From: Patescibacteria group bacterium
GTDB taxonomy: Bacteria > Patescibacteriota > UBA1384 > XYA2-FULL-43-10 > 1-14-0-10-43-13
Direction of reading: 5' to 3'
DNA length: 64,000 nt
Assembly (NCBI GenBank): GCA_041649155.1
Contig: JBAZNP010000001.1
Coordinates: forward strand, 67,581-131,580
The notes beneath the pieces were generated by a model. It was not told the origin of the DNA and made no database searches. It saw only the letters and a list, made by a program, of their open reading frames with translations. How positions within the stretch are numbered: the first letter of the stretch is position 1; the number at the start of each line of letters is the position of its first letter. Positions 1 to 64,000 of the stretch are shown here, piece after piece. Position numbers and translations under genes: made by a program.

Positions 1-31
1 CAAAAATATAGAAGCAAAGATTAACGCAGAC

Positions 32-145
32 TGTCATCCTGAAATTGTCCGTCCTGAGCGAGGCCGAAGGGTTTCAGGATCTGGCAATCATAATCCTGGA
101 TTCCAGATCCAAGCCTGCCTGCCGGTAGGCAGGTCTGGAATGACA
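32..145. repeat. MITE-like palindromic element bounded by inverted TGTCATCC / GGAATGACA termini. It has an internal long hairpin (cctgcctgccggtaggcagg).
   Basis: Terminal inverted repeats are read directly from the sequence. Related copies occur at 55354-55455, 24974-25015 and 51584-51670. Confidence 0.45.
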
Positions 146-269
146 ATTAAATTCTTGGATGAAGACTTCAAAAAAGAAAATGGATATTTACGTTCTATAG
201 AGCTCTCTAAAAAATATGGTTTATATAGACAGAATTATTGCGGCTGCCAATACTCGCTACAAAACTCAA

Positions 270-303
270 ACCACTAAAAAAATGACGTCCCGTGCGTCAT
301 TCT
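270..303 (-). terminator. Rho-independent terminator downstream of smpB. On the minus strand it reads aatgacgcacgggacgtcatt followed by ttttttt.
   Basis: 7-bp perfect stem with a T-tract on the minus strand, immediately 3' of the smpB stop. Confidence 0.4.
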
Positions 304-356
304 AAACCAGTAATTTGCTGACAACTGGTTTACTTATTTACCACTTTTTATATCTT

Positions 357-812
357 TTATCTTTGATTTTTCAAACTAATATTAATATCTCTCTCAATAT
401 CTTTCGCTTTAATTTTCTCTTTTTTATCATACTTTTTCATACCTTTGCCGACACCCAGTTCTAACTTTGCTTTCCCTCTCGATAAATACATCTTTAACGG
501 AATTAAGCTGAATCCCTGTTCGGCTGTTTTCCCCATTAATTTATCAATTTGGGATTTATGCAACAACAACTTTCTGGTTCTCTGTCTGTCACCGCCCTCA
601 ATATTTATATTCGCACCAATCCAAAAAACTTCGCCGTTTAATATTTTTGCGTATGATCCTGTCATATCTACCCGTTTTGCCCTGATTGCTTTGATCTCTT
701 CTCCAGTTAAAACAATTCCTGCTTCCAACGAATCGGTTATATCATAATCAAAACGGGCTTTTTTATTATAAAACTCTCGTTTTAATGATTTAGGGGATGA
801 CTTCTTATTCAT
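357..812 (-). CDS. smpB: SsrA-binding protein SmpB
   Basis: 151-aa ORF of typical SmpB length with a basic C-terminal tail; recognised from the translated sequence. Confidence 0.85.
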   Translation of the reverse strand: MNKKSSPKSLKREFYNKKARFDYDITDSLEAGIVLTGEEIKAIRAKRVDMTGSYAKILNGEVFWIGANINIEGGDRQRTRKLLLHKSQIDKLMGKTAEQGFSLIPLKMYLSRGKAKLELGVGKGMKKYDKKEKIKAKDIERDINISLKNQR

Positions 813-1812
813 TCTTCTTAAAAGTTTCTTTTACTGTGGGCCATTCCTGAACAATTACCGACAATGAAGCTGCAATCGGAACAGCCAATATTGCTCCAAC
901 AATACCAAGCAGTTTGGCTCCGGTTAAAATGGCAAGAATGATTATAACAGGAGAAAGACCCACTGCTTTCTGCATTACTTTTGGCACAATAAATGAATTT
1001 TCAGCTTGCTGTATTACAAGATAAAGGATAAAAACTAAAAGTGCTTTTAACGGAGAAACACTTAGAGTAACTAAAACTGCGATAGTACCAGCAATTAATG
1101 GACCGATTGTTGGAACTATTTCCATAACAGCAGAGATGATAGCAAGCGTCAGTGCATAAGGCGCCCCAATAATCAAAAGACCAATTAATTCAAGCACTCC
1201 AATAATCCCCCCTAATATCATTTGACCCCTAAACCAACGTCCTACTTTTTCTGAAATTTTCTTCATTAAAGAAAGCACGGGTTCTTGCTGATCAGGAGAA
1301 ATAGTTGATTTAATGAACAGGTGAATACCATTTTTATCCAAGAGTAAGTAAATTGTCATTATTATGGCAGTAAGAAAAGCGACGACCCCGCCAAATATCC
1401 CAGTTGTAATAGAAACAAAACCATTAGTAATATTTCCCGCGTTCTTAGTTAAAGTGTCTATGCCGTCACTAAGACTTGGAACATACTCTTTAATAAAAGA
1501 GTGTTGATTTAAAATATCAGGAATATTGTCAATTAACTGCTTAGTTTGAGAAATAACCGGCGGCACTACCAAATAGACCACTAAAACCAGGATAAATATA
1601 ATTGAAATTATTAAAGCTACCACTGATAACGGTCTACCTATTTTTTTCTCCCACCTGTTTACAACCGGACGAAAAGCCGCTGTTAGAACCAGAACAAGAA
1701 AAAATAACCCAATAATGTCTTTAATCAAAAATAATAAATAAAAGACAATCCCGACTAAAAATATTTTGGCGATTGACCAAAATGGTATATCCAATTTAAC
1801 TGTCTGGTTCAT
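805..1812 (-). CDS. AI-2E family transporter (PerM/UPF0118 permease)
   Basis: 335 aa with about 8 TM segments. The topology and conserved central region are typical of AI-2E permeases. Confidence 0.7.
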   Translation of the reverse strand: MNQTVKLDIPFWSIAKIFLVGIVFYLLFLIKDIIGLFFLVLVLTAAFRPVVNRWEKKIGRPLSVVALIISIIFILVLVVYLVVPPVISQTKQLIDNIPDILNQHSFIKEYVPSLSDGIDTLTKNAGNITNGFVSITTGIFGGVVAFLTAIIMTIYLLLDKNGIHLFIKSTISPDQQEPVLSLMKKISEKVGRWFRGQMILGGIIGVLELIGLLIIGAPYALTLAIISAVMEIVPTIGPLIAGTIAVLVTLSVSPLKALLVFILYLVIQQAENSFIVPKVMQKAVGLSPVIIILAILTGAKLLGIVGAILAVPIAASLSVIVQEWPTVKETFKKNE

Positions 1813-1824
1813 AATCCTCCTTTT

Positions 1825-2469
1825 TTACTCTTTTATGACTTTTGCAAAATTAAATTTTAACTGCTCTCCGGACGGAATTTCAATACTCTCTCTTTCTAGA
1901 ATAACAAATTTAATATCTTTTGTCGTAATTTGATCTACAATTCCACCTTTTCTTTCCATCGCGGACTTAAGAAGATTACTGTTTCCTAAAACTTTAACCT
2001 CATAATATTGCATATTACTATATTGATCCAGAGTGGTATTTAGCACAAGACGCTTATCATTTATAGAAATTATTTCTGCCCCAACATTTTTAATCGCATT
2101 TACAAGATCAACTAATTGCGGAGTTGTTAAATTACCCCTGATTTGTATTACCACCCCTTGTCCGGTTTTCGATCCCGCGCCATTAATACTATCCAGACGT
2201 TCGGAATCAATCAAGTATTGATCGTAAGATTTTTGACGGGACTCAGTGGAATTATTGTAAGTTTCTAAATCCAAAGTTAGATCCTGAACCTCATTTCTTA
2301 GATCTGCATTTGATTTTGTTAATTTTGAAACTTCCAACGCCAAAACCGCATTATTTTCCGGTTGTATCACTGCTTTATATTCTTTCCCTGAATAATATTG
2401 TGAAATTAAAAAAATACCAAGAAAGAAACAAATTATGGATATGATTATGTAATCTGTTTTTTTAAACAT
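1825..2469 (-). CDS. DUF881 family protein (YlxW-like)
   Basis: N-terminal TM and coiled coil, with a C-terminal DUF881-like region (…VVIQIRGN…ISINDKRL…). The start overlaps the upstream paralog's stop. Confidence 0.55.
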   Translation of the reverse strand: MFKKTDYIIISIICFFLGIFLISQYYSGKEYKAVIQPENNAVLALEVSKLTKSNADLRNEVQDLTLDLETYNNSTESRQKSYDQYLIDSERLDSINGAGSKTGQGVVIQIRGNLTTPQLVDLVNAIKNVGAEIISINDKRLVLNTTLDQYSNMQYYEVKVLGNSNLLKSAMERKGGIVDQITTKDIKFVILERESIEIPSGEQLKFNFAKVIKE

Positions 2470-3209
2470 TAACTTGCTGCCTTAATTTTTGTTTCAAAGC
2501 TACCATCGAAAATCGGCAATGTGATATCATTGTTTTTTTCTGCCTGAAAAATTAATCCTGAATTCTTTCTTTGGTGTATGCTTGACAATATGGAACGATC
2601 CGAAATTCGATCATACATTAAAGCTTGATTTCCGACGGCTTCTACACGAAACGGCGTTGATAGCCTAATATCGTTAACCAAAATAGTATTAACTATGCAA
2701 TCAATCGCTGTATTTATAACCACCCTTTGACCGTTTATTGAAATACCCTCTGCGCCAGATCTCCAAAGCAAATTAGTGATATCTCTAAGATCGGCAGCGT
2801 GCACTATTGAATCTTCAGTATTTGGACCAGTTTTACTATCATCAAGAGTTATAATAATACCGGCACCATTTAATTTAGTTAAACCGGCCAAAGATTTTTT
2901 ATCATTCAAATCGGAAAGCTCTTTTTTAGTCAAGGTAATGTCTTCTGATTGGCCCTGAGTTTTTTCGATTGAGGTCTGCAAATTTTTAATTTCCTCTTTT
3001 AATTGCGCCTGTTCTTCGTATAAAGATTCTTTTGTATCTTTCAAGCTAGAATAAGGAGCAACAGGATTTGTAACTCTGGTTGGAATTGAACGCCATTGAG
3101 CAGTAATCAAAACACCAATGGCGACACTTAAAAGCGCAACAAAAGAACGGACCGCAATGGTCTTTGCGCTTTTAATTTTAATTAAGTTAAGTTTAGAAAT
3201 ACGAGACAT
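2469..3209 (-). CDS. DUF881 family protein (YlxX-like paralog)
   Basis: Same architecture as the adjacent gene (…GAEGISINGQRVVINTAIDC…FRVEAVGN). The DUF881 pair arrangement is common. Confidence 0.55.
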   Translation of the reverse strand: MSRISKLNLIKIKSAKTIAVRSFVALLSVAIGVLITAQWRSIPTRVTNPVAPYSSLKDTKESLYEEQAQLKEEIKNLQTSIEKTQGQSEDITLTKKELSDLNDKKSLAGLTKLNGAGIIITLDDSKTGPNTEDSIVHAADLRDITNLLWRSGAEGISINGQRVVINTAIDCIVNTILVNDIRLSTPFRVEAVGNQALMYDRISDRSILSSIHQRKNSGLIFQAEKNNDITLPIFDGSFETKIKAAS

Positions 3210-3323
3210 TAATTAAAATCCAAGTTCCAAGTTCTAATAAAAGATGGCTGTGCCACATGAATTGAGTCAAGTTTCTGAAGGAAAGTCACGTAAAAATCTC
3301 ATTTTAAAAACTCGATTTTTACG

Positions 3324-3399
3324 TGGTACCCGCGGCAGGAATCGGACCTGCGACGCCCGCCTTAGGACGGCGGCGCTCTATCCACTGAGCTACGCGGGC
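3324..3399 (-). tRNA. tRNA-Arg (anticodon CCT)
   Basis: Manual cloverleaf: acceptor GCCCGCG/CGCGGGU, anticodon stem CCGCC/GGCGG, loop GUCCUAA, T-loop, and an encoded CCA. Confidence 0.8.
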
Positions 3400-3529
3400 A
3401 TATTTACAAACTAGCACAAACAGTCTCGGACTTATGTTATCAAATATTGAGTAAATTTGCCACAATTAAAAAAAGCCAAAATTACTAAGGCTTTTTTTAA
3501 TATAGATATTTGATCTGAGTGAATACTAC

Positions 3530-3802
3530 TTATTTAACTTTGCTTCTCAAATTTCTAGAAGGCTTGAATCTAGGCATCTTAGCAGCAGGAATATTGATCG
3601 GATCGCCGGTTCGTGGATTAACACCAGACCTTGCTTTTCTCTTTCCAACATCAAACGTGCCAAAACCTGTCAAGGTAACTTTGTCTCCGCTCGCAATCTC
3701 CTTGGCTATAAGATCAAGCATTGTTTGAACTCCAGCTTCAGCTTCTCTTCTCGACAAGCCGGTTTTTCTTGCTACTTCATTGATAAGATCATTTTTGTTC
3801 AT
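3530..3802 (-). CDS. hup: HU family DNA-binding protein
   Basis: 90 aa, MNKNDLINEVA…GFGTF…RNPRTG, a canonical HU/IHF fold signature. Confidence 0.9.
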   Translation of the reverse strand: MNKNDLINEVARKTGLSRREAEAGVQTMLDLIAKEIASGDKVTLTGFGTFDVGKRKARSGVNPRTGDPINIPAAKMPRFKPSRNLRSKVK

Positions 3803-3823
3803 TTCATCTCCTTCTATTAAGCC

Positions 3824-4630
3824 CTAAATTGATTTTAGGATTTTTGATATTCTTTTTATTTTTTCTGCTTTTTTTGTTTTAACATTTATTTCAACAATAA
3901 CTGCATTAAACATACTGTCTCCACTGGCTATTTTATGTGATTGAGGAAGTTGTGTCAAGAATTTTTCTATAATGATTTCCTTCTTAACGCCTAAGACTGA
4001 ATTCTCAGGTCCGCACATTCCCACGTCGGAAATAAATGCAGTTCCGTTTGATAAAACTTTTTCATCTGCAGTCTGTACGTGCGTATGCGTGCCAAACACG
4101 GCTGAAACATATCTATCAAGATAGTAACCCAAGGCCATTTTCTCACTCGTCGCTTCAGCATGAAAGTCAATTATGATTATGGAATTTTGGTGATCTTCAA
4201 CTATATTTTTACCGATTATGAAAGGACTTTCAATGTCATCTCTCATAAAAACCCTGCCCTGGAGATTAATTAAAGTCAAATCAACGTCTTTGACTTTAAA
4301 AGTAGTCACACCTCTTCCAGGAGAAGACTGGGGATAATTAGCCGGCCTCAACACTTTTATTCTTTGGTCATTTAAACATGAAATAAAGTCCGCATTATTC
4401 CAAATATGATTGCCCGAAGTGAAGTAATCGACGCCCGCCTTAATCATTTCGTCATATTTTTCAAAAGTCATTCCCTTACCCGAAGCCAGATTTTCCCCAT
4501 TTGCAATTACAAAATCAATTCCTTCTTCTTTTTTGATCTCAGGAATAAAATGAGCAACAGCTCTTCTTCCGGGCTTGCCTACAATGTCACCTATGAACAA
4601 TATTTTAATAAATTCTGATTTTTTTTGCAT
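3824..4630 (-). CDS. ymdB: YmdB-like metallophosphoesterase (TIGR00282)
   Basis: N-terminal ILFIGDIVGKPGR with GNH and GTHTH metal-binding motifs. It sits immediately downstream of rny, as in Bacillus. Confidence 0.8.
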   Translation of the reverse strand: MQKKSEFIKILFIGDIVGKPGRRAVAHFIPEIKKEEGIDFVIANGENLASGKGMTFEKYDEMIKAGVDYFTSGNHIWNNADFISCLNDQRIKVLRPANYPQSSPGRGVTTFKVKDVDLTLINLQGRVFMRDDIESPFIIGKNIVEDHQNSIIIIDFHAEATSEKMALGYYLDRYVSAVFGTHTHVQTADEKVLSNGTAFISDVGMCGPENSVLGVKKEIIIEKFLTQLPQSHKIASGDSMFNAVIVEINVKTKKAEKIKRISKILKSI

Positions 4631-4771
4631 TATTATAATTTAACTTATACAGTTTTCGCCTGATCTGACATTGAATAACGAATCACGAATTATGAATTAT
4701 GGTTTCTTTAAAAATATTTATCCTTGATTCATGATTCTGACTTCATGATTCACAAATAAATCGCTTGCGAT

Positions 4772-6295
4772 TTATTTCGCGTATTCAATCGCTCTTGTTT
4801 CTCTAATAACATAAATTTTAACTTGACCAGGATATTGCACTTCTTCTTCAACTTTCTTAGCAATCTCTTTAGACATTTTCTCTGCCATTAAATCATCCAC
4901 CTCTTCCGGTCTTACGAATATTCTAACTTCTCTACCCGCCTGAATGGCATATGATTTTTCCACGCCGTCGAATGAATTAGCAACCCGTTCCAACTCCTGA
5001 AGACGCTTGATATGAAGATCAAGAGACTCTCTCCTGGCACCAGGTCTGGCCGAAGAAATTGCATCAGCTACCTGAATAATTGCCGCTTCGACTGAAGCTA
5101 TCTCGACGTCTTCATGGTGAGCTTCAATAGCATGAATTAAATCTTTTGGAAGCTTAAATTTTCTTGCAATGTCGGCCGAAATCACAGCGTGTGACCCAGG
5201 TACTTCGTGATCGACTGCCTTACCTAAGTCATGAAGCAAACCTGCTCTTTTAACCAAGGCTGTATCTGCCCCAACTTCTTCAGAAACCAATGCTGCCAAA
5301 CGAGCAACTTCAATTGCATGCTGCAATTGATTTTGGCCGAAAGAAGTTCTGAATTTTAATCGTCCCAAGACTTTCAAAATTTCCGGTGGCAAACCTGTAA
5401 CACCAACTTCATAAGCTGCCTCTTCTCCTGATTTCTTAACGTCAGCAGCTACAATTTTCTTTGCTTTCTCAAAAGCATCTTCAATTCTAGCCGGATTAAT
5501 TCTTCCATCATTGACCAATTCAGACAATGTGACTTTCGCCACCTGTTTTCTAATCGGATCAAAAGTCGAAATTACTACTGCCTCGGGAGTATCGTCAATG
5601 ATCAAATCAACACCAGTTAATTTTTCAAATGACTGAATATTTCTACCCTCACGACCAATAATTCTACCTTTCATCTCATCGGAAGGAATGTTAATAGTAG
5701 AAATTGTTGATTCGGCAGCTGTTTCAGCGGCTACTCTTTGCATCGCAGTAACAACAACTTTTCTGGCTGCCACATCTGCATTATCTTTTACGTATAAATC
5801 AACTTCTTTAATTTTCTTAACCAATTCTTCCTTGCCCTCTTTCTCAATAAGATCAAAAAGAACTTTTTTCGCTTCGTCCTTTGTCATTTTCGCAATTCTC
5901 TCAAGACTTTCTTCCTGCTTCTTTCGCAAATCCCGAAGCATCTGTTTTGTTTCGTCAATTTGTTTTTCTTTTAAAGATATCTCCTTGCGGGATTTTTCTA
6001 CTTCTGTAAAACGAAAGTCAATGTTTGACTCTTTCCTCCTTAAATCCTGCTCGGTTTTTTCCAAATACTTAGACTTTGACTCATACTCTCTCTTAGCGCC
6101 CTCTTTCTCTTTCAGTGCCTCATCTCTGGCTTGTAACAGCACTTCTTTACTCTTTGTTTCTGCGTCCGCTATCACTTTTTCTGCCTTTGCCTTGGCGTTC
6201 GCAATTTTCTTGTTTGTAGTTACGTTGAATAATACAAACGCCAAAATTCCGCCAGACAGGAGACCTGCGACAACAGCTAGAATAAGGTTGATCAT
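4772..6295 (-). CDS. rny: Ribonuclease Y
   Basis: N-terminal TM, coiled coil, KH domain (GRIIGREGRNI) and HD domain (HHEDVE…GK). The start is set at MINLIL (ATG at 6295) with an AAAGGA RBS; the track's longer N-terminus is rejected. Confidence 0.85.
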   Translation of the reverse strand: MINLILAVVAGLLSGGILAFVLFNVTTNKKIANAKAKAEKVIADAETKSKEVLLQARDEALKEKEGAKREYESKSKYLEKTEQDLRRKESNIDFRFTEVEKSRKEISLKEKQIDETKQMLRDLRKKQEESLERIAKMTKDEAKKVLFDLIEKEGKEELVKKIKEVDLYVKDNADVAARKVVVTAMQRVAAETAAESTISTINIPSDEMKGRIIGREGRNIQSFEKLTGVDLIIDDTPEAVVISTFDPIRKQVAKVTLSELVNDGRINPARIEDAFEKAKKIVAADVKKSGEEAAYEVGVTGLPPEILKVLGRLKFRTSFGQNQLQHAIEVARLAALVSEEVGADTALVKRAGLLHDLGKAVDHEVPGSHAVISADIARKFKLPKDLIHAIEAHHEDVEIASVEAAIIQVADAISSARPGARRESLDLHIKRLQELERVANSFDGVEKSYAIQAGREVRIFVRPEEVDDLMAEKMSKEIAKKVEEEVQYPGQVKIYVIRETRAIEYAK

Positions 6296-6570
6296 CTCGA
6301 TCCTTTCAAAACCCCTCAGCCAAAAATAGAACAATTATAACTTGATCTCAGACTCAATTGATAATGCTGGACTAATTAAATTCATCATTTTGGTTGATAT
6401 ATGGGGTGTAATTTCTAAATTAATAATTTTGTTAAAATAACAGTTACAATACTACTCTTTTTCGCAAAAAAAAGCAACGAAATCATGTTACCACAGAACA
6501 ATTGATTATTTTATAGAATTGGATAATTCAATATGCTATATTTAAGCTAAAATAGCGCAAAGGAGGCAAC

Positions 6571-6942
6571 ATGGGTAGTTTTATTGAAATAAACGACACT
6601 TTACAGATCAGCAAAGAACAGGGTTTTCCAACTGAATTGGAAATTGATAAACATCTTGAAAAGTCTTATGTTCTAGATAATCTGAAAAATAAAGTTTTTG
6701 AATTCTCTAATAAACCAGGTATTAGATTTTACCATCAACCTCCGGTTAGAGTTTTTCTTGTTGAAAATATAAACGGTAAGTGGCTTTACTGGGGACTTGC
6801 TCACATTTTATCTGTTACTCACGATTACATTAACAAAACCACGTCTGGTGAATTTAAAATTATTTATATCAACACCCCAGAAGAGATGAAAAAAGCTCAC
6901 GACCTGATCGATAGAAACCCAGATACAAATTATTTTAATTAA
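6571..6942 (+). CDS. hypothetical protein
   Basis: 123-aa ORF with a strong RBS (AAAGGAGG) 6 nt upstream. No recognisable domain. Confidence 0.5.
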   Translation: MGSFIEINDTLQISKEQGFPTELEIDKHLEKSYVLDNLKNKVFEFSNKPGIRFYHQPPVRVFLVENINGKWLYWGLAHILSVTHDYINKTTSGEFKIIYINTPEEMKKAHDLIDRNPDTNYFN

Positions 6943-7051
6943 TCTTTTCCATAGTAACCTACTAGAACAAGCTTTTATTTTTTTGTTAAAGTATTGAAAT
7001 TAGCCGATCTTGTTTTTATCAGTGAAATTTGGTATAAAATATAAGTGAATT

Positions 7052-7127
7052 GGGTTGCTAGCTCAATTGGTAGAGCAGTGCCCTCTTAAGGCATTGGTTC
7101 TGGGTTCGAGTCCCAGGCAGCCCACCA
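7052..7127 (+). tRNA. tRNA-Lys (anticodon CTT)
   Basis: Cloverleaf by hand: loop CUCUUAA, T-loop TTCGAGT, CCA encoded. Confidence 0.85.
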
Positions 7128-7230
7128 AACTTCGCCCTCGGGGCTTCGCTTGGCAAGCCATGAGAAAAGAGAAGTTTGTCCAGCGTAGCTATTAGCGAAG
7201 TTGGACAGCCCAACTTCCAATTTACGTTAT

Positions 7231-7305
7231 GGCCTCATCGTCTAGTGGTTAGGACACCACGCTTTCAATGTGGTAACAGGGGTTCGATTCCCCTTGAGGC
7301 TACCA
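7231..7305 (+). tRNA. tRNA-Glu (anticodon TTC)
   Basis: Cloverleaf by hand: anticodon stem CCACG/UGUGG, loop CUUUCAA, T-loop TTCGATT, CCA encoded. Confidence 0.8.
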
Positions 7306-7313
7306 TGAAAAGT

Positions 7314-7338
7314 GCATCACGCAAGTGGTGCTTTTTTC
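7314..7338 (+). terminator. Rho-independent terminator after the tRNA-Lys/tRNA-Glu pair
   Basis: gcatca-cgcaag-tggtgc hairpin followed by TTTTTT. Confidence 0.5.
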
Positions 7339-7537
7339 ATGGTGATTTTCAGGAATCGAAGATTCCCCCTTGCTTGCCGTCCGAAGCTTTAGCGAAGGAT
7401 GGAGTATTTTTTTGTTATTGCTGATTTTGACAACAAAACACAAAAAATGTCCTGTAAAATTTACATTCTGGACATTAAGTTTAAAGCTCATTCATGCAAT
7501 GATTTATTCGCATATTAATTAAACCAAGGAAAAGAAA

Positions 7538-7804
7538 ATGGGATGGATTATAACAATAATTGTCGGCGGCATCATCGGCTGGATAGCTAGCCTGATTGCA
7601 GGTACAGATTACGAACAGGGATTATTTTTAAATATCCTGATCGGTATTATCGGCTCCCTTCTCGGTAAATGGATATTCTCCGATATCCTAAAGATCGGCG
7701 GGGCCTCTGCGGCAGGCACATTTAGCATCTGGGGAATAATCTGGGGAATAATCGGGGCTGTCATCTTAATCGCCATCTTAAAATTATTCCACGTGCTCAA
7801 GTAA
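7538..7804 (+). CDS. GlsB/YeaQ/YmgE family stress-response membrane protein
   Basis: [20 protein letters not shown]… is the characteristic N-terminus of this family. 88 aa with 3 TM segments. Confidence 0.85.
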
Positions 7805-7809
7805 AGGAT

Positions 7810-7989
7810 GTGATTAAGTTGATAAAAATTAACAGGCGCGGATTTGCCTCAATGAGCGAAGAAAAACGAAAAGAAATTGCAAAAAAAGGCGGAATTGCCT
7901 CTCATCAGAAAGGCACCGCTCATGAATTTACCTCGGCAGAAGCAAAACGCGCAGGCAAAAAAGGCGGAAAGTCAAAAAAGAATATTTAA
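7810..7989 (+). CDS. KGG-repeat stress-induced protein (YciG/Con-10-like). It is absent from the ORF track, which has a 60-aa cut-off.
   Basis: GTG start 5 nt after an AAAGGA RBS. It encodes …SEEKRKEIAKKGGIASHQKG…AKRAGKKGGKSKK, a tandem KGG motif. Confidence 0.55.
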   Translation: MIKLIKINRRGFASMSEEKRKEIAKKGGIASHQKGTAHEFTSAEAKRAGKKGGKSKKNI

Positions 7990-7994
7990 ATAAC

Positions 7995-8399
7995 TTATCG
8001 ATTATTTGTGACATATTTAAACCAGTTTTTGTTGAGCCATTTTTTTTCTTTTTTTAGTAAATCCAAGAGACCCCTTTGAATAAGTTCCTTGTCTACTGTT
8101 CCTCCTTTGTGAGGGAATCTCGAGAGCTGAGGAAGAGGAGAAGAAAATCCATGAGCGTAATGGCATAGTTCATGAACTATTGTTGCATCAAGAATATAGC
8201 GGGGTATTTTTTTGTCTTTAAAATAGCCATTTAGGGTAATGACTGTATCTGTTTCATCAATTTTCTGTCTGATACTCCCCAGTCTTTTTACTGCTTTTCT
8301 ACCAAACTTAATATGAACTTTGTTTGATTTCAAAACATCAGTAAAATATTTCCTCCACAAAAAATCCAAGCGATCACTTAAAAAAGTGTCATCTCTCAT
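7995..8399 (-). CDS. SprT-like / DUF45-type zinc metallopeptidase-like protein
   Basis: A HELCHYAHG (HExxH) motif followed by a short C-terminal region; 134 aa. Confidence 0.5.
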   Translation of the reverse strand: MRDDTFLSDRLDFLWRKYFTDVLKSNKVHIKFGRKAVKRLGSIRQKIDETDTVITLNGYFKDKKIPRYILDATIVHELCHYAHGFSSPLPQLSRFPHKGGTVDKELIQRGLLDLLKKEKKWLNKNWFKYVTNNR

Positions 8400-8670
8400 C
8401 TATTTAGAACTCCTTTTTGTAATTAGGCATAAAAAATCGGTCTCAATATTTAATCCGATCATGATTACTTATAACATGCCGCGCGCGCTCAACCAAGCTC
8501 ATCATCTAGAGATAAAGATATTGTCAATTTTGTAATAGATATATTTAAAAAAAATAATTGTTGAGATTAAAGTGCTCAAAACTTATCTTGGCACATTTTC
8601 CAATGAACAAATCAGGCTGATCGGTTATTGTAAGTAATTGTTTTAACAATATTAAATAAAGGAATTAAAA

Positions 8671-9057
8671 ATGGGTTGGATTGTAACCATAATCGTCGGG
8701 GGAATAATTGGCTGGATTGCTAGTTTAATAATGAGAACAAAACAGGGAGTGATCGCCGATATTATAATCGGGATATTAGGATCCATCCTTGGTGTCTGGC
8801 TGTTCGCCGAGGTATTTGGGTTTGGACCAGTAATAGCCACGCCTGGAACGTTATCTCTTTTAAACGTAATCTGGGGTATAATTGGCGCTATAATTGTAAT
8901 TGCCTTAATCGAAGCTGTTTCATATGAAACAAGAGGTATGAAAAGGTATGAAAATGACAAAGATCAATATTCCAAAGGCGTCGCCCACGAATACGAAGAA
9001 GACAAAGGTGAAGAAGTTATAATAGTTAAGAAAAAACGTCCTACAAAGAGAAAATAA
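8671..9057 (+). CDS. GlsB/YeaQ/YmgE family membrane protein (paralog with a charged C-terminal extension)
   Basis: [20 protein letters not shown]… is nearly identical at the N-terminus to 7538..7804. It has an extra ~40-aa acidic/basic tail. Confidence 0.8.
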   Translation: MGWIVTIIVGGIIGWIASLIMRTKQGVIADIIIGILGSILGVWLFAEVFGFGPVIATPGTLSLLNVIWGIIGAIIVIALIEAVSYETRGMKRYENDKDQYSKGVAHEYEEDKGEEVIIVKKKRPTKRK

Positions 9058-9131
9058 TATCCTGTAATCCCGCCTGTCATACTGAGCCCCGAAATAGACC
9101 CTTTTGGGTTGAATAATTTGATTTTTGGCAT

Positions 9132-9162
9132 AAAAAAATCCCGCTTTTAGCGGGGTGTTTTT
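9132..9162 (+). terminator. Rho-independent terminator (cccgc-tttta-gcggg followed by a T-tract)
   Basis: Hairpin plus TTTTTT downstream of the second GlsB paralog. Confidence 0.5.
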
Positions 9163-9311
9163 TAAATACCCCCTTTTCAGCGTTACTCATATTGTGCTGT
9201 GTATTATAATGGATTTGTGGTTATTTTGATCATGACTTAATTTAAATGAAAGTGTTTAGCTGATTTACTTTTAGGCTAATTTATGTTAAAGTTTACTAGT
9301 GAAAATAATAT

Positions 9312-9387
9312 GGCGGCCATGGTGAAGTGGTTATCACGCTAGTTTGTGGCACTGGAGTCATGGGTTCAATTCCCGTTGGCCGCCCCA
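9312..9387 (+). tRNA. tRNA-His (anticodon GTG) with an encoded G-1
   Basis: An extra 5' G pairs with discriminator C73. Anticodon loop UUGUGGC, T-loop TTCAATT. Confidence 0.8.
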
Positions 9388-9436
9388 TTAAATTGATCAT
9401 TTTGAACTACTGGTGTTATAATGAGCATATAACATA

Positions 9437-10123
9437 ATGGGGGTTCAAATGAAGTTAAGGTTAGAAGAAAAGAGAGAGGCCATTAAATTACGTCGAGATG
9501 GCTACTCTTACAATGAAATTCGTCAGATTATTCCTGATTTATCTAAGGGAACCCTGTCTGGGTGGCTAAAGAATATCGAATTAAATTCTGTTCAAAAAGC
9601 AAGAATTATATCAAAAATAAATTCAGGAGCCGCAAAAGGTCGCATCAAAGGCGCTTGGACAAATAAAAACAAGGCCATTGATAGAATAAAAAGAATTAAA
9701 TTGGCTGCAGCAAAAGAATTTGATGGACACGCCCTAAACCCAATCTTTAGTATCTTTTTAAGTCTTTATTGGGCTGAAGGAGCAAAAAAATCACGCTGTT
9801 TTCAGTTTGTTAATTCTGACCCTGAGATGGTAAAAATAGTTTTGAAATGTTTAAGAACACTGTTTAATATACCTGAAGAAGAAATTAAAATAAGAATTTT
9901 CATTCATGAAGTATATTCAAATGAGAATTGTGAAGAATTTTGGTCAAAAATAACCAATATTCCAATCAGCTCCTTTAAGAAAACTGTTTACAAGCCGACA
10001 ATACATAACATTAAAAAAAATATTGATTACAAGGGATGCTGTCGGTTGGAATTAAAGGGAAGTGAATTTTACTGGAAAGTTCAAAAGTGGATTGATATGA
10101 TGATTTTGAAATGTAATAATTAG
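9437..10123 (+). CDS. hypothetical protein with an N-terminal HTH and a possible LAGLIDADG-like motif (FLSLYWAEG), embedded in a tRNA cluster
   Basis: 228-aa ORF. The N-terminus …RRDGYSYNEIRQII…GTLSGWLK resembles an HTH. The stop codon overlaps the first base of the downstream tRNA-Arg. Confidence 0.45.
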   Translation: MGVQMKLRLEEKREAIKLRRDGYSYNEIRQIIPDLSKGTLSGWLKNIELNSVQKARIISKINSGAAKGRIKGAWTNKNKAIDRIKRIKLAAAKEFDGHALNPIFSIFLSLYWAEGAKKSRCFQFVNSDPEMVKIVLKCLRTLFNIPEEEIKIRIFIHEVYSNENCEEFWSKITNIPISSFKKTVYKPTIHNIKKNIDYKGCCRLELKGSEFYWKVQKWIDMMILKCNN

Positions 10124-10201
10124 CCCCCGTAGCTCAATTGGATAGAGCGCTTGTCTTCGGAACAAGAGGTTTTACAGGTTCAAATCCTGTCGGGGGTACC
10201 A
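10123..10201 (+). tRNA. tRNA-Arg (anticodon TCG). It has an unusually long (79-nt) class I fold with a 7-nt variable region.
   Basis: Acceptor GCCCCCG/CGGGGGU, anticodon stem CUUGU/ACAAG, loop CUUCGGA, T-loop TTCAAAT, CCA encoded. Confidence 0.7.
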
Positions 10202-10214
10202 AATAATATTATAT

Positions 10215-10290
<76 letters not shown>

Positions 10291-10748
10291 AGTGAGCCGC
10301 TAATGTTTTCAAAGCTCGATATTTGGCTGTAGAACTGACTAATTTGTGGGTTGGAATAGCCATTTTCGCCCCATATGAGTCCAGAGGGGAATATCGAACA
10401 CAAGAGCGTGCGCTTCTCTTGTAACTCGGAATCTTTGTATGTTTGCAAAAGATTGCCGAGCTTATTTTTTATAAAGACGGTTATATCCGCCAAATTATAT
10501 ATGAGGTAGACCAGAAACTCTTTCGCAATTTGTTCAAAGCGAAGTTAAAAATTGAGTATTTCGTTCAAAGTTGGTGATTGTGTCGGCGATAAATGCACAA
10601 TATTCCATTTCTCCCCGCCATTGCTTTCTAGTTTAGGTCTATCATAAAAAGTCATACTATGCAAAGCGCAGCATTAATAGTATTGAATGGTTCCTCAGAT
10701 CTTTATTTTTTTAGTACTGAAAGCCAAGATTAAATAGAACGCAAACAA

Positions 10749-11171
10749 TTAGTCCGTTTTTTTCTCTTCTCTAGCGGAATGTTTGCCTTCTACCAGTTCA
10801 GTTACCCTTTTAACAAGCTGATCAGGCATAATCTCGATTTTTAGAATGTAATCATCGGCTTTATTAGAGAGCTTTTCTTCTTCTCCTTTGAAAAAGTTTA
10901 GGGCAGTAAGAACCACAACCTTAATGTCTTTAGTTTTTGGATCGCTTTTTATAATTTTGAGAAATTCATCACCTTGCATCTTTGGCAACATAATATCCAA
11001 GAGCATTGCATCGGGTTTGTATTTATCGTCTTTTAATATCTCAATTGCTTTTTCAGCTGAGAAAGCAACTTCAACCTGCCACCTATCTAATTCAAAGCGC
11101 ATTTTGTATAGTTCGCAGCACCCTCTGCTGTCATCCACTATGAGTAATTTGTAGGACATTTTATCCTCCAT
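10749..11171 (-). CDS. Stand-alone response-regulator receiver (CheY-like REC) protein
   Basis: LLIVDD…D…LDIMLP…K motif set; 140 aa with no output domain. It lies downstream of the sensor kinase. Confidence 0.8.
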   Translation of the reverse strand: MEDKMSYKLLIVDDSRGCCELYKMRFELDRWQVEVAFSAEKAIEILKDDKYKPDAMLLDIMLPKMQGDEFLKIIKSDPKTKDIKVVVLTALNFFKGEEEKLSNKADDYILKIEIMPDQLVKRVTELVEGKHSAREEKKTD

Positions 11172-11205
11172 GCGGAGTTTGTATTAAGTTTTTCTTAAAA
11201 TTAAT

Positions 11206-12864
11206 TTAAAGAACTCTTAAGTTAGTTCCATCAGAATGAATCTTCACTGTCTGCTTAATCTCTTTATACTCTAGTGGCAAAGAAAAGTAAAAAGTGGATC
11301 CCTTTCCTTTTTCTGACTCGAGCCAGATTTTGCCGCCATGAAGCTCAATAATGTTTTCAGATATATATAGACCCAAACCAGAGCCTTGCTGTTCCTGGGG
11401 GTTTTCCGGATCAAAACGACCTACTTGATAGAATTTTTCAAAAAGATGTTTTTGATCATCTTTATCAATACCGACACCGGTATCAGCCACAGAAATGATT
11501 ACGTTATCGTCTTTGACCTTTGACGTAACTGCAATTTTACCGTTTTCTGTGAATTTATTGGCATTACTGATTAAATTTGATATTACTTCACCAATTTTGC
11601 TTTGATCAAAGGTTAATTTGGGAAGATCTTTGCTTAATTTAATGTACGCAATCGAATTACTTTTTTCTTTAGTCTTAACTTCAAATCCTGAGACTATAGA
11701 AGCTATTAAAGCATCAAGATCAGACTCAGCTGCATTTACTTTTAATCTATGCTGATCAATTCTTGATACATTTAAAATATCTTTAGACAATCCTGCCAAG
11801 CGCATGGTATCAGTTAGAATTGGTTTAAAGAAATTTTTTTGCTCTTCATCCAGATGACACAGATTCTCTTCGACCGCCATGTTCAATTTACCTTGAATTA
11901 CCGTGATTGGAGTATTGAGCTCGTGGGTAGCCATTTGCAAAAACTCATCTTTCATGCGATCAAGATCGACAAGATCTTTCTTGTCTTTTTCGAGCTGGTG
12001 CGTTAAATTTTGCAATTGTTTGTTCTGAATAATTTCTTTTTTGACCGAAGTGATAATTAGATAACCGCCGTAAATAACAACCACTAATATAGAACCGTTT
12101 ACCAATCCTTTATTAATATCTTCGGACATCAGCGTTTGAACCAAAAGCGCCAGAGCAACTATCGTAACAGCAAGTTCAGTTAAAATAACTTTAATTTGTA
12201 AAAACCCGCGCTCAATAATTGCATAAGAGGCAAAAGCTAAAAAAATGACAACACTGTAAATTCCCCACCGATAAATATTTTCGTAGCTAGTAATCATTGG
12301 CATAACAAGGCTGAAAAATAAAGCCAAAACAGCGAACGCTGATGCTCCCAGCAAAACATAATAAATCTGGTCTCTTGTTATGCCTTTGTTTGTCTTAAAC
12401 TTAACTATAAGAGCCACGATGCTTATTGCAACATAGATTAATAAAAAGATTGAGTAAGGAATATAGAAAGGTCCGGAAGACACTTTGAATCCAACACTTA
12501 CACTTGGAATAGCTACCGCTACTTTGCCAGCTACTGAGAGAATAAAGAAAATTACCGGAAGCACTAGTGCTATGTGCCACCATCGATTTATGCTGTCGGT
12601 CTTGTTAGGAAAAGAAATGCAAAACATCATAAAAAAATAAACCAGCAATGATGCTGCAGCAAAGCCTAAATTCACATAGGGCTGGACAGTATTAATGGAA
12701 GAATATTTGGCAACCAAGCTAGAAAATATCCATATTGAAGTGAATAAATTGAATGCAAAAAACAATTTATTGCTGATATTCTTATATCCGCTAATTAGAA
12801 CTAAAAAACCCAGTGATAGACTGATGATCGCAACTAATATAGTAATTATTGAGTCAAAATCCAT
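11206..12864 (-). CDS. Sensor histidine kinase with a multi-TM N-terminal sensor domain
   Basis: About 8 TM helices, then HisKA (MATHELNTP) and HATPase_c (N-box, DTGVGI, GSGLGL) motifs. Confidence 0.85.
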   Translation of the reverse strand: MDFDSIITILVAIISLSLGFLVLISGYKNISNKLFFAFNLFTSIWIFSSLVAKYSSINTVQPYVNLGFAAASLLVYFFMMFCISFPNKTDSINRWWHIALVLPVIFFILSVAGKVAVAIPSVSVGFKVSSGPFYIPYSIFLLIYVAISIVALIVKFKTNKGITRDQIYYVLLGASAFAVLALFFSLVMPMITSYENIYRWGIYSVVIFLAFASYAIIERGFLQIKVILTELAVTIVALALLVQTLMSEDINKGLVNGSILVVVIYGGYLIITSVKKEIIQNKQLQNLTHQLEKDKKDLVDLDRMKDEFLQMATHELNTPITVIQGKLNMAVEENLCHLDEEQKNFFKPILTDTMRLAGLSKDILNVSRIDQHRLKVNAAESDLDALIASIVSGFEVKTKEKSNSIAYIKLSKDLPKLTFDQSKIGEVISNLISNANKFTENGKIAVTSKVKDDNVIISVADTGVGIDKDDQKHLFEKFYQVGRFDPENPQEQQGSGLGLYISENIIELHGGKIWLESEKGKGSTFYFSLPLEYKEIKQTVKIHSDGTNLRVL

Positions 12865-12958
12865 TGAAAAATCTAGGTATTAATCATTAATTCATTATTT
12901 ATTATACAATACCCAAATCAGTGTTTACAATTTTAACAAAAAAATCGGGCCAACCGCG

Positions 12959-13651
12959 TTAAGCAGTCGGCCCTTGATTTGCTAGTGCTAAGCTAGCGCC
13001 CCAAGTGGGGTTGAGTTGTTCGATCAATACACTGAAGCCACAGGATCCAGGATCTCCGCCTCCTTCCACATAATTCCGGAAGATAACCGAAGGTTCAATA
13101 ACTTTGAAGCCGTAGTTTCCCAAAACTCTGAGTTCAGGGTCAAGCGGCCTTCCATTGCGCTGACTATTTACATATTTTTCGGGACTCATCTTGTCCTGAA
13201 AACGATGATAGCCAGGCATTCGGGTTATAAACCTGCATCCGCGCTTCCTCTCTGCTACTGCGTAGCCGAATAGGTAGCTGATCAGGCACTCGGTCATGCC
13301 GGCTCGACAACCTTTAGATGTTACTGCGAGGCCAACTCCATGAAGCCATTCACCGTATGGGTTATGAGTCCTTGTGATGTGGCCAGAATCAGTCGCTTCG
13401 TTCCATGTGGGGCAGAGTATGAGATTGTCATTTGCAAGTTGCACGGAAACATAGCCTTCAATGTTGCCATCGATCTCACCAACAACAATTCCGCATTCAG
13501 GGAATGTTGTGATGCGATCAATAAACATCTGCTCATTTCCTTGCCAAATGCTCTTCCATGCTTGGTCACAAACTCGAATGACATCATCAACATCGGTCAC
13601 CACTGCGGGTCTTACTTTCATGTTCATTTTACACCTCTGTCTCCACCGCAT
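12959..13651 (-). CDS. GNAT-like N-acetyltransferase (weak), GC-elevated and divergent from the peptide/rSAM pair
   Basis: …HGVGLAVTSKGCRAGMTECL… resembles the GNAT motif A (R/Q-x-x-G-x-G/A). GC is clearly higher than in the flanking genes. Confidence 0.4.
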   Translation of the reverse strand: MRWRQRCKMNMKVRPAVVTDVDDVIRVCDQAWKSIWQGNEQMFIDRITTFPECGIVVGEIDGNIEGYVSVQLANDNLILCPTWNEATDSGHITRTHNPYGEWLHGVGLAVTSKGCRAGMTECLISYLFGYAVAERKRGCRFITRMPGYHRFQDKMSPEKYVNSQRNGRPLDPELRVLGNYGFKVIEPSVIFRNYVEGGGDPGSCGFSVLIEQLNPTWGASLALANQGPTA

Positions 13652-13838
13652 TGGTGGGATGTCGTTCTTAGTATCTCAAGTTGCCTAATTATGGAGGCAG
13701 CCCGAGTTACCTGGACATTACTTTGTCCAAGCTTTTCTGCTGCCATAGGCAACTCCTTTCAGTTTTCAATGTACTCTAAGCTCATTATACTATATACAAT
13801 AGCGAAGATGTGTTGTATTCTACCACAATTACTCTTAT

Positions 13839-13882
13839 TTGTCAATCGTAGTGTTGACAAAATCGTCATTTAGTGATATTAG
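13839..13882 (+). promoter_or_regulatory. Sigma70-like promoter (TTGACA, 17 bp, TGaTATTAG) overlapped by a perfect inverted repeat TTGTCAA-N8-TTGACAA. This is a candidate operator.
   Basis: Read directly. The -35 box sits inside the right arm of the palindrome, about 50 nt upstream of the peptide ORF. Confidence 0.4.
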
Positions 13883-13932
13883 TATTATAGAATTGCTGGT
13901 TGCAATTCAAAAACTGCAGTAGGAGATCTTCT

Positions 13933-14028
13933 ATGAAAAGAAAGTTCCGCATCCTTAATCGTGGTAACGCCTCAGTTGTCGTTCTGACGAAGGAATCCCA
14001 AGGCGTCATGTATTACCGGGGCCAGTAG
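13933..14028 (+). CDS. Candidate RiPP precursor peptide (31 aa, MKRKFRILNRGNASVVVLTKESQGVMYYRGQ), not in the ORF track
   Basis: ATG 6 nt after an AGGAGA RBS. It lies directly upstream of, and co-oriented with, the RRE-rSAM gene, with a terminator-like hairpin between them. Confidence 0.5.
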   Translation: MKRKFRILNRGNASVVVLTKESQGVMYYRGQ

Positions 14029-14055
14029 TCCCATGGGCGTAAGCCCAGCCAACCT

Positions 14056-14092
14056 GGCGAGGCTGATTCCGATCACGCCTCGCCATTTTTTT
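14056..14092 (+). terminator. Intrinsic terminator/attenuator hairpin (ggcgaggc…gcctcgcc followed by 7 T) between the peptide ORF and the rSAM gene
   Basis: 8-bp GC stem with a T-tract. This precursor-then-leaky-terminator layout is typical of RiPP operons. Confidence 0.55.
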
Positions 14093-14111
14093 CAGAAAGG
14101 GAGCTATTTAG

Positions 14112-15542
14112 ATGAACGTGAGCCTGTCTGAAAAGCCATCGATCGATTATCGAGGCGATTTAGCAGTGGTGATATTCCCTTCTAAACCTTACTGGTTCTC
14201 TGCAACAAAAGAAATTGCAGATATCCTCGAAGCCTTTGAATTAGAGGAGGAAGGTAAAATCACCAGCAGTATCGCAGACAGTTTACAGGTCTCTGTAGAA
14301 GAAGCAAGAGAAATCTATGCAGAGACTACGGATCTGCTTTATTCGTCCGGTGTATTATCTATAGATGGAAGGTACGCCAAGACAACAGAGTTTGCGCCAA
14401 ACTTCCAAGTCAATGATGTCGAAAACGTGCTTGTCATCGCTACTACTCAGAAATGCAATATGGAGTGTGAGATGTGCTATGCACACGCAAGAAAACCACT
14501 TCCCAATGAGATGGCAACGGGAGAAATCAAGACTATTATCGATCAACTCTCCGAAATGCCTTGGCAAAACGGTATTTCTCGCGTTGCTTTGACTGGTGGA
14601 GAGTTGTTTACCCGTCCAGATGCTATCGATCTGATTGGTTATGTCCACGAGCATGGATTCTTTGCTCAAGTGAATACCAATGCGACTTTACTTGATGACA
14701 GTCAAATCAAAAGGCTTGCCGAGTTTCCGCGACTTAAAATGTCGATTTCGCTAGATGGCTGCAGGCCCGAGACACATGACTTCATCAGAGGCGCAGGGGC
14801 ATTCGATACAACCGTCCGGAACATTCGCCTGCTATGTGAAAATGGCGTGTCGGTAGCGATCAACATGTTTGTTCATCGGGACAACATTGGAGAGATCAAG
14901 GAAACACTTCTTCTGGCTGATTCATTGGGAGTCGAAGGGTTTAATTGCCTGAATATGATGAACGTTGGGCGAGGAAATAGCAAAAAGGCAAAACGACTCC
15001 TAGTCGCAGTTCCAGTAGCAGAATTCTATCGCAAGGTTTTTGACGCCGTCCGCGAAGATCATCGGTTGCAAAAGCTGATGATGAATTCCACTTTTGCCAA
15101 TCAACTCATGGGAATTGCCGGAGGAGTTAAGAGCTTCGGTTGTGGAATAGGCACTAACCGAGCTGTCTACGTGAAAGCCGATGGCTCTATCTATCCCTGT
15201 GCCGATACTGCTTTACCGGCATTTCGCCTAGGAAACCTACGCACTGACAGTATGTCTGAAATTTGGGAGAATTCGCCGATCTTAGAGAAGCTTCGCTCTC
15301 TTAATATCGACACCATGAATCCAAAATGTTCGGCATGCGATGTTCGGTATCTCTGTGCGGGCAACTGTCGCGGAGAGAATTATCAGACAACCAAGAATAT
15401 AAAAAGTCCCCATTTCAAGTGTGACGAGATACATACCTCCATCCTCGAGTTGATGTGGATCCTTACCGAAGAGCCCGATCTCTTCAAGTGTAAAGTTGAC
15501 AACCTTTATGCAACAGTGAACTCACATGCTTCAACAGCATAA
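14112..15542 (+). CDS. Radical SAM/SPASM-domain peptide-modifying enzyme with an N-terminal PqqD-like RRE domain
   Basis: CNMECEMC (CxxxCxxC) at about residue 115. A C-terminal Cys-rich SPASM region (CGIG…YPC…CSACDVRYLCAGNC…KC). The first ~95 aa resemble the PqqD/RRE fold pattern. RBS AAAGGGAG. Confidence 0.8.
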   Translation: MNVSLSEKPSIDYRGDLAVVIFPSKPYWFSATKEIADILEAFELEEEGKITSSIADSLQVSVEEAREIYAETTDLLYSSGVLSIDGRYAKTTEFAPNFQVNDVENVLVIATTQKCNMECEMCYAHARKPLPNEMATGEIKTIIDQLSEMPWQNGISRVALTGGELFTRPDAIDLIGYVHEHGFFAQVNTNATLLDDSQIKRLAEFPRLKMSISLDGCRPETHDFIRGAGAFDTTVRNIRLLCENGVSVAINMFVHRDNIGEIKETLLLADSLGVEGFNCLNMMNVGRGNSKKAKRLLVAVPVAEFYRKVFDAVREDHRLQKLMMNSTFANQLMGIAGGVKSFGCGIGTNRAVYVKADGSIYPCADTALPAFRLGNLRTDSMSEIWENSPILEKLRSLNIDTMNPKCSACDVRYLCAGNCRGENYQTTKNIKSPHFKCDEIHTSILELMWILTEEPDLFKCKVDNLYATVNSHASTA

Positions 15543-15585
15543 AAACAAGAGAGATATATTACAACAATCGCTTAGGTCAAATGGT

Positions 15586-16281
15586 CTAAGCGATTTTCTT
15601 TACTATTAAGATTAACCTAGGACTATATATCGAGTATTCCCTAAAATCATAATCCCCAATAACCTTTTGAATAGAAAACTTTGATTTTTCCATCCATTGT
15701 TCCCAAATCGGCAAAGGCGGATATGGGATATCTAATTTTTTCTTGTCGTCTATAAGTTTGAATTCAGTGGCATCAAACTTATAATTAGAATCAGGGTTCT
15801 TTAGAAGATAGGAAATAATTCTAAAGATATTATCGGTATCAAAAAGAACCATGCCGCCAATTTCGATATTATTACTAATCGAGTTTATTGCCGTAGGAAT
15901 ATCAATATTCGCTAAATCTGAAAAAAACCAATAGGCTTTGTTGTACTTCTTGGACAATTTTAGGCTCATAATATCAGAAATAAAATATTCTGATTTCTCT
16001 CCTTTTAATCCAACGGCGGATTCTTTGGCTTTTTTGATTAGGTGCTCAGAAAAATCTGTACCATCGACATGATAGCCCCTCTGGGCAAGATAGTTAGTGT
16101 GTCTGCCCTGTCCACAAGCGATGTCTAAAATCTTGTCATCTTGCTTTAAGCTTAAAGCTTTAACTAAAAAGTCAGTGTCTTTTTCAAGATTTGCAGAATC
16201 TAAAAAAAGACGATGATCAGTTAAATACTCACCTGAAGATCCATAATATTTTTTTAGATAATTGTTTGTCATAATGCCCAA
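15586..16281 (-). CDS. Class I SAM-dependent methyltransferase
   Basis: Motif I LDIACGQGR, plus acidic motifs II and III. Confidence 0.75.
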   Translation of the reverse strand: MGIMTNNYLKKYYGSSGEYLTDHRLFLDSANLEKDTDFLVKALSLKQDDKILDIACGQGRHTNYLAQRGYHVDGTDFSEHLIKKAKESAVGLKGEKSEYFISDIMSLKLSKKYNKAYWFFSDLANIDIPTAINSISNNIEIGGMVLFDTDNIFRIISYLLKNPDSNYKFDATEFKLIDDKKKLDIPYPPLPIWEQWMEKSKFSIQKVIGDYDFREYSIYSPRLILIVKKIA

Positions 16282-16286
16282 TTATT

Positions 16287-17186
16287 TTATCTTCTAGTAC
16301 TATGTTTGTCAAGAATTCGTAGGAACTCCTGAAGCCATGTTTTAGTCCAAGCAGTATTAGGAGTATCAGTAAGTAATTCAGGTAAAATCTGCGAAATTGT
16401 TTGGAGAAGAAAATTGTACTCAATAGCGATTTCGTCGACTGAATCCTGATTTGGGAGTTGGAACTCTGAATTTCCAGCCGTTAATCTCTCTGTGTTCAAC
16501 AAAGTTGATAAGTCATAATGATTATTGTTCACCTGGCAGTTTTCCCAGTCTAATATGTATAATTTCTGATTTGCTCTTATAGCGTTACCGTGCCAAAAGT
16601 CTCCGTGAGTCAGTACCTGTGGTAAATTGTTTAAATATTCGAGCATAATCGAGAATGCTTCTTCGTTGTTTTTAATTAATGTAGTTAACTCCCTGTATGC
16701 TAAATTTTCTTCAAGACTAGTACAAATCTGATTTAGATAAGCAAGAAATTGTGCTTCATTATCATATTCGCCTGCCATAATTTGACTATATGAATCAGGT
16801 ATCTCAATTTTTTGAATTGCCGGCAAAACATCCAGCATGCCATGGGGATCAACTGTCCCATCTGATTCAAGATATTGGAATATTTCAAATCCCTCTATTT
16901 CTCCAATTAGGTCTGGAATACTATCAGATAAGTCATTTGAGAAATGATGGTAGAACAATAACTCTCTATCCTGACCATTTACTAATAAAGGAGAGCTATT
17001 CCGCGGTTTCTTGCATATATATTGTTGCAAACGTCCTTCCTTATCGTCACCAGCAATTAACAGAATATTTTGTTGGAGACGAGAAATTCTAGCTTGTTGA
17101 ATATTCAATTTTTCAGCTATTACATCGGTTATGTTTGGCTCTTCCTCTTCTTGCATAATTCCGTTATTTTCTATCTCTGCCATCAT
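16287..17186 (-). CDS. Aminoglycoside/choline-kinase-like phosphotransferase (APH family)
   Basis: HGDFWHGN catalytic loop and a DWE metal-binding motif. Confidence 0.7.
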   Translation of the reverse strand: MMAEIENNGIMQEEEEPNITDVIAEKLNIQQARISRLQQNILLIAGDDKEGRLQQYICKKPRNSSPLLVNGQDRELLFYHHFSNDLSDSIPDLIGEIEGFEIFQYLESDGTVDPHGMLDVLPAIQKIEIPDSYSQIMAGEYDNEAQFLAYLNQICTSLEENLAYRELTTLIKNNEEAFSIMLEYLNNLPQVLTHGDFWHGNAIRANQKLYILDWENCQVNNNHYDLSTLLNTERLTAGNSEFQLPNQDSVDEIAIEYNFLLQTISQILPELLTDTPNTAWTKTWLQEFLRILDKHSTRR

Positions 17187-17509
17187 AAATTCCTGTTTAG
17201 TTGTTTAGTATTGCAAAAAAACACTATATAAATATATTAGCATTTTTTAAAAATAGTAGCATTAATTTGCAGTGGTTTGGCACATCAAGCACGTTTCGTT
17301 TATAGTGCTTTCTTAAGATTTTCTTAATGTTGTTTTGCTATGCTTGATAATAGATGTTTTTAAAAAATATTCTCTAATCAATTTTATATATCAAGCTCTA
17401 GACCAAACAAAACCCAAACTTGTCCACAAAATTCAAACTTGAGCAAAAGCAAATTTGAGAGCAGTATTTAAGGGATTTTCAAGACAATAAAAAAACAATA
17501 CCAACTATT

Positions 17510-17728
17510 TTGACAACATCGCAAAAACTTTCAACAGGTGTTGACGCGCGAAATATTCGTAATATCGTCCTGATGCGCCCTGTTAATTCAATGATTGAAT
17601 TCAAACAAATCGTGGGGCGAGGAACACGATTTTTTGACGGCAAAGAATACTTTACAATTATCGATTGGATGCCTATCATCATTTTTCTGATCCAGCATGG
17701 AGTGGGGTACCAGGTAAAAATTGAATAA
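17510..17728 (+). pseudogene. Fragment of an SF2-helicase C-terminal domain (Type I HsdR / Type III Res-like), with no N-terminal part
   Basis: Motif V (LSTGVDARNIRNIVLMRP) and motif VI (QIVGRGTR) followed by the …YFTIIDW box typical of HsdR. The frame is opened by a TGA at 17456. Only about 72 codons remain. Confidence 0.55.
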
Positions 17729-17885
17729 TTTTGTAATAAAAACGGCTAGAAACCGTTTTTTTTGAAATCTAGCTAAATCCAAACGATATAGCTTGCTATC
17801 ATTACGTCTAGATACTCTCGAATTTATCGTCTGGTTGGTGGTATATTAATATTAGCAATTAAAAAATAATTCAACGAGGAAAATC

Positions 17886-19028
17886 ATGGATTATGATAAA
17901 AAATCACTGAAAGCGCATCGACAAAAAAATGTACTGAAAGTAAAACCTAATGTTAAATTAATAAATAAAAACGACCTGTCTGTTTACTACACACCTGGAA
18001 TTGCAGCAGTGTCCCGAAAGATTGCCGAGAAAAATAATCGGGTATTTGATTATACAATGAAGCGAAATTCTGTTGCAATAATAACTGATGGATCAGCAGT
18101 ATTAGGCTTGGGCAATATCGGACCAGAAGCAGCTTTGCCGGTGATGGAGGGTAAAGCATTATTATTCAGTAAATTTGCCAACATTGACGCTTTTCCGATT
18201 TGTTTAAATACCCAAAATGTTGATGAGATTGTCCGGACTGTGGAAATTATTGCACCAACTTTCGGCGGAATTAATCTTGAAGATATTTCAGCACCCAGAT
18301 GCTTCGAAATTGAGGAACGCTTGCAAAATCTTGACATTCCAGTAATGCATGACGACCAGCATGGTACGGCAATCGTGGTTTTAGCTGGTTTAATTAACTC
18401 GCTAAAAGTTATCAACAAAAAGATTGATGAAGTTAAAATTATTATTTCAGGCGTAGGCGCAGCCGGTACAGCAATTGCCAGATTGATTTATTCTTATTCA
18501 AAAGAAAAAGCTCTGATAATTACAGTTGACAGCAAAGGAGCAATTTGCAATCTTCGCAGCGATTTAAATAAAGAAAAAACAAAACTTCTGCGATTAATCG
18601 GAAATCAAGAATGCGGCTCTCTAGAGGATGTTATTAAAGGCGCCAATGTTTTTATTGGCGTATCAGCACCAAATATTCTTTCAAAAAAAATGGTGGAATC
18701 AATGGCAAAAGATCCGATTATTTTTGCAATGGCAAATCCAATTCCCGAGATTAATCCAAAATTAGCCAAAGAAGCGGGGGCCGCGATTATTGCTACTGGT
18801 CGATCTGACAATCCAAATCAAATCAACAATGTGTTAGCTTTTCCAGGCATTTTTCGAGGTGCTTTGGATGGGCATGCTAAGACAATCTCGGAGAATATGA
18901 AATTTTCAGCCTCTTTAGCTCTGGCTAATTTAGTTTCAAAACCGACTCCCGAAATGATTATTCCCGATGCATTAGACGCTAGTGTTGTATCAGCAGTGGC
19001 AGAAGCTGTTAAATCAGAAATTATTTGA
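17886..19028 (+). CDS. NAD(P)-dependent malic enzyme (short form)
   Basis: …YTPGIA…IITDGSAVLGLGNIGP…MHDDQHGTA…GAGAAG… are malic-enzyme signatures. Confidence 0.85.
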   Translation: MDYDKKSLKAHRQKNVLKVKPNVKLINKNDLSVYYTPGIAAVSRKIAEKNNRVFDYTMKRNSVAIITDGSAVLGLGNIGPEAALPVMEGKALLFSKFANIDAFPICLNTQNVDEIVRTVEIIAPTFGGINLEDISAPRCFEIEERLQNLDIPVMHDDQHGTAIVVLAGLINSLKVINKKIDEVKIIISGVGAAGTAIARLIYSYSKEKALIITVDSKGAICNLRSDLNKEKTKLLRLIGNQECGSLEDVIKGANVFIGVSAPNILSKKMVESMAKDPIIFAMANPIPEINPKLAKEAGAAIIATGRSDNPNQINNVLAFPGIFRGALDGHAKTISENMKFSASLALANLVSKPTPEMIIPDALDASVVSAVAEAVKSEII

Positions 19029-19083
19029 TAGAATCTCCTGTCTGATTGCTAACGCTTAGATATTAACAATACGTTTAATTTTA

Positions 19084-19443
19084 TTGAATAATAGTCAAGG
19101 AGGAATATTGATTAGAGAAAAAATAATGCATTGGACACCCAGAGTGTTGTCTGCGCTTCTTACTCTTTTTTTTCTAAGTTTTGTGTTAGAGACCTTTTCA
19201 CCGCAATTTAGTTGGCAAGATGGTCTTTCTCACTTAATACTGGGTCTTCTGACCCTTGGCATTACTATACTAGCGTGGAAAAAACCTCAAGCAGGCGGAA
19301 TGATTTTCATGCTCATTGGCGGAAGTTTTCTTATTGCAATTAAGGAAAATACTCCGGCATTTTGGATAATCGGTTTAGTACCCCTTACCATAGGACTGCT
19401 TTTCTATCTATCAGAGACAAGGGGAAAGGATCAGAAAGTTTAA
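19084..19443 (+). CDS. hypothetical membrane protein
   Basis: 119 aa, 3-4 TM segments, RBS AAGGAGG. Confidence 0.5.
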   Translation: MNNSQGGILIREKIMHWTPRVLSALLTLFFLSFVLETFSPQFSWQDGLSHLILGLLTLGITILAWKKPQAGGMIFMLIGGSFLIAIKENTPAFWIIGLVPLTIGLLFYLSETRGKDQKV

Positions 19444-19568
19444 AGCAATAAAACAAGAATAATATTTGTTATTTCTCAATAAACTCCAATGACTAAGCGA
19501 GAATACTTTGCTAATTTTAATCTAAAAGATAAAAGTAAAAGGAGGCTCATGGGAGGTGATTACGAAAT

Positions 19569-19925
19569 ATGAAAAAAAATCTGGTAAGCTTGCTACTCTT
19601 GCTCGTCATAGTTATTGGGGTTGGCGCGTTAGCTGTATCCGGCATAGCTCTTTCCCAGAAATCTCCACAGCAAAATCAAACTGTTTCACCGCAACAATAT
19701 CTGAAAGATCAGGCTCAAATGATGACTGATAGTGGTTCAATGATGCAGGACATGGCTAAAACAATGACAGAAAACGGCAGTTTAATGCAACAAAAAGGCT
19801 CCCAGTATCAGGATTCTGAATTAAAGAATAAAGGAGACGAAATGATAACTGACGCCCAAAAAATGCAGGATGAAGCTACAAATATGTTGAATTCAGGTCA
19901 GGAATTTTCAAATAAAATACAATAA
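19569..19925 (+). CDS. hypothetical secreted/anchored Q,M-rich protein
   Basis: Signal-anchor followed by a low-complexity Gln/Met-rich region. RBS AGGAGG. Confidence 0.5.
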   Translation: MKKNLVSLLLLLVIVIGVGALAVSGIALSQKSPQQNQTVSPQQYLKDQAQMMTDSGSMMQDMAKTMTENGSLMQQKGSQYQDSELKNKGDEMITDAQKMQDEATNMLNSGQEFSNKIQ

Positions 19926-19945
19926 AAAAAATTATTGAATAATTT

Positions 19946-19972
19946 AAAAAGAGCCTCCTAGAGGCTCTTTTT
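19946..19972. terminator. Bidirectional intrinsic terminator (aaaaagagcctc-ctag-gaggctcttttt)
   Basis: Perfect 7-bp stem flanked by A- and T-tracts. Confidence 0.6.
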
Positions 19973-20051
19973 AAATGCACAGGATTGATATTTTTATAAA
20001 AAGTGATATTATCATAATAAGCATCAGCTACCATACAAGGAGGAACAGGAT

Positions 20052-20399
20052 ATGCTAATGTTTTTTGTAATGTTATGGATATTCGGCATTGTCGTCGTGT
20101 TTGATGGAGCAAGGCACATTGATGATAAAGTAAGGAGCGTCAATGATGAACCAGATGCTGACAGAATCTGGCGAATAATTGAATTTTGCCTTGGATCGAT
20201 CATTGCACTAGCAGGCAATATTAGTGTCTGCATATGCATTACAATTTCGATGAAACTATCGACATTGTTAGCAGTTATACTTGGAATAGTGTTTACGCTA
20301 TTCGGAATCGTTTTGTCCTTTTGTATTATCGCGATCATGGTCTTCATGCTCTCTTGCTTCAATCTTACACCAAGAAAAAAAGCAGGCACACCTGCCTAA
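20052..20399 (+). CDS. hypothetical membrane protein
   Basis: 115 aa, 3 TM segments, RBS AGGAGG 8 nt upstream. Confidence 0.5.
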   Translation: MLMFFVMLWIFGIVVVFDGARHIDDKVRSVNDEPDADRIWRIIEFCLGSIIALAGNISVCICITISMKLSTLLAVILGIVFTLFGIVLSFCIIAIMVFMLSCFNLTPRKKAGTPA

Positions 20400-20650
20400 A
20401 ACAAATTCCCTCGCTTTCCCAATGAAAGTATTGCAACGCTGGCCAACTCTTGTTTGGCCAGCAGTTTTTTATATGACAATCATTTTTTGTAACTTTTTCT
20501 TTCTAATATTCAAGAAGAATTGTTCTTAATCAAAATTATATAGCAAAAGACGTTAAGAAAGGATTAAGAAAATTTTGACTACGATAAAATTGACTTTGTT
20601 GTGATTTTTAGGTATTATTTTACTGTTATTTTCAAGTAAGAAAATTTTGT

Positions 20651-20727
20651 CGGGGAGTGGCTCAGTTGGCTAGAGCACCGCGTTTGGGACGCGGGGGTCG
20701 GAGGTTCGAGTCCTCTCTCCCCGACCA
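20651..20727 (+). tRNA. tRNA-Pro (anticodon TGG)
   Basis: CGGGGAG acceptor, loop UUUGGGA, T-loop TTCGAGT, CCA encoded. Confidence 0.8.
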
Positions 20728-20728
20728 T

Positions 20729-20803
20729 GCGGGTATCGTATAATGGTTATTATGCCTGCTTTCCAAGCAGGACATAGGGGTCCGATTCCCCTTACCCGCT
20801 CCA
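20729..20803 (+). tRNA. tRNA-Gly (anticodon TCC)
   Basis: GCGGGUA acceptor, loop UUUCCAA, T-loop TCCGATT, CCA encoded. It lies 1 nt after tRNA-Pro. Confidence 0.8.
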
Positions 20804-20807
20804 TAAA

Positions 20808-20840
20808 AAATAACCATCGAAAGATGGTTATTTTTTATTG
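20808..20840 (+). terminator. Intrinsic terminator (aataaccatc-gaaa-gatggttatt followed by ttttt)
   Basis: 10-bp stem plus T-tract after the tRNA pair. Confidence 0.6.
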
Positions 20841-20852
20841 AAATATTTACTT

Positions 20853-21584
20853 CTATTTATACTTCCCTGCTAATAAATTTTTCTTTACCTGCTTAGCGTC
20901 TTTTATCATACGGAGACCGTCCTTGATTGGATTGACGGTTGAATGTGGATCATCATACCATGTAATACCGCACTCTTTAATCCAAAATTTAAGATTTTTA
21001 GCAATAGCCAGAAGTTCAATATCAAAGGAAAAACGGTCAAATGTCTGCCTTTTAAAGATTTCTTCTGCTACCTTCGCTTTAAAAAGTTTAAAACCGCATT
21101 GAGTATCTTTAATCCCCGGAGCAGCCAAAGACTGGATTATGTGATTCAACACTCTGCTACCAAGAACACGATAAAAAGGCTGCGGCCTGGCCAACTTGCC
21201 ACCATCGTTATATCTTGAACCAATTACAACATCATACGTTTCACCATCTTTCAAGAGCTTATCAACTTGATGAAGCGGCGTTGAATTATCGGCGTCAGTG
21301 AAAAGAATAAATTCACCTTGTGCCGCAAGCACTCCCTCTTTAACACTATATCCCTTACCTTTGTTCTCTTTTCTGTCAATTACCTTGAAATTATTTATCT
21401 TTCCTTCATATTTTTTAGCTGCCAGAGCAGTATCATCGGGAGACCCGTCAACAACAACAATTGTCTCAGTCGCAAAATCATGATTGTCCTGATATTTAAT
21501 AACCGCATCAAGAATTTTGTGAATTCTATCCTCTTCTTTATAAGCCGGAATTACTATCGATAAATGTATTTTTCCTGTTGTCAT
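20853..21584 (-). CDS. GT2 glycosyltransferase (dolichyl/polyprenyl-phosphate hexose synthase-like)
   Basis: LSIVIPAYKEE…VVDGSPDDT…DAD are GT-A signatures. 243 aa. Confidence 0.8.
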   Translation of the reverse strand: MTTGKIHLSIVIPAYKEEDRIHKILDAVIKYQDNHDFATETIVVVDGSPDDTALAAKKYEGKINNFKVIDRKENKGKGYSVKEGVLAAQGEFILFTDADNSTPLHQVDKLLKDGETYDVVIGSRYNDGGKLARPQPFYRVLGSRVLNHIIQSLAAPGIKDTQCGFKLFKAKVAEEIFKRQTFDRFSFDIELLAIAKNLKFWIKECGITWYDDPHSTVNPIKDGLRMIKDAKQVKKNLLAGKYK

Positions 21585-23425
21585 AATTCCACCTGTATTT
21601 CTTCCTGATCAAGACTACCCGCAGAATCAATGGTTGTTATTGGATAAGGAGAAACTGGAGGATGATTTATGAGATCCTGAGAAGTAATATGGAATACCAA
21701 GATTGAGCCCCCAATCTCAGCTTCCGGCTTATAAGTGTCCAGCCAACCATACGACCACTTCCCCTCTTTCTCGCCATATAATTTGGATGATTGATAAAAA
21801 GTTGCCGAAACTGCAATCCAGCCGGTTGTCGGACCATAGGAACTATGCCAAGGAATTTGTTGTGGAATATAGTAGCTGGGAACAGAACCGCCAAAATAGT
21901 CAACTTTAATCTGTTTAATATCATTATCGTCGACATATTTTTTCAGACGTAATAAATCCTGACCCCAGTCGAGCGAAGAATCGACTAAATAATTATATCT
22001 TTGATCGCGTGGAACAAATTCATTAAAGTATCCAATATAATTTGGGAAGTAAGACAGAGTTGAATACGCCATGAACAAGACTAATATTCCAACTACATAT
22101 TTTGGTATTTTATTCTTTGAACTAAAGAGCAAATGTAAGAAGTATCCAATAATAAGCAGAACAAATGGAACAGTCGGCATTAAGTGGCGGATTCCGATGT
22201 TCAATGAACCTCTCATTGTAATAGCCCAATAAACCAGCCAAGGCATTAACAATACACTCAAAACCCAAAACTTCTCTTTGCTTTTCCAAAATTTACTCCA
22301 GATAATTCCGATTACCGACCAGACAGACAAGATAATGATAGTAATCGGGGTTTTGACCAACCAGGCAAATGGAAAAAACCATGAAATCGACTTGTCCGAC
22401 AAGTGCCCAAGCGCAAATGTTGCATTACCACCAGCTACTCGAGCAAAGACAAGCATGACACCAAGGAGATAGTGGCCAATGGCACGAGTAAACGGATTCC
22501 CTTCTAATCCATGTAGAAAATTACGAAGCGGCAAAGTTCTAGCATCCTCTGTCAGATTTCTAGTAATCACTTCATGTTCAATGTTAACTGGAGTTTTCCA
22601 GACAAACGGAAGATAAACCAACCAGACAACGCCAAGAGAGATTAAACAAGTCCAAAAGTATATCTTGAAATTTACCCAAAGCGCCGACCGAAATCCTTTT
22701 TCCTTTCGATCCAGAATTGCTCGAATTAAAACCAAGGCCAGAAATACGCCAAAAAGCAAAAAGGATGAGAATTTTAATAGTTGTGCTATACCAAAGGCAA
22801 TTCCAGCAAAAATAGTCGATTTTGTAGTTTTATTGCGAATTGCCCTGTCAAAATAATATGAGGCCAAGACAAAACCAAAAGCTGCGGCCACATCTGTTGT
22901 AACAAGCCGTCCATGAGCTATTACATCGGGATAAAGCGCATATAGCAAAAGAACAACCAGGCCAACCTTTCGTCCAAAAAGCTCCGCCGCCCATTTATAT
23001 ATGAGTAATCCCAATCCGATCATTAGGAGCATCATCGGAAGACGGGACCAGAGAAGTATATGAGCAGGATTGTTGCCAGCTTCATAGAGCATATACCAGC
23101 CAGCTTCCCACTGATTTATACCATCCCAGCTCCAATCATCCTTTATGCCTTTAATACCACTTTGAAGTGCCAATGGTAGTCCGGCAAGAGCCTTTGCCAA
23201 CGGCGGATGCTCTGGATTCATACGGTAGTCCATATATTTATCATATGAATATCCAGCCGGAATATGAGCAATCTCATCAACTATGCCTGAGTCCCCCGGA
23301 TCACCAAAAATACCTTTTGATGAAAAAAGGGCGATCAGGAACATCATGAGCATTATTAGACCGACTAGGACACCAGAATAAATCTTTTTCTCCCTAAGAG
23401 AAAAATCTTTTTTGAAGAAATTCAT
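21581..23425 (-). CDS. GT39/ArnT-like polyprenyl-phosphate-dependent membrane glycosyltransferase (PMT family)
   Basis: DEIAH…PPLAKALAG motif with about 12 TM segments. Its stop overlaps the GT2 start, giving an operon. Confidence 0.75.
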   Translation of the reverse strand: MNFFKKDFSLREKKIYSGVLVGLIMLMMFLIALFSSKGIFGDPGDSGIVDEIAHIPAGYSYDKYMDYRMNPEHPPLAKALAGLPLALQSGIKGIKDDWSWDGINQWEAGWYMLYEAGNNPAHILLWSRLPMMLLMIGLGLLIYKWAAELFGRKVGLVVLLLYALYPDVIAHGRLVTTDVAAAFGFVLASYYFDRAIRNKTTKSTIFAGIAFGIAQLLKFSSFLLFGVFLALVLIRAILDRKEKGFRSALWVNFKIYFWTCLISLGVVWLVYLPFVWKTPVNIEHEVITRNLTEDARTLPLRNFLHGLEGNPFTRAIGHYLLGVMLVFARVAGGNATFALGHLSDKSISWFFPFAWLVKTPITIIILSVWSVIGIIWSKFWKSKEKFWVLSVLLMPWLVYWAITMRGSLNIGIRHLMPTVPFVLLIIGYFLHLLFSSKNKIPKYVVGILVLFMAYSTLSYFPNYIGYFNEFVPRDQRYNYLVDSSLDWGQDLLRLKKYVDDNDIKQIKVDYFGGSVPSYYIPQQIPWHSSYGPTTGWIAVSATFYQSSKLYGEKEGKWSYGWLDTYKPEAEIGGSILVFHITSQDLINHPPVSPYPITTIDSAGSLDQEEIQVEL

Positions 23426-23431
23426 TTTGTT

Positions 23432-24958
23432 TTACTCCGATATATCGGAGCCCTCCATTGTAAAAGACCTTTTTGTTGATTTCTTAGTAACCCTGAACAC
23501 TTCTAAATATCTACCAAACATTAAACGTGTTTGTGATTCCAACGCCGGCAGAGAAGAGAAGAAAATATTCGAAAACGGCATGATAATCGGGGTTAATATC
23601 CAATCCAGTGCAATTCTTCTGAAAGGCTTTTTTCCTTTACGAGGTGGAACCAAAAGAGTGGAGAGTGTTAAAGTTGTAATCATTCCTGTCCAAGCGATTC
23701 CTGCCAACCATGAATATATTGTGGGAAAGTTGAAAGCCAGAACTGTTTCTCTAAAATCAGGATTTAGTGCCAATGGCAGCCATGAAGATGTAGCCAAAAT
23801 AATAGAGGTAGTTGACCATGAAATATGAGATTCCCAAAGAATTAAAGCATTGGACCAACGATCAATAAACGGAATATTTTTATTGCCGATTGTATGCTCC
23901 ATTACATAAGCGATGTCTGATACACCCCACGACCAACGTCTTTTTTGTAAATATTGCTCGTACAATGTCTCTTTTAGATTATCTCCCAAAACCGCATCTT
24001 GGTAAATAGGTGTATACATCGGGATCACTTCATGAAGTCCATTAAACTTAAAATAAGTTCTCCAGAACTGATGCCCGTCTTCAACAATCGTTTTAGTAGA
24101 CCAGAATTCAACCTTAACCAACGCCTCCAAACTTTGTGCGTGAGCAGAAAAGTTCCTCAAACGCGACGGCCTTGTTGCAACAACAAGTTGCCAGAAAGAG
24201 GAACCCATTGCGATTAGCCTCATGGGCATTGGCACGTCCCAAATATTATTAAAATACATTGGAAGAGGCTGAAAACTTTTGTGCACAGGATCGGCATCTG
24301 AAATATATTTATAGGTCAAACAAGCAAGATATCTTCGATCCAGACGGTTATCTGAATCCATAGTAGTTACAATCACATTTTCAAAAGGAATATTTTTCTT
24401 TTGAAAATACGGAACCATCTGTTTTCCAGCATGAGTGATATTCGGTCCCTTACCAATGACTTCTCCAGGAATATCTTTCGGATGCATTATTGTAATGAAA
24501 TCATGAAGTTTGCCCGCATATTTTTTGTGAAGAGTCCTGCTAATATTCTCAGCATTTTCCTTGTCCCGCTCCTCAATAGCAAGAACAAAAATAATTTTAT
24601 CTAGCGGATAAGCTGAATTAATTACAGACTCGACTGAAAATTCCAAAATACTTATGTCTTCTTTGTAAGTCGGCACGATAATAAGGTGGTAAATTTCTTT
24701 CCATGCATTAGCAGGAGCAAGTTCATCCAACTTTTTCAACCAGTCGATCTTGGTGTCTTGCTTGTAATTTTTATATCCCAATATAAGACGATAAGACATA
24801 AAAAATATCTTGGTCAGCCAATAGCAAAGAAAAAAGATCATAAAGATTGCAAGTGATCTTGGATACCATATTGAAAGTGCAACAGGAAAAAGAATAATGA
24901 ACCAGACTATTGCGCCCGGAAGAATTTCGAACAACCTTTTATATTTCCAATGTGTCAT
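23432..24958 (-). CDS. Membrane GT2 processive glycosyltransferase (cellulose-synthase-like)
   Basis: D, DxD and QKRRW (QxxRW) motifs with flanking TM helices. Confidence 0.7.
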   Translation of the reverse strand: MTHWKYKRLFEILPGAIVWFIILFPVALSIWYPRSLAIFMIFFLCYWLTKIFFMSYRLILGYKNYKQDTKIDWLKKLDELAPANAWKEIYHLIIVPTYKEDISILEFSVESVINSAYPLDKIIFVLAIEERDKENAENISRTLHKKYAGKLHDFITIMHPKDIPGEVIGKGPNITHAGKQMVPYFQKKNIPFENVIVTTMDSDNRLDRRYLACLTYKYISDADPVHKSFQPLPMYFNNIWDVPMPMRLIAMGSSFWQLVVATRPSRLRNFSAHAQSLEALVKVEFWSTKTIVEDGHQFWRTYFKFNGLHEVIPMYTPIYQDAVLGDNLKETLYEQYLQKRRWSWGVSDIAYVMEHTIGNKNIPFIDRWSNALILWESHISWSTTSIILATSSWLPLALNPDFRETVLAFNFPTIYSWLAGIAWTGMITTLTLSTLLVPPRKGKKPFRRIALDWILTPIIMPFSNIFFSSLPALESQTRLMFGRYLEVFRVTKKSTKRSFTMEGSDISE

Positions 24959-24973
24959 GTTATGTAATCACCC

Positions 24974-25015
24974 ACTGTCATCCCGAGCCCCCTCTACTGT
25001 CATCCCGAGCGTTAG
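24974..25015. repeat. Two direct copies of CTGTCATCCCGAGC plus a hairpin, belonging to the TGTCATYCC element family
   Basis: Read directly. It sits between the GT2 start and the upstream small membrane gene. Confidence 0.45.
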
Positions 25016-25026
25016 TCGGGGGATCT

Positions 25027-25359
25027 TTACGAATTTATTAAATAAAATATTTCCAAAATAAATATTAATGTTGAGACACCAATACTGGCCGATAACAGCA
25101 AATAACTAATTTCCTTTTCCTTATCATAAGAAAATAGTCCCAAAGTAGTATTTATTAATAATACTATCACTAAATAGCGCAACGGGTAAATGCCCAAGCG
25201 TTCATATAAGAATAATTCTCTCTTAGCTAATATATATTTCCATATTATTGTGTCAGTTAAAACCAAAATAATAGTACCTGATACAAGGCACAGGTTCACA
25301 TGGTCGTCAAATAATGCTTTTTTAATCGCCCCGAAGCCATCTGCAAAATAATTTTTCAC
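25027..25359 (-). CDS. hypothetical small membrane protein
   Basis: 110 aa, 3 TM segments. Confidence 0.45.
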   Translation of the reverse strand: MKNYFADGFGAIKKALFDDHVNLCLVSGTIILVLTDTIIWKYILAKRELFLYERLGIYPLRYLVIVLLINTTLGLFSYDKEKEISYLLLSASIGVSTLIFILEIFYLINS

Positions 25360-25382
25360 TACAACCCCCTGTACTTAATATT

Positions 25383-25458
25383 TGGAGCCGATGAGAGGAT
25401 TTGAACCTCCGACCTCTTCTTTACGAAAGAATTGCTCTACCAGCTGAGCTACATCGGC
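25383..25458 (-). tRNA. tRNA-Thr (anticodon CGT)
   Basis: Reverse complement folds as GCCGAUG…loop UUCGUAA…T-loop TTCAAAT…CCA, with a 27:43 mismatch in the anticodon stem. Confidence 0.7.
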
Positions 25459-25459
25459 A

Positions 25460-25533
25460 TGGAGCGGGTAACGGGAATCGAACCCGTGACTCATCCTTGG
25501 GAAGGACGCATTTTACCACTAAACCATACCCGC
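25460..25533 (-). tRNA. tRNA-Gly (anticodon CCC)
   Basis: Reverse complement gives GCGGGUA…loop UUCCCAA…T-loop TTCGATT…CCA, 1 nt from tRNA-Thr. Confidence 0.75.
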
Positions 25534-25680
25534 AATACAAGATTCAATCTATCATTTCCAGCTCAAAAAGACAATAAAATGAGTCTGAATCCGAGCTTTT
25601 ACTATTGACTTTTCCATTGTTTTGTGATATTATATTAAACATACTGAGGGAAAGGTGGTTGATATTAAAGGAGATTAATT

Positions 25681-25857
25681 ATGATCAAACTGATAATATC
25701 AATCATTTCAGTATCACTAATGATAGACGCCAAAGTCCTGAACAGAATAATGGCGCACTCCGCGACTCCCGAGCTCGCTCCCGTTGTAGCAGGCACGTTC
25801 CTGCTCGGACTGGCCGGAGCTGTAATAAGTATTCCTTCCTTGCTTCAAAGCAGGTAA
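25681..25857 (+). CDS. hypothetical 58-aa hydrophobic peptide (alternative to the track ORFs in this region)
   Basis: ATG 7 nt after an AAGGAGA RBS. It has an AT-rich 5' part and a GC-rich 3' part. A promoter-like TTGACT-17-TATTAT lies upstream. Confidence 0.35.
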   Translation: MIKLIISIISVSLMIDAKVLNRIMAHSATPELAPVVAGTFLLGLAGAVISIPSLLQSR

Positions 25858-26159
25858 ACAGAGCACTGGTCGGTCTTGCATTTCAATGTGAGACCGACCC
25901 AACCTTGAGCCCCCATCCGCCAGTCGGTAGTTCGAGGCTTGAGCGTTGAAAAATGTTCTTCTCCTTATTAAGGAGAAGTTAGATGAGGTAAAATTATCAT
26001 TCCCAATATCTCCCGCGAGTCAAAGCTAGAAGTAAGTTATTAAACTAAGTACTCAAAGCTTATCGCTAGCTTGACTCACAGGAAATAGTTTTTCCATGAT
26101 GAGAAGCCTACTGACTAAAGTCAGAGGCGCGGCTAATACCCGCAAGAGGATAAGGGAGA

Positions 26160-26786
26160 ATGCTTCGTCTGATTAAAGTTATTGGATTAAGTTTGGGCTT
26201 CATGGTCGTTGTCTGCGGCCTTTTCGCCGTAGCGGCTCGCGCCGACACCAACGACCCAGTCGGCTGGAAAGTAGTTTTCAGCCTCAGTTGTTCCTCTGGA
26301 ACAGTTGAATTCGGGGCCAATGACGCCGGCTCTGGCTATGCAAGAGGATTTGTAGACGGTCCAGTAAGGATGGACCGTGAAGCTGGATATACCAGCATCA
26401 TCCATCTTGGGGCAAACACAATATTTCAAGAAAATCTGATAATCGAGCCCCAGGCAAACGCTCCGGACAGTTTTATCCTAAGTTGGACAACCTTCAACTG
26501 GGACAAGGATTGGTTGTATCGGCCCGGAAATATCGGTCGGTCGATTTACGGCCGACTGCCGATACCTGGAGAAGCTGAGCGATGGCTTGATCTGTCCAAA
26601 TCCGGAAGCACAACTCTTGGCAGCAGCAACCAGTGGTATCACTACGCAAATGGCGATCCGCTGCTTCAGATGCCAATTTTCGCCAATCAGGCTGTTCCCG
26701 AGCCTAGCAGCATTTTTGCCTTAGGCGGCGGATTTGGAGCTATGCTCCTTCGCCGCTATCGTTTCAGAGCTTGGTCTAGAAAATAG
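26160..26786 (+). CDS. PEP-CTERM sorting-domain protein (putative exosortase substrate)
   Basis: N-terminal signal peptide. The C-terminus reads …VPEPSSIFALGGGFGAMLLRRYRFR, i.e. PEP motif, TM segment and Arg cluster. GC is well above the window average. Confidence 0.75.
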   Translation: MLRLIKVIGLSLGFMVVVCGLFAVAARADTNDPVGWKVVFSLSCSSGTVEFGANDAGSGYARGFVDGPVRMDREAGYTSIIHLGANTIFQENLIIEPQANAPDSFILSWTTFNWDKDWLYRPGNIGRSIYGRLPIPGEAERWLDLSKSGSTTLGSSNQWYHYANGDPLLQMPIFANQAVPEPSSIFALGGGFGAMLLRRYRFRAWSRK

Positions 26787-26805
26787 GACTAAGCCAAGAT
26801 CAAAC

Positions 26806-26836
26806 GCCTACCCCGAAGGGGTGGGCGTTTTTCTTA
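26806..26836 (+). terminator. Intrinsic terminator (cgcctacccc-gaag-gggtgggcg followed by ttttt)
   Basis: GC-rich stem plus T-tract. Confidence 0.6.
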
Positions 26837-26876
26837 TTGATTTTTTGATCAATAATTGTTATAATTCATTCATTGC

Positions 26877-26953
26877 GGGGTCGTAGTTCAGTTGGTTAGA
26901 ACGCCACACTGTCACTGTGGAGGTCGCCGGTTCGAGTCCGGTCGATCCCGCCA
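26877..26953 (+). tRNA. tRNA-Asp (anticodon GTC)
   Basis: GGGGUCG acceptor, loop CUGUCAC, T-loop TTCGAGT, CCA encoded. Confidence 0.8.
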
Positions 26954-27057
26954 GTAAAAAACCGTTAGTGCATTGCAAATGTACTGGCGGTTTTTTATTG
27001 CTATTTTTGCAAATTATTGTTATACATGTAGCGAGATTAGCAAAGGGGGCATGTGAC

Positions 27058-27384
27058 ATGCTTACTGGAATTTTATACCGGCTATCGGGATTGATTTATG
27101 GCAAATACGTTTGCGTCCGTTGCGGTAAACAGTTTCCAAACAGGTTGATCAAAAAAGTGCTAAACCAATGGATTGCTGCAAAATGGCACGAAGATATGTC
27201 GACAACAGCCGGATCTGTTCATCGAGTCTGCCTCCAATGTTGCGAATTGGCCAAAAGTTGGGATGGCACAGAATCTGGATATGATCCAAAAAATGATCCG
27301 GCAGCCGGACTTGGTTTGGGTCCAATCGCATCCGATCTACTTAGAATGATCGAGGATGCTCAGGAAACTTTGAAAGGAAAGTAG
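27058..27384 (+). CDS. hypothetical zinc-ribbon protein (CxxC…CxxCC)
   Basis: In-frame ATG 9 nt after an AAGGGGG RBS. The track's 5' extension runs through tRNA-Asp and is rejected. CVRCGK…CLQCC. Confidence 0.5.
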   Translation: MLTGILYRLSGLIYGKYVCVRCGKQFPNRLIKKVLNQWIAAKWHEDMSTTAGSVHRVCLQCCELAKSWDGTESGYDPKNDPAAGLGLGPIASDLLRMIEDAQETLKGK

Positions 27385-27406
27385 TGATGACATTGAAGCG
27401 GCGAAT

Positions 27407-27440
27407 CATCAGCCAAAGACCGAACATCTGAGTTCGGTCT
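27407..27440 (+). terminator. Intrinsic terminator (aaagaccgaac-atctga-gttcggtct followed by tttttttt)
   Basis: Perfect stem plus T-tract. Confidence 0.65.
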
Positions 27441-27586
27441 TTTTTTTATTAAACATGAACTTTTGGTCGATTGGACAAAAAAGCTTAAAAAATAGTTATT
27501 TTTTTATAGAAATAGCTAATAAAATATCATCTTTATTAAGAGATGATATTTTTGCCTGCGGGCGAATATGATACTGGAGGGAAAAA

Positions 27587-28444
27587 ATGAAAAAGAGCTT
27601 GATTTTGTGTTTGATCACAGTTGTAAGCGTGGGCATATTGGCACCCACTCCAATCAGAGCAAGTGAAGAAGGACGACGCAATGTTGCTTATCTGACAGGC
27701 GTATTGCTTGGCGGAGCGATTTACACCGGTAATCCATATGCAATCGGAGCAACAGGATCCGGAACGCTTTATTCCTTGAAACGATTGGGCGATGAAATCA
27801 ATAATCGCCACCAGCGGGAGAAATATTATCAGCCACAAGCCCGTCAACCTCAGAACTGTCCATCTCCATGCCAACAGCCAGCATATTGTCCTGCACAATA
27901 TCAACAAGTAGCATGCTGTCCGACTTGCGGTCAAAGTCAGACATACTCAAATTGCGGACCAAGAGGACAAAATTGTTCTGTCAACCAGCCTCCGCAGTAT
28001 GTCTATTACCCGACCACAGCTCAATGCAATAACTACGACAGTCGTGACCCTGACGAGTTAATTCCCAATACGGCTTCAGAGTCTTCGCATCAGAATTTCT
28101 CGGTTGGATACAATGGCAACAATCCAACATTTCGCTTCAATCGCTCAGGAGGGCAACGCACAAGCTATGTCCGCAGAGGAAACAAACAAAAACAATCGCA
28201 AAAAGCGCAAAAAGTGATAGTGGTCTATGTAGATGCTAATGGTTATCCGATACAGCAAAATGCCGGTTATCAGCCGCAACCAACATATCAACGTGACCCC
28301 GATCAGTTGGTTCCTGTCAGCGCTTCAGATTCATCTCATCAGAATTTCTCGGTTGGATACAACGGTAACAATCCAACATCTTACCTCAATCGTTCAGGCG
28401 GTCAACGCATAAGTTATGCTCGCAGAGGCAACTTAAGAAATTAA
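27587..28444 (+). CDS. Secreted protein with a Cys/Gln/Pro-rich linker and two ~75-aa tandem repeats
   Basis: Signal peptide. Internal repeats …RDPDELIPNTASESSHQNFSVGYNGNNPT…RSGGQR.SY.RRGN occur twice. Confidence 0.6.
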   Translation: MKKSLILCLITVVSVGILAPTPIRASEEGRRNVAYLTGVLLGGAIYTGNPYAIGATGSGTLYSLKRLGDEINNRHQREKYYQPQARQPQNCPSPCQQPAYCPAQYQQVACCPTCGQSQTYSNCGPRGQNCSVNQPPQYVYYPTTAQCNNYDSRDPDELIPNTASESSHQNFSVGYNGNNPTFRFNRSGGQRTSYVRRGNKQKQSQKAQKVIVVYVDANGYPIQQNAGYQPQPTYQRDPDQLVPVSASDSSHQNFSVGYNGNNPTSYLNRSGGQRISYARRGNLRN

Positions 28445-28466
28445 TACGCAAACCGCCAACGAACTC

Positions 28467-28498
28467 AAATAGGCTCCGATATATCGGAGCCTATTCTT
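28467..28498 (+). terminator. Intrinsic terminator containing the palindrome GGCTCCGATATATCGGAGCC
   Basis: Hairpin read directly. The same 16-nt core also occurs at 23440. Confidence 0.5.
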
Positions 28499-28523
28499 CA
28501 AGATTTAGCGCAAATATTAAATC

Positions 28524-29660
28524 TTACTTTTGTGACGAAGGCATAATCTTCCAGAAATTCATTCCCAGAATTCCCAATGAAAGTAAGAATAAGAGAACAA
28601 TTGTTACCCAACCGATTATTGGAACAAGACTAATCAAAGTAAGGGAAACCACTCCGACCAAGGCAGAAAGCCAGTCAACTTTGAGATCTTTATCCTTTTT
28701 AATTAGTTTAATAATGTAGCTTCCAGCAACCAGAGGAGACAAAAGCGTTGAAAGCAGTAATAACAATCCATAAATTAAGCAAACAATAATTGCCAGTTTT
28801 ATCCCAATTATAGTCACCATCAAGAATATGCTGGCAATCGGAACTATGATAATAGTAAGTAATCCCCAGCCAATTTTAGCCCAATAATTCTTAAACGCAC
28901 TTTCCACCACCGATTTGGCAGGCTTGGGAAACATTAACACTAGCACTAGCAGAGTTATAAATGATATCAAAATACTATAAATCACTTCTGTGGCTCGCAT
29001 TGACTTCCATACATGCTCGCCTGTGCTGATTTCTTTATAATCAACACTTCCGGTTATTGATGCGTTGGAAGATATATTTGCCTCATTTGGCGAAGAATAA
29101 GAAAGTTTGCCATTAATCTTTGCATTATCACCAATAGTTAAATCGCTCACGTTTTTTATGACAACGTCTCCGCTAATTTCGCCATTTATGGAGATTTTCT
29201 CACCGGAGGCATATACTTTGCCTTTAATGTTACCATTAATATTTACAAGGCTTCCGGCGATTATAAGATCGCCATCTATCTCGCTGTTTTTATCCAAATC
29301 AACAGAATTACCGGCAACTGTTAAATCCTGACCAATTTTTCCGCTCACAGAAACGCTTCCACCGGCTACTCTGGCATTTTTACCGATATCCCCTTTTATA
29401 TTCAACGTTCCGCCGGCAGCTAAAAGATCATCTTCGATCTTATTGTTAATAACTACTGTACTACCAGCTGCGACCAAGTCGCTTTTTATCTCTCCGTCAA
29501 CGTTAACCGTGTTGCCCGCAACATAGAGATTTTTTAAAACCTCATTCTTACCGATTACAACTGTGGCATCTGCCTCTTTTGAGCTTCTAAACTCGGCAGC
29601 AAACACCATCGTTGGTGCTAAAACTAGCAACCCAAGCAAAAGAACAAATAGCTTTTTCAT
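28524..29660 (-). CDS. Beta-helical repeat protein (bactofilin/DUF342-like repeats) with an N-terminal signal peptide and a C-terminal multi-TM domain
   Basis: Repeated …G.V.V.G.I.GDL.AAG… units over about 180 aa. The N-terminus MKKLFVLLLGLLVLAPTMVFA is a signal peptide. Four TM helices at the C-terminus. Confidence 0.5.
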   Translation of the reverse strand: MKKLFVLLLGLLVLAPTMVFAAEFRSSKEADATVVIGKNEVLKNLYVAGNTVNVDGEIKSDLVAAGSTVVINNKIEDDLLAAGGTLNIKGDIGKNARVAGGSVSVSGKIGQDLTVAGNSVDLDKNSEIDGDLIIAGSLVNINGNIKGKVYASGEKISINGEISGDVVIKNVSDLTIGDNAKINGKLSYSSPNEANISSNASITGSVDYKEISTGEHVWKSMRATEVIYSILISFITLLVLVLMFPKPAKSVVESAFKNYWAKIGWGLLTIIIVPIASIFLMVTIIGIKLAIIVCLIYGLLLLLSTLLSPLVAGSYIIKLIKKDKDLKVDWLSALVGVVSLTLISLVPIIGWVTIVLLFLLSLGILGMNFWKIMPSSQK

Positions 29661-29750
29661 GATACTCCTTATGTCTATTTTTCTTTATTTTATGTTTTTT
29701 GGTTCAATAAAACAATGCTAAAGCTTATAAGCGCTAAAATGGTAAATTGA

Positions 29751-29918
29751 TTAGATAAATCTCCGCTCATCGAACATCTCGTCAAACAACTTTACAACCT
29801 CATAACCAACCTGCACCAAGTCATAATCATTGCGAGAATTCTGATGAGTTTGAATTATATCGTTGACAGATTTTGTAAATTCACGGCAAAGACCGTTGTT
29901 CCAGATTTCTTGTTCCAT
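29751..29918 (-). CDS. hypothetical small acidic protein (55 aa)
   Basis: ORF MEQEIWNNGLCREF…; the RBS is weak (AAGGGG, 10-nt spacer). Confidence 0.25.
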   Translation of the reverse strand: MEQEIWNNGLCREFTKSVNDIIQTHQNSRNDYDLVQVGYEVVKLFDEMFDERRFI

Positions 29919-30101
29919 ATAATAAATACCCCTTGTTATTTAGATTAATTAGATCGGAATGAGAATTTATCATAATCTTAGTTAAGAAAAATTAAATAAA
30001 AGTTAAAGATTTTCTTAAGAAATTATTTACTGTTCTGGATAATTTTGACAAGGAGGAAGGTTAATAATACAATGTTATTGATTAATGATTTGAGGTATTA
30101 A

Positions 30102-30770
30102 ATGAAAATTCTACTAATAGACGATGATGAATCTATAAGAAATTTCCTAAAATCAGCCCTAGAATCCGAATGTTTTGAAGTTGATTTGGCTGAAGACGGA
30201 GAAAAAGGATCTTTTTTGAGTCGGACAAATGATTATGACGTTATCATTTGTGATTATTCTCTCCCCAAGAAAAACGGACAACAGATTTGTGAAGAAATAC
30301 GAAAAGACGAAAAAGACACTCCTATTCTAATGCTGTCGGTAGAAGGAGAATCGCAAATGAAGGCTGATTTGTTGAACATTGGAGCGGATGACTATCTCAC
30401 CAAGCCTTTTTCATTGGAAGAATTGCTGGCCAGAGTCAGGGCGCTTCTTAGAAGACCAAACCAGATTAAAAACGATATTCTTAAAATTGATGATCTAATC
30501 ATTGATACAAAAAAGCACTTGGTAAAGCGGGGTGAAAAAGAAATTTATCTAACAATGAAAGAGTTTATGCTTCTGGAATATCTAATGCGTAGTAGAGGCG
30601 CTGTCCAATCCAGAGCTATAATTCTTGAACATGTTTGGGACATGAATGCAGATTTATTTTCGAACACAATTGAAGCGCATATTTCTAATTTAAGACGCAA
30701 AATAGACACTAAAGGTAAAAATAAACTTATCCACACCATTCCAGGTCGTGGATATAAAATCGATATATAA
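30102..30770 (+). CDS. OmpR-family response regulator (REC plus winged-helix)
   Basis: ILLIDDD…D…K, then a C-terminal trans_reg_C region (…IHTIPGRGYKI). Confidence 0.9.
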   Translation: MKILLIDDDESIRNFLKSALESECFEVDLAEDGEKGSFLSRTNDYDVIICDYSLPKKNGQQICEEIRKDEKDTPILMLSVEGESQMKADLLNIGADDYLTKPFSLEELLARVRALLRRPNQIKNDILKIDDLIIDTKKHLVKRGEKEIYLTMKEFMLLEYLMRSRGAVQSRAIILEHVWDMNADLFSNTIEAHISNLRRKIDTKGKNKLIHTIPGRGYKIDI

Positions 30771-30899
30771 TTTAACAATTTCTTAATCTTTTCTTAATAT
30801 TGTTTTAAGGATAATTTAAAAAACGGGCATTTTAAACTTCATTGAATTCTAGGTCGAAGGATTCTTTCTCTATGCTCGAATAATGTTAAGGAGGGAACC

Positions 30900-31013
30900 A
30901 TGAAAGAAGTTATGGCACAAATGCTTACTGACAAAAGCATGCGGTCAAAGGAAGCTGCAAAAGAAGCTGCTGTAAAATACGCAGCAGAACCATTTACTTA
31001 CTGGGCCTACTAA
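30900..31013 (+). CDS. 37-aa peptide ORF (MKEVMAQMLTDKSMRSKEAAKEAAVKYAAEPFTYWAY) between the RR and HK genes. It is a candidate signalling-peptide precursor.
   Basis: Perfect AGGAGG RBS 6 nt upstream, an aromatic Trp-containing C-terminus, and a 12-bp stem-loop immediately downstream. Not in the ORF track. Confidence 0.5.
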   Translation: MKEVMAQMLTDKSMRSKEAAKEAAVKYAAEPFTYWAY

Positions 31014-31020
31014 TATGATA

Positions 31021-31050
31021 AGCAAACAAGGCAACTTTGCCTTGTTTGCT
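31021..31050 (+). promoter_or_regulatory. Perfect 12-bp stem-loop (agcaaacaaggc-aacttt-gccttgtttgct) between the peptide ORF and the kinase gene
   Basis: Read directly. There is no T-tract, so this is a possible attenuator or processing/stability element. Confidence 0.5.
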
Positions 31051-31063
31051 TACTAAAAAAACA

Positions 31064-32440
31064 ATGCTAAAAAATATATTTTATAGACTTATTAAACACA
31101 GACCAGAGAAAAGAGGTGACCAGGTTATATATCTTTTATTATTAATATTCTTAATAATCGCTTTTTCCTGTTTTTCCATAGTATTAGCAAGTAATTTAAT
31201 TGGCCACGGCGGTTCAGTAATACTCTCTCTTACCTTTGTTCTACTAATAATCTCTGCGATTTATGCCTTTCAAGCTGGATATATAAAAATTGTAAATTAT
31301 TTTTTCTTATTTCTAATCCTCTTTGGCTATTACAATATTGTTCATAATTCTGGTGTTGAAAATTTATTTGCCATATTGCTGATGGTCTTCTACATTATCA
31401 TCTCAGCTATAATGTTTAAAAGCAGATCATTCCTCGTCAGCATTCTGGTCCTATTTTTTATTTTCATAACTCAAAGCCGGCTAGAAATTAAGGGTTTAGT
31501 CTCTCCGGATTTAAGCTGGCGCGCTTCGACAACTACCATTTCAGACATAGCTGCAATAAGCGTCATCCTTTCACTAATCATATTTATTTCATGGTTATTT
31601 AACCGTGAAATAAATAGTTATATTCATCAGTTAGAAGAATCTCAAAAGCTGCTCAGAAAAGAAAGAGATCTTTTGGAAATAAGAGTTAAGGAGAGAACAA
31701 AACAATTACAAAAAGAACAATTAGATAGACTGTCTGAGCTGTCGAAATTTGCGGAATTTGGGAGGTTAGCACAAGGACTCTTTCATGATCTTGCTAATCC
31801 GCTGACTGCACTTTCTCTTAATTTAAATCAAATAAAGAAAAAAAAGGATTCTTCTAAGATTAAAGTATATATGCAAGAGACAAATGCAGCAGCAGAGAAT
31901 ATGAAAAAATTGATAGACTCAACTATGATTTATTCTCAAAACAAATTAATCAAAGGATCATTTTCAATTATTGAAGAATTAAAAAATGCGCAATTGATTT
32001 GTAATTATAAATCAAGACAAACAGGAGTAAGTCTACATTTCCAAGATAAAAATGATATTAAATTATTCGGCAATAGAACAAGATTTTCACAATTAATATG
32101 CAACATGGTATTGAATGCTATTGAAGCTTACGAGGAACAAAAATCAAAGATCAACGAAAGTGATGAAAAGGAAATTAGTATTAGTTTTAGTAAGACAGAC
32201 AATGATGTGACAATAATTATAAAAGATAACGCTCTCGGTATGCCGGAAAAAATTAAAGAGAATATTTTCAGACCATTTTATAGCACAAAAAAACATATGG
32301 GAAACTCTGGCATTGGTCTTTCTATGTGCAAGGACATTGTTGAGAGTGATTTTATGGGAAAAATAGAACTAAACAGCCAGCATCATAAGGGTACCGAATT
32401 TATTATTACCATACCATTGGTGGTACAGGAAAAAAATTAA
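31064..32440 (+). CDS. Sensor histidine kinase (multi-TM sensor, HisKA, HATPase_c)
   Basis: 6 TM helices, FHDLANPLT H-box, and N/G boxes (NAIEAY…GIGLSMC). The start is taken at ATG 31064; the track's TTG start at 31037 lies inside the hairpin. Confidence 0.85.
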   Translation: MLKNIFYRLIKHRPEKRGDQVIYLLLLIFLIIAFSCFSIVLASNLIGHGGSVILSLTFVLLIISAIYAFQAGYIKIVNYFFLFLILFGYYNIVHNSGVENLFAILLMVFYIIISAIMFKSRSFLVSILVLFFIFITQSRLEIKGLVSPDLSWRASTTTISDIAAISVILSLIIFISWLFNREINSYIHQLEESQKLLRKERDLLEIRVKERTKQLQKEQLDRLSELSKFAEFGRLAQGLFHDLANPLTALSLNLNQIKKKKDSSKIKVYMQETNAAAENMKKLIDSTMIYSQNKLIKGSFSIIEELKNAQLICNYKSRQTGVSLHFQDKNDIKLFGNRTRFSQLICNMVLNAIEAYEEQKSKINESDEKEISISFSKTDNDVTIIIKDNALGMPEKIKENIFRPFYSTKKHMGNSGIGLSMCKDIVESDFMGKIELNSQHHKGTEFIITIPLVVQEKN

Positions 32441-32441
32441 A

Positions 32442-34376
32442 ATGTCTGATAGAGGAAATCTTGATCACGCCATTTTAAAGAGCATCAAATTCATAACAGA
32501 ACAGCAAAATCCAGACGGCTCATTTAATAGCTATTCACACAAGGAGTCTAACCCTGCAAAAACAGAGTCATTTGTGACTATTTTTTACACATCGTTGATT
32601 TTATATAGCATATCTCAAATTAAAAATTCAAAGCTTTCAAAAATAAAAGACACGGCTTGTAATTTTTTATTAAGCGAAAAAAATAAGGACGGGACTTATA
32701 ATTATTGGGCAAAGAGTTTTTCAAAATACAAAACCGAATCATGCCCAAATGATCTAGATGATACTTCGTGTGCCTTATCAGCATTGTTTGCATGCGATCA
32801 AAATTTAATAAAAGAGGACGCATTAGCCCAAATTACTCAAGTTCTAATAAACTCAGAATATGAAGAAGGTGGGCCTTATTTTACTTGGATTGTTCCTAAA
32901 AATGCCGACTCAAAATGGAAAGACATCGATCTTGCAGTCAATACAAACATTGGGCTCTTTCTTTCGATGCTTGGAATAACATTACCGAATATTGAAAAAT
33001 TAATCGAAAATGCAATAGAAAAAGAAGAATTTTCTTCAACATACTATCCCAATTATTCAACTTTGTACTTCATTTCAAGATTTTACAAGGGAAAATTAAA
33101 AGAAAAATTAATACAATTTATACAAAAGGAAAACTCCAAGCCTTTTAAAAATTCTCTGGAATGCGTTTTACTTGGAATTTCATTATTAAATTTAGAAGAA
33201 GAACAAGCCAAAGTCCAAAATAATATTGACTATCTATTAAAAAACCAGCAAAAAAATGGTTCTTTTGGTTCTCACGTATTTATCATCGAACGATCATACA
33301 AAAAAGATAAACGGCTTTCAGGATCAGAAGCCTTTACTGCAATATTGGCGATAGAACTAATGACTAAATATCAGGAACCTAAAATAGATAAAAAAAGTGT
33401 GATAAAATATGATAAATTTTCCAACTTAAAAAATTTAGTCGCCAATCATGCTAGCGAATTAATCAAAAGCAGATTTAAAGATGATTTAGCAGATCAATTT
33501 AATATTTTTCTAAAGAAAATTATTAGTTCTGATCATGATGGACAAATTATTATTCACCCATATCTATTCATAAACTCGCTTAAGAAAAGAACTTTTTTAT
33601 TTAAAGAAAATGAAAAAGTTTTACTCGACACAGCAGTTGCCGGAATGTTCGGCTGGCTCTCCTATACAATATTTGACAATAATATCGATGAAAAAAAAGA
33701 TTTAGATAAACTCCCCTTAGCGATAATTTGCAACAGAGAACTGGAAGAATTATTTTGTAAAAACAATCCCGATTTTAAACCAATTTTCCGAATGCTAATA
33801 GACAGAGTAGATTATGCTAATTTTTATGAATTTAAATATGCTCGCCTTGATAATAAGTCGAATTATTCTTTAGAGAAAATTTACCCGAATGTTGAATTTA
33901 TTGCAGAAAAATCCATTGCTCATTGCCTTGGACCATTGTCGATCATGACCAAACTCGGTTTTTCTCCTGAAAGTCAGGAGTTTAAGGATTTGTTCTCTTT
34001 CTACCAAAATTATTTAATTGCAAGACAACTAAACGACGATGCTCATGATTGGGAAGAAGACTTTACGCGAGGACAAATTAATTATGCAGGAGAAATTCTG
34101 CTAAGAGATTTTAAGAAAATAAATAACAGAAAAGCCGATATTTCAAAAGATCTTCTTGAACTGAGAAAATTATTTTGGGACAAGACTATTCTGGAAGTCT
34201 GCAACATAATTAAAAATAAAATTACAGAAGCAAAAGCAAACCTACTTTCGCTTTCTGGGATATTAGATCAAAATTATCTCAAAAACAAGCTAGACGAACT
34301 AGAAAGATCTGCGGAGAAAGCCATCAAAGAAAGACTAAAAACAAAGCAGTTTCTAAATGCTTTAGATTTAGACTAG
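32442..34376 (+). CDS. Two-domain protein. The N-terminal half has prenyltransferase/squalene-cyclase-type repeats (QQNPDGSF, KDGTYNYW). The C-terminal half is isoprenoid-synthase-like with Asp-rich motifs (IFDNNIDE … NDDAHDWEE).
   Basis: Q/K-x-x-DG-S/T-F/Y repeats are typical of alpha/alpha-barrel prenyltransferase/terpene cyclase folds. The C-terminal motifs are spaced about 120 aa apart, like the DDxxD and NSE/DTE motifs of class I isoprenoid synthases. The ATG is 1 nt after the kinase stop. Confidence 0.4.
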   Translation: MSDRGNLDHAILKSIKFITEQQNPDGSFNSYSHKESNPAKTESFVTIFYTSLILYSISQIKNSKLSKIKDTACNFLLSEKNKDGTYNYWAKSFSKYKTESCPNDLDDTSCALSALFACDQNLIKEDALAQITQVLINSEYEEGGPYFTWIVPKNADSKWKDIDLAVNTNIGLFLSMLGITLPNIEKLIENAIEKEEFSSTYYPNYSTLYFISRFYKGKLKEKLIQFIQKENSKPFKNSLECVLLGISLLNLEEEQAKVQNNIDYLLKNQQKNGSFGSHVFIIERSYKKDKRLSGSEAFTAILAIELMTKYQEPKIDKKSVIKYDKFSNLKNLVANHASELIKSRFKDDLADQFNIFLKKIISSDHDGQIIIHPYLFINSLKKRTFLFKENEKVLLDTAVAGMFGWLSYTIFDNNIDEKKDLDKLPLAIICNRELEELFCKNNPDFKPIFRMLIDRVDYANFYEFKYARLDNKSNYSLEKIYPNVEFIAEKSIAHCLGPLSIMTKLGFSPESQEFKDLFSFYQNYLIARQLNDDAHDWEEDFTRGQINYAGEILLRDFKKINNRKADISKDLLELRKLFWDKTILEVCNIIKNKITEAKANLLSLSGILDQNYLKNKLDELERSAEKAIKERLKTKQFLNALDLD

Positions 34377-34410
34377 TCATGTTTTATTGAAATGTTGCTC
34401 AATACAATAA

Positions 34411-34437
34411 ATAGAGCAAAAAAATTTGCTCTATTTA
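34411..34437 (+). terminator. Intrinsic terminator (aatagagcaaa-aaaat-ttgctctatt followed by T-rich sequence)
   Basis: Perfect 10-bp stem. Confidence 0.55.
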
Positions 34438-34516
34438 TTTAAGCTAAACATTTAATCTGTCCAAGATCATTCTCCCCTCTCGATTGAGGGGAGATGGCTC
34501 GAAGCATGCAGCACAG

Positions 34517-34909
34517 CTATTGAAGCGCATACTGCACGTCGTTTTTAAATATCATTGAGGATTTAGTTATCCCCAAAATGTTGAGCACCCTATATGGCCT
34601 GCTTGAGTTACTACATATGATCACTCCGCGGCAATCATTGTCCATAACCTTACGGATGCATGCCAATATAGTTTTTACCCCTTCACTGTCGATAAAGGAC
34701 AGATCGTTTAAATTAAAAAACCAATCCGATTCCCCATCATTGTTTTCTTCAAAAGCCTGACTCACTACATCACAAACACTGAAATCTACATATCCACATC
34801 CAAAAGTCATCATCTTAATGCCCTCGGAAATATCAGTTATTTTGATCTCAGCCGGTTTTGACTCTGTCTCCGAGTCATTGCTCATCCCGAGTTCCTCCAT
34901 ACTAATCAC
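34517..34909 (-). CDS. STAS-domain protein (anti-sigma-factor antagonist-like)
   Basis: …LNDLSFIDSEGV…VLNILGIT… matches the SpoIIAA-like STAS pattern. Confidence 0.6.
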   Translation of the reverse strand: MISMEELGMSNDSETESKPAEIKITDISEGIKMMTFGCGYVDFSVCDVVSQAFEENNDGESDWFFNLNDLSFIDSEGVKTILACIRKVMDNDCRGVIICSNSSRPYRVLNILGITKSSMIFKNDVQYALQ

Positions 34910-35164
34910 TCTTCTCCCCCCCCGTCATGTTTTTGAATTCCCTATGTCAATTAAGACATCAAATTCATGATGACCAAAATCGCCTTCCATTTCACTTGCA
35001 TTTTAAATAAAAAATAACAAAATAAATTTTATATTTTGTTTATTATTACAAAAATACAGTTTCATTCTTGAAAAAAGCAGCTAAAGCCTGATATAATACT
35101 AGATATTGAGCAATATGATATCTCAATTATTAATTAATTTGCGCTAACTAAACAAGGAGACTAA

Positions 35165-36451
<1,287 letters not shown>

Positions 36452-36512
36452 CTTCTTTGTTGTTTTTAATTTAGAAATTATAATTTAAGATTTACGACCA
36501 AAGGGAGTTTGT

Positions 36513-37136
36513 ATGGCTTATTTAGTGCTGGTACGTCACGGACAATCAGAATGGAACCTTTTAAATAAATGGACCGGACATGTTGATGTGGAATTAACAG
36601 AAAGAGGCAAGGAAGAAGCCAAGAAAGCAGCACTTTTGCTGAAAGATATTCCTCTTCACAAGGCTCACACCTCAGATCTTAAGCGGGCGCAAAAAACTCT
36701 TGAGATAATATTGGATGAGTTAAATTCGAAAGATATTGATGTAAAAAAAGATGCCGCCATAAAAGAACGTGACTATGGTGATCTTACAGGTATGGATAAG
36801 GGGGAAGCAAGAAAAAAGTTTGGAGAAGAAAAGTTTATGCTTTACAGAAGAAGCTGGGACGTAGCTCCCCCAAAAGGAGAAAGTCTTAAGGATACTGCTG
36901 ATAGAGCAATTCCATATTATGAAAATCATGTATTAAAGGATCTCAAAAACGGAAATAATGTTATTGTTGCTGCTCATGGAAATACATTACGAGCGATCAT
37001 TAAACATCTTGAAGATGTCGCTGAACACGAAATCCCTAGTTTGGAAATTGGAACAGGTGTTGTTTATGTATATGAAATCGACGAAAAAGGAAAAATTATA
37101 TCTAAAGAAATAAGAGATCACTCAAAAGAGCAATAA
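36513..37136 (+). CDS. gpmA: 2,3-bisphosphoglycerate-dependent phosphoglycerate mutase / histidine-phosphatase family
   Basis: LVRHGQSEWN (RHG motif) and a distal His. It follows eno. Confidence 0.75.
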   Translation: MAYLVLVRHGQSEWNLLNKWTGHVDVELTERGKEEAKKAALLLKDIPLHKAHTSDLKRAQKTLEIILDELNSKDIDVKKDAAIKERDYGDLTGMDKGEARKKFGEEKFMLYRRSWDVAPPKGESLKDTADRAIPYYENHVLKDLKNGNNVIVAAHGNTLRAIIKHLEDVAEHEIPSLEIGTGVVYVYEIDEKGKIISKEIRDHSKEQ

Positions 37137-37158
37137 AATTTACAAAACCAGATTTAAA

Positions 37159-37190
37159 AAATGCTCTCGCTTGAGAGCATTTTTTAAATA
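37159..37190. terminator. Bidirectional intrinsic terminator (aaaaaatgctctc-gcttga-gagcatttttt)
   Basis: Perfect stem flanked by A- and T-tracts, between the convergent gpmA and PPIase operons. Confidence 0.6.
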
Positions 37191-37315
37191 TTTTTGAATT
37201 ACGAATTGTGAGCCCTTGTCAAATTTCGACGGTTGCAACCCAGATATGACATCGGGGCTAGAAATTTGATGAAGGTGAGCGTAATTTCGTAATTGAAAGT
37301 AATATGTAGATTGAC

Positions 37316-37438
37316 TTATCTTATCTCTTTTTCCTGCCTTACAGGCTCTCCTGCCACATTCTTTTGCCATTTAATAACCCCGAAAACCGCAAATCCAATG
37401 GCCAACAAAGCAATTACGGTAAGAATGGTTTTTTTCAT
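37316..37438 (-). CDS. hypothetical 40-aa membrane peptide, translationally coupled to the upstream PPIase gene (stop and start 1 nt apart)
   Basis: ATG lies 1 nt after the TAG of 37440..38480. It encodes MKKTILTVIALLAIGFAVFGVIKW…. Confidence 0.3.
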   Translation of the reverse strand: MKKTILTVIALLAIGFAVFGVIKWQKNVAGEPVRQEKEIR

Positions 37439-37439
37439 A

Positions 37440-38480
37440 CTATTTAATAAACTTGAGAACTAAGCTTTTCTTTTTTAAAGCATCAAGCCAATCACCGAAA
37501 GATTTTTCAATCTCACCCGTTTTTGCTTCCACTTTGATAATATGCCAACCAAATTCACTTCTGACGGGTTCTGATATTTCGCCGACTTTAGTTGAAAAAG
37601 CGGCCGTCGAAAACTCAGATACCATCTCTCCTACTGCGAATGGCTCAAGTGCTCCGCCTTGTTCTGCACTACCAACATCTTCTGAATACTTCTTTGCTGC
37701 CTCGGAAAAATCAAGGCCACCTTTTATCTCGTTCAGATATCCGTCAATCTTGGCTTTTCCCTCGGCAACTTTATCATCAGGCGCATTCTCATCAACACGA
37801 ACCAAAATATGACTGACTGTAACCTTTGCTATTAAATCGTTATCGAGTTTATCTCTTACCATTTGGGTTTTAACTAAGTTCTTGAATTGTTTTAGGTTTA
37901 ACCCATATAAATCAGAAAGAACCTTATCAACTTTTTCCTGACCGCCATTCTGATCGATTATTTCCTGAACTGCAGAATCAACATCTTCCTTGCTTACACT
38001 CGACTTGTTTAAGAAAGCCTGAAATCCGATTAATTTATTCTCGATTAGCTGATCAAGAATTTGCTTGTCAATTTCAGTAAAGTCCACATTGTCCTGCTCG
38101 GTTGCATTATAGAAGTGATGTATGTAATCCTTCTCGTGTAAATAGTCATTGTAAGTTACAAAATCCTGATTAGCTATCGCTACAGGAAATGGTATAATTT
38201 TTGAAACAATTCTTGTAGCTTTATCTTCAGATTTAAACCCATACACTAAAATTCCGAACACGATCTGCACCAAAACAATCAGTATTATCAAGAATAAACA
38301 TATTCTCTGGGTTACTTTAGAAGTTAAAAAAGATTTTACTTTTTCACTCGTAAAAAAGCTTTTAATTGAAACTGTTACCCTAAGAGCAACAGTCTTTGTC
38401 TTAATCCAAAAAGCTTTTATCCAGTTGATAACTTTTCCGTTTCTTAAGAAATTGGTAATGTTTTTCATTTTTTTCTCCAC
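37440..38480 (-). CDS. PpiC-type peptidyl-prolyl cis-trans isomerase (PrsA/SurA-like) with an N-terminal TM anchor
   Basis: Parvulin core …VSHILV…GGALEPFAVGEMV…GWHIIKV… preceded by a chaperone-like region. Confidence 0.8.
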   Translation of the reverse strand: MEKKMKNITNFLRNGKVINWIKAFWIKTKTVALRVTVSIKSFFTSEKVKSFLTSKVTQRICLFLIILIVLVQIVFGILVYGFKSEDKATRIVSKIIPFPVAIANQDFVTYNDYLHEKDYIHHFYNATEQDNVDFTEIDKQILDQLIENKLIGFQAFLNKSSVSKEDVDSAVQEIIDQNGGQEKVDKVLSDLYGLNLKQFKNLVKTQMVRDKLDNDLIAKVTVSHILVRVDENAPDDKVAEGKAKIDGYLNEIKGGLDFSEAAKKYSEDVGSAEQGGALEPFAVGEMVSEFSTAAFSTKVGEISEPVRSEFGWHIIKVEAKTGEIEKSFGDWLDALKKKSLVLKFIK

Positions 38481-38515
38481 ATAATAAACTCATTATACTA
38501 AACAACCGCAGAAAA

Positions 38516-39082
38516 TCAAATCGCCCCACCCCACGACGAAGATACAAACAGCATTAAAATGATCAATATAGCAATTATAACATATGTAGCCAGTTTGCCA
38601 GAATGCCTAGCTAAAACGGTATATGAAAAGCCGACAAACAAATAACTGACGATCGCTATTATTAAGCTTTTACTCAATGGACTTATTAGAAAATAACTTA
38701 AACCAAGAAATATCTCCAGAATGATAATGCAAAATAAAACTAAATAAATCAATCTTTTGTTGCCAAGAATACCGATCTTTTGTTCAACATAAAGGTAAAC
38801 ATATCCGAAGATCACAAGAAGACCCAACATTATAAGCCAGACTGGAAGGTTATATTGAAAAAGAAAGCCGTAAAATGCATAGGCTGAGGTAAAAGAAAGA
38901 TAGATAAGTAAGAATATTGGCGCTGTTTCCATCAACGCTAAGATTAAAGCAAAAAACCCGAACGATATTATCAATATTTTTGTTGAAGGATTTTGATTAA
39001 GCTGATAAAAAGAAATAACGCCCCACAATATAATGAGACTGAGCAGAAATTTTCGACTTATTTTATTGTACAGGAAAGCCAT
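38516..39082 (-). CDS. hypothetical polytopic membrane protein
   Basis: 188 aa, about 6 TM segments. Confidence 0.45.
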   Translation of the reverse strand: MAFLYNKISRKFLLSLIILWGVISFYQLNQNPSTKILIISFGFFALILALMETAPIFLLIYLSFTSAYAFYGFLFQYNLPVWLIMLGLLVIFGYVYLYVEQKIGILGNKRLIYLVLFCIIILEIFLGLSYFLISPLSKSLIIAIVSYLFVGFSYTVLARHSGKLATYVIIAILIILMLFVSSSWGGAI

Positions 39083-39210
39083 TTAGGATCCTGATTACAG
39101 GATAGATATTAATAAGTTAAGTAGCCCTTTAGGGAGCATAAAGATAATGTGCAGCTTATTTTGTGATGGGCTCATGGCTTGCTATAGAACATGATGCTCT
39201 TTATATTCTT

Positions 39211-40608
39211 TTACGAGCTAGCGCTAAAATCATCTCCAATAATTATTGAGATGTCAACACTATCACCGGTGTTGCGAGTTCTTTGGATAACTTTTGTATT
39301 ATATTTTTTCTCCAGGAAACTAATCGCAGACTTATTCGTGCCTCCACTATAATCATAAATTTTAGTTGTCTTAGATTTTTCCTCAGCAGTCTTAACTGTG
39401 ACAACATCAAACTGAGAATTTACTTTGAGTTCTGATGCTATCTTACTGGCCTGACCAGAGATTTTTGATGCATTCAACACTTCAACTTTTAATGCAGTTT
39501 TATTTGACGCATCTTCCGAAAAGATATTTTTAACCATGTCTTTTATCGCATCGAAATTTCCAGTCTTAGGCTTTAAGTAAAAGGTGCCAGAACTGGAATC
39601 GGAAACCAAATAGCTATCGTTTGCACTTGATAAGACTTTTGTAACCATGGTATTTTGATCAATACCGTTTATCATTTCAGCCAAAATTTTTAATTCCGCA
39701 GGAGTAAAATTTGTTCTTAAATGATTGCCGACTATTGTCACTAAATCCAGAACTGTTTTAGGATTAGCTAAAACTCCGGCCTTCAACATTTTATCCCTAA
39801 CCGCAGAAATAACCTGTTGCTGTCGTCTGGATCGGTCAAAATCAGATGTTGTTTCTCTTGAACGGGAGTATTTAAGAGCAAGTTCTCCATCCATATGTTG
39901 CTGCCCTGCTTTTATATACAGGGGGTCATATCCCTTCATTTCCTTATCTGGATAAAGAGGGTCATAAATGGCTTTATCAACATAAATATCGACTCCGCCC
40001 AACTTGTCCACTAATTGTTTGAATCCTTCAAAATCGATCATAACGTGATATTGAACAGGTATGCCCAATACATTAGAAACAGTTTCTCTGGTAAGCTGTG
40101 CACCGGCTATTGAAGCATCATCGACACAGTCAGACTGCTTCTTTTTCTTACAATTATCGCTTAAATAATCCTTGTACCCATAAGCAAAAGCAGCATTTAT
40201 TTTGTCACTTCCATGGTTCTTGATTGGAACATAAAGATCGCGAGGTACTGATATTAATGCCATCTTCTTATTCTTTACGTCAATGCTTGCAACCAATAAC
40301 GAATCAGTTAAAAGCCCACCAGGATGATTGTCACCCCCTCTACCCATTAAGAGAATATTGACGCGACCATCTTCCTCACCATTCAATTTATCACCTTTGA
40401 TCGCACGAACTAACGAGCTACCGCCAATTCCGTTTTCAAAAATCTTTGATCCCGTAGCATATATGTAGGCAAGAAATGAGGCAAGACATATTAGGAGAAT
40501 GCCAAATATGACAAAAAACACTTTCCACCCCTTCTTTTTGTAGAATGGTTTTTTAATGTTAGTACTATTTGGTTTAGGGGAACGTTTAAAAGATTTAATG
40601 AAACTCAT
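39211..40608 (-). CDS. LytR-CpsA-Psr (LCP) family protein
   Basis: N-terminal TM, then RVNILLMGRGG…DSLLVASID…ISVPRDL, plus a LytR_C-like tail. Confidence 0.85.
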   Translation of the reverse strand: MSFIKSFKRSPKPNSTNIKKPFYKKKGWKVFFVIFGILLICLASFLAYIYATGSKIFENGIGGSSLVRAIKGDKLNGEEDGRVNILLMGRGGDNHPGGLLTDSLLVASIDVKNKKMALISVPRDLYVPIKNHGSDKINAAFAYGYKDYLSDNCKKKKQSDCVDDASIAGAQLTRETVSNVLGIPVQYHVMIDFEGFKQLVDKLGGVDIYVDKAIYDPLYPDKEMKGYDPLYIKAGQQHMDGELALKYSRSRETTSDFDRSRRQQQVISAVRDKMLKAGVLANPKTVLDLVTIVGNHLRTNFTPAELKILAEMINGIDQNTMVTKVLSSANDSYLVSDSSSGTFYLKPKTGNFDAIKDMVKNIFSEDASNKTALKVEVLNASKISGQASKIASELKVNSQFDVVTVKTAEEKSKTTKIYDYSGGTNKSAISFLEKKYNTKVIQRTRNTGDSVDISIIIGDDFSASS

Positions 40609-40664
40609 TTTTGTTTTTTAGTTATAATTTTCAATAAGTTAATTTTAGCAAAACCTTAATAGGT

Positions 40665-41081
40665 TTAGCAATGCTTGTTCTTGGTAATATGCGGAGGATT
40701 TTTATAAAAAGGAACAACCGCATTCTCAAATTTTTTGCCCTGTCCCTTCAACTCTTTCTTTGTCTTATCAGCAATTTTCTTGTCGTTTAGTCTACCGCAA
40801 TATCCGATTACCGGAATATTTAGGGAACATGCAATCAGATTGGCCGTTGCCAGGCTTATTCTTAATCCCGTATAAGAACCGGGACCCTGATTAACAACTA
40901 TGCCGTTAAGATTTTCTTTTTTTAAATTGCCTGAATTTAAAAAAGTGTCAATATTTATCAACATTTTCTCCGATAAATCATTTCTGACTTCAAACTGTTC
41001 CCTTCTGACAAAATTATAATCATTATCAAAAAGGCTTAAGATCATTTCATCTATCTCGGAATTATCAATCAACAAAATCAT
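40665..41081 (-). CDS. tsaB: tRNA t6A biosynthesis protein TsaB (short form)
   Basis: …GPGSYTGLRISLATAN… is the inactive Kae1-like N-lobe. Adjacent to tsaE. Confidence 0.7.
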   Translation of the reverse strand: MILLIDNSEIDEMILSLFDNDYNFVRREQFEVRNDLSEKMLINIDTFLNSGNLKKENLNGIVVNQGPGSYTGLRISLATANLIACSLNIPVIGYCGRLNDKKIADKTKKELKGQGKKFENAVVPFYKNPPHITKNKHC

Positions 41082-41524
41082 CTATCCTCCAAATTGTCGG
41101 GTATTAACATTTTTCTTGTTTTATCATCGATATATTCAAACCTTAGCTCTACTGTCCTTGATGGCAGAATTTCTTTTATTTTATCGGGCCATTCCAGTAA
41201 AATGACAGCATCTTTATTTTCGAAAAGTTCATCTATTCCAATAGAATAGGCATCCTGTATTGATCCCATTCTATAACAATCAATATGAACTAAAAAACTG
41301 ATTTTTTGCTGATTTTCCGGCAAAGAATATTTTTTTAGTATGACAAAAGTTGGGCTGGTGATATTTTCTTTTATGCCCAAAGCACTAGCAAATCCCTTGG
41401 TAAATGTTGTTTTTCCACTTCCCAAGTCACCTTCCAGAGCAAAAACATCGCCTGGCTTCGCTTTAAAAGCTAAATCGCGGGCAATTTTAAAAGTTTCCTC
41501 TTCGCTTTTAGAAATATATTCCAT
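41078..41524 (-). CDS. tsaE: tRNA t6A biosynthesis ATPase TsaE
   Basis: Walker A GDLGSGKTTFTKG, 148 aa. Confidence 0.85.
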   Translation of the reverse strand: MEYISKSEEETFKIARDLAFKAKPGDVFALEGDLGSGKTTFTKGFASALGIKENITSPTFVILKKYSLPENQQKISFLVHIDCYRMGSIQDAYSIGIDELFENKDAVILLEWPDKIKEILPSRTVELRFEYIDDKTRKMLIPDNLEDR

Positions 41525-42744
41525 AGTATTGTTATAAATAAACCGATAGCTGGGTATATTAGTTGCTCTTCTCCTGCCCTGGGCAATTGATCTTCCGAGG
41601 CCACTATTTTAACATCATCTTGATCAATTGGCAAGATTCGATATTCATCTTTATATTGCGAAACGATCCCTGCAACTTCAACCTGATCACCTTTTTTCAT
41701 CTTAGGCTTGTTAATGCCCGTGGTTTTATTTATTACAACTTTAATTTCTGATTTGCCATCGCTAATATAAAATGTGTTCCCAGATGTTTCCGTTACAATT
41801 CCTGCCGTCTTAATATATGCGCCTTCATTTTCTTCGCCGATGTCAGATATCGTAATCTCTGTTGGGGTAACTGGATCAGTATGATTTAGTATGACGATAC
41901 TATCGGCACTACTAATTTTAACCCTTCTTTCATTATTTATTTGCGAAAGTTCACCAGTTACAGAAACCACATCCCCCAAAGAAAGCGTGGGGAAGTTTTT
42001 GCCATAACAATAAACCTGTATCCCTCCAGTTTCATCCTGTATATAGAAATATTGCGACGACAAAACCCCCGGCAAAGTTGTTACCGTACCTGTAACTATA
42101 ACATCTTCACCATCCTCCAAAGCCCTTGTGTCTTTAATATTCAAGGTTTCATCCGAAACTTCATCCGGATCATCTACAATTTCATCCACAATCTCTCGAT
42201 ATTCCGATCCGGGCGTCGGCAACGCTGGGACAAAATCAATGCTGTTATTGCCAGTAACTAAAGCATTTAGTTTTCTGGTAATAGATTCATTTGTTTTAGG
42301 AGCTTCGGCATTTTCCGATATATTATTTAAGACATCTTTGTCTTCATAGTCTCCATAAAATACCTTGTCTACGATCGTTGAATTAATTTTGTCTTTTAAT
42401 ATCATGCAATCGCCGCTATCATTCAAACCAGAAAAATAAATAACAGTATACTCTCCAGACCCCAAAACTCCGTTCAATTCATGTGGTTTATGATTATTAT
42501 CCTCCAGCGTATAATCAGACGAATCAACACTCTCCTCAGTGGGATTAAAAAGTTCAATCCATTCACCATTTTCGCAACTTGATTTTGTGCATAGCTCATT
42601 TATTAAAATATGATCCGCAATACTACCATCTGCAGCAGAAACACTTTTTGAACCCAAAAATATCGCTGCTAAAAAAGCGATAATATAAAATAGCGGTTTA
42701 ATAGCTATCTTAACCCGTCCCCTCCTAAACATAATCCACCTCAA
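41470..42744 (-). CDS. Secreted lamin-tail-domain (LTD) protein
   Basis: Signal peptide and the LTD signature …HILINELCT…NGEWIELFNPTE…. Its 3' end overlaps the annotated tsaE start by 55 nt. Confidence 0.55.
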   Translation of the reverse strand: MRWIMFRRGRVKIAIKPLFYIIAFLAAIFLGSKSVSAADGSIADHILINELCTKSSCENGEWIELFNPTEESVDSSDYTLEDNNHKPHELNGVLGSGEYTVIYFSGLNDSGDCMILKDKINSTIVDKVFYGDYEDKDVLNNISENAEAPKTNESITRKLNALVTGNNSIDFVPALPTPGSEYREIVDEIVDDPDEVSDETLNIKDTRALEDGEDVIVTGTVTTLPGVLSSQYFYIQDETGGIQVYCYGKNFPTLSLGDVVSVTGELSQINNERRVKISSADSIVILNHTDPVTPTEITISDIGEENEGAYIKTAGIVTETSGNTFYISDGKSEIKVVINKTTGINKPKMKKGDQVEVAGIVSQYKDEYRILPIDQDDVKIVASEDQLPRAGEEQLIYPAIGLFITILWNIFLKAKRKLLKLPAI

Positions 42745-42831
42745 ACGTTCTTTAATTAATTCGATAATTAAAGAATAATCGACAGGACATTAAGAAAAGT
42801 TAAAAATTATTAGAATTCAATGCTCTTAAAT

Positions 42832-42869
42832 ATCCTAAATAACAAGCTATAGCATACTAATCGGGATAC
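42832..42869. repeat. Copy A of the AAGCTATAGC…TAATCGGGATA palindromic repeat family
   Basis: tatcctaaataacaagctatagcatactaatcgggata, read directly. Related copies at 43433, 43716 and 44846. Confidence 0.45.
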
Positions 42870-42886
42870 CATGATAAAATGTTAAT

Positions 42887-43420
42887 ATGCGAATGTCGAA
42901 AAACCAAAAAAATGTGCTAAAAATAATTGGCAAGAGCATTGTTCTAGCATCGGCACTGTTTGCTCCAAATATTATCCAGATAATGAGACCTAAAAATGCC
43001 AGGGAGAAATACAAGCACAGCAGAACTATCAAAAAGCTTTTTGATGATGAAATTATATACCTGTTCGGCGAAGAAATAAGGCTGACTAAAAAAGGGAAAG
43101 AATTGCTTGGCGTTATTCAGATTGAGGACATTCAAATATTCCCAAAAGATGAATGGAATGGAGTCTGGCATATAGTTTGTTATGATGTGCCAGAAGGCAA
43201 AAAGACAGCCAGGGATTATTTTCGAGCGAAGTTAGCTGAGGTTGGTTTTAAGTTTATTCAAGACAGCATGTGGGTTTATCCATATGAGTGCAAAGAGGAA
43301 ATCGCCATTATCTCTCAAAATCTGGGCATTGCCCCTTTCGTTGCGTACCTTAACACCGACTATCTACCCCAACAAGAGAGGCTAATTCGTCACTTTCAAC
43401 TCAAAAAAAAGAATCTATAA
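42887..43420 (+). CDS. Membrane-anchored protein with a PaaX_C-like (Cas2-fold) domain
   Basis: …WNGVWHIVCYDVPEGKKTARDYFRAKLAEVGFKFIQDSMWVYP… matches the W..W.(I/L)V.(Y/F)D(V/I)PE…R…L…GF…Q.S(V/M)W pattern of PaaX C-terminal/Cas2-like domains. An N-terminal TM segment precedes it. Confidence 0.45.
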   Translation: MRMSKNQKNVLKIIGKSIVLASALFAPNIIQIMRPKNAREKYKHSRTIKKLFDDEIIYLFGEEIRLTKKGKELLGVIQIEDIQIFPKDEWNGVWHIVCYDVPEGKKTARDYFRAKLAEVGFKFIQDSMWVYPYECKEEIAIISQNLGIAPFVAYLNTDYLPQQERLIRHFQLKKKNL

Positions 43421-43432
43421 TTTTATTAATAA

Positions 43433-43472
43433 CTATCCCAAATAGCATGCTATAGCTTGTTAATCGGGATAG
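43433..43472. repeat. Copy B of the AAGCTATAGC…TAATCGGGATAG repeat, with inverted CTATCCC/GGGATAG ends
   Basis: Read directly. Confidence 0.45.
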
Positions 43473-43561
43473 TTGAGAATTAGAAATATTAGAATGAAGG
43501 GATTTGAATGTTGGAATTTTGGACCGAAGATGTGTTGAAGATGTTCGGGATGTGTTCGGTT

Positions 43562-43658
43562 TTATCCACAGCCCTGCGCACAAATTATAGACAATATCAT
43601 ATATTTGAGATCAAATAGAGCAATTCATGTGTTCGGTTTCTGTTCGCACTTATCCACA
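43562..43658 (+). promoter_or_regulatory. Two perfect-consensus DnaA boxes (TTATCCACA at 43562-43570 and 43650-43658). Each is preceded by a GATGTGTTCGGTTT-like iteron.
   Basis: Exact 9-mers in the same orientation, about 88 bp apart, in a repeat-rich non-coding stretch. Confidence 0.4.
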
Positions 43659-43672
43659 GGCGATGATTTTTA

Positions 43673-43760
43673 TTTAATTCCATAATACCATATCTGGCTT
43701 GAGTACAAAGTATACTAAATAAGAAGCTATAGCTTGTTAATCAGGATAGTTGAGGATTAA
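43673..43760. repeat. Copy C of an ~88-bp repeat (ttaattccataataccatatctggcttg.gtacaaag.ata.caaataagaagctatagc…taatc.ggatag)
   Basis: About 90% identical to 44797-44885. Confidence 0.55.
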
Positions 43761-43879
43761 AAATATTGGAATATTGGAATGTTAGAATTATTGAATTATT
43801 TTTTTTAAATTAATCATAAAACGCGAAATTTCGAGCTTGCAGGAGAACCCCTTATCCCGCTCGATTACAGTGGGTGTAG

Positions 43880-44251
43880 CTAACTTGGCCAAATGACGCC
43901 GATAATGACCGTGATAGCAAATAAAACAAGAGAAATAAGCGCCATTACTTTTGCATTTTTCTTTTGCTCAGAAAAACGGCTTAAAATAAGCAGAAATATA
44001 GACAACAAGATTATTCCGGGAATATTTAACCCAACAGAATAAACCCAATTTGGGAAGTCATGATAACTGTTTGAGTTTATAGTTTTAACGGTCATGATCA
44101 TAAGCAAGATATTCGAAATTACAAAACCAATAAATACTAGGTAGGTTATAAACTTTGTAATTACTAAAACAGCACCGGGCTTACTCTTTTGTGGTTCTGG
44201 TGCTTGATTGCTTTGAGATAAACCTTGATAAGGGTCGTTTTGTGTCTCCAT
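43880..44251 (-). CDS. hypothetical membrane protein (Q/P-rich N-terminus, 3 TM segments)
   Basis: 123 aa, with the same architecture as 44392..44796. Confidence 0.5.
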   Translation of the reverse strand: METQNDPYQGLSQSNQAPEPQKSKPGAVLVITKFITYLVFIGFVISNILLMIMTVKTINSNSYHDFPNWVYSVGLNIPGIILLSIFLLILSRFSEQKKNAKVMALISLVLFAITVIIGVIWPS

Positions 44252-44324
44252 CTTCCTCCTTTTTTATTTGTCCTTATTTTACCATTTTCATAATGTTATT
44301 AATGATTTTTGTTGAGTTATTTTC

Positions 44325-44385
44325 TTAAATATTTTCAAAAAGCCTAATCTCGTGCTTGCGAGAGAACGTCCACGAAAGCTCAGTA
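44325..44385. repeat. R-repeat copy 1 (aaatattttcaaaaagcctaatctcgtgcttgcgagagaacgtcc…)
   Basis: About 80% identical to 44962-45025. Both lie at the 3' ends of minus-strand small genes. Confidence 0.45.
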
Positions 44386-44391
44386 ACTTTT

Positions 44392-44796
44392 TTAGCCGAA
44401 TGCGCCCATAAACAATAAAACTCCTGCAATATACAAAACAAATAGAACTATGATTTGAATTAAGGGTTTTAACAACCATTTCCAAGCCTTATTTTTAATA
44501 GCCAAGATTATACCTGCAACTAGATATATTGACTGCAGCAAAAATAAAAATTCTATTATATATCCCAAACCATCAGTCAAATCTATAAATGGAAAGAATG
44601 TAGATATGAATAAAAAAGCCCACAAACACGATAGTACAATAAAGGCTGTATTGAATATCTTTTCCCAAAACCGTGGACCAATCGAACCTAAAACCTTTGA
44701 ATTGTTATTTTGCTGTCCGCCCGATGCGTTGGGCTGCACTTGCTGGTCGTATTGCAATGGTTGATTTATTGGATCTTCTGTCATTTCCCTCCTCAA
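44392..44796 (-). CDS. hypothetical membrane protein (Q/N-rich N-terminus, 3-4 TM segments)
   Basis: 134 aa. A possible paralog of 43880..44251 at the architectural level. Confidence 0.5.
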   Translation of the reverse strand: MRREMTEDPINQPLQYDQQVQPNASGGQQNNNSKVLGSIGPRFWEKIFNTAFIVLSCLWAFLFISTFFPFIDLTDGLGYIIEFLFLLQSIYLVAGIILAIKNKAWKWLLKPLIQIIVLFVLYIAGVLLFMGAFG

Positions 44797-44885
44797 TAAT
44801 TTTATTTAATTCCATAATACCATATCTGGCTTGGGTACAAAGCATACCAAATAAGAAGCTATAGCATACTAATCGGGATAGCGGT
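44797..44885. repeat. Copy D of the ~88-bp repeat
   Basis: See 43673-43760. Confidence 0.55.
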
Positions 44886-44961
44886 AGAGATTAAAGTCTT
44901 ATTTTAGAGCAGGTAAGATAAGAAATAAGACGAGAAAAATGAAGTGTCGTCAAAAAACACA

Positions 44962-45025
44962 AGAAATTTACTCAAATATTTTCAAAAATCCTAATTTTGT
45001 GCTTGTGAAAAAACGTCCCCTAAGC
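44962..45025. repeat. R-repeat copy 2
   Basis: See 44325-44385. Confidence 0.45.
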
Positions 45026-45214
45026 TCCACTTTCGGTTTCTGATTTTTGTTTATGTTCCTTACAGTTTTCACAATTAAATATCTCGTCTCTATGAAATTC
45101 GTGGTTGCATTTTGGGTATTTATAAACCGTTTTTGATTCAAAAATTGTACCTGGTGCACCATCATTTTTTTCAAGTTCTACTTCGCTAAGGTATATGCAA
45201 TCTTTCTTATACAT
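45020..45214 (-). CDS. 64-aa zinc-ribbon-like small protein
   Basis: Cys/His cluster C…CNHEFH…CENC. RBS AGAGGA. Confidence 0.45.
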   Translation of the reverse strand: MYKKDCIYLSEVELEKNDGAPGTIFESKTVYKYPKCNHEFHRDEIFNCENCKEHKQKSETESGA

Positions 45215-45228
45215 GCTTGTCCTCTATT

Positions 45229-45393
45229 TTAATTTTTTTCTATATCTAAATATTCCAGATCGTTTTTATATTCTGGTTTGGTGTCACCATTATCGTAAAC
45301 AAAATCAAGAATGTGAGTTTTCGGATTCGCCCATGATTCAATTTCACAATGCCCAATCACTCCGTCACTATTTTTAACTTTCACTGAGACCAT
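45229..45393 (-). CDS. 54-aa hypothetical small protein
   Basis: GGAGGG RBS 5 nt upstream of the ATG. MVSVKVKNSDGVIGHCEIESW… Not in the ORF track. Confidence 0.4.
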   Translation of the reverse strand: MVSVKVKNSDGVIGHCEIESWANPKTHILDFVYDNGDTKPEYKNDLEYLDIEKN

Positions 45394-45412
45394 AATTACC
45401 CTCCAAAAATTA

Positions 45413-45577
45413 CTATAATAATTTTTTAATATTGCTTAATTCACATTTATTAGTATGGACGAAATCGATCATTCCACATGATGGACATTTTAATGTTGAG
45501 TCACCTCTTTCTCCATTAGTCTGAAAATCAAGACTCTCTTCGTGTAAATAATCTTCGTACTCTTTATTTAGCTTCAT
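45413..45577 (-). CDS. 54-aa zinc-ribbon small protein (CPSCG…C)
   Basis: AAGGAG RBS 5 nt before MKLNKEYEDY… The track's longer N-terminus is rejected. Confidence 0.45.
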   Translation of the reverse strand: MKLNKEYEDYLHEESLDFQTNGERGDSTLKCPSCGMIDFVHTNKCELSNIKKLL

Positions 45578-45731
45578 TTTTCTCCTTTTTTGCGAAAAAC
45601 AATTCAACCATTTAACTATTCAACAAGTTAACGGACCCATTATGCCAAACATACCCCAAACAGAGCAAGTTGTTTTCTTATCGCCAAAACCGTATTTAAT
45701 AGAAAACCGTCCCCTAAACTACTTGTTCACC

Positions 45732-46367
45732 CTAGAATTTCCCTTCAATTTTAGATGTTGTCCTTTTGACATTTATATTGCCGTGGCGACCTCTTTCTCT
45801 CGGATTATTAAAATAATTTCCGTTTAACTCACTGCCTCTGTTGAGTATTGCTAGTAAAGCAGTGCCAGTATGATCCCTCATATCATCGTCAGGTGCAGGT
45901 GCTGAAGTTCTATTCTGATATACGTATACCAATTCATGGTTCTCGTTGTTGTTCCGGCATATGTTGGCAATTAGGTTATAAGAACCGGACCTCTGAGTGT
46001 AAAGATTTACTTTAATAGAAGTTAAGCTTTGTTTGATTTCAATTACGGTTGGGTATTTTGTTTTTTCCTTGTCGTAACTGCTAGTGAGAAAGCCCTCGTA
46101 TCTACCGTTAACATTTGGGATTCCAACCAATTTTTTTATTAAAGGAAGTTTCCATAAATAAACATTAAACAGCCAAAAGAAAAGCAACAAAATCAATAGT
46201 GTCGTTGGAGCTTCAAACAAACCGAAAGAATAAATTTTGTAAAGATAATTTTCGTGCGGTAATTTTTCTATCCAAAAAATTAGACCTGACGATACCCATG
46301 ACGCTGGGGCAGTAAACACGACACAAAAAATAAAATAAAATTTACTCGTTAGGCGGAATGGCTTCAT
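45732..46367 (-). CDS. CBASS-type effector: two N-terminal TM helices plus a beta-rich C-terminal domain (Cap15-like)
   Basis: Two hydrophobic helices in the first 80 aa, then a polar beta-rich domain. It lies 11 nt downstream of the SMODS cyclase gene. Confidence 0.55.
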   Translation of the reverse strand: MKPFRLTSKFYFIFCVVFTAPASWVSSGLIFWIEKLPHENYLYKIYSFGLFEAPTTLLILLLFFWLFNVYLWKLPLIKKLVGIPNVNGRYEGFLTSSYDKEKTKYPTVIEIKQSLTSIKVNLYTQRSGSYNLIANICRNNNENHELVYVYQNRTSAPAPDDDMRDHTGTALLAILNRGSELNGNYFNNPRERGRHGNINVKRTTSKIEGKF

Positions 46368-46378
46368 AAATCTCCCTG

Positions 46379-47242
46379 TTAAATATTAAAGGCTTTGTCC
46401 CAAGCAGTTACAGCTTCTTGAGCCGTGGTTGCCCTATAGGCAGCTAGGCTTTGCACTAAAGAACTAGCAAGAGTATTTCTGAATAATTGGCTATCCCAAT
46501 TATTTGTAATATGTTCAGTGCCGCAAACGCTTGGCACTTGAGTTTCCTGTGCTAGTGATTCTAAAATATGGCTCCCAACCAAAATGAATGAACTAACATG
46601 GTCGTTGGCGAAATTTTCATTGGGGGACGCATGAACCAGAGACTCTATTTGGTATGAAGAAACAACATCCGCATCCCCAAAATGATTTTTTGACCAATTT
46701 TTAAACATTCGAACGACAGGCTTAAAGTTTTCATTAGTTTTATTGTGTTTTTCCGCTCCATTTTTGATGTGAGTGCGAGGACTGTTAACTTTTTCCAAGC
46801 CGGTTTTGAAGGAATATATGGCAATGGGATCCGTCATTATGTCATGGGTGATTTTTACTGCGGGGACAACGTCTGCCTTAAATGTCGATGTTGAAACTTC
46901 TATGCATTTCCCGCTATCGCTTCGTTTTATAGTCCAGTCATAACGATTTTGATTCTCGAGTTTTTCCTCGATTTCTGCAAAAATACACTCCCATGCTATG
47001 CTAGTTGGACAGACTATTCCAGAATGAACACTGCTAAAAGTATCTTTTCGTATGGCGACAATATCAACATCATTGATATCTGAAATCGAGGTATCGTTAG
47101 CATAAGATCCCTGTAGGAATGTTTGATGGTCGACGAGTAATTCTTGGATGTAGTTTTGAAGATTGGCAACTTCTCTCCGTTTTGTATCAGAGATGCTTTT
47201 TGTATGTTTTAGAACATGCTGAACAGGCACATTGTGAGTCAT
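46379..47242 (-). CDS. SMODS-domain nucleotidyltransferase (CD-NTase-like cyclic-oligonucleotide synthase)
   Basis: LQGSYANDTSISDINDVDIVAI fits the GS-x(10)-DxD pattern, with a third acidic residue in …FKADVVPAV…. RBS GGGAGGGAG. Confidence 0.7.
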   Translation of the reverse strand: MTHNVPVQHVLKHTKSISDTKRREVANLQNYIQELLVDHQTFLQGSYANDTSISDINDVDIVAIRKDTFSSVHSGIVCPTSIAWECIFAEIEEKLENQNRYDWTIKRSDSGKCIEVSTSTFKADVVPAVKITHDIMTDPIAIYSFKTGLEKVNSPRTHIKNGAEKHNKTNENFKPVVRMFKNWSKNHFGDADVVSSYQIESLVHASPNENFANDHVSSFILVGSHILESLAQETQVPSVCGTEHITNNWDSQLFRNTLASSLVQSLAAYRATTAQEAVTAWDKAFNI

Positions 47243-47259
47243 TGCTCCCTCCCTTTCAA

Positions 47260-47904
47260 TTAAATTAGTTTCGGTTTTTTAATGACTTGGATGACTTTAC
47301 CGCAGATAGAATAGTTTTCCATCTCATCAATTCCAATAAATATTGGTGGAAAGTTTTTTGTTGACTCTGGCATTAAGACGATCTGTTCGTTTTCTCTGTC
47401 TTCGAAATACTTTTTTATATTTGCCATGCCATCAATTATGGAAACAATGTAGTCCCCATTACGAGGTTGCTGATACTCCGAATCAACGACAACATAGTCG
47501 CCATTTTCGATGTTTTTATCGCCGTTAACCTTAGCCTTGTTCATCGAATCGCCGGATGCTTCAAGGATAAAAATATTCCTGGTTTTGGTTAACAACTTTT
47601 TTGATACCTTAAGGTACCCTTCGACATAATTGTCTGCAAAATGAGTAGCGAATCCGCAATCTGCTGCGCCATATATTGGCAGAGACAATAAACCCTCGGA
47701 ACTTTCGGAGAGTTTTTTAACTACATCAATCTTTTTAGAATCAGGATTATATTTAACAAGACCTCTTTTTTCCAGCTGATCAAGGTGATGTTTTACATTT
47801 TGTGGGTGGTTAATCCCTGCCAGAATACCAAGCTGTCTCAGGGTAACATCCCCAATTTTATTGTCAGTTAAAAGTTCTAACAGTTTTTTTTGTGTTGAAT
47901 GCAT
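47260..47904 (-). CDS. LexA-like repressor (wHTH plus S24 peptidase)
   Basis: N-terminal winged helix (…RQLGILAGINHPQNVKHHLDQLEKRGLV…). C-terminal S24 fold with an ASGDSM nucleophile motif and a downstream Lys. Confidence 0.75.
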   Translation of the reverse strand: MHSTQKKLLELLTDNKIGDVTLRQLGILAGINHPQNVKHHLDQLEKRGLVKYNPDSKKIDVVKKLSESSEGLLSLPIYGAADCGFATHFADNYVEGYLKVSKKLLTKTRNIFILEASGDSMNKAKVNGDKNIENGDYVVVDSEYQQPRNGDYIVSIIDGMANIKKYFEDRENEQIVLMPESTKNFPPIFIGIDEMENYSICGKVIQVIKKPKLI

Positions 47905-48098
47905 TAATTCTCCTTATGGTTCAATTATAGCAAACTAAACATTATCTGTAAAGTTATGTTATCTATTGACAGACTATTAGTTTTTAAAATAAACTGAAAA
48001 TTAAGAGGTCGCTGAGTTAGCATTTTTACATCTAACTTGGAGGTGGACAGCGTTTGGTCGGTCCTCAGATTATCAGTAATTCAAAGGAGAATTGAAAG

Positions 48099-48383
48099 AT
48101 GTTATCCAATGGATTTTCAGCTGAGATTGTAGAAAAAGTTTGGCAAAAAGGTTTAATTGTCTTGGGACAAAACTCCAACCTTATGCGCAAAGATGCTTGT
48201 GGCGCTTTCATAAAGAGAAATCTTTATGGGGTAAGGGATGGGCAATCTGGCAATGGTTGGGAAATAGACCACATTGACCCGAACGGTTCCGACGATCTCA
48301 GTAACCTTAGGCCGTTACAATGGTACAACAACGTTACCAAAAGTGATGGTGTGTTAAAATGCGCAGTGAGAGCTAGTGCTTAG
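48099..48383 (+). CDS. HNH endonuclease (small)
   Basis: …EIDHIDPNGSDDLSNLRPLQWYNN… is the HNH motif. 94 aa. Confidence 0.7.
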   Translation: MLSNGFSAEIVEKVWQKGLIVLGQNSNLMRKDACGAFIKRNLYGVRDGQSGNGWEIDHIDPNGSDDLSNLRPLQWYNNVTKSDGVLKCAVRASA

Positions 48384-48390
48384 CGCAACC

Positions 48391-48425
48391 AAAAAGCAGG
48401 TGGGTAATTTGCCTGCTTTTTGAAT
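48391..48425 (+). terminator. Intrinsic terminator (aaaaagcagg-tgggtaatt-tgcctgcttttt)
   Basis: Perfect stem plus T-tract. Confidence 0.65.
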
Positions 48426-48860
48426 TCAAATATTAATAATTACAAACCAAAAAACAAAAGATAAACCGGCAACAAAACTTAGCCAAAAAAGCCAAAAAAA
48501 GAACACATAAAATATGGTTTGTGCTTTACCCGGCTTCTTTTCTTCTATGAATTTTGTTGCCGTCATATATTCATGAGGTGATTTCTCGTAGTCCAATAGA
48601 AAATTTTGTTTATTCAGATCAATAATCGAAATTTCACTTAGCAAATACCTCATTACTATATTGCTAAGAGTGCATACCAATAGTGCAATCCATGCAGATT
48701 TTAGTAGATTTACCTCTACTGGAGTTTCAAAGTAATTCAAAAGAGATAGGCTTGATACTAGGGCGCCAGCAGAGATTGTTAATATTGCGTTAAACAAGGC
48801 ATCCCTATTCGTCATGACCATTCGCCTTGATAAATTGAGTTCTTTATACCTCTCGTCCAT
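48426..48860 (-). CDS. hypothetical membrane protein
   Basis: 144 aa, 4 TM segments. Confidence 0.45.
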   Translation of the reverse strand: MDERYKELNLSRRMVMTNRDALFNAILTISAGALVSSLSLLNYFETPVEVNLLKSAWIALLVCTLSNIVMRYLLSEISIIDLNKQNFLLDYEKSPHEYMTATKFIEEKKPGKAQTIFYVFFFWLFWLSFVAGLSFVFWFVIINI

Positions 48861-48863
48861 AGG

Positions 48864-49142
48864 TTAAACAATCTTGTTAATCTCTTTCATAATTCTGTCT
48901 GTTTCAGCAAGAGCAATGATTATCTTTTGGTAATGCTCAATATCTTCGGAATTTAATGTTCTATTTTTGCGGTCTTTAAGCCACTTTTGAGCTGGTTGAT
49001 AGCCACCAATATAAGAATTCCATGCAGCTTCTGGAACATTGCCAAAATATTGACTACCATTTATGTAGACTCTGACGGCGCTAAACTCAATTTTCTTAAT
49101 TCCCTTGATCATTTTTGCAAAACATGAAAGAAAAAATCTCAT
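48864..49142 (-). pseudogene. C-terminal remnant of a Type IIG/Type ISP restriction-modification enzyme
   Basis: …VPEAAWNSYIGGYQPAQKWLKDRKNRTLNSEDIEHYQKII… matches the conserved extreme C-terminus of Type ISP/IIG enzymes. About 90 codons remain, with no catalytic domains. Confidence 0.55.
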
Positions 49143-49175
49143 TTTTCATCTTTATTGCTTTGATTTCCCTGTCAC

Positions 49176-49976
49176 TTAGATTATTACCTTTGCTTCTTCA
49201 TAAAGCATCGGCAAACAATTTTGCCTTAATCTGAATTTGGTACCGTGGTTATGGCCAGATCTGGCATCAAAATCCACAAGAACACAAGAATCTTCTATCG
49301 CCTTCAGGAAACCCTCAAAATTAAACTTCCTTAGCATCATAACTTTTGAATATTTATAGAACTCCCTTTTTCTTTCTGTCTTGACCTCAGCTTGAACATA
49401 AAAACAGTTAAGCAACTTGGTTCCAGCTTTATGTTTAAGATCATCAAAACCCCAGTAAGGTTGTGGGTCTAGTTCCTTGAACCCTATTTTTTCTTTAACA
49501 GAATCTAGCCATGCCCTATGTTTATCGTCGACTTTAGATGAATCAAAAGATACTAAAATCTTTTGTTCTTTGCGATCCACCTTAACCATGAACCCCCTAT
49601 CGGTCGGAGCATTACCGTTTATTGTCTGCCTAAAACTCATCTCTTCCAGCGAATATTTTCCACCCGCTTCTTGATGGTTCCATCCGTACTTAGGTAACAA
49701 CATTTGTGCGACAAAACCTACTGCCCTTGGCGATGGTTCCATGTGAAATAGAGTGGTTAGGGAACAGGTATTTAAACGCTGAGTTTTTAACTCCCACTCT
49801 GCAGCATTTGGAATTGGCAAATTATTTTCCTTGATACCGAGTAAATCTTCGAGAGTATTTCCTATGCCCCCACTATTTCCATGCCTTCCGTTTTTCACCC
49901 ACCCCATCTCAGAGATTTCTTTTAATCGCTTTATCAATGATTCCTTGGTATACAGTACTGGATCACTATTTTTCAT
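49176..49976 (-). CDS. MvaI/BcnI-family Type II restriction endonuclease
   Basis: GNTLEDLLGIKENN…AEWELK…TLFH..P block and the C-terminal …SGHNHG…LY pattern, as in R.BcnI/R.MvaI. Placed directly downstream of an m4C methylase. Confidence 0.6.
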   Translation of the reverse strand: MKNSDPVLYTKESLIKRLKEISEMGWVKNGRHGNSGGIGNTLEDLLGIKENNLPIPNAAEWELKTQRLNTCSLTTLFHMEPSPRAVGFVAQMLLPKYGWNHQEAGGKYSLEEMSFRQTINGNAPTDRGFMVKVDRKEQKILVSFDSSKVDDKHRAWLDSVKEKIGFKELDPQPYWGFDDLKHKAGTKLLNCFYVQAEVKTERKREFYKYSKVMMLRKFNFEGFLKAIEDSCVLVDFDARSGHNHGTKFRLRQNCLPMLYEEAKVII

Positions 49977-49982
49977 AATTCC

Positions 49983-50732
49983 TCATATATTTAATGTTGC
50001 TTGAGCAGTATGTCTTTTAATTCTTTTTTTAGACATTTCGCAATATTCAGGAGAAATATCAATGCCGATATAATCTCTTTTAGAATTAATTGCTGAAATG
50101 GCAGTTGTGCCAGAGCCCATAAAGGGATCCAGAATGACTTTGGCACTTGTTGATGAAACGATACGGTCGATTAATTTAACTGGAAAAGGCGCAGGATGGC
50201 CATTTCTCATTTCTTGAGTAAACTCCCATATATCGCCATAAGCATTTACCTTTGGGGCTAGCTTGAATTTGGGTTTAGCAATTAGATAAATTACTTCATA
50301 GGTAGGCAAGAAATAGCCAGCATTAAAATTTAGTCCGCCTTTTCTTCTCCAAATAATAATTTGTCTAACAGGAAAACCAACAACAATATCTTGCCTGTCT
50401 TGCAATAATCCTGCCTGAACTCGCCACTTATGGTTATAAAAAATGGCTCCAGTGTCGGGAATGATTCGTAACATTTCCGTTAAACAATCTCTTTGCCATT
50501 TCACATACTCCTCATGCGGCATACAATCATCATGATTTGTGTAACCATTTTGAAGTGCAGCATTGGCCCACTTACCACCTCGTCCATCTTTCATTCCATT
50601 ACCAGTGGAATTTTTTAGATTATATGGCGGAGAAGTCACAATTAAATCAACAGCTCCATCAGGAATCTGCTTCATTATTTCAACCGCATCACCACAAACA
50701 ATTTTGTTTAAAAAGTCTTCTGGATAGTTCAT
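49983..50732 (-). CDS. DNA N4-cytosine methyltransferase (beta-class, SPPY)
   Basis: DLIVTSPPYNL (motif IV) precedes FMGSGTT (motif I). Confidence 0.8.
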   Translation of the reverse strand: MNYPEDFLNKIVCGDAVEIMKQIPDGAVDLIVTSPPYNLKNSTGNGMKDGRGGKWANAALQNGYTNHDDCMPHEEYVKWQRDCLTEMLRIIPDTGAIFYNHKWRVQAGLLQDRQDIVVGFPVRQIIIWRRKGGLNFNAGYFLPTYEVIYLIAKPKFKLAPKVNAYGDIWEFTQEMRNGHPAPFPVKLIDRIVSSTSAKVILDPFMGSGTTAISAINSKRDYIGIDISPEYCEMSKKRIKRHTAQATLNI

Positions 50733-50796
50733 TGCTTTAAAAATTAATATCTACAATAAAATACTATCACCTTACGCTTGGATGGTAAACCATCAC

Positions 50797-51921
50797 TCAG
50801 GCCATCAACATCGCATCGCCATAGGAGAAGAAGCGGTATTTTTGCTCAATTGCTTCTTCGTACGCTTTTTTAATATTTTTACTGCCGGCGAATGCTGAAA
50901 CCAGCATAAGCAAAGTTGATTTGGGTAAATGAAAGTTAGTGATTACACCGTCGATACATTTAAATTTGTAGCCCGGATAGATGAAAATGTTGGTCCAACC
51001 GGAGAAGTTGAGAGTGGAAAGTGGAGAGTGGAGAGAGCTAAAAACAGTCTCCAGAACACGGGTGGAAGTGGTACCGACGGCGATGATTCTGCGGCCTTCT
51101 TTTTTGGCTTTAATAATTTTATCTGATTCTTCCTTTTTAACCGTATAATATTCCGAATGAATTTTATGATCCTCTATATTGCCTGCTTCAACTGGTGCAA
51201 AAGTGCCAAGACCAACGTGCAAAGTAACCTCGACAATTTCTATGCCCTTGGCTTTTATTTGATTTAATAATTCTTTGGTAAAATGAAGCCCGGCAGTTGG
51301 AGCAGCGGCACTACCGACTGGCTTAGCGTAAACTGTTTGATAATCTGTTTTGTCTTTTTCCGTATCATTTTTTCTTATATATGGCGGAAGCGGAGTGTGT
51401 CCGATTTTTTCAATTTCTTTAAAAAATTCTTCCCCGATGAGATTAAATTGAATTTTTGAAATTTTATTTTCGTTGCTAAGAACTTTTGCTTCTAGACACG
51501 AATCTTCAAAATTAATTTTCGTGCCTGGTTTTAAGTTTTTGCCAATAACTTCCCAAATGGAAGATTTACCATCTTGGATCCCCGCCTTCGCGGGGATGAC
51601 AGAATGAGAAGTGGGAATGACAAAGTGGGGGGCAGATATAACAGAATGAGAAACTTCTGAAATATTTTTGTTTAACAATATCTCTACCTTCCCGCCCGTG
51701 TCTTTTCTAAATCCGAATAATCTTGCCGGAAATACTTTTGAATTATTGACTACCAGCACGTCTCCACTTTTTAGGAAATCTATAATTTCATAAAAAGTAT
51801 GATGATTGACCGCACCGTTTTTCTTATCTAAAACTAAAAGCCGCGAATGATCTCGTGGCTTTGATGGCGATTTCGCAATCAGTTCCAGCGGCAAGTTGTA
51901 ATTAAAATCCGACAATTTCAT
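50797..51921 (-). CDS. queA: S-adenosylmethionine:tRNA ribosyltransferase-isomerase QueA, carrying an in-frame ~28-aa repeat-element insertion
   Basis: MKLSDFNYNLPLELIA… canonical start. The internal …SHSVISAPHFVIPTSHSVIPAKAGIQDGK… is encoded by copies of the TGTCATYCC hairpin element (51584-51670). Confidence 0.85.
   Translation of the reverse strand: MKLSDFNYNLPLELIAKSPSKPRDHSRLLVLDKKNGAVNHHTFYEIIDFLKSGDVLVVNNSKVFPARLFGFRKDTGGKVEILLNKNISEVSHSVISAPHFVIPTSHSVIPAKAGIQDGKSSIWEVIGKNLKPGTKINFEDSCLEAKVLSNENKISKIQFNLIGEEFFKEIEKIGHTPLPPYIRKNDTEKDKTDYQTVYAKPVGSAAAPTAGLHFTKELLNQIKAKGIEIVEVTLHVGLGTFAPVEAGNIEDHKIHSEYYTVKKEESDKIIKAKKEGRRIIAVGTTSTRVLETVFSSLHSPLSTLNFSGWTNIFIYPGYKFKCIDGVITNFHLPKSTLLMLVSAFAGSKNIKKAYEEAIEQKYRFFSYGDAMLMA
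51584..51670. repeat. TGTCATYCC-family repeat copies (hairpin atccccgc-gaag-gcggggat plus two TCTCATTCTGT units) inserted in-frame within queA
   Basis: Read directly. It shares the GGRATGACA core with the elements at 32-145, 24974-25015 and 55354-55455. Confidence 0.5.
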
Positions 51922-52686
51922 TTAAATATCAATCTGTCTACCCTCTTCTAGTGTTCCTTCTTCAATACCTTTTTGATTCTGACCATCCAATGTTTTCTTA
52001 ACTTCATCTTCGCCAGCTCTGTCTTCATATTTTTTCACAATATCGGTTTTTACCTCTTCTGGTTTTTTCTGATCTTTCTCTTCTCCAATATTCTCCTCTA
52101 AAGAGTACCCCTTTATTTCTAATTGTTCATTATTTCTTGACTCTAATTCTTTGTTTTTGGTCTTGTTCCTGCCGACACTGGATTCATGCAGATCCATAAT
52201 CTTCTTTGAAACTGAATAAGGATGTGGCACTGAATCGAATATAAAGTTTTCCGTTTCTCCGGCTGTCTGGATAATGACTTGACCATAATGAAGCGTTGTC
52301 GGAAAAAAACCGTCAACCTTAGCTTTAACATCCTGAACTTCCCGCAGATAAAGCTCTGAAATTTGACGATGAAAAAAGCCATTCTGCTCAATATCCACCA
52401 CTCTTCTGTCAGTAACGATGTAGATATCCAGATAGTAATCAACTATGCCATAAAGAAAAAGCGCCAGAGAAATGAGACCGTAAATACTTTCTCCTAAAAT
52501 AATGATATTACCAGTAACAGAAGAAATATTTTGACCATACGCCCAATAAATAAGCACTCCTATAGCAGGAAGCGCTAAAATAAAAGCAAGAAACCAAAAT
52601 ATAGCATAGGTAAACCAATGCTTTCTGATTAACAGGAAGACCTTTTCTGATTCTTCTTGTGCCGGAAATAGTTTTTTATGTGCCAT
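51922..52686 (-). CDS. Membrane-flanked bacterial PH-domain protein (bPH_2/YdbT-like)
   Basis: Two TM helices, then …YIVTDRRVVDIEQNGFF…YGQVIIQTAG…. Confidence 0.6.
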   Translation of the reverse strand: MAHKKLFPAQEESEKVFLLIRKHWFTYAIFWFLAFILALPAIGVLIYWAYGQNISSVTGNIIILGESIYGLISLALFLYGIVDYYLDIYIVTDRRVVDIEQNGFFHRQISELYLREVQDVKAKVDGFFPTTLHYGQVIIQTAGETENFIFDSVPHPYSVSKKIMDLHESSVGRNKTKNKELESRNNEQLEIKGYSLEENIGEEKDQKKPEEVKTDIVKKYEDRAGEDEVKKTLDGQNQKGIEEGTLEEGRQIDI

Positions 52687-52694
52687 TTTAATAC

Positions 52695-52904
52695 CTAAAA
52701 ATTAGTTGCCATAGACCAGTCTCTGGTAACAATTGAAATTAATGAGATAACTATTATCAGAATGGACAGAAAAGAATAGATAAATATTATGGGTTTGGTC
52801 AGATCTCCTGCATAGCCGAACCTCCATAAATGATAGATTCCAGCTGCACTATACGCTACAAATCCCAACAAAAAAACAAAATATAATATCAATAAATATG
52901 TCAT
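52695..52904 (-). CDS. hypothetical small membrane protein
   Basis: 69 aa, 2 TM segments. Confidence 0.4.
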   Translation of the reverse strand: MTYLLILYFVFLLGFVAYSAAGIYHLWRFGYAGDLTKPIIFIYSFLSILIIVISLISIVTRDWSMATNF

Positions 52905-53073
52905 AATTAATCACCTAATTAATTTAGATAAGCACCGATCTCTTAAATCCAAAATCCTAATTTCAAATTTCAAATAAAATGTCCAATTATTAAATTTCTA
53001 AATTTTGTTATTTGGATTTTATATTTTTGTTTGTCATTAGACATTTAGATTTAGAAATTATGGAATAACTTTG

Positions 53074-53658
53074 TTATTCCAGTCTTCCTTCTTCCAGAGA
53101 ATCATCGCACCCGCAATATTTCGGTATGGACAGATCATGAGTTCTGGCAAAATTTCTGCCAGTCCAATAACCCTTTCTAAAATCTTTATAAAATAAATTT
53201 AATTTATTTGCAACACCTAATTCCAATGACATATTCCATATCTCATCATGATCTTTATAAGGGGAACAAAGCATTGAAGTAGTGAAATACTTCAAATGAA
53301 GTTGCTTGGTCTTTTTTACAATACTATTAATTAATAAAGCAATACATAATTGACATCTTTTTCTTCGATATCTTTTTTTGTCCGAAATAAATTTAATCGA
53401 ATTTTTATCCTGATATGGTAATAGCGGTGAAAAAAATTCCTGAATATCATATGGTGGAACGATCAACTTAATTTCTTTCCCGTCACATAACTTTTTAACA
53501 TCTGCAAGGCGCTTTTCGTATTCTGCCTTTCCATGAACTTCCGGATTGTAATAATATGCAACTATTTCAAAATTTTCCTTTTCCAACTCAGAGAAAACAT
53601 AACTAGCACAAGCAGCGCAACATACATGTACCAGAATTTTTCTTTTATGTGTAGTCAT
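53074..53658 (-). CDS. queH: Epoxyqueuosine reductase QueH (DUF208)
   Basis: ILVHVCCAACAS Cys motif near the N-terminus, plus the downstream Cys cluster of QueH. About 190 aa. Confidence 0.7.
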   Translation of the reverse strand: MTTHKRKILVHVCCAACASYVFSELEKENFEIVAYYYNPEVHGKAEYEKRLADVKKLCDGKEIKLIVPPYDIQEFFSPLLPYQDKNSIKFISDKKRYRRKRCQLCIALLINSIVKKTKQLHLKYFTTSMLCSPYKDHDEIWNMSLELGVANKLNLFYKDFRKGYWTGRNFARTHDLSIPKYCGCDDSLEEGRLE

Positions 53659-53664
53659 TTTTCC

Positions 53665-54702
53665 TCAAATGAGCTTTTTGGCTATGCCTTCTTTTTTAAT
53701 ACCTAAATGTATATAAGCTGACTCGTTTGCAATACGACCTTTTGGCGTTCGATCAATAAAACCAAGCTGAATTAGGTATGGTTCTATTACATCCTCAATT
53801 GTATCTTTATCCTCTGCAGTGGCAGCAGAAATTGTCTCAAGACCAACTGGACCGCCATTAAACTTCTCGATGACGGTTTTCAGATAGTCCCTATCATTAC
53901 GATCAAGTCCGATTTCATCAACATCTAGTCTTTTTAATGCTTCGTCAGCGATTTTTTTATCAACCTTACCATTATGCTTTACTTCTGCATAATCCCTAAC
54001 CCTTTTTAAGATACGGTTCGCAATTCTTGGTGTACGTCTTGATCGCTTGGCGATCTCCTGTATGCCAAGCTTATCGATCTCGACATTAAGAATTTGTGAA
54101 GATCTTCTAATAATATCCGAAAGTTCTTTTTCGGAATAAAATTCCAACCGGTGGATTGCCCCGAAACGGTCCCTCAGCGGCGAAGACAAGGCGCCGATTT
54201 TTGTAGTCGCCCCGATTAAGGAAAATTTTGGCAAATCAATTCTCATCGTTTTTGCCGAAGGACCTTTCCCTAATATTAAATCAATGGCAAAGTCTTCCAT
54301 CGCAGGATAAAGAACTTCTTCGACGTTGCGATTAAGACGATGTATCTCATCAATAAAAAGCACGTCACCTTCTGACAAGTTTGTTAAGATTGAAGCCAAA
54401 TCGCCAGCTCTCTCAATAGCCGGGCCAGAGGTAACCCTAATATTAACACCTAGTTCATTGGCGATAATGTTTGAAAGTGTTGTCTTGCCTAGGCCTGGAG
54501 GACCATATAGCATTAGGTGTTCAATCGGCTCGCCACGCTTTTTGGCAGCCTGAATGTAAATCATTAGATTATCTTTAATCTGAGTCTGTCCAATATAGTC
54601 ATCAAATCTTTTCGGTCGCAAAGTAAATTCAAACTCTTCTTCTTCAAGAATAGAATCTGCAGTCAAATCAGTCTCTAGATTTTCTATTTCGTTTTCATCC
54701 AT
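53665..54702 (-). CDS. ruvB: Holliday junction branch-migration helicase RuvB
   Basis: [10 protein letters not shown] Walker A, DEIHRL Walker B, full-length RuvB pattern. Confidence 0.95.
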
Positions 54703-54771
54703 ACAAGAAAATTAGCCTTATTGTTAAAAGCACTTGTATTATAGATCAAATACAACCAATGAGCAATATTG

Positions 54772-55338
54772 TCACTTTCTAATATTTTTGATCAACCACC
54801 GAACTTTGTCTTCAGTTGTTAAACATTCTGCCGGAATTTTAGGGAAAAGTCTGGCCACTTCAGTATTTTTGTATCCGAGCGATTGCAGCGCATCAAACAC
54901 TTCGCCACTCTGATCCATGTGTCCAATTATTCCAGCACCATCTATACCGGCAATTTTCCCTCTTAAATCCAGTATTATTTTAGCTGCTACTTTTTTGCCA
55001 ATGCCAGAAATTGATTGGAAGAAAGTTAAATCTTCATTTAAAATCGCCTTAGCTATTCTGTCTGTGTCAGTTGATGACATAATTAACATGCCAACCTTAG
55101 GACCGACACCGTTAACAGAAATCAGTTGTTCAAAAAGACCCAACTCTTCGTAAGAGCTGAATCCATACAAATCGTCAGAGTCTTCTCTAATATGCTCATG
55201 AATAAAATAATTGGCAGAAACACCTTCTTTTATCTCGTCCTTAATGGCAATGTTAATTTTATATCCCACACCATTAACATCAAGAATGACCATTCCGTTT
55301 TTGTGAAATAAAATTTTTCCTGATAGGTGGGCGATCAT
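54772..55338 (-). CDS. ruvA: Holliday junction DNA-binding protein RuvA
   Basis: MIAHLSGKI… start and HhH motifs (GVGPK, GIGKK). Confidence 0.9.
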   Translation of the reverse strand: MIAHLSGKILFHKNGMVILDVNGVGYKINIAIKDEIKEGVSANYFIHEHIREDSDDLYGFSSYEELGLFEQLISVNGVGPKVGMLIMSSTDTDRIAKAILNEDLTFFQSISGIGKKVAAKIILDLRGKIAGIDGAGIIGHMDQSGEVFDALQSLGYKNTEVARLFPKIPAECLTTEDKVRWLIKNIRK

Positions 55339-55353
55339 AAAATACCTTTGTCA

Positions 55354-55455
55354 TTCCGGACTGTAGCTTGAGATCCGGAATCTATATAAATAGTTAATTA
55401 TAAATAATTAATTTCTGGATCCCAGACCTGCCTGCCTACCGGCAGGCAGGTCTGG
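55354..55455. repeat. MITE-like element with TGTCATTCC / GGGATGACG inverted termini and a 16-bp perfect internal palindrome (cccagacctgcctgcc-taccgg-ggcaggcaggtctggg)
   Basis: Read directly. It is the sibling of the element at 32-145 and lies intergenic between ruvA and the mutase gene. Confidence 0.5.
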
Positions 55456-55463
55456 GATGACGA

Positions 55464-56831
55464 TCATTTATTGCTTTCAATAAATTCGACCACTTCCGCT
55501 TTTTTTTGTTCCAAGAGTTCTGCTGATTTTGCTTCTAAATTTAATCTCAAAAGTGGCTCGGTGTTTGAACTTCGCAGATTAAAACGCCAGTCTGAATATT
55601 CGCAAGAAACTCCGTCGAGATGACTAATTTCACTGTCAACATATTTTTCTTCCGCTTTAGCCATTATCTCCTTAGCCTTTTCTGTAGTAAAATTAATTTC
55701 ACCGGTAATAAAATATTTGCTCTGGACATCACTTAATAGTTCCGATAAAGATTTATCCTCTTTTGATAATATTTCCAAAATCTGTAAAAGTGGAATCATG
55801 CCTGAATCTGCAAACCAAAAGTCGCGATAGTATGTATGACCGCTGGATTCACCGGAGAAAACTGCGTTTTCTTGTCTCATTAAAGTTTTGATAAAAGAAT
55901 GTCCAACTCGTCCGATAATTGATGAGCCGCCAGCATTTTTGGCAGCATCAATTAGTGCCCAAGTATATCTGGGATCGTATACAATTTTTGATGAAGGATT
56001 TTTCAGAAGCATATACTTGATTAGTAGTGTATTGGCAAAATACGAGTCTACAAATCTTCCATCTTCCGTAAAGAAAAACACACGATCTGCATCAGCATCC
56101 CATGCGACTCCTAAATCCGGTTTTTCTTTTTTGATTAATTCTATGGTTTCGATTCTGTTTTCAGGGACAAAAGGGTCTGGTCTACCTTTAGGAAAGTTGC
56201 CATCAGGCTCAGCGTTTAGCGGAACCAATGTTAAGGGTAGTTTCCCAATTTCAATCACTTTTTTGAGAACTTCTCCTTCAAAACCAAAATTAGCGTTATA
56301 AACTAACGATAACGGTTTTATCTTAGTTGCATCGATCCAAGTTAACACATAGTTGCAAAAATCATCTAAAACGTCTTTTTTGGTTACTGTTCCTTTTTTA
56401 TCTGATGAGATTTTTTCGCCAGTTGCGACAAAATCTCTGATTTCCTGTAAACCGGACTCGCTGGAAATTGGTTCCGCTCCTTCTTTTACCATTTTTGCGC
56501 CATGCCACTCAGCTGGATTATGGGAAGCTGTAACTTGAATACCTCCACCATAACCATAATTACCGGTAGCAAAATAGATCATTTCCGTTGAGATCAGACC
56601 GATGTCAACGACATCGACCCCAGCATCGATCAAGCCTTGGACCATGGCATCTTTTAGCTCTTCGGAATGCAATCGAACATCATAACCAATCACAACTGGT
56701 TTAGTCGGATTGCTCACCGAGACATAACCCTGCCCTATTGCATAAGCAATATCTTTGTCGATTTGATCAGGATAAATTCCCCTTATGTCATAAGCTTTAA
56801 AAATTGTTGGATCAAAATTTTCTCTGGACAT
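55464..56831 (-). CDS. Phosphoglucomutase/phosphomannomutase (alpha-D-phosphohexomutase)
   Basis: Active-site TASHNP, metal-binding DADADR, and sugar-binding GESSGH loops. Confidence 0.85.
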   Translation of the reverse strand: MSRENFDPTIFKAYDIRGIYPDQIDKDIAYAIGQGYVSVSNPTKPVVIGYDVRLHSEELKDAMVQGLIDAGVDVVDIGLISTEMIYFATGNYGYGGGIQVTASHNPAEWHGAKMVKEGAEPISSESGLQEIRDFVATGEKISSDKKGTVTKKDVLDDFCNYVLTWIDATKIKPLSLVYNANFGFEGEVLKKVIEIGKLPLTLVPLNAEPDGNFPKGRPDPFVPENRIETIELIKKEKPDLGVAWDADADRVFFFTEDGRFVDSYFANTLLIKYMLLKNPSSKIVYDPRYTWALIDAAKNAGGSSIIGRVGHSFIKTLMRQENAVFSGESSGHTYYRDFWFADSGMIPLLQILEILSKEDKSLSELLSDVQSKYFITGEINFTTEKAKEIMAKAEEKYVDSEISHLDGVSCEYSDWRFNLRSSNTEPLLRLNLEAKSAELLEQKKAEVVEFIESNK

Positions 56832-56849
56832 TTCACTCTCCGTAATTAT

Positions 56850-58007
56850 TTATTTAACTAAATCAAAAGCGATATCCAAATATTCTTTTGAAACTTTCGG
56901 CCATAAAATATTTTTTCCTAAAATTTCACTTGCTCTTTTTTTACTTTTATAATCTTTGTCATCAGCAAGCAAATCAAGAACCGCTTTTGCTATAGCATTT
57001 GGATTCTTAACAGGTACTATGGAACCAGCTTTTTTCAAAAATTCTTTAGCATGAATTGTTGGTGTTGATATGACAACACTTCCGGCAGAAAGAGCATATG
57101 CGAGTGTGCCGCTACTATGTAATCCTAAGTTTCTCTGAGCCGTAATATAAATGTCCGATATTTGAAGATATTTTCCAATATCTTCCTGTGGAATAAATTT
57201 ATTTATAAAAATTATTTTATCATCTAAATTAAGATTTAAAATTATTTTTTTAATTTTAGCAATATATCCGGTAGTTTGCTCCGCACCCGCCAACAAAAGC
57301 TTTACATTGGTATTATCTTTCTGAATTATTTTAATCGACTTAATAATTTCTTCTATCCCTTTGTCTTCCCGTAATACACCGTAAGTGAAAACAATCTTAT
57401 CTGTCTGGGAAAAACCAAGCTTTTTTCTTAAACGAACTTTTTCAATCGTAGAAATTTTCTTAAATTCAGGTGCTCCATGATAGATCTGATTTACAGCGGT
57501 CGATTTGAACTTTAAATCATCAACCAAAAAGTTTTCAGCTGCTTTTGTCATAGTAACAACTTCGATATTTCTAATTGCAAACTGCTTTAATAGCGCCTGT
57601 TTTGCTGCCAAGCCAGACTGTTCCTTTAACATTGCGACCGAATGCAAGACAACTAGAATCGGTTTTTTTACATTATCGATAAACTCTAAAATCATATTAC
57701 CGCCATCTCCGTAAATAGCGTTAATGAATTGAATTACAACTAAATCAATATTTGAGTTATTTATTAATTCGGCCGCTTTTTTGTAATCTTCTTTTTTGTC
57801 AAAAGATATCTCTGTTAGTATCTTATTCGAATACAAAACTTTTTTTTGGGGAAGCCATTTTACTCTAATTACAGACCAATCAATTGAATAATTCTTGTAT
57901 GATTTCGGAAGATTTAGGGTTAGATTTTCACAAAATGTTGAAATACCATCCGTTAGTTCCGGCCAAGTCGAAAGAAATGCAATTTTTATTTTTTTCTTAT
58001 CAAACAT
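56850..58007 (-). CDS. GT4 glycosyltransferase
   Basis: GT-B C-terminal half with the E-x7-E-like region. 385 aa. Confidence 0.7.
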   Translation of the reverse strand: MFDKKKIKIAFLSTWPELTDGISTFCENLTLNLPKSYKNYSIDWSVIRVKWLPQKKVLYSNKILTEISFDKKEDYKKAAELINNSNIDLVVIQFINAIYGDGGNMILEFIDNVKKPILVVLHSVAMLKEQSGLAAKQALLKQFAIRNIEVVTMTKAAENFLVDDLKFKSTAVNQIYHGAPEFKKISTIEKVRLRKKLGFSQTDKIVFTYGVLREDKGIEEIIKSIKIIQKDNTNVKLLLAGAEQTTGYIAKIKKIILNLNLDDKIIFINKFIPQEDIGKYLQISDIYITAQRNLGLHSSGTLAYALSAGSVVISTPTIHAKEFLKKAGSIVPVKNPNAIAKAVLDLLADDKDYKSKKRASEILGKNILWPKVSKEYLDIAFDLVK

Positions 58008-59118
58008 TTTCTATAATTTTGTTTAATTTCTCTGCCATATTTTCCCATGAATTTTCTCTTGCAGCATATTCGTAGGCTGCAAGGCCATATTTTTCTGCTT
58101 TTTCTGGGTTATTTAAGAGATCAATTATACTATTTTTCAAAGAATCGACATCGCCTTTCTTCGCAACTTTACCGAACTTATTTTCTATCGTTGATGCTTC
58201 AGGAAAAATATCAGTTACTACAACTGGTTTTTTGAAAGCATATGCGATGTTCAAAACTCCGCTTTGTGAAACCTGAGTATAGGGCAAAACAACAACATCA
58301 GCAGCCTTAAATATTGGCTCTATCTCCGATGAAGAAACATATTTTTTGATAAGCTGAATACTATCCGCCACTCCCGTTCTACCAATCATTTGGAATAATT
58401 CTTTTAATTGAGGGCTATAGTTTAGATCTGTAGAAATGTAAAGCCATGCATCTTTTACTTCTTTTCTGACGCCCTTAAATGCTTTGATCAAATATTTTAG
58501 CCCCTTGTGAGGCCTTAAAAATCCAAAAAATAAAATTACTTTTTTGTCAGCAGGAATTCCCAATTGTTTTTGTGCAGTCTTTTTATCAAATTTATGATTA
58601 TTAAATATCGTATAAGGACCATGATTAATAATCGTAATCTTGTCTTCGGGAACTTGAAAATAAAGCTGTAATTTCTCCGATTCTGCCACGGACCCTACTA
58701 TGTAGTGGTCCATACAACTATACAAAAGTTCAATGGCCGAAGGATTAATATAAAATGATTCAAAAGGCATCACGTCATGAATAGTACCGATGACTTTTAT
58801 TCCGGCTAACCTTGCTTTAGATAATAGAGCTATATAGTGCATATGATATTTGCGTGCAGTCGTAGCTACATGAAAATTAATATGCGTGATCTTTTTTTCT
58901 TCTAAAAACTTAAGTGTTTCAATAATACTTGAGGCATCATTATTTTTAATTAAAGGATAGACTTCATTAATATTTTCGCGAACTATATCATCAATCATTA
59001 CATCAGCATAAGTAATGTAAAATGGATTGACATATTTCTGAAGAGGACCGTATAGCTGAGTACCATAATGCGCCAATCCTCCTCTAGCTGAAGTAATCAT
59101 TGCCAAGTTTTTTTTCAT
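58000..59118 (-). CDS. GT4 glycosyltransferase
   Basis: Same family as the previous gene and overlaps it by 8 nt, giving an operon. Confidence 0.7.
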   Translation of the reverse strand: MKKNLAMITSARGGLAHYGTQLYGPLQKYVNPFYITYADVMIDDIVRENINEVYPLIKNNDASSIIETLKFLEEKKITHINFHVATTARKYHMHYIALLSKARLAGIKVIGTIHDVMPFESFYINPSAIELLYSCMDHYIVGSVAESEKLQLYFQVPEDKITIINHGPYTIFNNHKFDKKTAQKQLGIPADKKVILFFGFLRPHKGLKYLIKAFKGVRKEVKDAWLYISTDLNYSPQLKELFQMIGRTGVADSIQLIKKYVSSSEIEPIFKAADVVVLPYTQVSQSGVLNIAYAFKKPVVVTDIFPEASTIENKFGKVAKKGDVDSLKNSIIDLLNNPEKAEKYGLAAYEYAARENSWENMAEKLNKIIENV

Positions 59119-59193
59119 AATTCTCCTTTAAAAGGATTAATATCATAACAAACGCCAACATATCAATGGCCTTTTTTATGATTATATCAAAAG

Positions 59194-60240
59194 TTAACTT
59201 GTTTTGCCCTTAATCTCCGGAAAGACAATGTCAATAATTTCTTTAGCGACATTTCTGGGCTTTCCCTTATAAGGAAAATGATGCATGCTAATCATTGGAC
59301 TAGCGTTAATTTCAATAATAGCATATGAATCTTTCGTTTGCTCTTTTGTAATGTCTTTGGTAATAAAATCAACTCCGCCATAAGGCAACTCAGGAATAGA
59401 ATTAATCGCTTTTATTGCGATTTCTTTTACTGAGGAATGTGCGATGTCTGTGCAATCAATGCTATCTCCTCCTGTTGAAAGATTGGAATTACTTCGCAAA
59501 AATATCTGCTTACCGGAAGAAATAACACTATTTAAAGATAATCTTTGATTCTTTAAAGAACTTCTTACAACATTATCAATTTCTATTTTTAAAAGAGGCT
59601 TTTTGTAATCATGACCACCTCTCCGAGAATCACTGTTTTTTATCTCAATTAACTCTTTTACAGTGTGTTTTCCATCACCTATGACATTTGCCGGTACGCG
59701 ACAAATAATCCCGACTACATTATTTCTTGAAGCCAATATCCTGTATTCCAAACCGCCAACAAATTGTTCCTCAACAATAACTTCTCTATGCCCTCGTTTT
59801 TTACACTGTCCTACTTTTTTGAGCAGGTCAGAAGCTTTTTCAATATTAACCATCACACATTCGCCTCCATAGGTATCATTGGCAGGCTTAACGACTAAAG
59901 GCTTGGTTAACTGCTCATAAGCGTCAAGGATACTCTTCCTGTTTGAAACGCTTAGCTTGACTCCGCTAGAAACACTTAGTCCTGCTCTTTTTAAAAATAT
60001 TTTTGTTTGATGTTTGTCATTGAGTATTTTTACCGCATGAGAACTAAATCCCAAACTATTGTTATCAATTCTAAGAGTTCTTACTTTGTCATTATGACGG
60101 AGAATAAAAAAATCGCTCCCCTCAACATGCTCTGACTGAATCCCGCGATTTATCGCTTCCTCCAAAATTAGAAAGGAATTTAAACTGGGAGACGAGTTGG
60201 ACATGGCAGGCTTTAATTTAAAAAAATCATCTTTATTCAT
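59194..60240 (-). CDS. ATP-grasp domain protein
   Basis: …KPLVVKPANDTYGGECV… and …VIVEEQFVGGLEYRIL… are ATP-grasp B/C subdomain patterns. Confidence 0.5.
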   Translation of the reverse strand: MNKDDFFKLKPAMSNSSPSLNSFLILEEAINRGIQSEHVEGSDFFILRHNDKVRTLRIDNNSLGFSSHAVKILNDKHQTKIFLKRAGLSVSSGVKLSVSNRKSILDAYEQLTKPLVVKPANDTYGGECVMVNIEKASDLLKKVGQCKKRGHREVIVEEQFVGGLEYRILASRNNVVGIICRVPANVIGDGKHTVKELIEIKNSDSRRGGHDYKKPLLKIEIDNVVRSSLKNQRLSLNSVISSGKQIFLRSNSNLSTGGDSIDCTDIAHSSVKEIAIKAINSIPELPYGGVDFITKDITKEQTKDSYAIIEINASPMISMHHFPYKGKPRNVAKEIIDIVFPEIKGKTS

Positions 60241-60322
60241 ACGGTTTATTGTCCTTACGATTGATTAATATACCAAAATCAGCTATAATATTTAAAGCTT
60301 TCCTAGTAAGAGTATACAAAAA

Positions 60323-61858
60323 ATGGAAGAATTTAAAAAGGTTCAAAGAAAATTAAAACTCAATAAGAGACTAGCAAACTTCAACTATCGAGGAGAGCGA
60401 ACTTTTGTTGTACTTTCTGGCCTTAATCACAGCAATCGAAACCTCAAGTCCATTAAGGGATTGTCTTTTTATGAAGAAAGAATGCTCTTTTTCCTTTTTC
60501 TATTACGATATAAAAGAACTAAAATTATTTACATAACCTCAAAAGGTTTTAATAAAGAACTATTTGATTACTACTTGGATCTTATATCTGATAACGAAAA
60601 AGATTTTCTAGAAAAGAAAAAACGCTTAACTTGCATCGAAGTCGATGATAAAAGACCAGTAGCCCTTGCACAAAAAATGATAGACGATTCACAATCTATT
60701 GAAAAAGTGATTAATTCAATTACTGATCATAAAACTGCATTACTGCGCTGCTATAACCCAACCAATCTCGAAAGATCTTTGGCCGTTAAACTAAACGTAC
60801 CTCTTTTTGCCTCTGAAGAAAAACACGATTTTGTCGGATCAAAAAGTGGTGGGCGAAAAGTGTTTAAATTGTCAGGAGCAAATTTGATACCGGGATACAG
60901 TTACTTAAAAAATTCAGATGAATTGTTTTTAGCTATGGCTCGTTTAACAAAAAAACATCCAGAAACTAAAAAAATGATGGTTAAGATTAATTATGCCGCT
61001 TCTGGACAGGGAAACTGCATATTTAGATTAGATGATTTTATAAAAAAAACTGAGGTTATAATTACAAAAACATCAGTTGAATCTTTGTCTGAGTTGATAA
61101 GAAGAAATTTTGACAACCATGCTGATTTTGAGATTAAAGGCTTGGCTGCCGCTAAATATTTGCAAATGTTTGAATCAAAAGGGGGCATAGCTGAGTTGTT
61201 TATATCTGGCGAAACCAAATACTCGCCAAGCGTACAAATATCAATTAATGCAGAGGGGAAACCAACCGTTTTATCTACTCATGAACAGATCTTGGGAGGT
61301 CAGGACAAACAAAAATATCTTGGCTGCACTTTTCCCAGTCTAACGTCACATCGCAAACTCATTATAAAAGAGGGTAATAAAATTGCTGAATGGATGGCCA
61401 AAAAAGGAATTATTGGTAATTTTGCAATCGATTTTGTTGTGGTCCACCCTGAGGGATCAAAAAATCCCATAGTTTACCCGATTGAAATCAATCTAAGAAA
61501 AGGCGGCACAACTCATCCTTTTAGAATTGCCTTCTTCTTAACTGGAGCAAAATACAACAAAAACAGAGGTATTCTGCATTGCGGTAAAGTTCTGATCCAT
61601 TATCTATCTATGGACATAATTGAATCCGAAAAATACAAAAAGATAAAACCGATGAAATTAATAGAACTTGTTCATAATAGTAAAATTAGTTTTAATAAGA
61701 ATACCAAAAAAGGCGCTTTGGTTTATATGCCCGGAATGGTCAAAGAATTTGGAAGATTTGGGGCAATTTGCATTGGTCATAGCGATTCCGAAGCGAAGCG
61801 CATATATAATAAAATGATAAAACTAATAGAAGCTAATATTGAGCTCCTAGAAAAATAG
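60323..61858 (+). CDS. ATP-grasp-like hypothetical protein (511 aa)
   Basis: …GNFAIDFVVVHPEGSKNPIVYPIEINLRKGGTTHP… resembles the ATP-grasp C-terminal lobe. The remainder is unassigned. Confidence 0.35.
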   Translation: MEEFKKVQRKLKLNKRLANFNYRGERTFVVLSGLNHSNRNLKSIKGLSFYEERMLFFLFLLRYKRTKIIYITSKGFNKELFDYYLDLISDNEKDFLEKKKRLTCIEVDDKRPVALAQKMIDDSQSIEKVINSITDHKTALLRCYNPTNLERSLAVKLNVPLFASEEKHDFVGSKSGGRKVFKLSGANLIPGYSYLKNSDELFLAMARLTKKHPETKKMMVKINYAASGQGNCIFRLDDFIKKTEVIITKTSVESLSELIRRNFDNHADFEIKGLAAAKYLQMFESKGGIAELFISGETKYSPSVQISINAEGKPTVLSTHEQILGGQDKQKYLGCTFPSLTSHRKLIIKEGNKIAEWMAKKGIIGNFAIDFVVVHPEGSKNPIVYPIEINLRKGGTTHPFRIAFFLTGAKYNKNRGILHCGKVLIHYLSMDIIESEKYKKIKPMKLIELVHNSKISFNKNTKKGALVYMPGMVKEFGRFGAICIGHSDSEAKRIYNKMIKLIEANIELLEK

Positions 61859-61860
61859 GC

Positions 61861-62856
61861 CTAGTCCTTCTTTACGCCTTTTAAGTAATCTGCGGCCTCT
61901 TCCGGCGACATCACATTTATAATGACCTCACTACCTAGTTCAAACCCACCAAAATTTGAGACTCTTGGTATGATCTCTAAATGCCAATGGTAGGAAGCGG
62001 CATCTTCTAAAATGGTTGGAAGCGTATGAATATATAGGTTCAACGGCGGATTTTTTAGCGTCTTGTCTAATTTATAAAGCGTTTCCATCAAAGCGTCTGC
62101 CAGGTCTGCCATGCTCTTTTTTGAAGTCATTTCGAATTGGCTCTCATGCTTTTTAGGGTAGATCCAAGTTTCAAATGGAAATCTGGCAGCAAAAAATGTG
62201 ATTGCGACAAAATTTTCATTTTCATAAACAATTCTGGCTTTTTCTTTTAGTTCATGCGCTATAATATCGCAAAAAACACAATTTCCATTTATGCCAAAAT
62301 AACGATCAGCGCCATCAAGCTCTTTGCCGACAGTGTTTGCGATAACACCTGAAGCAAATATCTGAGCATGTGGATGATCTATAGAGGCACCAGCTTCCGC
62401 TCCGTGGTTATAAATCGGCATGATTGAAGCTAATTTTTCATTTTCCTTCATCCAAAGATAACGATCACGAATAACTTCAAGAAGTTCCTTGGCTATGTTC
62501 TTCGGCAATTTGTTCAATGAAAGATCATGATTTTTAATGACCACTACCTCATGATCACCGATTGATTCTTTGGCGCGATAAAACCCTTCTTCGGGATAAA
62601 AACTTCTAAGGCTTGCCTTGTTTCCTTTTTCAATAAAAGCAGGAAATTTATTTTCAATGACATAAATATTTTCAGTAGATGCTTTTTTAACTTTTTCGTT
62701 TAGAATATATTTTTCAGTACCAGCACAAAAAGGGCATTTTGTCTTGTCAGACACTTTAATGCTTTCCGGCATTACAAAATCCTGTGGCCTTTTTGCTCTC
62801 TCCGGAGCAATAACTACCCAATCACCTGTTATGATATTTTGTCTAAGTTGTGGCAC
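61861..62856 (-). CDS. galT: Galactose-1-phosphate uridylyltransferase (GalT, HIT superfamily)
   Basis: CPFCAG zinc site and HPHAQIF (HxHxQ) active site. Confidence 0.8.
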   Translation of the reverse strand: MPQLRQNIITGDWVVIAPERAKRPQDFVMPESIKVSDKTKCPFCAGTEKYILNEKVKKASTENIYVIENKFPAFIEKGNKASLRSFYPEEGFYRAKESIGDHEVVVIKNHDLSLNKLPKNIAKELLEVIRDRYLWMKENEKLASIMPIYNHGAEAGASIDHPHAQIFASGVIANTVGKELDGADRYFGINGNCVFCDIIAHELKEKARIVYENENFVAITFFAARFPFETWIYPKKHESQFEMTSKKSMADLADALMETLYKLDKTLKNPPLNLYIHTLPTILEDAASYHWHLEIIPRVSNFGGFELGSEVIINVMSPEEAADYLKGVKKD

Positions 62857-62896
62857 GAACCCTCCTTTTTGTCGGGAATTTTTAATTTAAAATTAA

Positions 62897-63391
62897 CTAT
62901 TTCTCAATCCACTTTGCTGTTTGGGCATGCGTAATTGCAATGGCCAGCGCATCTGCGGCATCATCCGGCTTTGGACACTCTTTCAGTGAACAGGTCATGC
63001 GAACCATTTCCTGCATTTGTTTTTTGTCGGCTCTGCCATAACCAGTCAGCGCTTGTTTTACCTGCAGCGGAGTGTATTCGTAAACTTCTAAACCATTAGA
63101 CATCGCTGCAATAATAGCGACACCTCTTGCCTGAGCCACGCTCATCACTGTTTTCTGATTTTTAAAGAAAAATAAATCTTCAATTGCTATACAATCAGGT
63201 TTATTTTTTTTAATTATATCACACAAAGAATTGTAAATTATCAAAAGCCGGTCCGGCAGCGGAGAATTGGCCAGAGTTCGGACGCAACCATATTTTAAAG
63301 GCTTGATTTTGCCTTTGGAGTCCTTTTCGATCAGTCCCCAACCAAGAATTCCAGTTCCAGGATCAATACCTAGAATTTTTATGTTTTTCAT
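62897..63391 (-). CDS. ruvC: Crossover junction endodeoxyribonuclease RuvC
   Basis: ILGIDPGTGILGWGLIE start plus distal acidic residues. 164 aa. Confidence 0.9.
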   Translation of the reverse strand: MKNIKILGIDPGTGILGWGLIEKDSKGKIKPLKYGCVRTLANSPLPDRLLIIYNSLCDIIKKNKPDCIAIEDLFFFKNQKTVMSVAQARGVAIIAAMSNGLEVYEYTPLQVKQALTGYGRADKKQMQEMVRMTCSLKECPKPDDAADALAIAITHAQTAKWIEK

Positions 63392-63525
63392 AAGAAAAAA
63401 TTTTCACAAATGAATGGCTAATCTGTACTAATAACTAATTTACTAATATTAACCTCACCCAACCTCTCCTTCGTAAGGAGAGGGGCCATTCGTATATTGG
63501 CCATTGGTTCAAATTCGTCATCCAT

Positions 63526-64000
63526 TTATAAGTTCAAATTTGTAAAAACATTGTTGATGTCATCCAGGTCATCGATTTTATCCATCAAGCTCAAGATCGA
63601 TTTTTTCTTATCTTCCGGTAGATCTATTAAATTTTCTGCAATTTGAGTAAACTCCGCAGAATCAATTATTATACCAGCATCCTCCAAAGCTTTTTTCACC
63701 GGATGCAATGACTGAAAAGTTGTTTCAATAACATATAAATTTTCTTCTTTTTCAAAATTTTCAGCACCAGAATCAATAATTGCCAACTCCAAGTCTTCGC
63801 CCTTGAGCGAATTTTTGTCTTCCTCAATGATTAACTGGCCAATTTTTTTAAACTGAAATGCCACGCTTCCTGAAGTGGCAAGCGAACCGCTTGCTTTATT
63901 TAAAAGCGCTTTGATTTCGCCAAGAGTTCTATTTTTATTGTCGGTTAAACATTCAATCAGCATTGCAACGCCAAAAGGCGCATAGGCTTCATAGATGATT
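63526..64000 (-). CDS. yebC: YebC/PmpR family transcriptional regulator (C-terminal part; the gene continues past the window end)
   Basis: …ECLTDNKNRT…SVAFQFKKIG… is a YebC signature. The open frame runs to the window edge. Confidence 0.8.
   Translation of the reverse strand, partial: IIYEAYAPFGVAMLIECLTDNKNRTLGEIKALLNKASGSLATSGSVAFQFKKIGQLIIEEDKNSLKGEDLELAIIDSGAENFEKEENLYVIETTFQSLHPVKKALEDAGIIIDSAEFTQIAENLIDLPEDKKKSILSLMDKIDDLDDINNVFTNLNL

What the first reader, a model, noticed from the sequence alone, without database searches (positions are those of the whole stretch)
42800..50750. Defence/accessory island between tsaE/LTD and queA
Within about 8 kb the sequence carries:
- A PaaX_C/Cas2-fold protein.
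- Two paralogous Q-rich membrane proteins.
- Three tiny zinc-ribbon/small ORFs.
- The CBASS-like operon.
- An HNH nuclease.
- A Type ISP/IIG restriction-enzyme C-terminal remnant.
- A complete MvaI/BcnI-type restriction enzyme with an SPPY m4C methylase.

The island is flanked by housekeeping genes (tsaB/tsaE, queA), and the repeat families are concentrated here. An HsdR-like fragment at 17510 is a further decayed RM remnant elsewhere in the window.

The mix of intact and eroded defence genes suggests an actively turning-over immunity hotspot.
Basis: partly seen in the sequence, partly recalled or inferred. Interest (0 to 1): 0.55.

Follow-up and report, generated by a model that had tools for sequence, protein, structure and literature searches.

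The report
Swappable anti-phage island beside queA
A small-genome (CPR/Patescibacteria) bacterium carries, between two housekeeping genes, an 8-kb patch of anti-virus genes that is empty or filled with different genes in its relatives; this is an ordinary defence hotspot, whose one unusual feature is a LexA-like repressor heading the CBASS suicide system.

Summary
Profile searches confirm these genes:
- a PaaX_M/Cas2-like protein
- a type I CBASS (CdnE-like cyclase plus Cap15 effector)
- an HNH protein
- a roughly 80-residue tail of a Type ISP/IIG enzyme
- a complete MvaI-like restriction enzyme with an SPPY N4-cytosine methylase
- a separate HsdR fragment at 17510

Two corrections apply. The two Q-rich membrane proteins are not detectably paralogous. 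The repeats are confined to 42.8-45.0 kb.

The hotspot interpretation is supported. In four relatives queA abuts LTD or tsaE directly. One relative has a broken IS3-like transposase in the gap. The closest relative (flank proteins 81-84% identical) has a different 8.2-kb cassette there, with an AlwI restriction-modification system and PDC-S38. Homology with that relative breaks at the queA stop codon and at about 45022.

The swapped 5.8-kb cassette is a mosaic fragment of a CPR prophage- or satellite-like element family. That family has the layout serine recombinase, TerL-like gene, ParB-methylase, then an S24 repressor followed by variable defence cargo.

The S24 LexA/CI-like gene sits 17 nt upstream of the cyclase, behind the best promoter match in the region. 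The same arrangement occurs in three diverged loci.

The PaaX-like gene is a conserved CPR regulator with its own 38-nt palindromes. It is not cargo.

Overall this is a known kind of feature, with a possibly new CBASS regulator variant.

The parts
41470..42744 (-). Left flanking core gene: secreted LTD plus OB-fold protein, followed by tsaE and tsaB
   Evidence: Pfam LTD, tRNA_anti-codon and TsaE. Syntenic with queA in relatives.
42832..42868 (.). 38-nt palindrome, upstream copy. It overlaps the PaaX-like gene's promoter region and is a probable operator.
   Evidence: Repeat family D3. Same position relative to the gene in L083 and L111.
42887..43420 (+). PaaX-like regulator: low-confidence helix-and-hairpin N-terminus (putative wHTH) plus a Cas2-like PaaX_M domain. 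It lacks PaaX_C. It is a conserved CPR protein, not cargo.
   Evidence: 91 homologs at 55-90% identity; best fold match is PaaX 8a39. 96.5% identical in L083.
43435..43471 (.). Palindrome copy d1, just 3' of the PaaX-like gene
43668..43749 (.). 82-nt direct repeat, copy A. It contains palindrome copy d2a at 43712-43748.
   Evidence: Family D1, 91% identical to copy B.
43880..44251 (-). 123-aa protein with a Q/P-rich N-terminus and hydrophobic segments (TMQ1), function unknown
   Evidence: Segment absent in L083.
44319..44376 (.). 58-nt hairpin repeat (D4) after TMQ2. Other copies lie at 43800-43857 and 44966-45023.
   Evidence: No significant RNA fold.
44392..44796 (-). 130-134-aa protein with a Q/P-rich N-terminus and hydrophobic segments (TMQ2). 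Not detectably related to TMQ1.
44800..44881 (.). 82-nt direct repeat, copy B. It contains palindrome copy d2b at 44844-44880 and lies immediately upstream of TMQ2.
44881..45023 (.). Highly conserved non-coding stretch ending in a D4 hairpin. It marks the left edge of the swapped cassette.
   Evidence: Alignment with L083. No Rfam hit and no fold signal.
45020..45214 (-). 64-aa small ORF with a Cys/His motif, last gene of the S24-CBASS gene string
   Evidence: codon score 0.171. No homologs in the phage collection.
45229..45393 (-). 54-aa small ORF
   Evidence: codon score 0.29.
45413..45607 (-). 54-64-aa small ORF with CxxC...H...C. Its C-terminal 45 aa are 51% identical to the C-terminus of a 283-aa HNH-like protein that follows S24 in L108.
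45732..46367 (-). CBASS effector Cap15: two N-terminal membrane helices (per the full-length 2TM effector profile) plus a cyclic-nucleotide-binding beta-barrel
46379..47242 (-). CD-NTase, CdnE-like, with an intact catalytic GS...DxD...D
47260..47904 (-). LexA/CI-like repressor: wHTH plus S24 autoprotease (Ser120, Lys164, Cys83-Gly84). It lies 17 nt upstream of the cyclase.
47924..47952 (-). Best sigma-70-like promoter match of the region (TTTACA-17-TATAAT with a TG extension), directly upstream of the S24 gene
48099..48383 (+). 94-aa HNH-family protein, divergent from S24
48426..48860 (-). 129-144-aa hydrophobic (apparently membrane) protein with no family match
48864..49142 (-). Remnant: last ~80 residues of a Type ISP/IIG restriction-methylase
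49176..49976 (-). MvaI/BcnI-family Type II restriction endonuclease, full length, closer to MvaI
49983..50732 (-). Beta-class SPPY DNA methyltransferase, probably N4-cytosine
50797..51921 (-). Right flanking core gene queA. Cassette homology with L083 resumes at its stop codon.

Best explanation
The region is a recurrent insertion site, a defence hotspot, between queA and the LTD-tsaE-tsaB genes of a CPR/Patescibacteria genome. It has two layers.

**Layer 1, 42.8-45.0 kb.** This is a conserved PaaX-like regulator with 38-nt palindromes that probably serve as its operators. A 1.1-kb insert carrying two small hydrophobic, probably membrane, proteins sits between 82-nt direct repeats.

**Layer 2, about 45022-50808.** This is a swappable 5.8-kb cassette. 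It is a truncated mosaic of a CPR prophage- or satellite-like element family. It holds an MvaI-like Type II restriction-modification pair, a decayed IIG remnant, a hydrophobic protein, an HNH protein, and a gene string of S24 repressor, CdnE-like cyclase, Cap15 and three small ORFs.

**How it works (inferred from the families).**
- The methylase marks host CCNGG-type sites with m4C, and the nuclease cuts unmarked incoming DNA.
- The cyclase is activated by infection and makes a cyclic nucleotide.
- Cap15 binds that nucleotide and disrupts the membrane, killing the cell before phage release.
- The S24 protein represses its own strong promoter, and with it the co-transcribed CBASS genes.
- S24 self-cleaves on a DNA-damage signal, raising CBASS expression.

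Cassette exchange most likely occurs by homologous recombination in the conserved flanks, because no recombinase gene is present.

**Shown here:** gene identities, empty and alternative sites in relatives, the breakpoints, the mosaic relationships, and the recurrence of the S24-cyclase-Cap15 arrangement.

**Inferred:** all biochemical activities, the regulation, and the route of exchange.
For: - **Gene assignments:**
- **Empty or different site in relatives:**
- **Breakpoints:** the queA stop codon and about 45022.
- **L107:** it shares the methylase (85% aa), MvaI-like enzyme (78%) and S24 (75%) in the same order. It has other cargo after S24 and lies next to ParB-methylase and TerL-like genes.
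- **L098, L099, L100:** all share S24 (47-51%), then a small ORF, cyclase (61-67%) and Cap15 (50-52%), divergent from methylase and TerL-like genes. L100 also has a large serine recombinase. Their cyclases are only 60-69% identical to one another.
- **IMG/VR contigs L113, L115, L116:** they carry TerL-like, small-ORF and methylase genes next to S24, and L115 and L116 also have the serine recombinase. In L115 an AAA_21 ATPase and an OLD-like nuclease follow S24.
- **S24 active site:** the catalytic Ser and Lys and the Cys-Gly site are invariant in 23 homologs.
- **Promoter:** the best promoter match of the region lies directly upstream of S24.
- **Cyclase active site:** the catalytic residues are invariant.
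Against: - No recombinase, terminase or att-like repeat bounds the cassette in the window, so the element origin is inferred from mosaic similarity only.
- Turnover is shown only between relatives of about 81-84% protein identity.
- The window's S24 is closer to S24s that have non-CBASS cargo (59-76%) than to CBASS-linked ones (about 50%). S24 therefore looks like the element's general repressor rather than a dedicated CBASS partner.
- No conserved operator was found upstream of S24.
- The REase has Asn where MvaI and BcnI have the first catalytic Asp, so its activity is uncertain.
- CCWGG and CCSGG are equally depleted (0.53 and 0.43), so specificity is unresolved.
- No experiment supports any of the proposed activities.
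Confidence: 0.82

Rival explanations
1. The S24 protein is simply the organism's housekeeping LexA. It lies next to CBASS by accident, and CBASS is expressed independently.
For: It aligns over its full length with LexA (TIGR00498 at 5e-25; E. coli LexA at 5e-10). Hundreds of CPR homologs exist, some named LexA by automated annotation.
Against: - It scores below the LexA equivalog cut-off (88 versus 111 bits).
- It lies inside the swapped cassette, which L083 lacks at this site.
- All nine homolog contexts examined are in mobile or defence settings, three of them in IMG/VR.
- Only 17 nt separate it from the cyclase, and the same order recurs in three diverged loci.
Confidence: 0.12
2. The region is an intact, currently mobile prophage or satellite rather than a decayed fragment in a hotspot.
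For: Related loci carry a serine recombinase, TerL-like genes and a ParB-methylase next to the S24 gene, and some are classed as viral.
Against: tblastn of those recombinase, TerL-like and ParB-methylase proteins against the window finds only methylase-domain similarity to the SPPY methylase. The cassette is 5.8 kb and contains a truncated IIG gene. No flanking direct repeats mark its ends.
Confidence: 0.06
3. The gene set is core to this lineage, and the relatives' empty sites reflect secondary loss or assembly gaps.
For: Two close relatives' contigs end at the island edge (L003 inside queA, L085 inside LTD), so they are uninformative.
Against: Four independent contigs read straight from queA into LTD or tsaE with gaps of 15-180 nt. 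One has an IS in the gap, and the closest relative has unrelated genes there. Apart from the PaaX-like gene (also in L083 and L090), none of the island proteins recurs in any queA- or LTD-anchored locus.
Confidence: 0.03
4. The PaaX-like/Cas2-like protein and its palindromes are the machinery that creates the hotspot, through site-specific capture of cassettes, rather than an ordinary regulator.
For: - The gene and its palindromes travel together in three genomes. In each, defence genes begin just beyond the 3' palindromes.
- The membrane-protein insert is bracketed by 82-nt direct repeats that contain a palindrome copy.
- The domain has a Cas2 fold.
Against: - This amounts to only two independent sites.
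- A 63%-identical homolog (L112) has housekeeping neighbours and no palindrome.
- No nuclease or recombinase motif was shown.
- One palindrome overlaps the gene's own promoter, as expected of an autoregulator.
- The other edge of the cassette, at queA, has no palindrome.
Confidence: 0.08

Closest known systems
Type I CBASS with a CdnE cyclase and Cap15 effector (e.g. Staphylococcus schleiferi CdnE03-Cap15, PMC10686824; Cap15 structure 7n34)
   Same: It is a two-gene core of a CD-NTase plus a 2TM beta-barrel Cap15. The best solved matches are CdnE and Cap15. There are no Cap2, Cap3 or HORMA accessory genes.
   Different: The cyclase shows only remote sequence similarity to the solved CdnE structures (best phmmer E 2.7e-13) and belongs to a CPR-wide subfamily. 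It is headed by an S24 repressor gene and followed by three small ORFs. Its trigger and product are unknown.
CBASS-associated DNA-damage regulators CapH+CapP, CapW/BrxR and CapK+CapS (PMC13373217; bioRxiv 10.1101/2022.04.27.489752)
   Same: A repressor gene sits at the head of an abortive-infection operon. The protease-inactivated-repressor logic is the same as in CapH/CapP. A related CPR locus (L104) has an HTH_3 plus Peptidase_M78 pair in front of the same cyclase-Cap15 pair.
   Different: Here a single wHTH-S24 self-cleaving protein, on the same strand as the operon, takes that place. I found no paper linking S24/LexA-like proteins to CBASS. Regulation is untested.
Phage lambda cI-rexA-rexB (from my own knowledge)
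   Same: An S24-type immunity repressor is co-transcribed with an abortive-infection module downstream of it.
   Different: There is no intact prophage here, the cargo is CBASS rather than Rex, and the host is a CPR bacterium.
Defence hotspots flanked by core genes, and cargo slots in phages and satellites (P2/P4-type hotspots; from my own knowledge). CPR defensome survey: PMC12259885.
   Same: Conserved flanks, an empty site in some relatives, unrelated defence cargo in others, and a mix of intact and decayed genes.
   Different: This is documented in an ultrasmall CPR genome, and no integrase is present at the site.
MvaI (CCWGG) and BcnI (CCSGG) restriction enzymes, PDB 2oa9 and 2odh
   Same: Full-length MvaI_BcnI domain, a conserved E-x-K motif, and an adjacent N4-type methylase.
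   Different: It shows only remote sequence similarity to MvaI (phmmer E 3e-20 over the full length). Asn stands at the position of the first catalytic Asp. The recognition site is undetermined.

Membership tests
CBASS (type I) | CD-NTase with catalytic GS...[DE]x[DE]...D | tested here: met
   PADLOC cyclase 1.5e-26. CdnE structures 2.7e-13. G45, S46, D58, D60 and D124 are invariant in 22 homologs. Pfam SMODS alone is just below its cut-off (25.0 versus 26.5).
CBASS (type I) | Adjacent effector with a cyclic-nucleotide sensor domain | tested here: met
   Cap15_CD_rec 4.6e-23. PADLOC 2TM effector 2.1e-48 over its full length. Cap15 structure 7n34 at 5.8e-5.
CBASS (type I) | No Cap2/Cap3 or HORMA/TRIP13 accessory genes | tested here: met
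   No such hits among the island proteins.
CBASS (type I) | Cyclic nucleotide synthesis and phage protection | not testable with these tools
   Needs biochemistry and infection assays.
Type II RM, MvaI/BcnI family | Full-length REase domain with an adjacent cognate methylase | tested here: met
   MvaI_BcnI 3.9e-67, profile positions 1-227 of 227. The methylase lies 6 nt upstream. A PADLOC model of a fused methylase-REase covers both genes.
Type II RM, MvaI/BcnI family | Catalytic D...E-x-K triad | tested here: inconclusive
   E62 and K64 are present. Asn57 aligns with the Asp, and this is conserved in the 78%-identical L107 homolog. The identification of the triad rests on my recollection of the MvaI and BcnI papers.
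Type II RM, MvaI/BcnI family | Recognition site CCWGG or CCSGG | tested here: inconclusive
   Observed/expected is 0.53 for CCWGG and 0.43 for CCSGG. Both are depleted, so they cannot be told apart. The REase is closer to MvaI.
N4-cytosine DNA methyltransferase | SPPY catalytic motif and similarity to known m4C enzymes | tested here: met
   The sequence contains VTSPPYN. The best solved match is a 'DNA cytosine-N4 methyltransferase', 8s9n, at 1.9e-36 over its full length.
Type ISP / IIG restriction-methylase | Intact multi-domain enzyme of about 1000 aa | tested here: not met
   Only profile positions 993-1075 of 1096 remain, in a 92-aa ORF that abuts the MvaI gene. It is a remnant.
LexA (TIGR00498) | Score above the equivalog cut-off | tested here: not met
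   88.3 bits against a cut-off of 110.95.
LexA/CI/UmuD S24 autoproteases | Ser-Lys dyad and a cleavage site in the linker | tested here: met
   S120, K164 and A81-x-C83-G84 are invariant in 23 homologs. The protein aligns with LexA and UmuD. Self-cleavage was not tested.
CapH+CapP | HTH repressor plus M78 (ImmA-like) metallopeptidase pair | tested here: not met
   The pair is absent from the window. It is present in the related locus L104.
PaaX | N-terminal wHTH, middle and C-terminal domains, and the equivalog score | tested here: not met
   Only PaaX_M is found. TIGR02277 scores 24.5 bits against a cut-off of 264.55. The protein is 177 aa against about 300 for PaaX.
Cas2 | Score above the cut-off and cas1 or a CRISPR array nearby | tested here: not met
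   16-19.8 bits, below the cut-offs of 23.8 and 24.5. No array-like repeats occur in the window.
Defence island / hotspot | Conserved core flanks, with the site empty or differently filled in relatives | tested here: met
Defence island / hotspot | Variation among strains of one species | not testable with these tools
   No same-species genomes were found. The closest relative has about 81-84% flank protein identity.
HNH endonuclease | Match to the HNH profile | tested here: met
   The protein alone scores E 0.027. In its family, 17 of 31 members hit Pfam HNH (best 5.2e-8). The family profile hits the HNH domains of Cas8f-HNH at 0.011.

The most novel reading that the evidence does not exclude
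S24 (LexA/CI-type) self-cleaving repressors would be a fourth class of DNA-damage-responsive controller of CBASS and other abortive-infection cargo. They would be a single-protein counterpart of CapH+CapP. They would define a 'repressor then cargo slot' architecture in a previously undescribed family of CPR prophage- or satellite-like elements. Fragments of these elements would seed chromosomal defence hotspots in ultrasmall bacteria.
Probability: 0.35. Interest if true: 0.6.

Novelty: new member of a known kind. Interest (0 to 1): 0.4.

Why it matters
CPR bacteria have tiny genomes, and they were reported to carry few defence systems per genome but a high density of them per megabase (PMC12259885). 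This locus gives a concrete example of how such genomes keep a changeable immune repertoire. One site beside queA is empty in some relatives, holds an IS in another, and holds two unrelated restriction/CBASS cassettes in two neighbouring species. The cargo can be traced to a family of phage-like elements.

The S24-headed CBASS operon gives a testable hypothesis for a new, one-protein route that couples DNA damage to CBASS expression. The other genes that follow S24 homologs in related elements are candidates for new defence systems.

Tried and rejected
- **Paralogy of the two membrane proteins:** BLASTP gives E = 22, so it is rejected.
- **Structured RNA in the repeats and the conserved 44881-45020 stretch:** no Rfam hit at E <= 1 and fold z-scores near 0, so this was dropped.
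- **The 34-codon and 60-codon ORFs in the repeat region:** non-coding codon usage.
- **Restriction-site avoidance as a way to assign CCWGG or CCSGG:** both sites are equally depleted, so the test is uninformative.
- **Compositional anomaly:** none found.
- **tRNA or integrase at the island edges:** none found.
- **Operator palindromes upstream of S24 genes in seven loci:** nothing convincing. Only a short stretch around the -35 element is shared with L107.
- **CD-NTase relatives in IMG/VR:** none, by single protein or by profile.
- **S24 and the small ORF against cultured phages:** only weak hits or none.
- **HNH protein alone against solved structures:** nothing. The family profile was needed.
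- **High PaaX-like identity to L083 (96.5%) as a sign of recent transfer:** rejected, because the whole family is slowly evolving (55-90% identity across CPR).
- **Homologs of the small ORFs and the 144-aa hydrophobic protein:** none in any fetched locus, apart from one 45-aa match.

Full report
**What is there**

The window comes from a 603-kb metagenomic contig (ENA ERZ27247363). NCBI labels it 'Patescibacteria group bacterium', and its nearest MAGs are labelled Candidatus Saccharibacteria.

- A 177-aa protein has a PaaX_M (Cas2-like) domain at 2.7e-20. This is PaaX_M, not PaaX_C.
- Cap15 scores 4.6e-23 in Pfam and 2.1e-48 as a PADLOC 2TM effector.
- The CD-NTase scores 1.5e-26 as a PADLOC cyclase. 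Its best solved relative is CdnE at 2.7e-13.
- A 92-aa ORF matches only the last ~80 positions of Type ISP/IIG enzymes.
- A full-length MvaI_BcnI endonuclease scores 3.9e-67. The adjacent SPPY methylase best matches a solved cytosine-N4 methylase at 1.9e-36.
- The 94-aa HNH assignment is weak for the protein alone (0.027). It holds at family level: 1097 representative clusters exist, and 17 of 31 sampled members hit Pfam HNH.
- The fragment at 17510 is a Type I HsdR piece.
- The three small ORFs have gene-like codon usage but no recognisable family.

Two points need correcting. The two Q-rich hydrophobic proteins show no sequence similarity to each other (BLASTP E = 22). All repeat families sit at 42832-45023 rather than across the island.

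It ends 17 nt before the cyclase gene.

**Is it a variable island?**

Yes. I anchored on queA and on the LTD protein and fetched relatives.

- queA runs straight into LTD in L082 (77 nt), L086 (15 nt) and L087 (110 nt). It runs straight into tsaE in L014 (180 nt).
- L002 has a 1.4-kb gap holding a split IS3-like transposase.
- L083 is the closest relative, with flank proteins 81-84% identical and queA DNA 90% identical. It has an 8.2-kb insert at the same place with different content: two D12 methylases, an AlwI-type endonuclease, PDC-S38 and six unknown proteins.
- DNA similarity between the window and L083 stops just past the queA stop codon. It resumes at about 45022, immediately after a conserved hairpin repeat.
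- The exchanged unit is therefore about 45022-50808. G+C content is flat across it, and all homologs come from CPR genomes. This points to exchange within the group.

**Where the cassette came from**

Context look-ups show that the cassette is a mosaic of modules found in a family of CPR mobile elements.

- L107 carries the same methylase (85% aa), MvaI-like enzyme (78%) and S24 protein (75%) in the same order. It has unrelated genes after S24, and ParB-methylase and TerL-like genes beside it.
- L098, L099 and L100 carry S24 (47-51%), a small ORF, the cyclase (61-67%) and Cap15 (50-52%). This block is divergent from a methylase and a TerL-like gene, and L100 also has a large serine recombinase.
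- Three IMG/VR contigs have the TerL-like, small-ORF and methylase genes next to S24, and two of them (L115, L116) also have the serine recombinase. In L115, S24 is followed by an AAA_21 ATPase and an OLD-like nuclease.
- Other S24 homologs are preceded by Dcm/Vsr or NgoFVII/Z1 systems and followed by further unknown genes.
- The window itself has no recombinase or terminase, and it contains a truncated IIG gene.

I therefore read the cassette as a decayed fragment, not a live element.

**The S24-CBASS link**

The S24 protein aligns over its full length with LexA but scores below the LexA equivalog cut-off (88 versus 111 bits). Its Ser120, Lys164 and Cys83-Gly84 are invariant in 23 homologs. 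The best promoter match of the whole 8 kb lies directly upstream of it: TTTACA-17-TATAAT with a TG extension, followed by an AAGGAG ribosome-binding site. The S24, cyclase and Cap15 order recurs in four loci whose cyclases are only 60-69% identical to one another.

In L104 the same cyclase-Cap15 pair sits behind a divergent HTH_3 plus Peptidase_M78 pair, the CapH/CapP type. The held literature lists CapW/BrxR, CapH+CapP and CapK+CapS as CBASS-adjacent damage-responsive regulators. I found no mention of S24 proteins in this role.

The simplest inference is that S24 autoregulates a transcript that includes CBASS and releases it after DNA damage. The layout resembles lambda cI-rexAB. Against a dedicated partnership, the window's S24 is closer to S24s with non-CBASS cargo (59-76%) than to the CBASS-linked ones (about 50%). 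No shared operator was found.

**The left part of the region**

The PaaX-like protein belongs to a slowly evolving CPR family of 91 homologs, 55-90% identical. Its 96.5% identity to L083 is therefore not evidence of transfer. Its predicted structure best matches E. coli PaaX and then Cas2/VapD, although only the Cas2-like half is modelled with confidence.

A 38-nt palindrome (TATCCCAAATAAGAAGCTATAGCTTACTAATCGGGATA) occurs only around this gene. There are four copies in the window and three each in L083 and L111. One copy overlaps the promoter and two lie 3' of the gene.

In the window, the segment with the two hydrophobic proteins is bracketed by 82-nt direct repeats that contain a palindrome copy. 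L083 lacks this segment. In L111 the same unit borders a Type I RM with an SduA_C gene. In L112, which has a more distant homolog, neither the palindromes nor defence neighbours are present. Whether the palindromes act as operators, terminators or recombination sites remains open.

**Restriction enzyme details**

The endonuclease is closer to MvaI (3e-20, full length) than to BcnI (2e-6, N-terminus only). The residue aligned with the first catalytic Asp is Asn, both here and in the L107 homolog. CCWGG and CCSGG are both at about half of their Markov expectation, so the recognition site cannot be assigned.

**Verdict**

The finding is a well-documented example of a known phenomenon in a little-studied group. 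The one feature worth following up is an S24 repressor heading CBASS and other cargo in a family of CPR elements.

Noticed in passing
window 51565-51660 (inside queA, minus strand): queA carries a 31-aa in-frame insertion containing the GC-rich hairpin GTCATCCCCGCGAAGGCGGGGATCC, which translates to 'VIPAKAGIQ'. The insertion is absent from queA of L002, L004 and L082, and the window-L083 DNA alignment breaks at this spot. It is a single copy in the window and looks like a small palindromic element inserted in frame.
   Followed up: partly
window 17510-17728 (+): An isolated 72-aa ORF covers helicase motifs V-VI of a Type I HsdR (PADLOC REase_I 5.1e-15, profile positions 485-539 of 807). It is a second decayed restriction remnant far from the island.
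   Followed up: partly
window 113-147 and 55430-55464: A 35-nt GC-rich palindromic repeat (GCCTGCCTGCCGGTAGGCAGGTCTGG...) is present twice, 55 kb apart, at 89% identity.
   Followed up: no
window 28043-28196 and 28292-28445: Two 154-nt copies at 78% identity lie 249 nt apart inside ORF 27587-28444. This is an internal repeat of a protein-coding gene.
   Followed up: no
L098, L099, L100, L107, L113, L115, L116: A family of CPR elements has the layout large serine recombinase, TerL-like gene, small ORF, ParB/N6_N4 methylase, then divergently an S24 repressor followed by variable cargo. The cargo includes CBASS, an AAA_21 ATPase with an OLD-like nuclease, SIR2, a Ymh-like protein and unknown genes. 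Three members are in IMG/VR. The unknown genes after S24 are candidate new defence genes.
   Followed up: partly
L104/L105 4621-7509: The same CdnE-like cyclase and Cap15 pair (50% and 36% identical) sits behind a divergent HTH_3 plus Peptidase_M78 (CapH/CapP-like) pair and a DUF2188 small gene, next to a serine recombinase.
   Followed up: no
L111 10001-18951: The PaaX-like gene with three palindrome copies borders a Type I RM operon (HsdM, HsdS, HsdR) that has an SduA_C (Shedu-like) gene embedded in it.
   Followed up: no
window 44881-45020: A non-coding stretch is more conserved with L083 than the neighbouring genes are (56 nt identical). It has no Rfam match and no significant predicted fold, and its function is unknown.
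   Followed up: partly
L002 7821-8810: A split IS3-like transposase (35-40% identical to IS3-family transposases on plasmids) occupies exactly the queA-LTD gap in this relative.
   Followed up: partly

Follow-up and report, generated by a model that had tools for sequence, protein, structure and literature searches.

Abortive-infection systems have to be silent and yet ready for use, and how this is achieved is under active study; the locus described here puts the question in a specific form: is the LexA-like S24 gene that stands directly in front of a pair of CBASS genes in a member of the Patescibacteria the damage-responsive switch of these genes, or a neighbour by chance? The locus lies in a stretch of 64,000 nucleotides (here called the window), which is part of a genome of ~0.8 Mb. 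Patescibacteria (CPR) have tiny genomes, and we know of no cultured phage-host models for them. The damage-sensing regulator classes tied to CBASS so far are CapW, CapH/CapP and CapK/CapS, and for CapH/CapP basal CBASS expression under the damage-sensing repressor is enough for protection (10.1101/2022.04.27.489752). Our literature searches on LexA or S24 proteins with CBASS or as anti-phage regulators found no relevant report.

Three minus-strand open reading frames stand at exactly the coordinates given in an earlier note made from the sequence alone (Table 1). The genes are separated by the distances stated there, 17 nt (TTGAAAGGGAGGGAGCA) between S24 and cyclase and 11 nt (CAGGGAGATTT) between cyclase and effector, which is an operon-like spacing. 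RBS-like GGAG runs are present in both spacers, and the strong cyclase RBS reported before is found in the longer one. Downstream of the effector gene there is no intrinsic terminator, the local fold being no better than that of shuffled sequences, and the Zn-ribbon ORF that follows may still belong to the same transcription unit. The peptide encoded by 45416-45547 shares 51% identity with the C-terminal end of a 283-aa HNH-like protein, the gene of which follows an S24 gene in another locus (L094). We rejected the idea that the small downstream ORFs are a decayed copy of this gene, because its last 45 residues alone match. On the opposite side, most related loci have a small divergent gene in the position equivalent to that of the HNH-like gene of the window.

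Table 1. Features of the S24-CBASS locus, in window coordinates.
Feature	Coordinates	Strand	Basis or remark
Small Zn-ribbon ORF, 64 aa	45413..45607	-	No terminator between effector and ORF
Cap15-type effector, 2 TM + cyclic-dinucleotide-receptor beta-barrel, 211 aa	45732..46367	-	Profile matches
CD-NTase, CdnE-like CBASS cyclase, 287 aa	46379..47242	-	Profile matches, conserved catalytic residues
17-nt spacer with strong cyclase RBS GGGAGGGAG	47243..47259	-	No terminator-like site
LexA-like wHTH + S24 protein, Cys-Gly family, 214 aa	47260..47904	-	Profile and structure-sequence matches
Sigma-70-type promoter TTTACA-17-TATAAT + TG extension, 11/12 match	47924..47952	-	Best promoter-like site
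Candidate operator, imperfect dyad TGTCAA-N13-TTTACA over the -35 hexamer	47947..47971	-	Putative function
Divergent HNH-like gene, 94 aa, common 194-nt control region	48099..48383	+	Weak phrog_1035 endonuclease VII match
MvaI/BcnI-type restriction enzyme + N4/N6 methyltransferase	49176..50732	-	Profile matches; synteny with L181

The second protein of the unit matches the PADLOC 'Cyclase' profile (E=1.5e-26), its Pfam SMODS score of 25 bits lies slightly below the gathering score of 26.5, and its precomputed Pfam hit is CD_NTase_C. Its nearest solved structures are CdnE enzymes (6e0k, E=2.7e-13). The GS-x10-DxD signature read earlier stands as a motif but not in its spacing, which is GS-x11-DxD. 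The catalytic Asp triad, named beforehand as a point on which the identification could fail, is invariant in 52 homologues (D58, D60 and D124), as are G45 and S46. The third protein has two hydrophobic helices, one spanning about residues 12-31 and the other about residues 50-72, and matches Cap15_CD_rec (profile search, E=4.6e-23), the PADLOC '2TM effector' (E=2.1e-48) and the Cap15 structure 7n34 (E=5.8e-5), bearing out the Cap15-like layout, two N-terminal TM helices and a beta-rich domain, that had been proposed for it. Pfam and PADLOC scans of the neighbouring genes, together with the precomputed Pfam hits within +/-10 kb, show no Cap2/Cap3 (E1/E2/JAB), HORMA/TRIP13 or other ancillary signalling genes. 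By its gene content, as predicted from sequence, the classification of the pair as type I CBASS, also made in the earlier note, is fully supported. The matches that place the three proteins of the unit in their families exceed chance by a wide margin.

The first protein of the unit matches Peptidase_S24 (Pfam, E=2.9e-20) and LexA crystal structures (E=5e-10, covering LexA residues 27-197), in agreement with its previous description as a LexA-like wHTH+S24 protein. Its C83-G84 aligns with the LexA cleavage site A84-G85, its S120 with S119 and its K164 with K156, and all of these residues are invariant in 32 homologues. The predicted scissile bond, Cys83-Gly84, is the UmuD-type variant, whereas canonical LexA has Ala-Gly. 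The architecture is not that of CapW/BrxR (wHTH-WYL-WCX), since Pfam gives just Peptidase_S24 and weak HTH matches, nor that of phage CI, since the N-terminal domain is predicted to be a LexA-like winged helix and not HTH_3. A CapH/CapP pair was also looked for, and Pfam scans of the locus found no M78 or HTH_3 protein. NCBI names the protein 'S24 family peptidase' only. Its score with LexA_DNA_bind (PF01726) is 16.8 bits, where the gathering score is 23.7, and a precomputed PF01726 hit exists on some of its homologues.

The protein could be the cell's sole SOS repressor, with a downstream site that accepts insertions as a hot spot; the earlier note had offered such a housekeeping LexA with fortuitous linkage as its alternative. 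The resemblance of the family to LexA extends over the full length, and the JGI annotation labels some members LexA. However, TIGR00498 (lexA), although it aligns over the full protein, gives 88.3 bits, below the equivalog cut-off of 110.95. The protein shares 26% identity with the canonical LexA of Patescibacteria, and likewise with E. coli LexA, and the canonical family is separately widespread in Patescibacteria. From the sub-threshold TIGR00498 score and this separate canonical family we conclude that, on profile evidence, the protein is a paralogous Cys-Gly family member and not canonical LexA. No recA gene was found within the 64-kb window.

The genomic neighbourhoods of the relatives bear further on this question. 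The window's cyclase clade has 21 distinct Patescibacteria loci, and in 9 of them (the window, L003, L014, L016, L017, L018, L019, L184 and L185) an S24 gene immediately precedes the cyclase gene, at a distance of 4-27 nt or with one small ORF in between; the S24 gene is upstream and co-oriented every time, never downstream. The linkage of a LexA-like gene to CBASS described for the window is thus found in related genomes. At least nine further distinct loci, with two LexA-like families, have the same S24-to-cyclase order, and S24 genes also precede distant-clade cyclases in L066/L070/L085 and in the viral contig L172. Identity between the two LexA-like families that head the window's cyclase clade is 27-36%. 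In about 9 of the 21 clade members no upstream regulator can be recognised, and this clade follows S24 in 0 of 80 metagenomic S24 loci (46-63% S24 identity). The window's S24 subclade also heads other CBASS types (SMODS + S_4TM in L191, SMODS in L092). The S24 and cyclase trees disagree; group B S24s are 72-75% identical, yet the cyclases they head are only 27-30% identical, and the nearest relative of the window S24 (L181, 75%) has a non-CBASS cargo. The Cys-Gly family often heads exchangeable defence cargo (R-M, Dcm/Vsr, TIR-like, other CBASS), and what lies downstream of the S24 genes is highly variable across loci. Several of these cargos carry no annotation. Sister cyclases in L005/L022 and L030 are preceded by an HTH_3 + Peptidase_M78 pair (CapH/CapP-like), and in L032 the cyclase gene and a gene for a LexA-MTase fusion are divergent. 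Given the recurrence in 9 of 21 loci, the involvement of at least two LexA-like families and the disagreement of the trees, we conclude that the S24-CBASS linkage is recurrent and convergent, not fortuitous.

The variable cargo is also what an insertion hot spot behind a housekeeping LexA would give, and in one S24 subclade an S24-MscL chromosomal context is conserved in 13 loci. A hot spot alone, however, leaves the constant co-orientation and the operon-like spacing unexplained, as well as the second LexA-like family and the CapH/CapP-like pair in the same slot, and the nearest S24 relatives lie in phage-like elements and defence islands. We therefore regard a housekeeping LexA as highly improbable here; the recurrence, the separate canonical LexA and the CapH/CapP-like pair all disfavour the earlier alternative.

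Promoter-like sites were scored across 45400-48500, and the promoter in Table 1, which ranks best, precedes the S24 start codon region by 20 nt, with the S24 RBS (AAGGAG) at 47910-47915. A 10/12 match inside the S24 gene (47774..47746) and a 9/12 match at its 3' end and the 17-nt spacer (47259..47231, chance level) are weak, and conceivably the CBASS genes could be transcribed independently from such sites within the S24 gene. The two units would then be neighbours through shared residence in defence islands or mobile elements, which would also fit the many cyclase-clade members without an upstream regulator. However, the 14 promoter-like matches in the scanned region are only a modest excess over the 9.3 +/- 2.9 expected from shuffles, S24 is always upstream, co-oriented and close in nine independent loci, and two unrelated LexA-like families converged on the same position, making independent units improbable.

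The best promoter is overlapped by an imperfect dyad (Table 1), which we infer to be the binding site of the S24 repressor. The dyad occurs once in the 64-kb window, at the S24 gene's own promoter, and its block is conserved relative to the closest S24 relative (L181), whereas the spacer between -35 and -10 has diverged. A search for a LexA-box palindrome in 47905-48098, suggested earlier, found this N13 dyad only, and no classical SOS box (CTGT-N8-ACAG, GAAC-N4-GTTC, TGTTC-N4-GAACA or relaxed forms). Among related S24 promoters, 10 of 88 carry a TCAA-N4-TTGACA dyad over the -35 element, compared with 0.33 in shuffles, although these TTGACA-like repeats could simply be the -35 elements of divergent promoters. 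Neither this dyad nor the TGTNNA-N5-TNNACA dyad of the relatives is present in the window promoter.

The closest cyclase relatives reveal where the module comes from. All three (L184, L185 and L003) lie in small prophage- or satellite-like elements, one arm of which carries serine recombinase, TerL (phrog_38, 1e-81), TerS, ParB/MTase and a small gene, while the other, divergent arm carries S24, a small ORF, cyclase and Cap15. Close S24 relatives adjoin TerL/TerS/ParB-MTase in L181 and L011 as well. In these phage-like relatives S24 occupies the position of an immunity repressor, and it may primarily repress the leftward operon of the element. Scanning viral contigs with S24 gave a single informative contig (L172, from IMG/VR), and scanning them with the cyclase clade gave distant relatives only. 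We thus trace the module to the immunity region found in small temperate-phage- or satellite-like elements of Patescibacteria.

In the window itself, the TerL, TerS, ParB-MTase, recombinase and small genes of L003/L181/L184/L185, used as tblastn queries, revealed no phage or recombinase genes in 64 kb; only R-M, S24, cyclase and effector homologues were matched. The MvaI/BcnI-type enzyme and the methyltransferase share 78% and 85% identity with the pair that precedes the L181 S24 gene. The module is a chromosomal defence-island resident with no phage genes nearby.

This ancestry raises a serious rival, modelled on lambda cI-rexAB, to be weighed against damage-induced CBASS. The S24 protein would be the present or past immunity repressor of a phage or satellite, its real targets would be the leftward excision and packaging genes of the element, and the CBASS genes would be a lysogenic-conversion moron on the repressor's constitutively active promoter, expressed in the quiescent state and not induced, or even shut off, upon cleavage of the repressor. 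The TerL/TerS/recombinase-bearing elements, the viral contig and the matches of the S24 domain to phrog_4 'transcriptional repressor' and the phrog_6201 repressors speak for this passenger logic. On the other hand, no element is left in the 64 kb to repress, yet the window S24 is intact with all catalytic residues kept. Moreover, its near-consensus promoter (11/12 + TG) does not call for an activator, as expected if autoregulation is negative and not positive, and the family heads cargo in L010, L191 and L192, which have no phage genes in the fetched flanks. We consider this rival rather unlikely, and on the origin of the module it is compatible with our preferred explanation, so the two are not mutually exclusive.

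That preferred explanation, which we hold to be the probable one, is an operon of three or possibly more genes in which a LexA-paralogue repressor and a type I CBASS are expressed from one strong sigma-70 promoter. An S24 dimer would bind the dyad overlapping the -35 element of its own promoter and keep operon expression low, at a basal level sufficient for CBASS surveillance. DNA damage or phage replication would generate RecA-ssDNA filaments that stimulate self-cleavage of S24 at C83-G84, the promoter would be derepressed, and the levels of cyclase and effector would rise. When a phage is sensed, the cyclase would produce a cyclic dinucleotide, the binding of which by Cap15 would disrupt the inner membrane, resulting in abortive infection. 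S24 would thus play the role that CapH/CapP, CapW or CapK/CapS play elsewhere, in a module now presumably stranded beside the MvaI/BcnI R-M system. The arrangement suggests a not-yet-described DNA-damage-type switch for CBASS. More tentatively, and with some doubt, we propose that LexA-like S24 repressors (Cys-Gly, group B and LexA-MTase fusions) may form a further class of RecA-coupled regulators of immune operons, perhaps the prevalent one in Patescibacteria, heading a modular slot that exchanges defence cassettes (several CBASS types, R-M, Dcm/Vsr, TIR-like and others) between phage satellites and chromosomes. If true, a self-cleaving single-protein LexA-type switch would be the fourth class of CBASS regulator and a mechanistically simpler one, CBASS would be plugged directly into the sensing of RecA filaments, and a first regulatory insight into the immunity of Patescibacteria would be gained. 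An S24 gene followed by defence cargo could also serve as a genomic beacon for new defence genes.

Compared with characterised CdnE/Cap15 type I CBASS (7n34; 6e0k/6e0m/7x4c), the window has the same two-gene core, with the GS...DxD...D cyclase site and the effector of two TM helices and a Cap15 beta-barrel. The pair is very divergent from them (phmmer E=1e-13 and 6e-5), belongs to a CPR host and has an S24 repressor gene in front; it also lacks the small DUF2188 gene that its relatives have. The S24 gene occupies the same slot directly upstream of the cyclase as CapH/CapP, CapW/BrxR and CapK/CapS, in which the repressor is inactivated by a signal derived from DNA damage or ssDNA, and we presume the same logic for S24. 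Unlike these regulators, S24 combines DNA binding and predicted self-cleavage in one polypeptide with no M78, WYL or kinase domain, and its gene is the co-oriented first gene of the operon, whereas theirs are divergent. Its signal would presumably come through RecA filaments and not through direct ssDNA binding. With LexA, UmuD and phage CI it shares the Ser/Lys dyad and an X-Gly bond before the catalytic core, and with LexA also a predicted N-terminal winged helix; it differs from LexA in its UmuD-like Cys-Gly bond, in the lack of an SOS box and in its occurrence on mobile elements at the head of defence cargo. The closest parallel in layout is lambda cI-rexA-rexB, where an S24 repressor is likewise followed by an abortive-infection system in the same operon, and the closest relatives resemble lambda-type immunity regions in lying on integrase- or terminase-bearing elements where S24 and the remaining genes are divergently transcribed. 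In the window, however, the predicted DNA-binding domain is a wHTH of the LexA type and not an HTH of the XRE type, CBASS forms the cargo, and the element is gone, leaving repressor and cargo alone.

The three co-oriented minus-strand ORFs of the earlier note, from a Patescibacteria (CPR) metagenome-assembled genome, were recovered with exact coordinates (Table), and the gaps of 17 nt (S24-cyclase, TTGAAAGGGAGGGAGCA) and 11 nt (cyclase-effector, CAGGGAGATTT) were borne out, each with a Shine-Dalgarno-like run. The top promoter-like site of the region, TTTACA-17-TATAAT with a TG extension (11/12 matches), adjoins, on its upstream side, the AAGGAG RBS of the S24 gene, and the organisation is, on sequence grounds, operon-like. 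No terminator-like structure was found after any of the three genes, so the transcription unit may continue into small ORFs beyond the effector, where the RNA folds no better than shuffled sequence. Three such ORFs are co-oriented behind the effector; the first has a CPSCG Zn-ribbon tail, 51% identical over 45 aa to an HNH-like protein behind the S24 gene of L094.

Table. Features of the window and of relative loci. Bare numbers are window positions; L-handles are loci fetched from other genomes, metagenomes or viral contigs, with positions inside the locus.
Feature	Position	Strand	Basis
S24 gene, 214 aa	47260-47904	-	ORF call
Cyclase, 287 aa	46379-47242	-	ORF call
Effector, 211 aa	45732-46367	-	ORF call
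Small ORF with Zn-ribbon tail, 64 aa	45413-45607	-	
Small ORF, 54 aa	45229-45393	-	
Small ORF, 64 aa	45020-45214	-	
PaaX_M protein, 177 aa	42887-43420	+	
Multi-TM protein, 144 aa	48426-48860	-	
Truncated Type ISP/IIG ORF, 92 aa	48864-49142	-	
Promoter-like site	47952..47924		
Candidate operator dyad	47971-47947		
Perfect palindrome	48015-48037		
Imperfect inverted repeat, 11 nt	47942-47952 / 48025-48035		
DUF2188-family gene	L003:5770-5997, L005:5701-5934, L085:5593-5853, L172:5652-5897 and others		
LexA-methyltransferase fusions	L032:4060-5925, L051:4210-5964	-	
S24-SMODS-S_4TM	L191:5001-7550		
S24, 376-aa gene, radical-SAM gene	L192:5001-7740		
CTGTGGATAAC examples	L122:800-911, L137:4890-5000		

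The 287-aa protein is identified as a CD-NTase by PADLOC (Cyclase, E=1.5e-26), by the NCBIfam CBASS cyclase models and by precomputed CD_NTase_C; Pfam SMODS falls slightly below threshold, and CdnE enzymes are the nearest solved relatives. The nucleotidyltransferase signature noted earlier stands, with its spacing amended from GS-x10-DxD to GS-x11-DxD, and G45, S46 and the catalytic D58, D60 and D124 are all present and invariant across 52 homologues. The 211-aa protein has the Cap15-like layout that had been proposed, with two hydrophobic N-terminal helices and matches to Cap15_CD_rec (E=4.6e-23), the PADLOC 2TM effector (E=2.1e-48) and the Cap15 structure 7n34. These matches establish the gene identities and the intact predicted active sites. 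No Cap2/Cap3/HORMA-type genes were found nearby by Pfam and PADLOC scans and precomputed Pfam annotation of the neighbours, and the pair is, by its predicted gene content, type I CBASS, as originally called. Many relatives have a small DUF2188-family gene (66-105 aa) that separates the cyclase from its S24 or CapH/CapP-like regulator; the window, with its 17-nt spacer, lacks this gene.

The earlier note allowed that the S24 gene might be the housekeeping LexA, linked to CBASS fortuitously. The 214-aa protein matches Peptidase_S24 (Pfam, E=2.9e-20) and LexA crystal structures (E=5e-10), and aligns end-to-end with TIGR00498 LexA, where its score of 88 bits falls short of the equivalog cut-off (111 bits). 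On the LexA structures C83-G84 falls on the A84-G85 scissile bond, S120 on S119 and K164 on K156; these residues are invariant in 32 homologues, which also show strong conservation of the winged-helix segment HPQxIKHHLxQLEKKGL. Cys-Gly is a cleavage site of the UmuD type. With the LexA domain from L032, a locus with a LexA fusion, as query, canonical LexA (PF01726+PF00717, ~196-205 aa, Ala-Gly site, NCBI name 'transcriptional repressor LexA') proved to be widespread in Patescibacteria. The window protein is 26% identical to canonical Patescibacteria LexA, as it is to E. coli LexA, and bears only the NCBI name 'S24 family peptidase'; it is therefore probably not the housekeeping LexA.

For the linkage, 79 loci were fetched from species-representative genomes with a cyclase-clade profile and scanned by HMMs built from our own alignments. 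The close cyclase clade, confined to Patescibacteria, contributed 21 distinct loci with at least 900 nt of upstream sequence, and these were counted. A LexA-like S24 gene is directly upstream and co-oriented in nine of them (window, L003, L014, L016, L017, L018, L019, L184 and L185), with gaps of 4-27 nt, or ~215-250 nt containing one small DUF2188-type ORF. Two (L005/L022 and L030) have an HTH and M78 metallopeptidase pair of the CapH/CapP kind upstream of the cyclase, one (L032) has a divergent canonical LexA-methyltransferase fusion, and about nine have no recognisable regulator. A distant cyclase clade is also preceded by S24 (L066/L070/L085 and the IMG/VR contig L172). The CBASS-linked S24 proteins belong to at least two LexA-like families, 27-36% identical between families: group A, the window's Cys-Gly family, and group B, whose winged helix differs ('SPTLREINEVTG...') and whose sites are A/C-Gly. 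The S24 and cyclase identity matrices are discordant: group B repressors 72-75% identical to one another head cyclases 27-30% identical, and the window cyclase is 57-66% identical to cyclases whose repressors share only 29-50% with the window's. The closest relative of the window repressor (L181, 75%) is followed by cargo that is not CBASS, and a neighbour-joining tree places CBASS-linked repressors in at least five separate places. By these comparisons the linkage is recurrent and convergent, and both this repeated placement behind LexA-like genes and the replacement of S24 by CapH/CapP at this position argue against chance linkage.

At L032 and L051 canonical LexA (Ala-Gly) has a DNA methyltransferase as in-frame fusion partner, of N4/N6 type and Dam type, respectively; the fusion gene is divergent from the CBASS cyclase and 25-70 nt from it. 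Many database homologues join PF01726+PF00717 with PF01555 or PF00145.

The S24 profile retrieved 80 metagenomic loci (46-63% identity), none with the window's cyclase clade; once the context look-up loci were added, 70 distinct loci had 600 nt or more of sequence beyond S24, and in 48 of the 70 S24 is followed within 200 nt by a gene in the same orientation. At least 19 of these next genes are defence or R-M genes: Dcm (six), Dam (two), an N4/N6 MTase with a PvuII-type enzyme, Eco57I-type (two), MmeI, another type IIG enzyme, Vsr plus Dcm, PDC-M41A, an HNH effector-like protein, Hypoth_Ymh/PD-Lambda-3_B, a ThsB-TIR-like protein and CBASS. Fifteen are housekeeping genes (MscL, glycosyltransferase, S41 peptidase), and the 13-member S24-MscL clade is apparently vertical; the remaining next genes are unannotated. 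Within the window's S24 subclade, L191 (S24 61% identical) carries a different CBASS, S24-SMODS-S_4TM, whose island also holds GmrSD and PLD genes, L092 carries S24-SMODS, and L182 has S24 among Dcm/NgoFVII/Z1 and PLD genes. At L192 (60-61%) S24 is followed by an unannotated 376-aa gene and a 287-aa radical-SAM protein, and adjoins a diversity-generating retroelement (RVT_1, bAvd) and a HepT/MNT pair. Given such varied, largely defensive next genes, the family appears to head a swappable, mostly defensive cargo slot.

The nearest cyclase relatives (L184, 66%; L185, 62%; L003, 61%) share one compact element. One arm carries a serine recombinase, large terminase (phrog_38, E=1e-81), small terminase, ParB-like methyltransferase and a 117-136-aa gene; the divergent arm carries S24, a small ORF, cyclase, Cap15 and further cargo such as SIR2 or Ymh. 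This layout is that of a small temperate phage or of a phage satellite in which S24 takes the place of the immunity repressor and CBASS belongs to the immunity operon. L181 (TerL/TerS/ParB-MTase, an MvaI/BcnI R-M pair 78-85% identical to the window's, a small divergent gene, S24, non-CBASS cargo) joins the element-type and window-type contexts. In the 64-kb window, tblastn with the relatives' genes found no terminase or recombinase homologues, and the island is bounded by queA and a PaaX-like gene. The relatives' gene content shows phage-element ancestry, and in our reading the window holds a repressor-cargo module that derives from such an element and was left stranded in a defence island of the chromosome. 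Between the MvaI/BcnI pair and the S24 locus lie a truncated remnant (the last ~75 residues of a Type ISP/IIG restriction enzyme C-terminal domain) and then a multi-TM protein that matches no family; at the far edge of the island is a PaaX_M protein, whose central domain is Cas2-like. Eleven tRNA genes occupy the first 27 kb (3324-26953), and G+C is 0.45-0.49 at 13001-15000 and 26001-27000 vs ~0.36 elsewhere.

The LexA-box search upstream of S24 (47905-48098) yielded no classical SOS box, only an imperfect dyad, TGTCAA-N13-TTTACA, which occurs once in the window, is common to the window and L181, and takes in the -35, the -35/-10 spacer having diverged. It is a reasonable candidate operator placed to occlude the -35. 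Among 88 S24 promoters of the family, GTCAA-N4-GTCAA direct repeats are strongly enriched, occurring in 25 (0.0 in shuffles). Likewise enriched, in the nearest relatives of the window, is a TCAA-N4-TTGACA palindrome (10 of the 88; 0.33 in shuffles), with the -35 hexamer as its right arm; 9 of 12 cases examined have a -10-like element 16-19 nt further downstream. The L003/L184/L185/L017 clade has TGTNNA-N5-TNNACA instead. The divergent promoter, too, may make use of TTGACA-like words. A 'CTGTGGATAAC' element with a DnaA-box-like TGTGGATAA is present in 34-38 of the 88 promoters vs about 0 in shuffles (examples among the L092-L171 upstream regions are in the Table), and the window has only a degenerate TAGATAAC. 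The divergent control region also holds a perfect palindrome with 6-nt arms, AGTTAG-N11-CTAACT, at ~60 nt upstream of the S24 -35, and is bracketed by an imperfect inverted repeat.

We propose that the S24 repressor would bind over its own -35 and hold the operon at a low basal level; CapH/CapP work indicates that basal CBASS expression suffices for protection (preprint 10.1101/2022.04.27.489752). RecA-ssDNA filaments from DNA damage or phage replication would lead to S24 cleavage at C83-G84 and derepression. Upon phage sensing the cyclase would make a cyclic dinucleotide (CdnE relatives make pyrimidine-containing ones), which Cap15 would bind, disrupting the membrane. Cleavage of the window S24 might instead be RecA-independent, by analogy with LexA-like IrvR, for which this is reported (PMC7101444). 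The main rival, compatible with the sequence, follows lambda cI-rexAB-type passenger logic, with CBASS constitutively co-expressed with S24 and no induction. Negative autoregulation is favoured over it by the near-consensus promoter and because the repressor has stayed intact although no element is left for it to repress.

If confirmed by census and experiments, the broader pattern, LexA paralogues and LexA-methyltransferase fusions as a common controller of swappable CPR defence cassettes, would be worth more than this single locus. In the literature searched, which lies mostly outside subscription journals, we found no report of an S24/LexA-type regulator of CBASS or defence cargo. Already known are CBASS systems of CdnE plus Cap15, the damage-sensing CBASS regulators CapW, CapH/CapP and CapK/CapS, and defence genes in prophage immunity operons.
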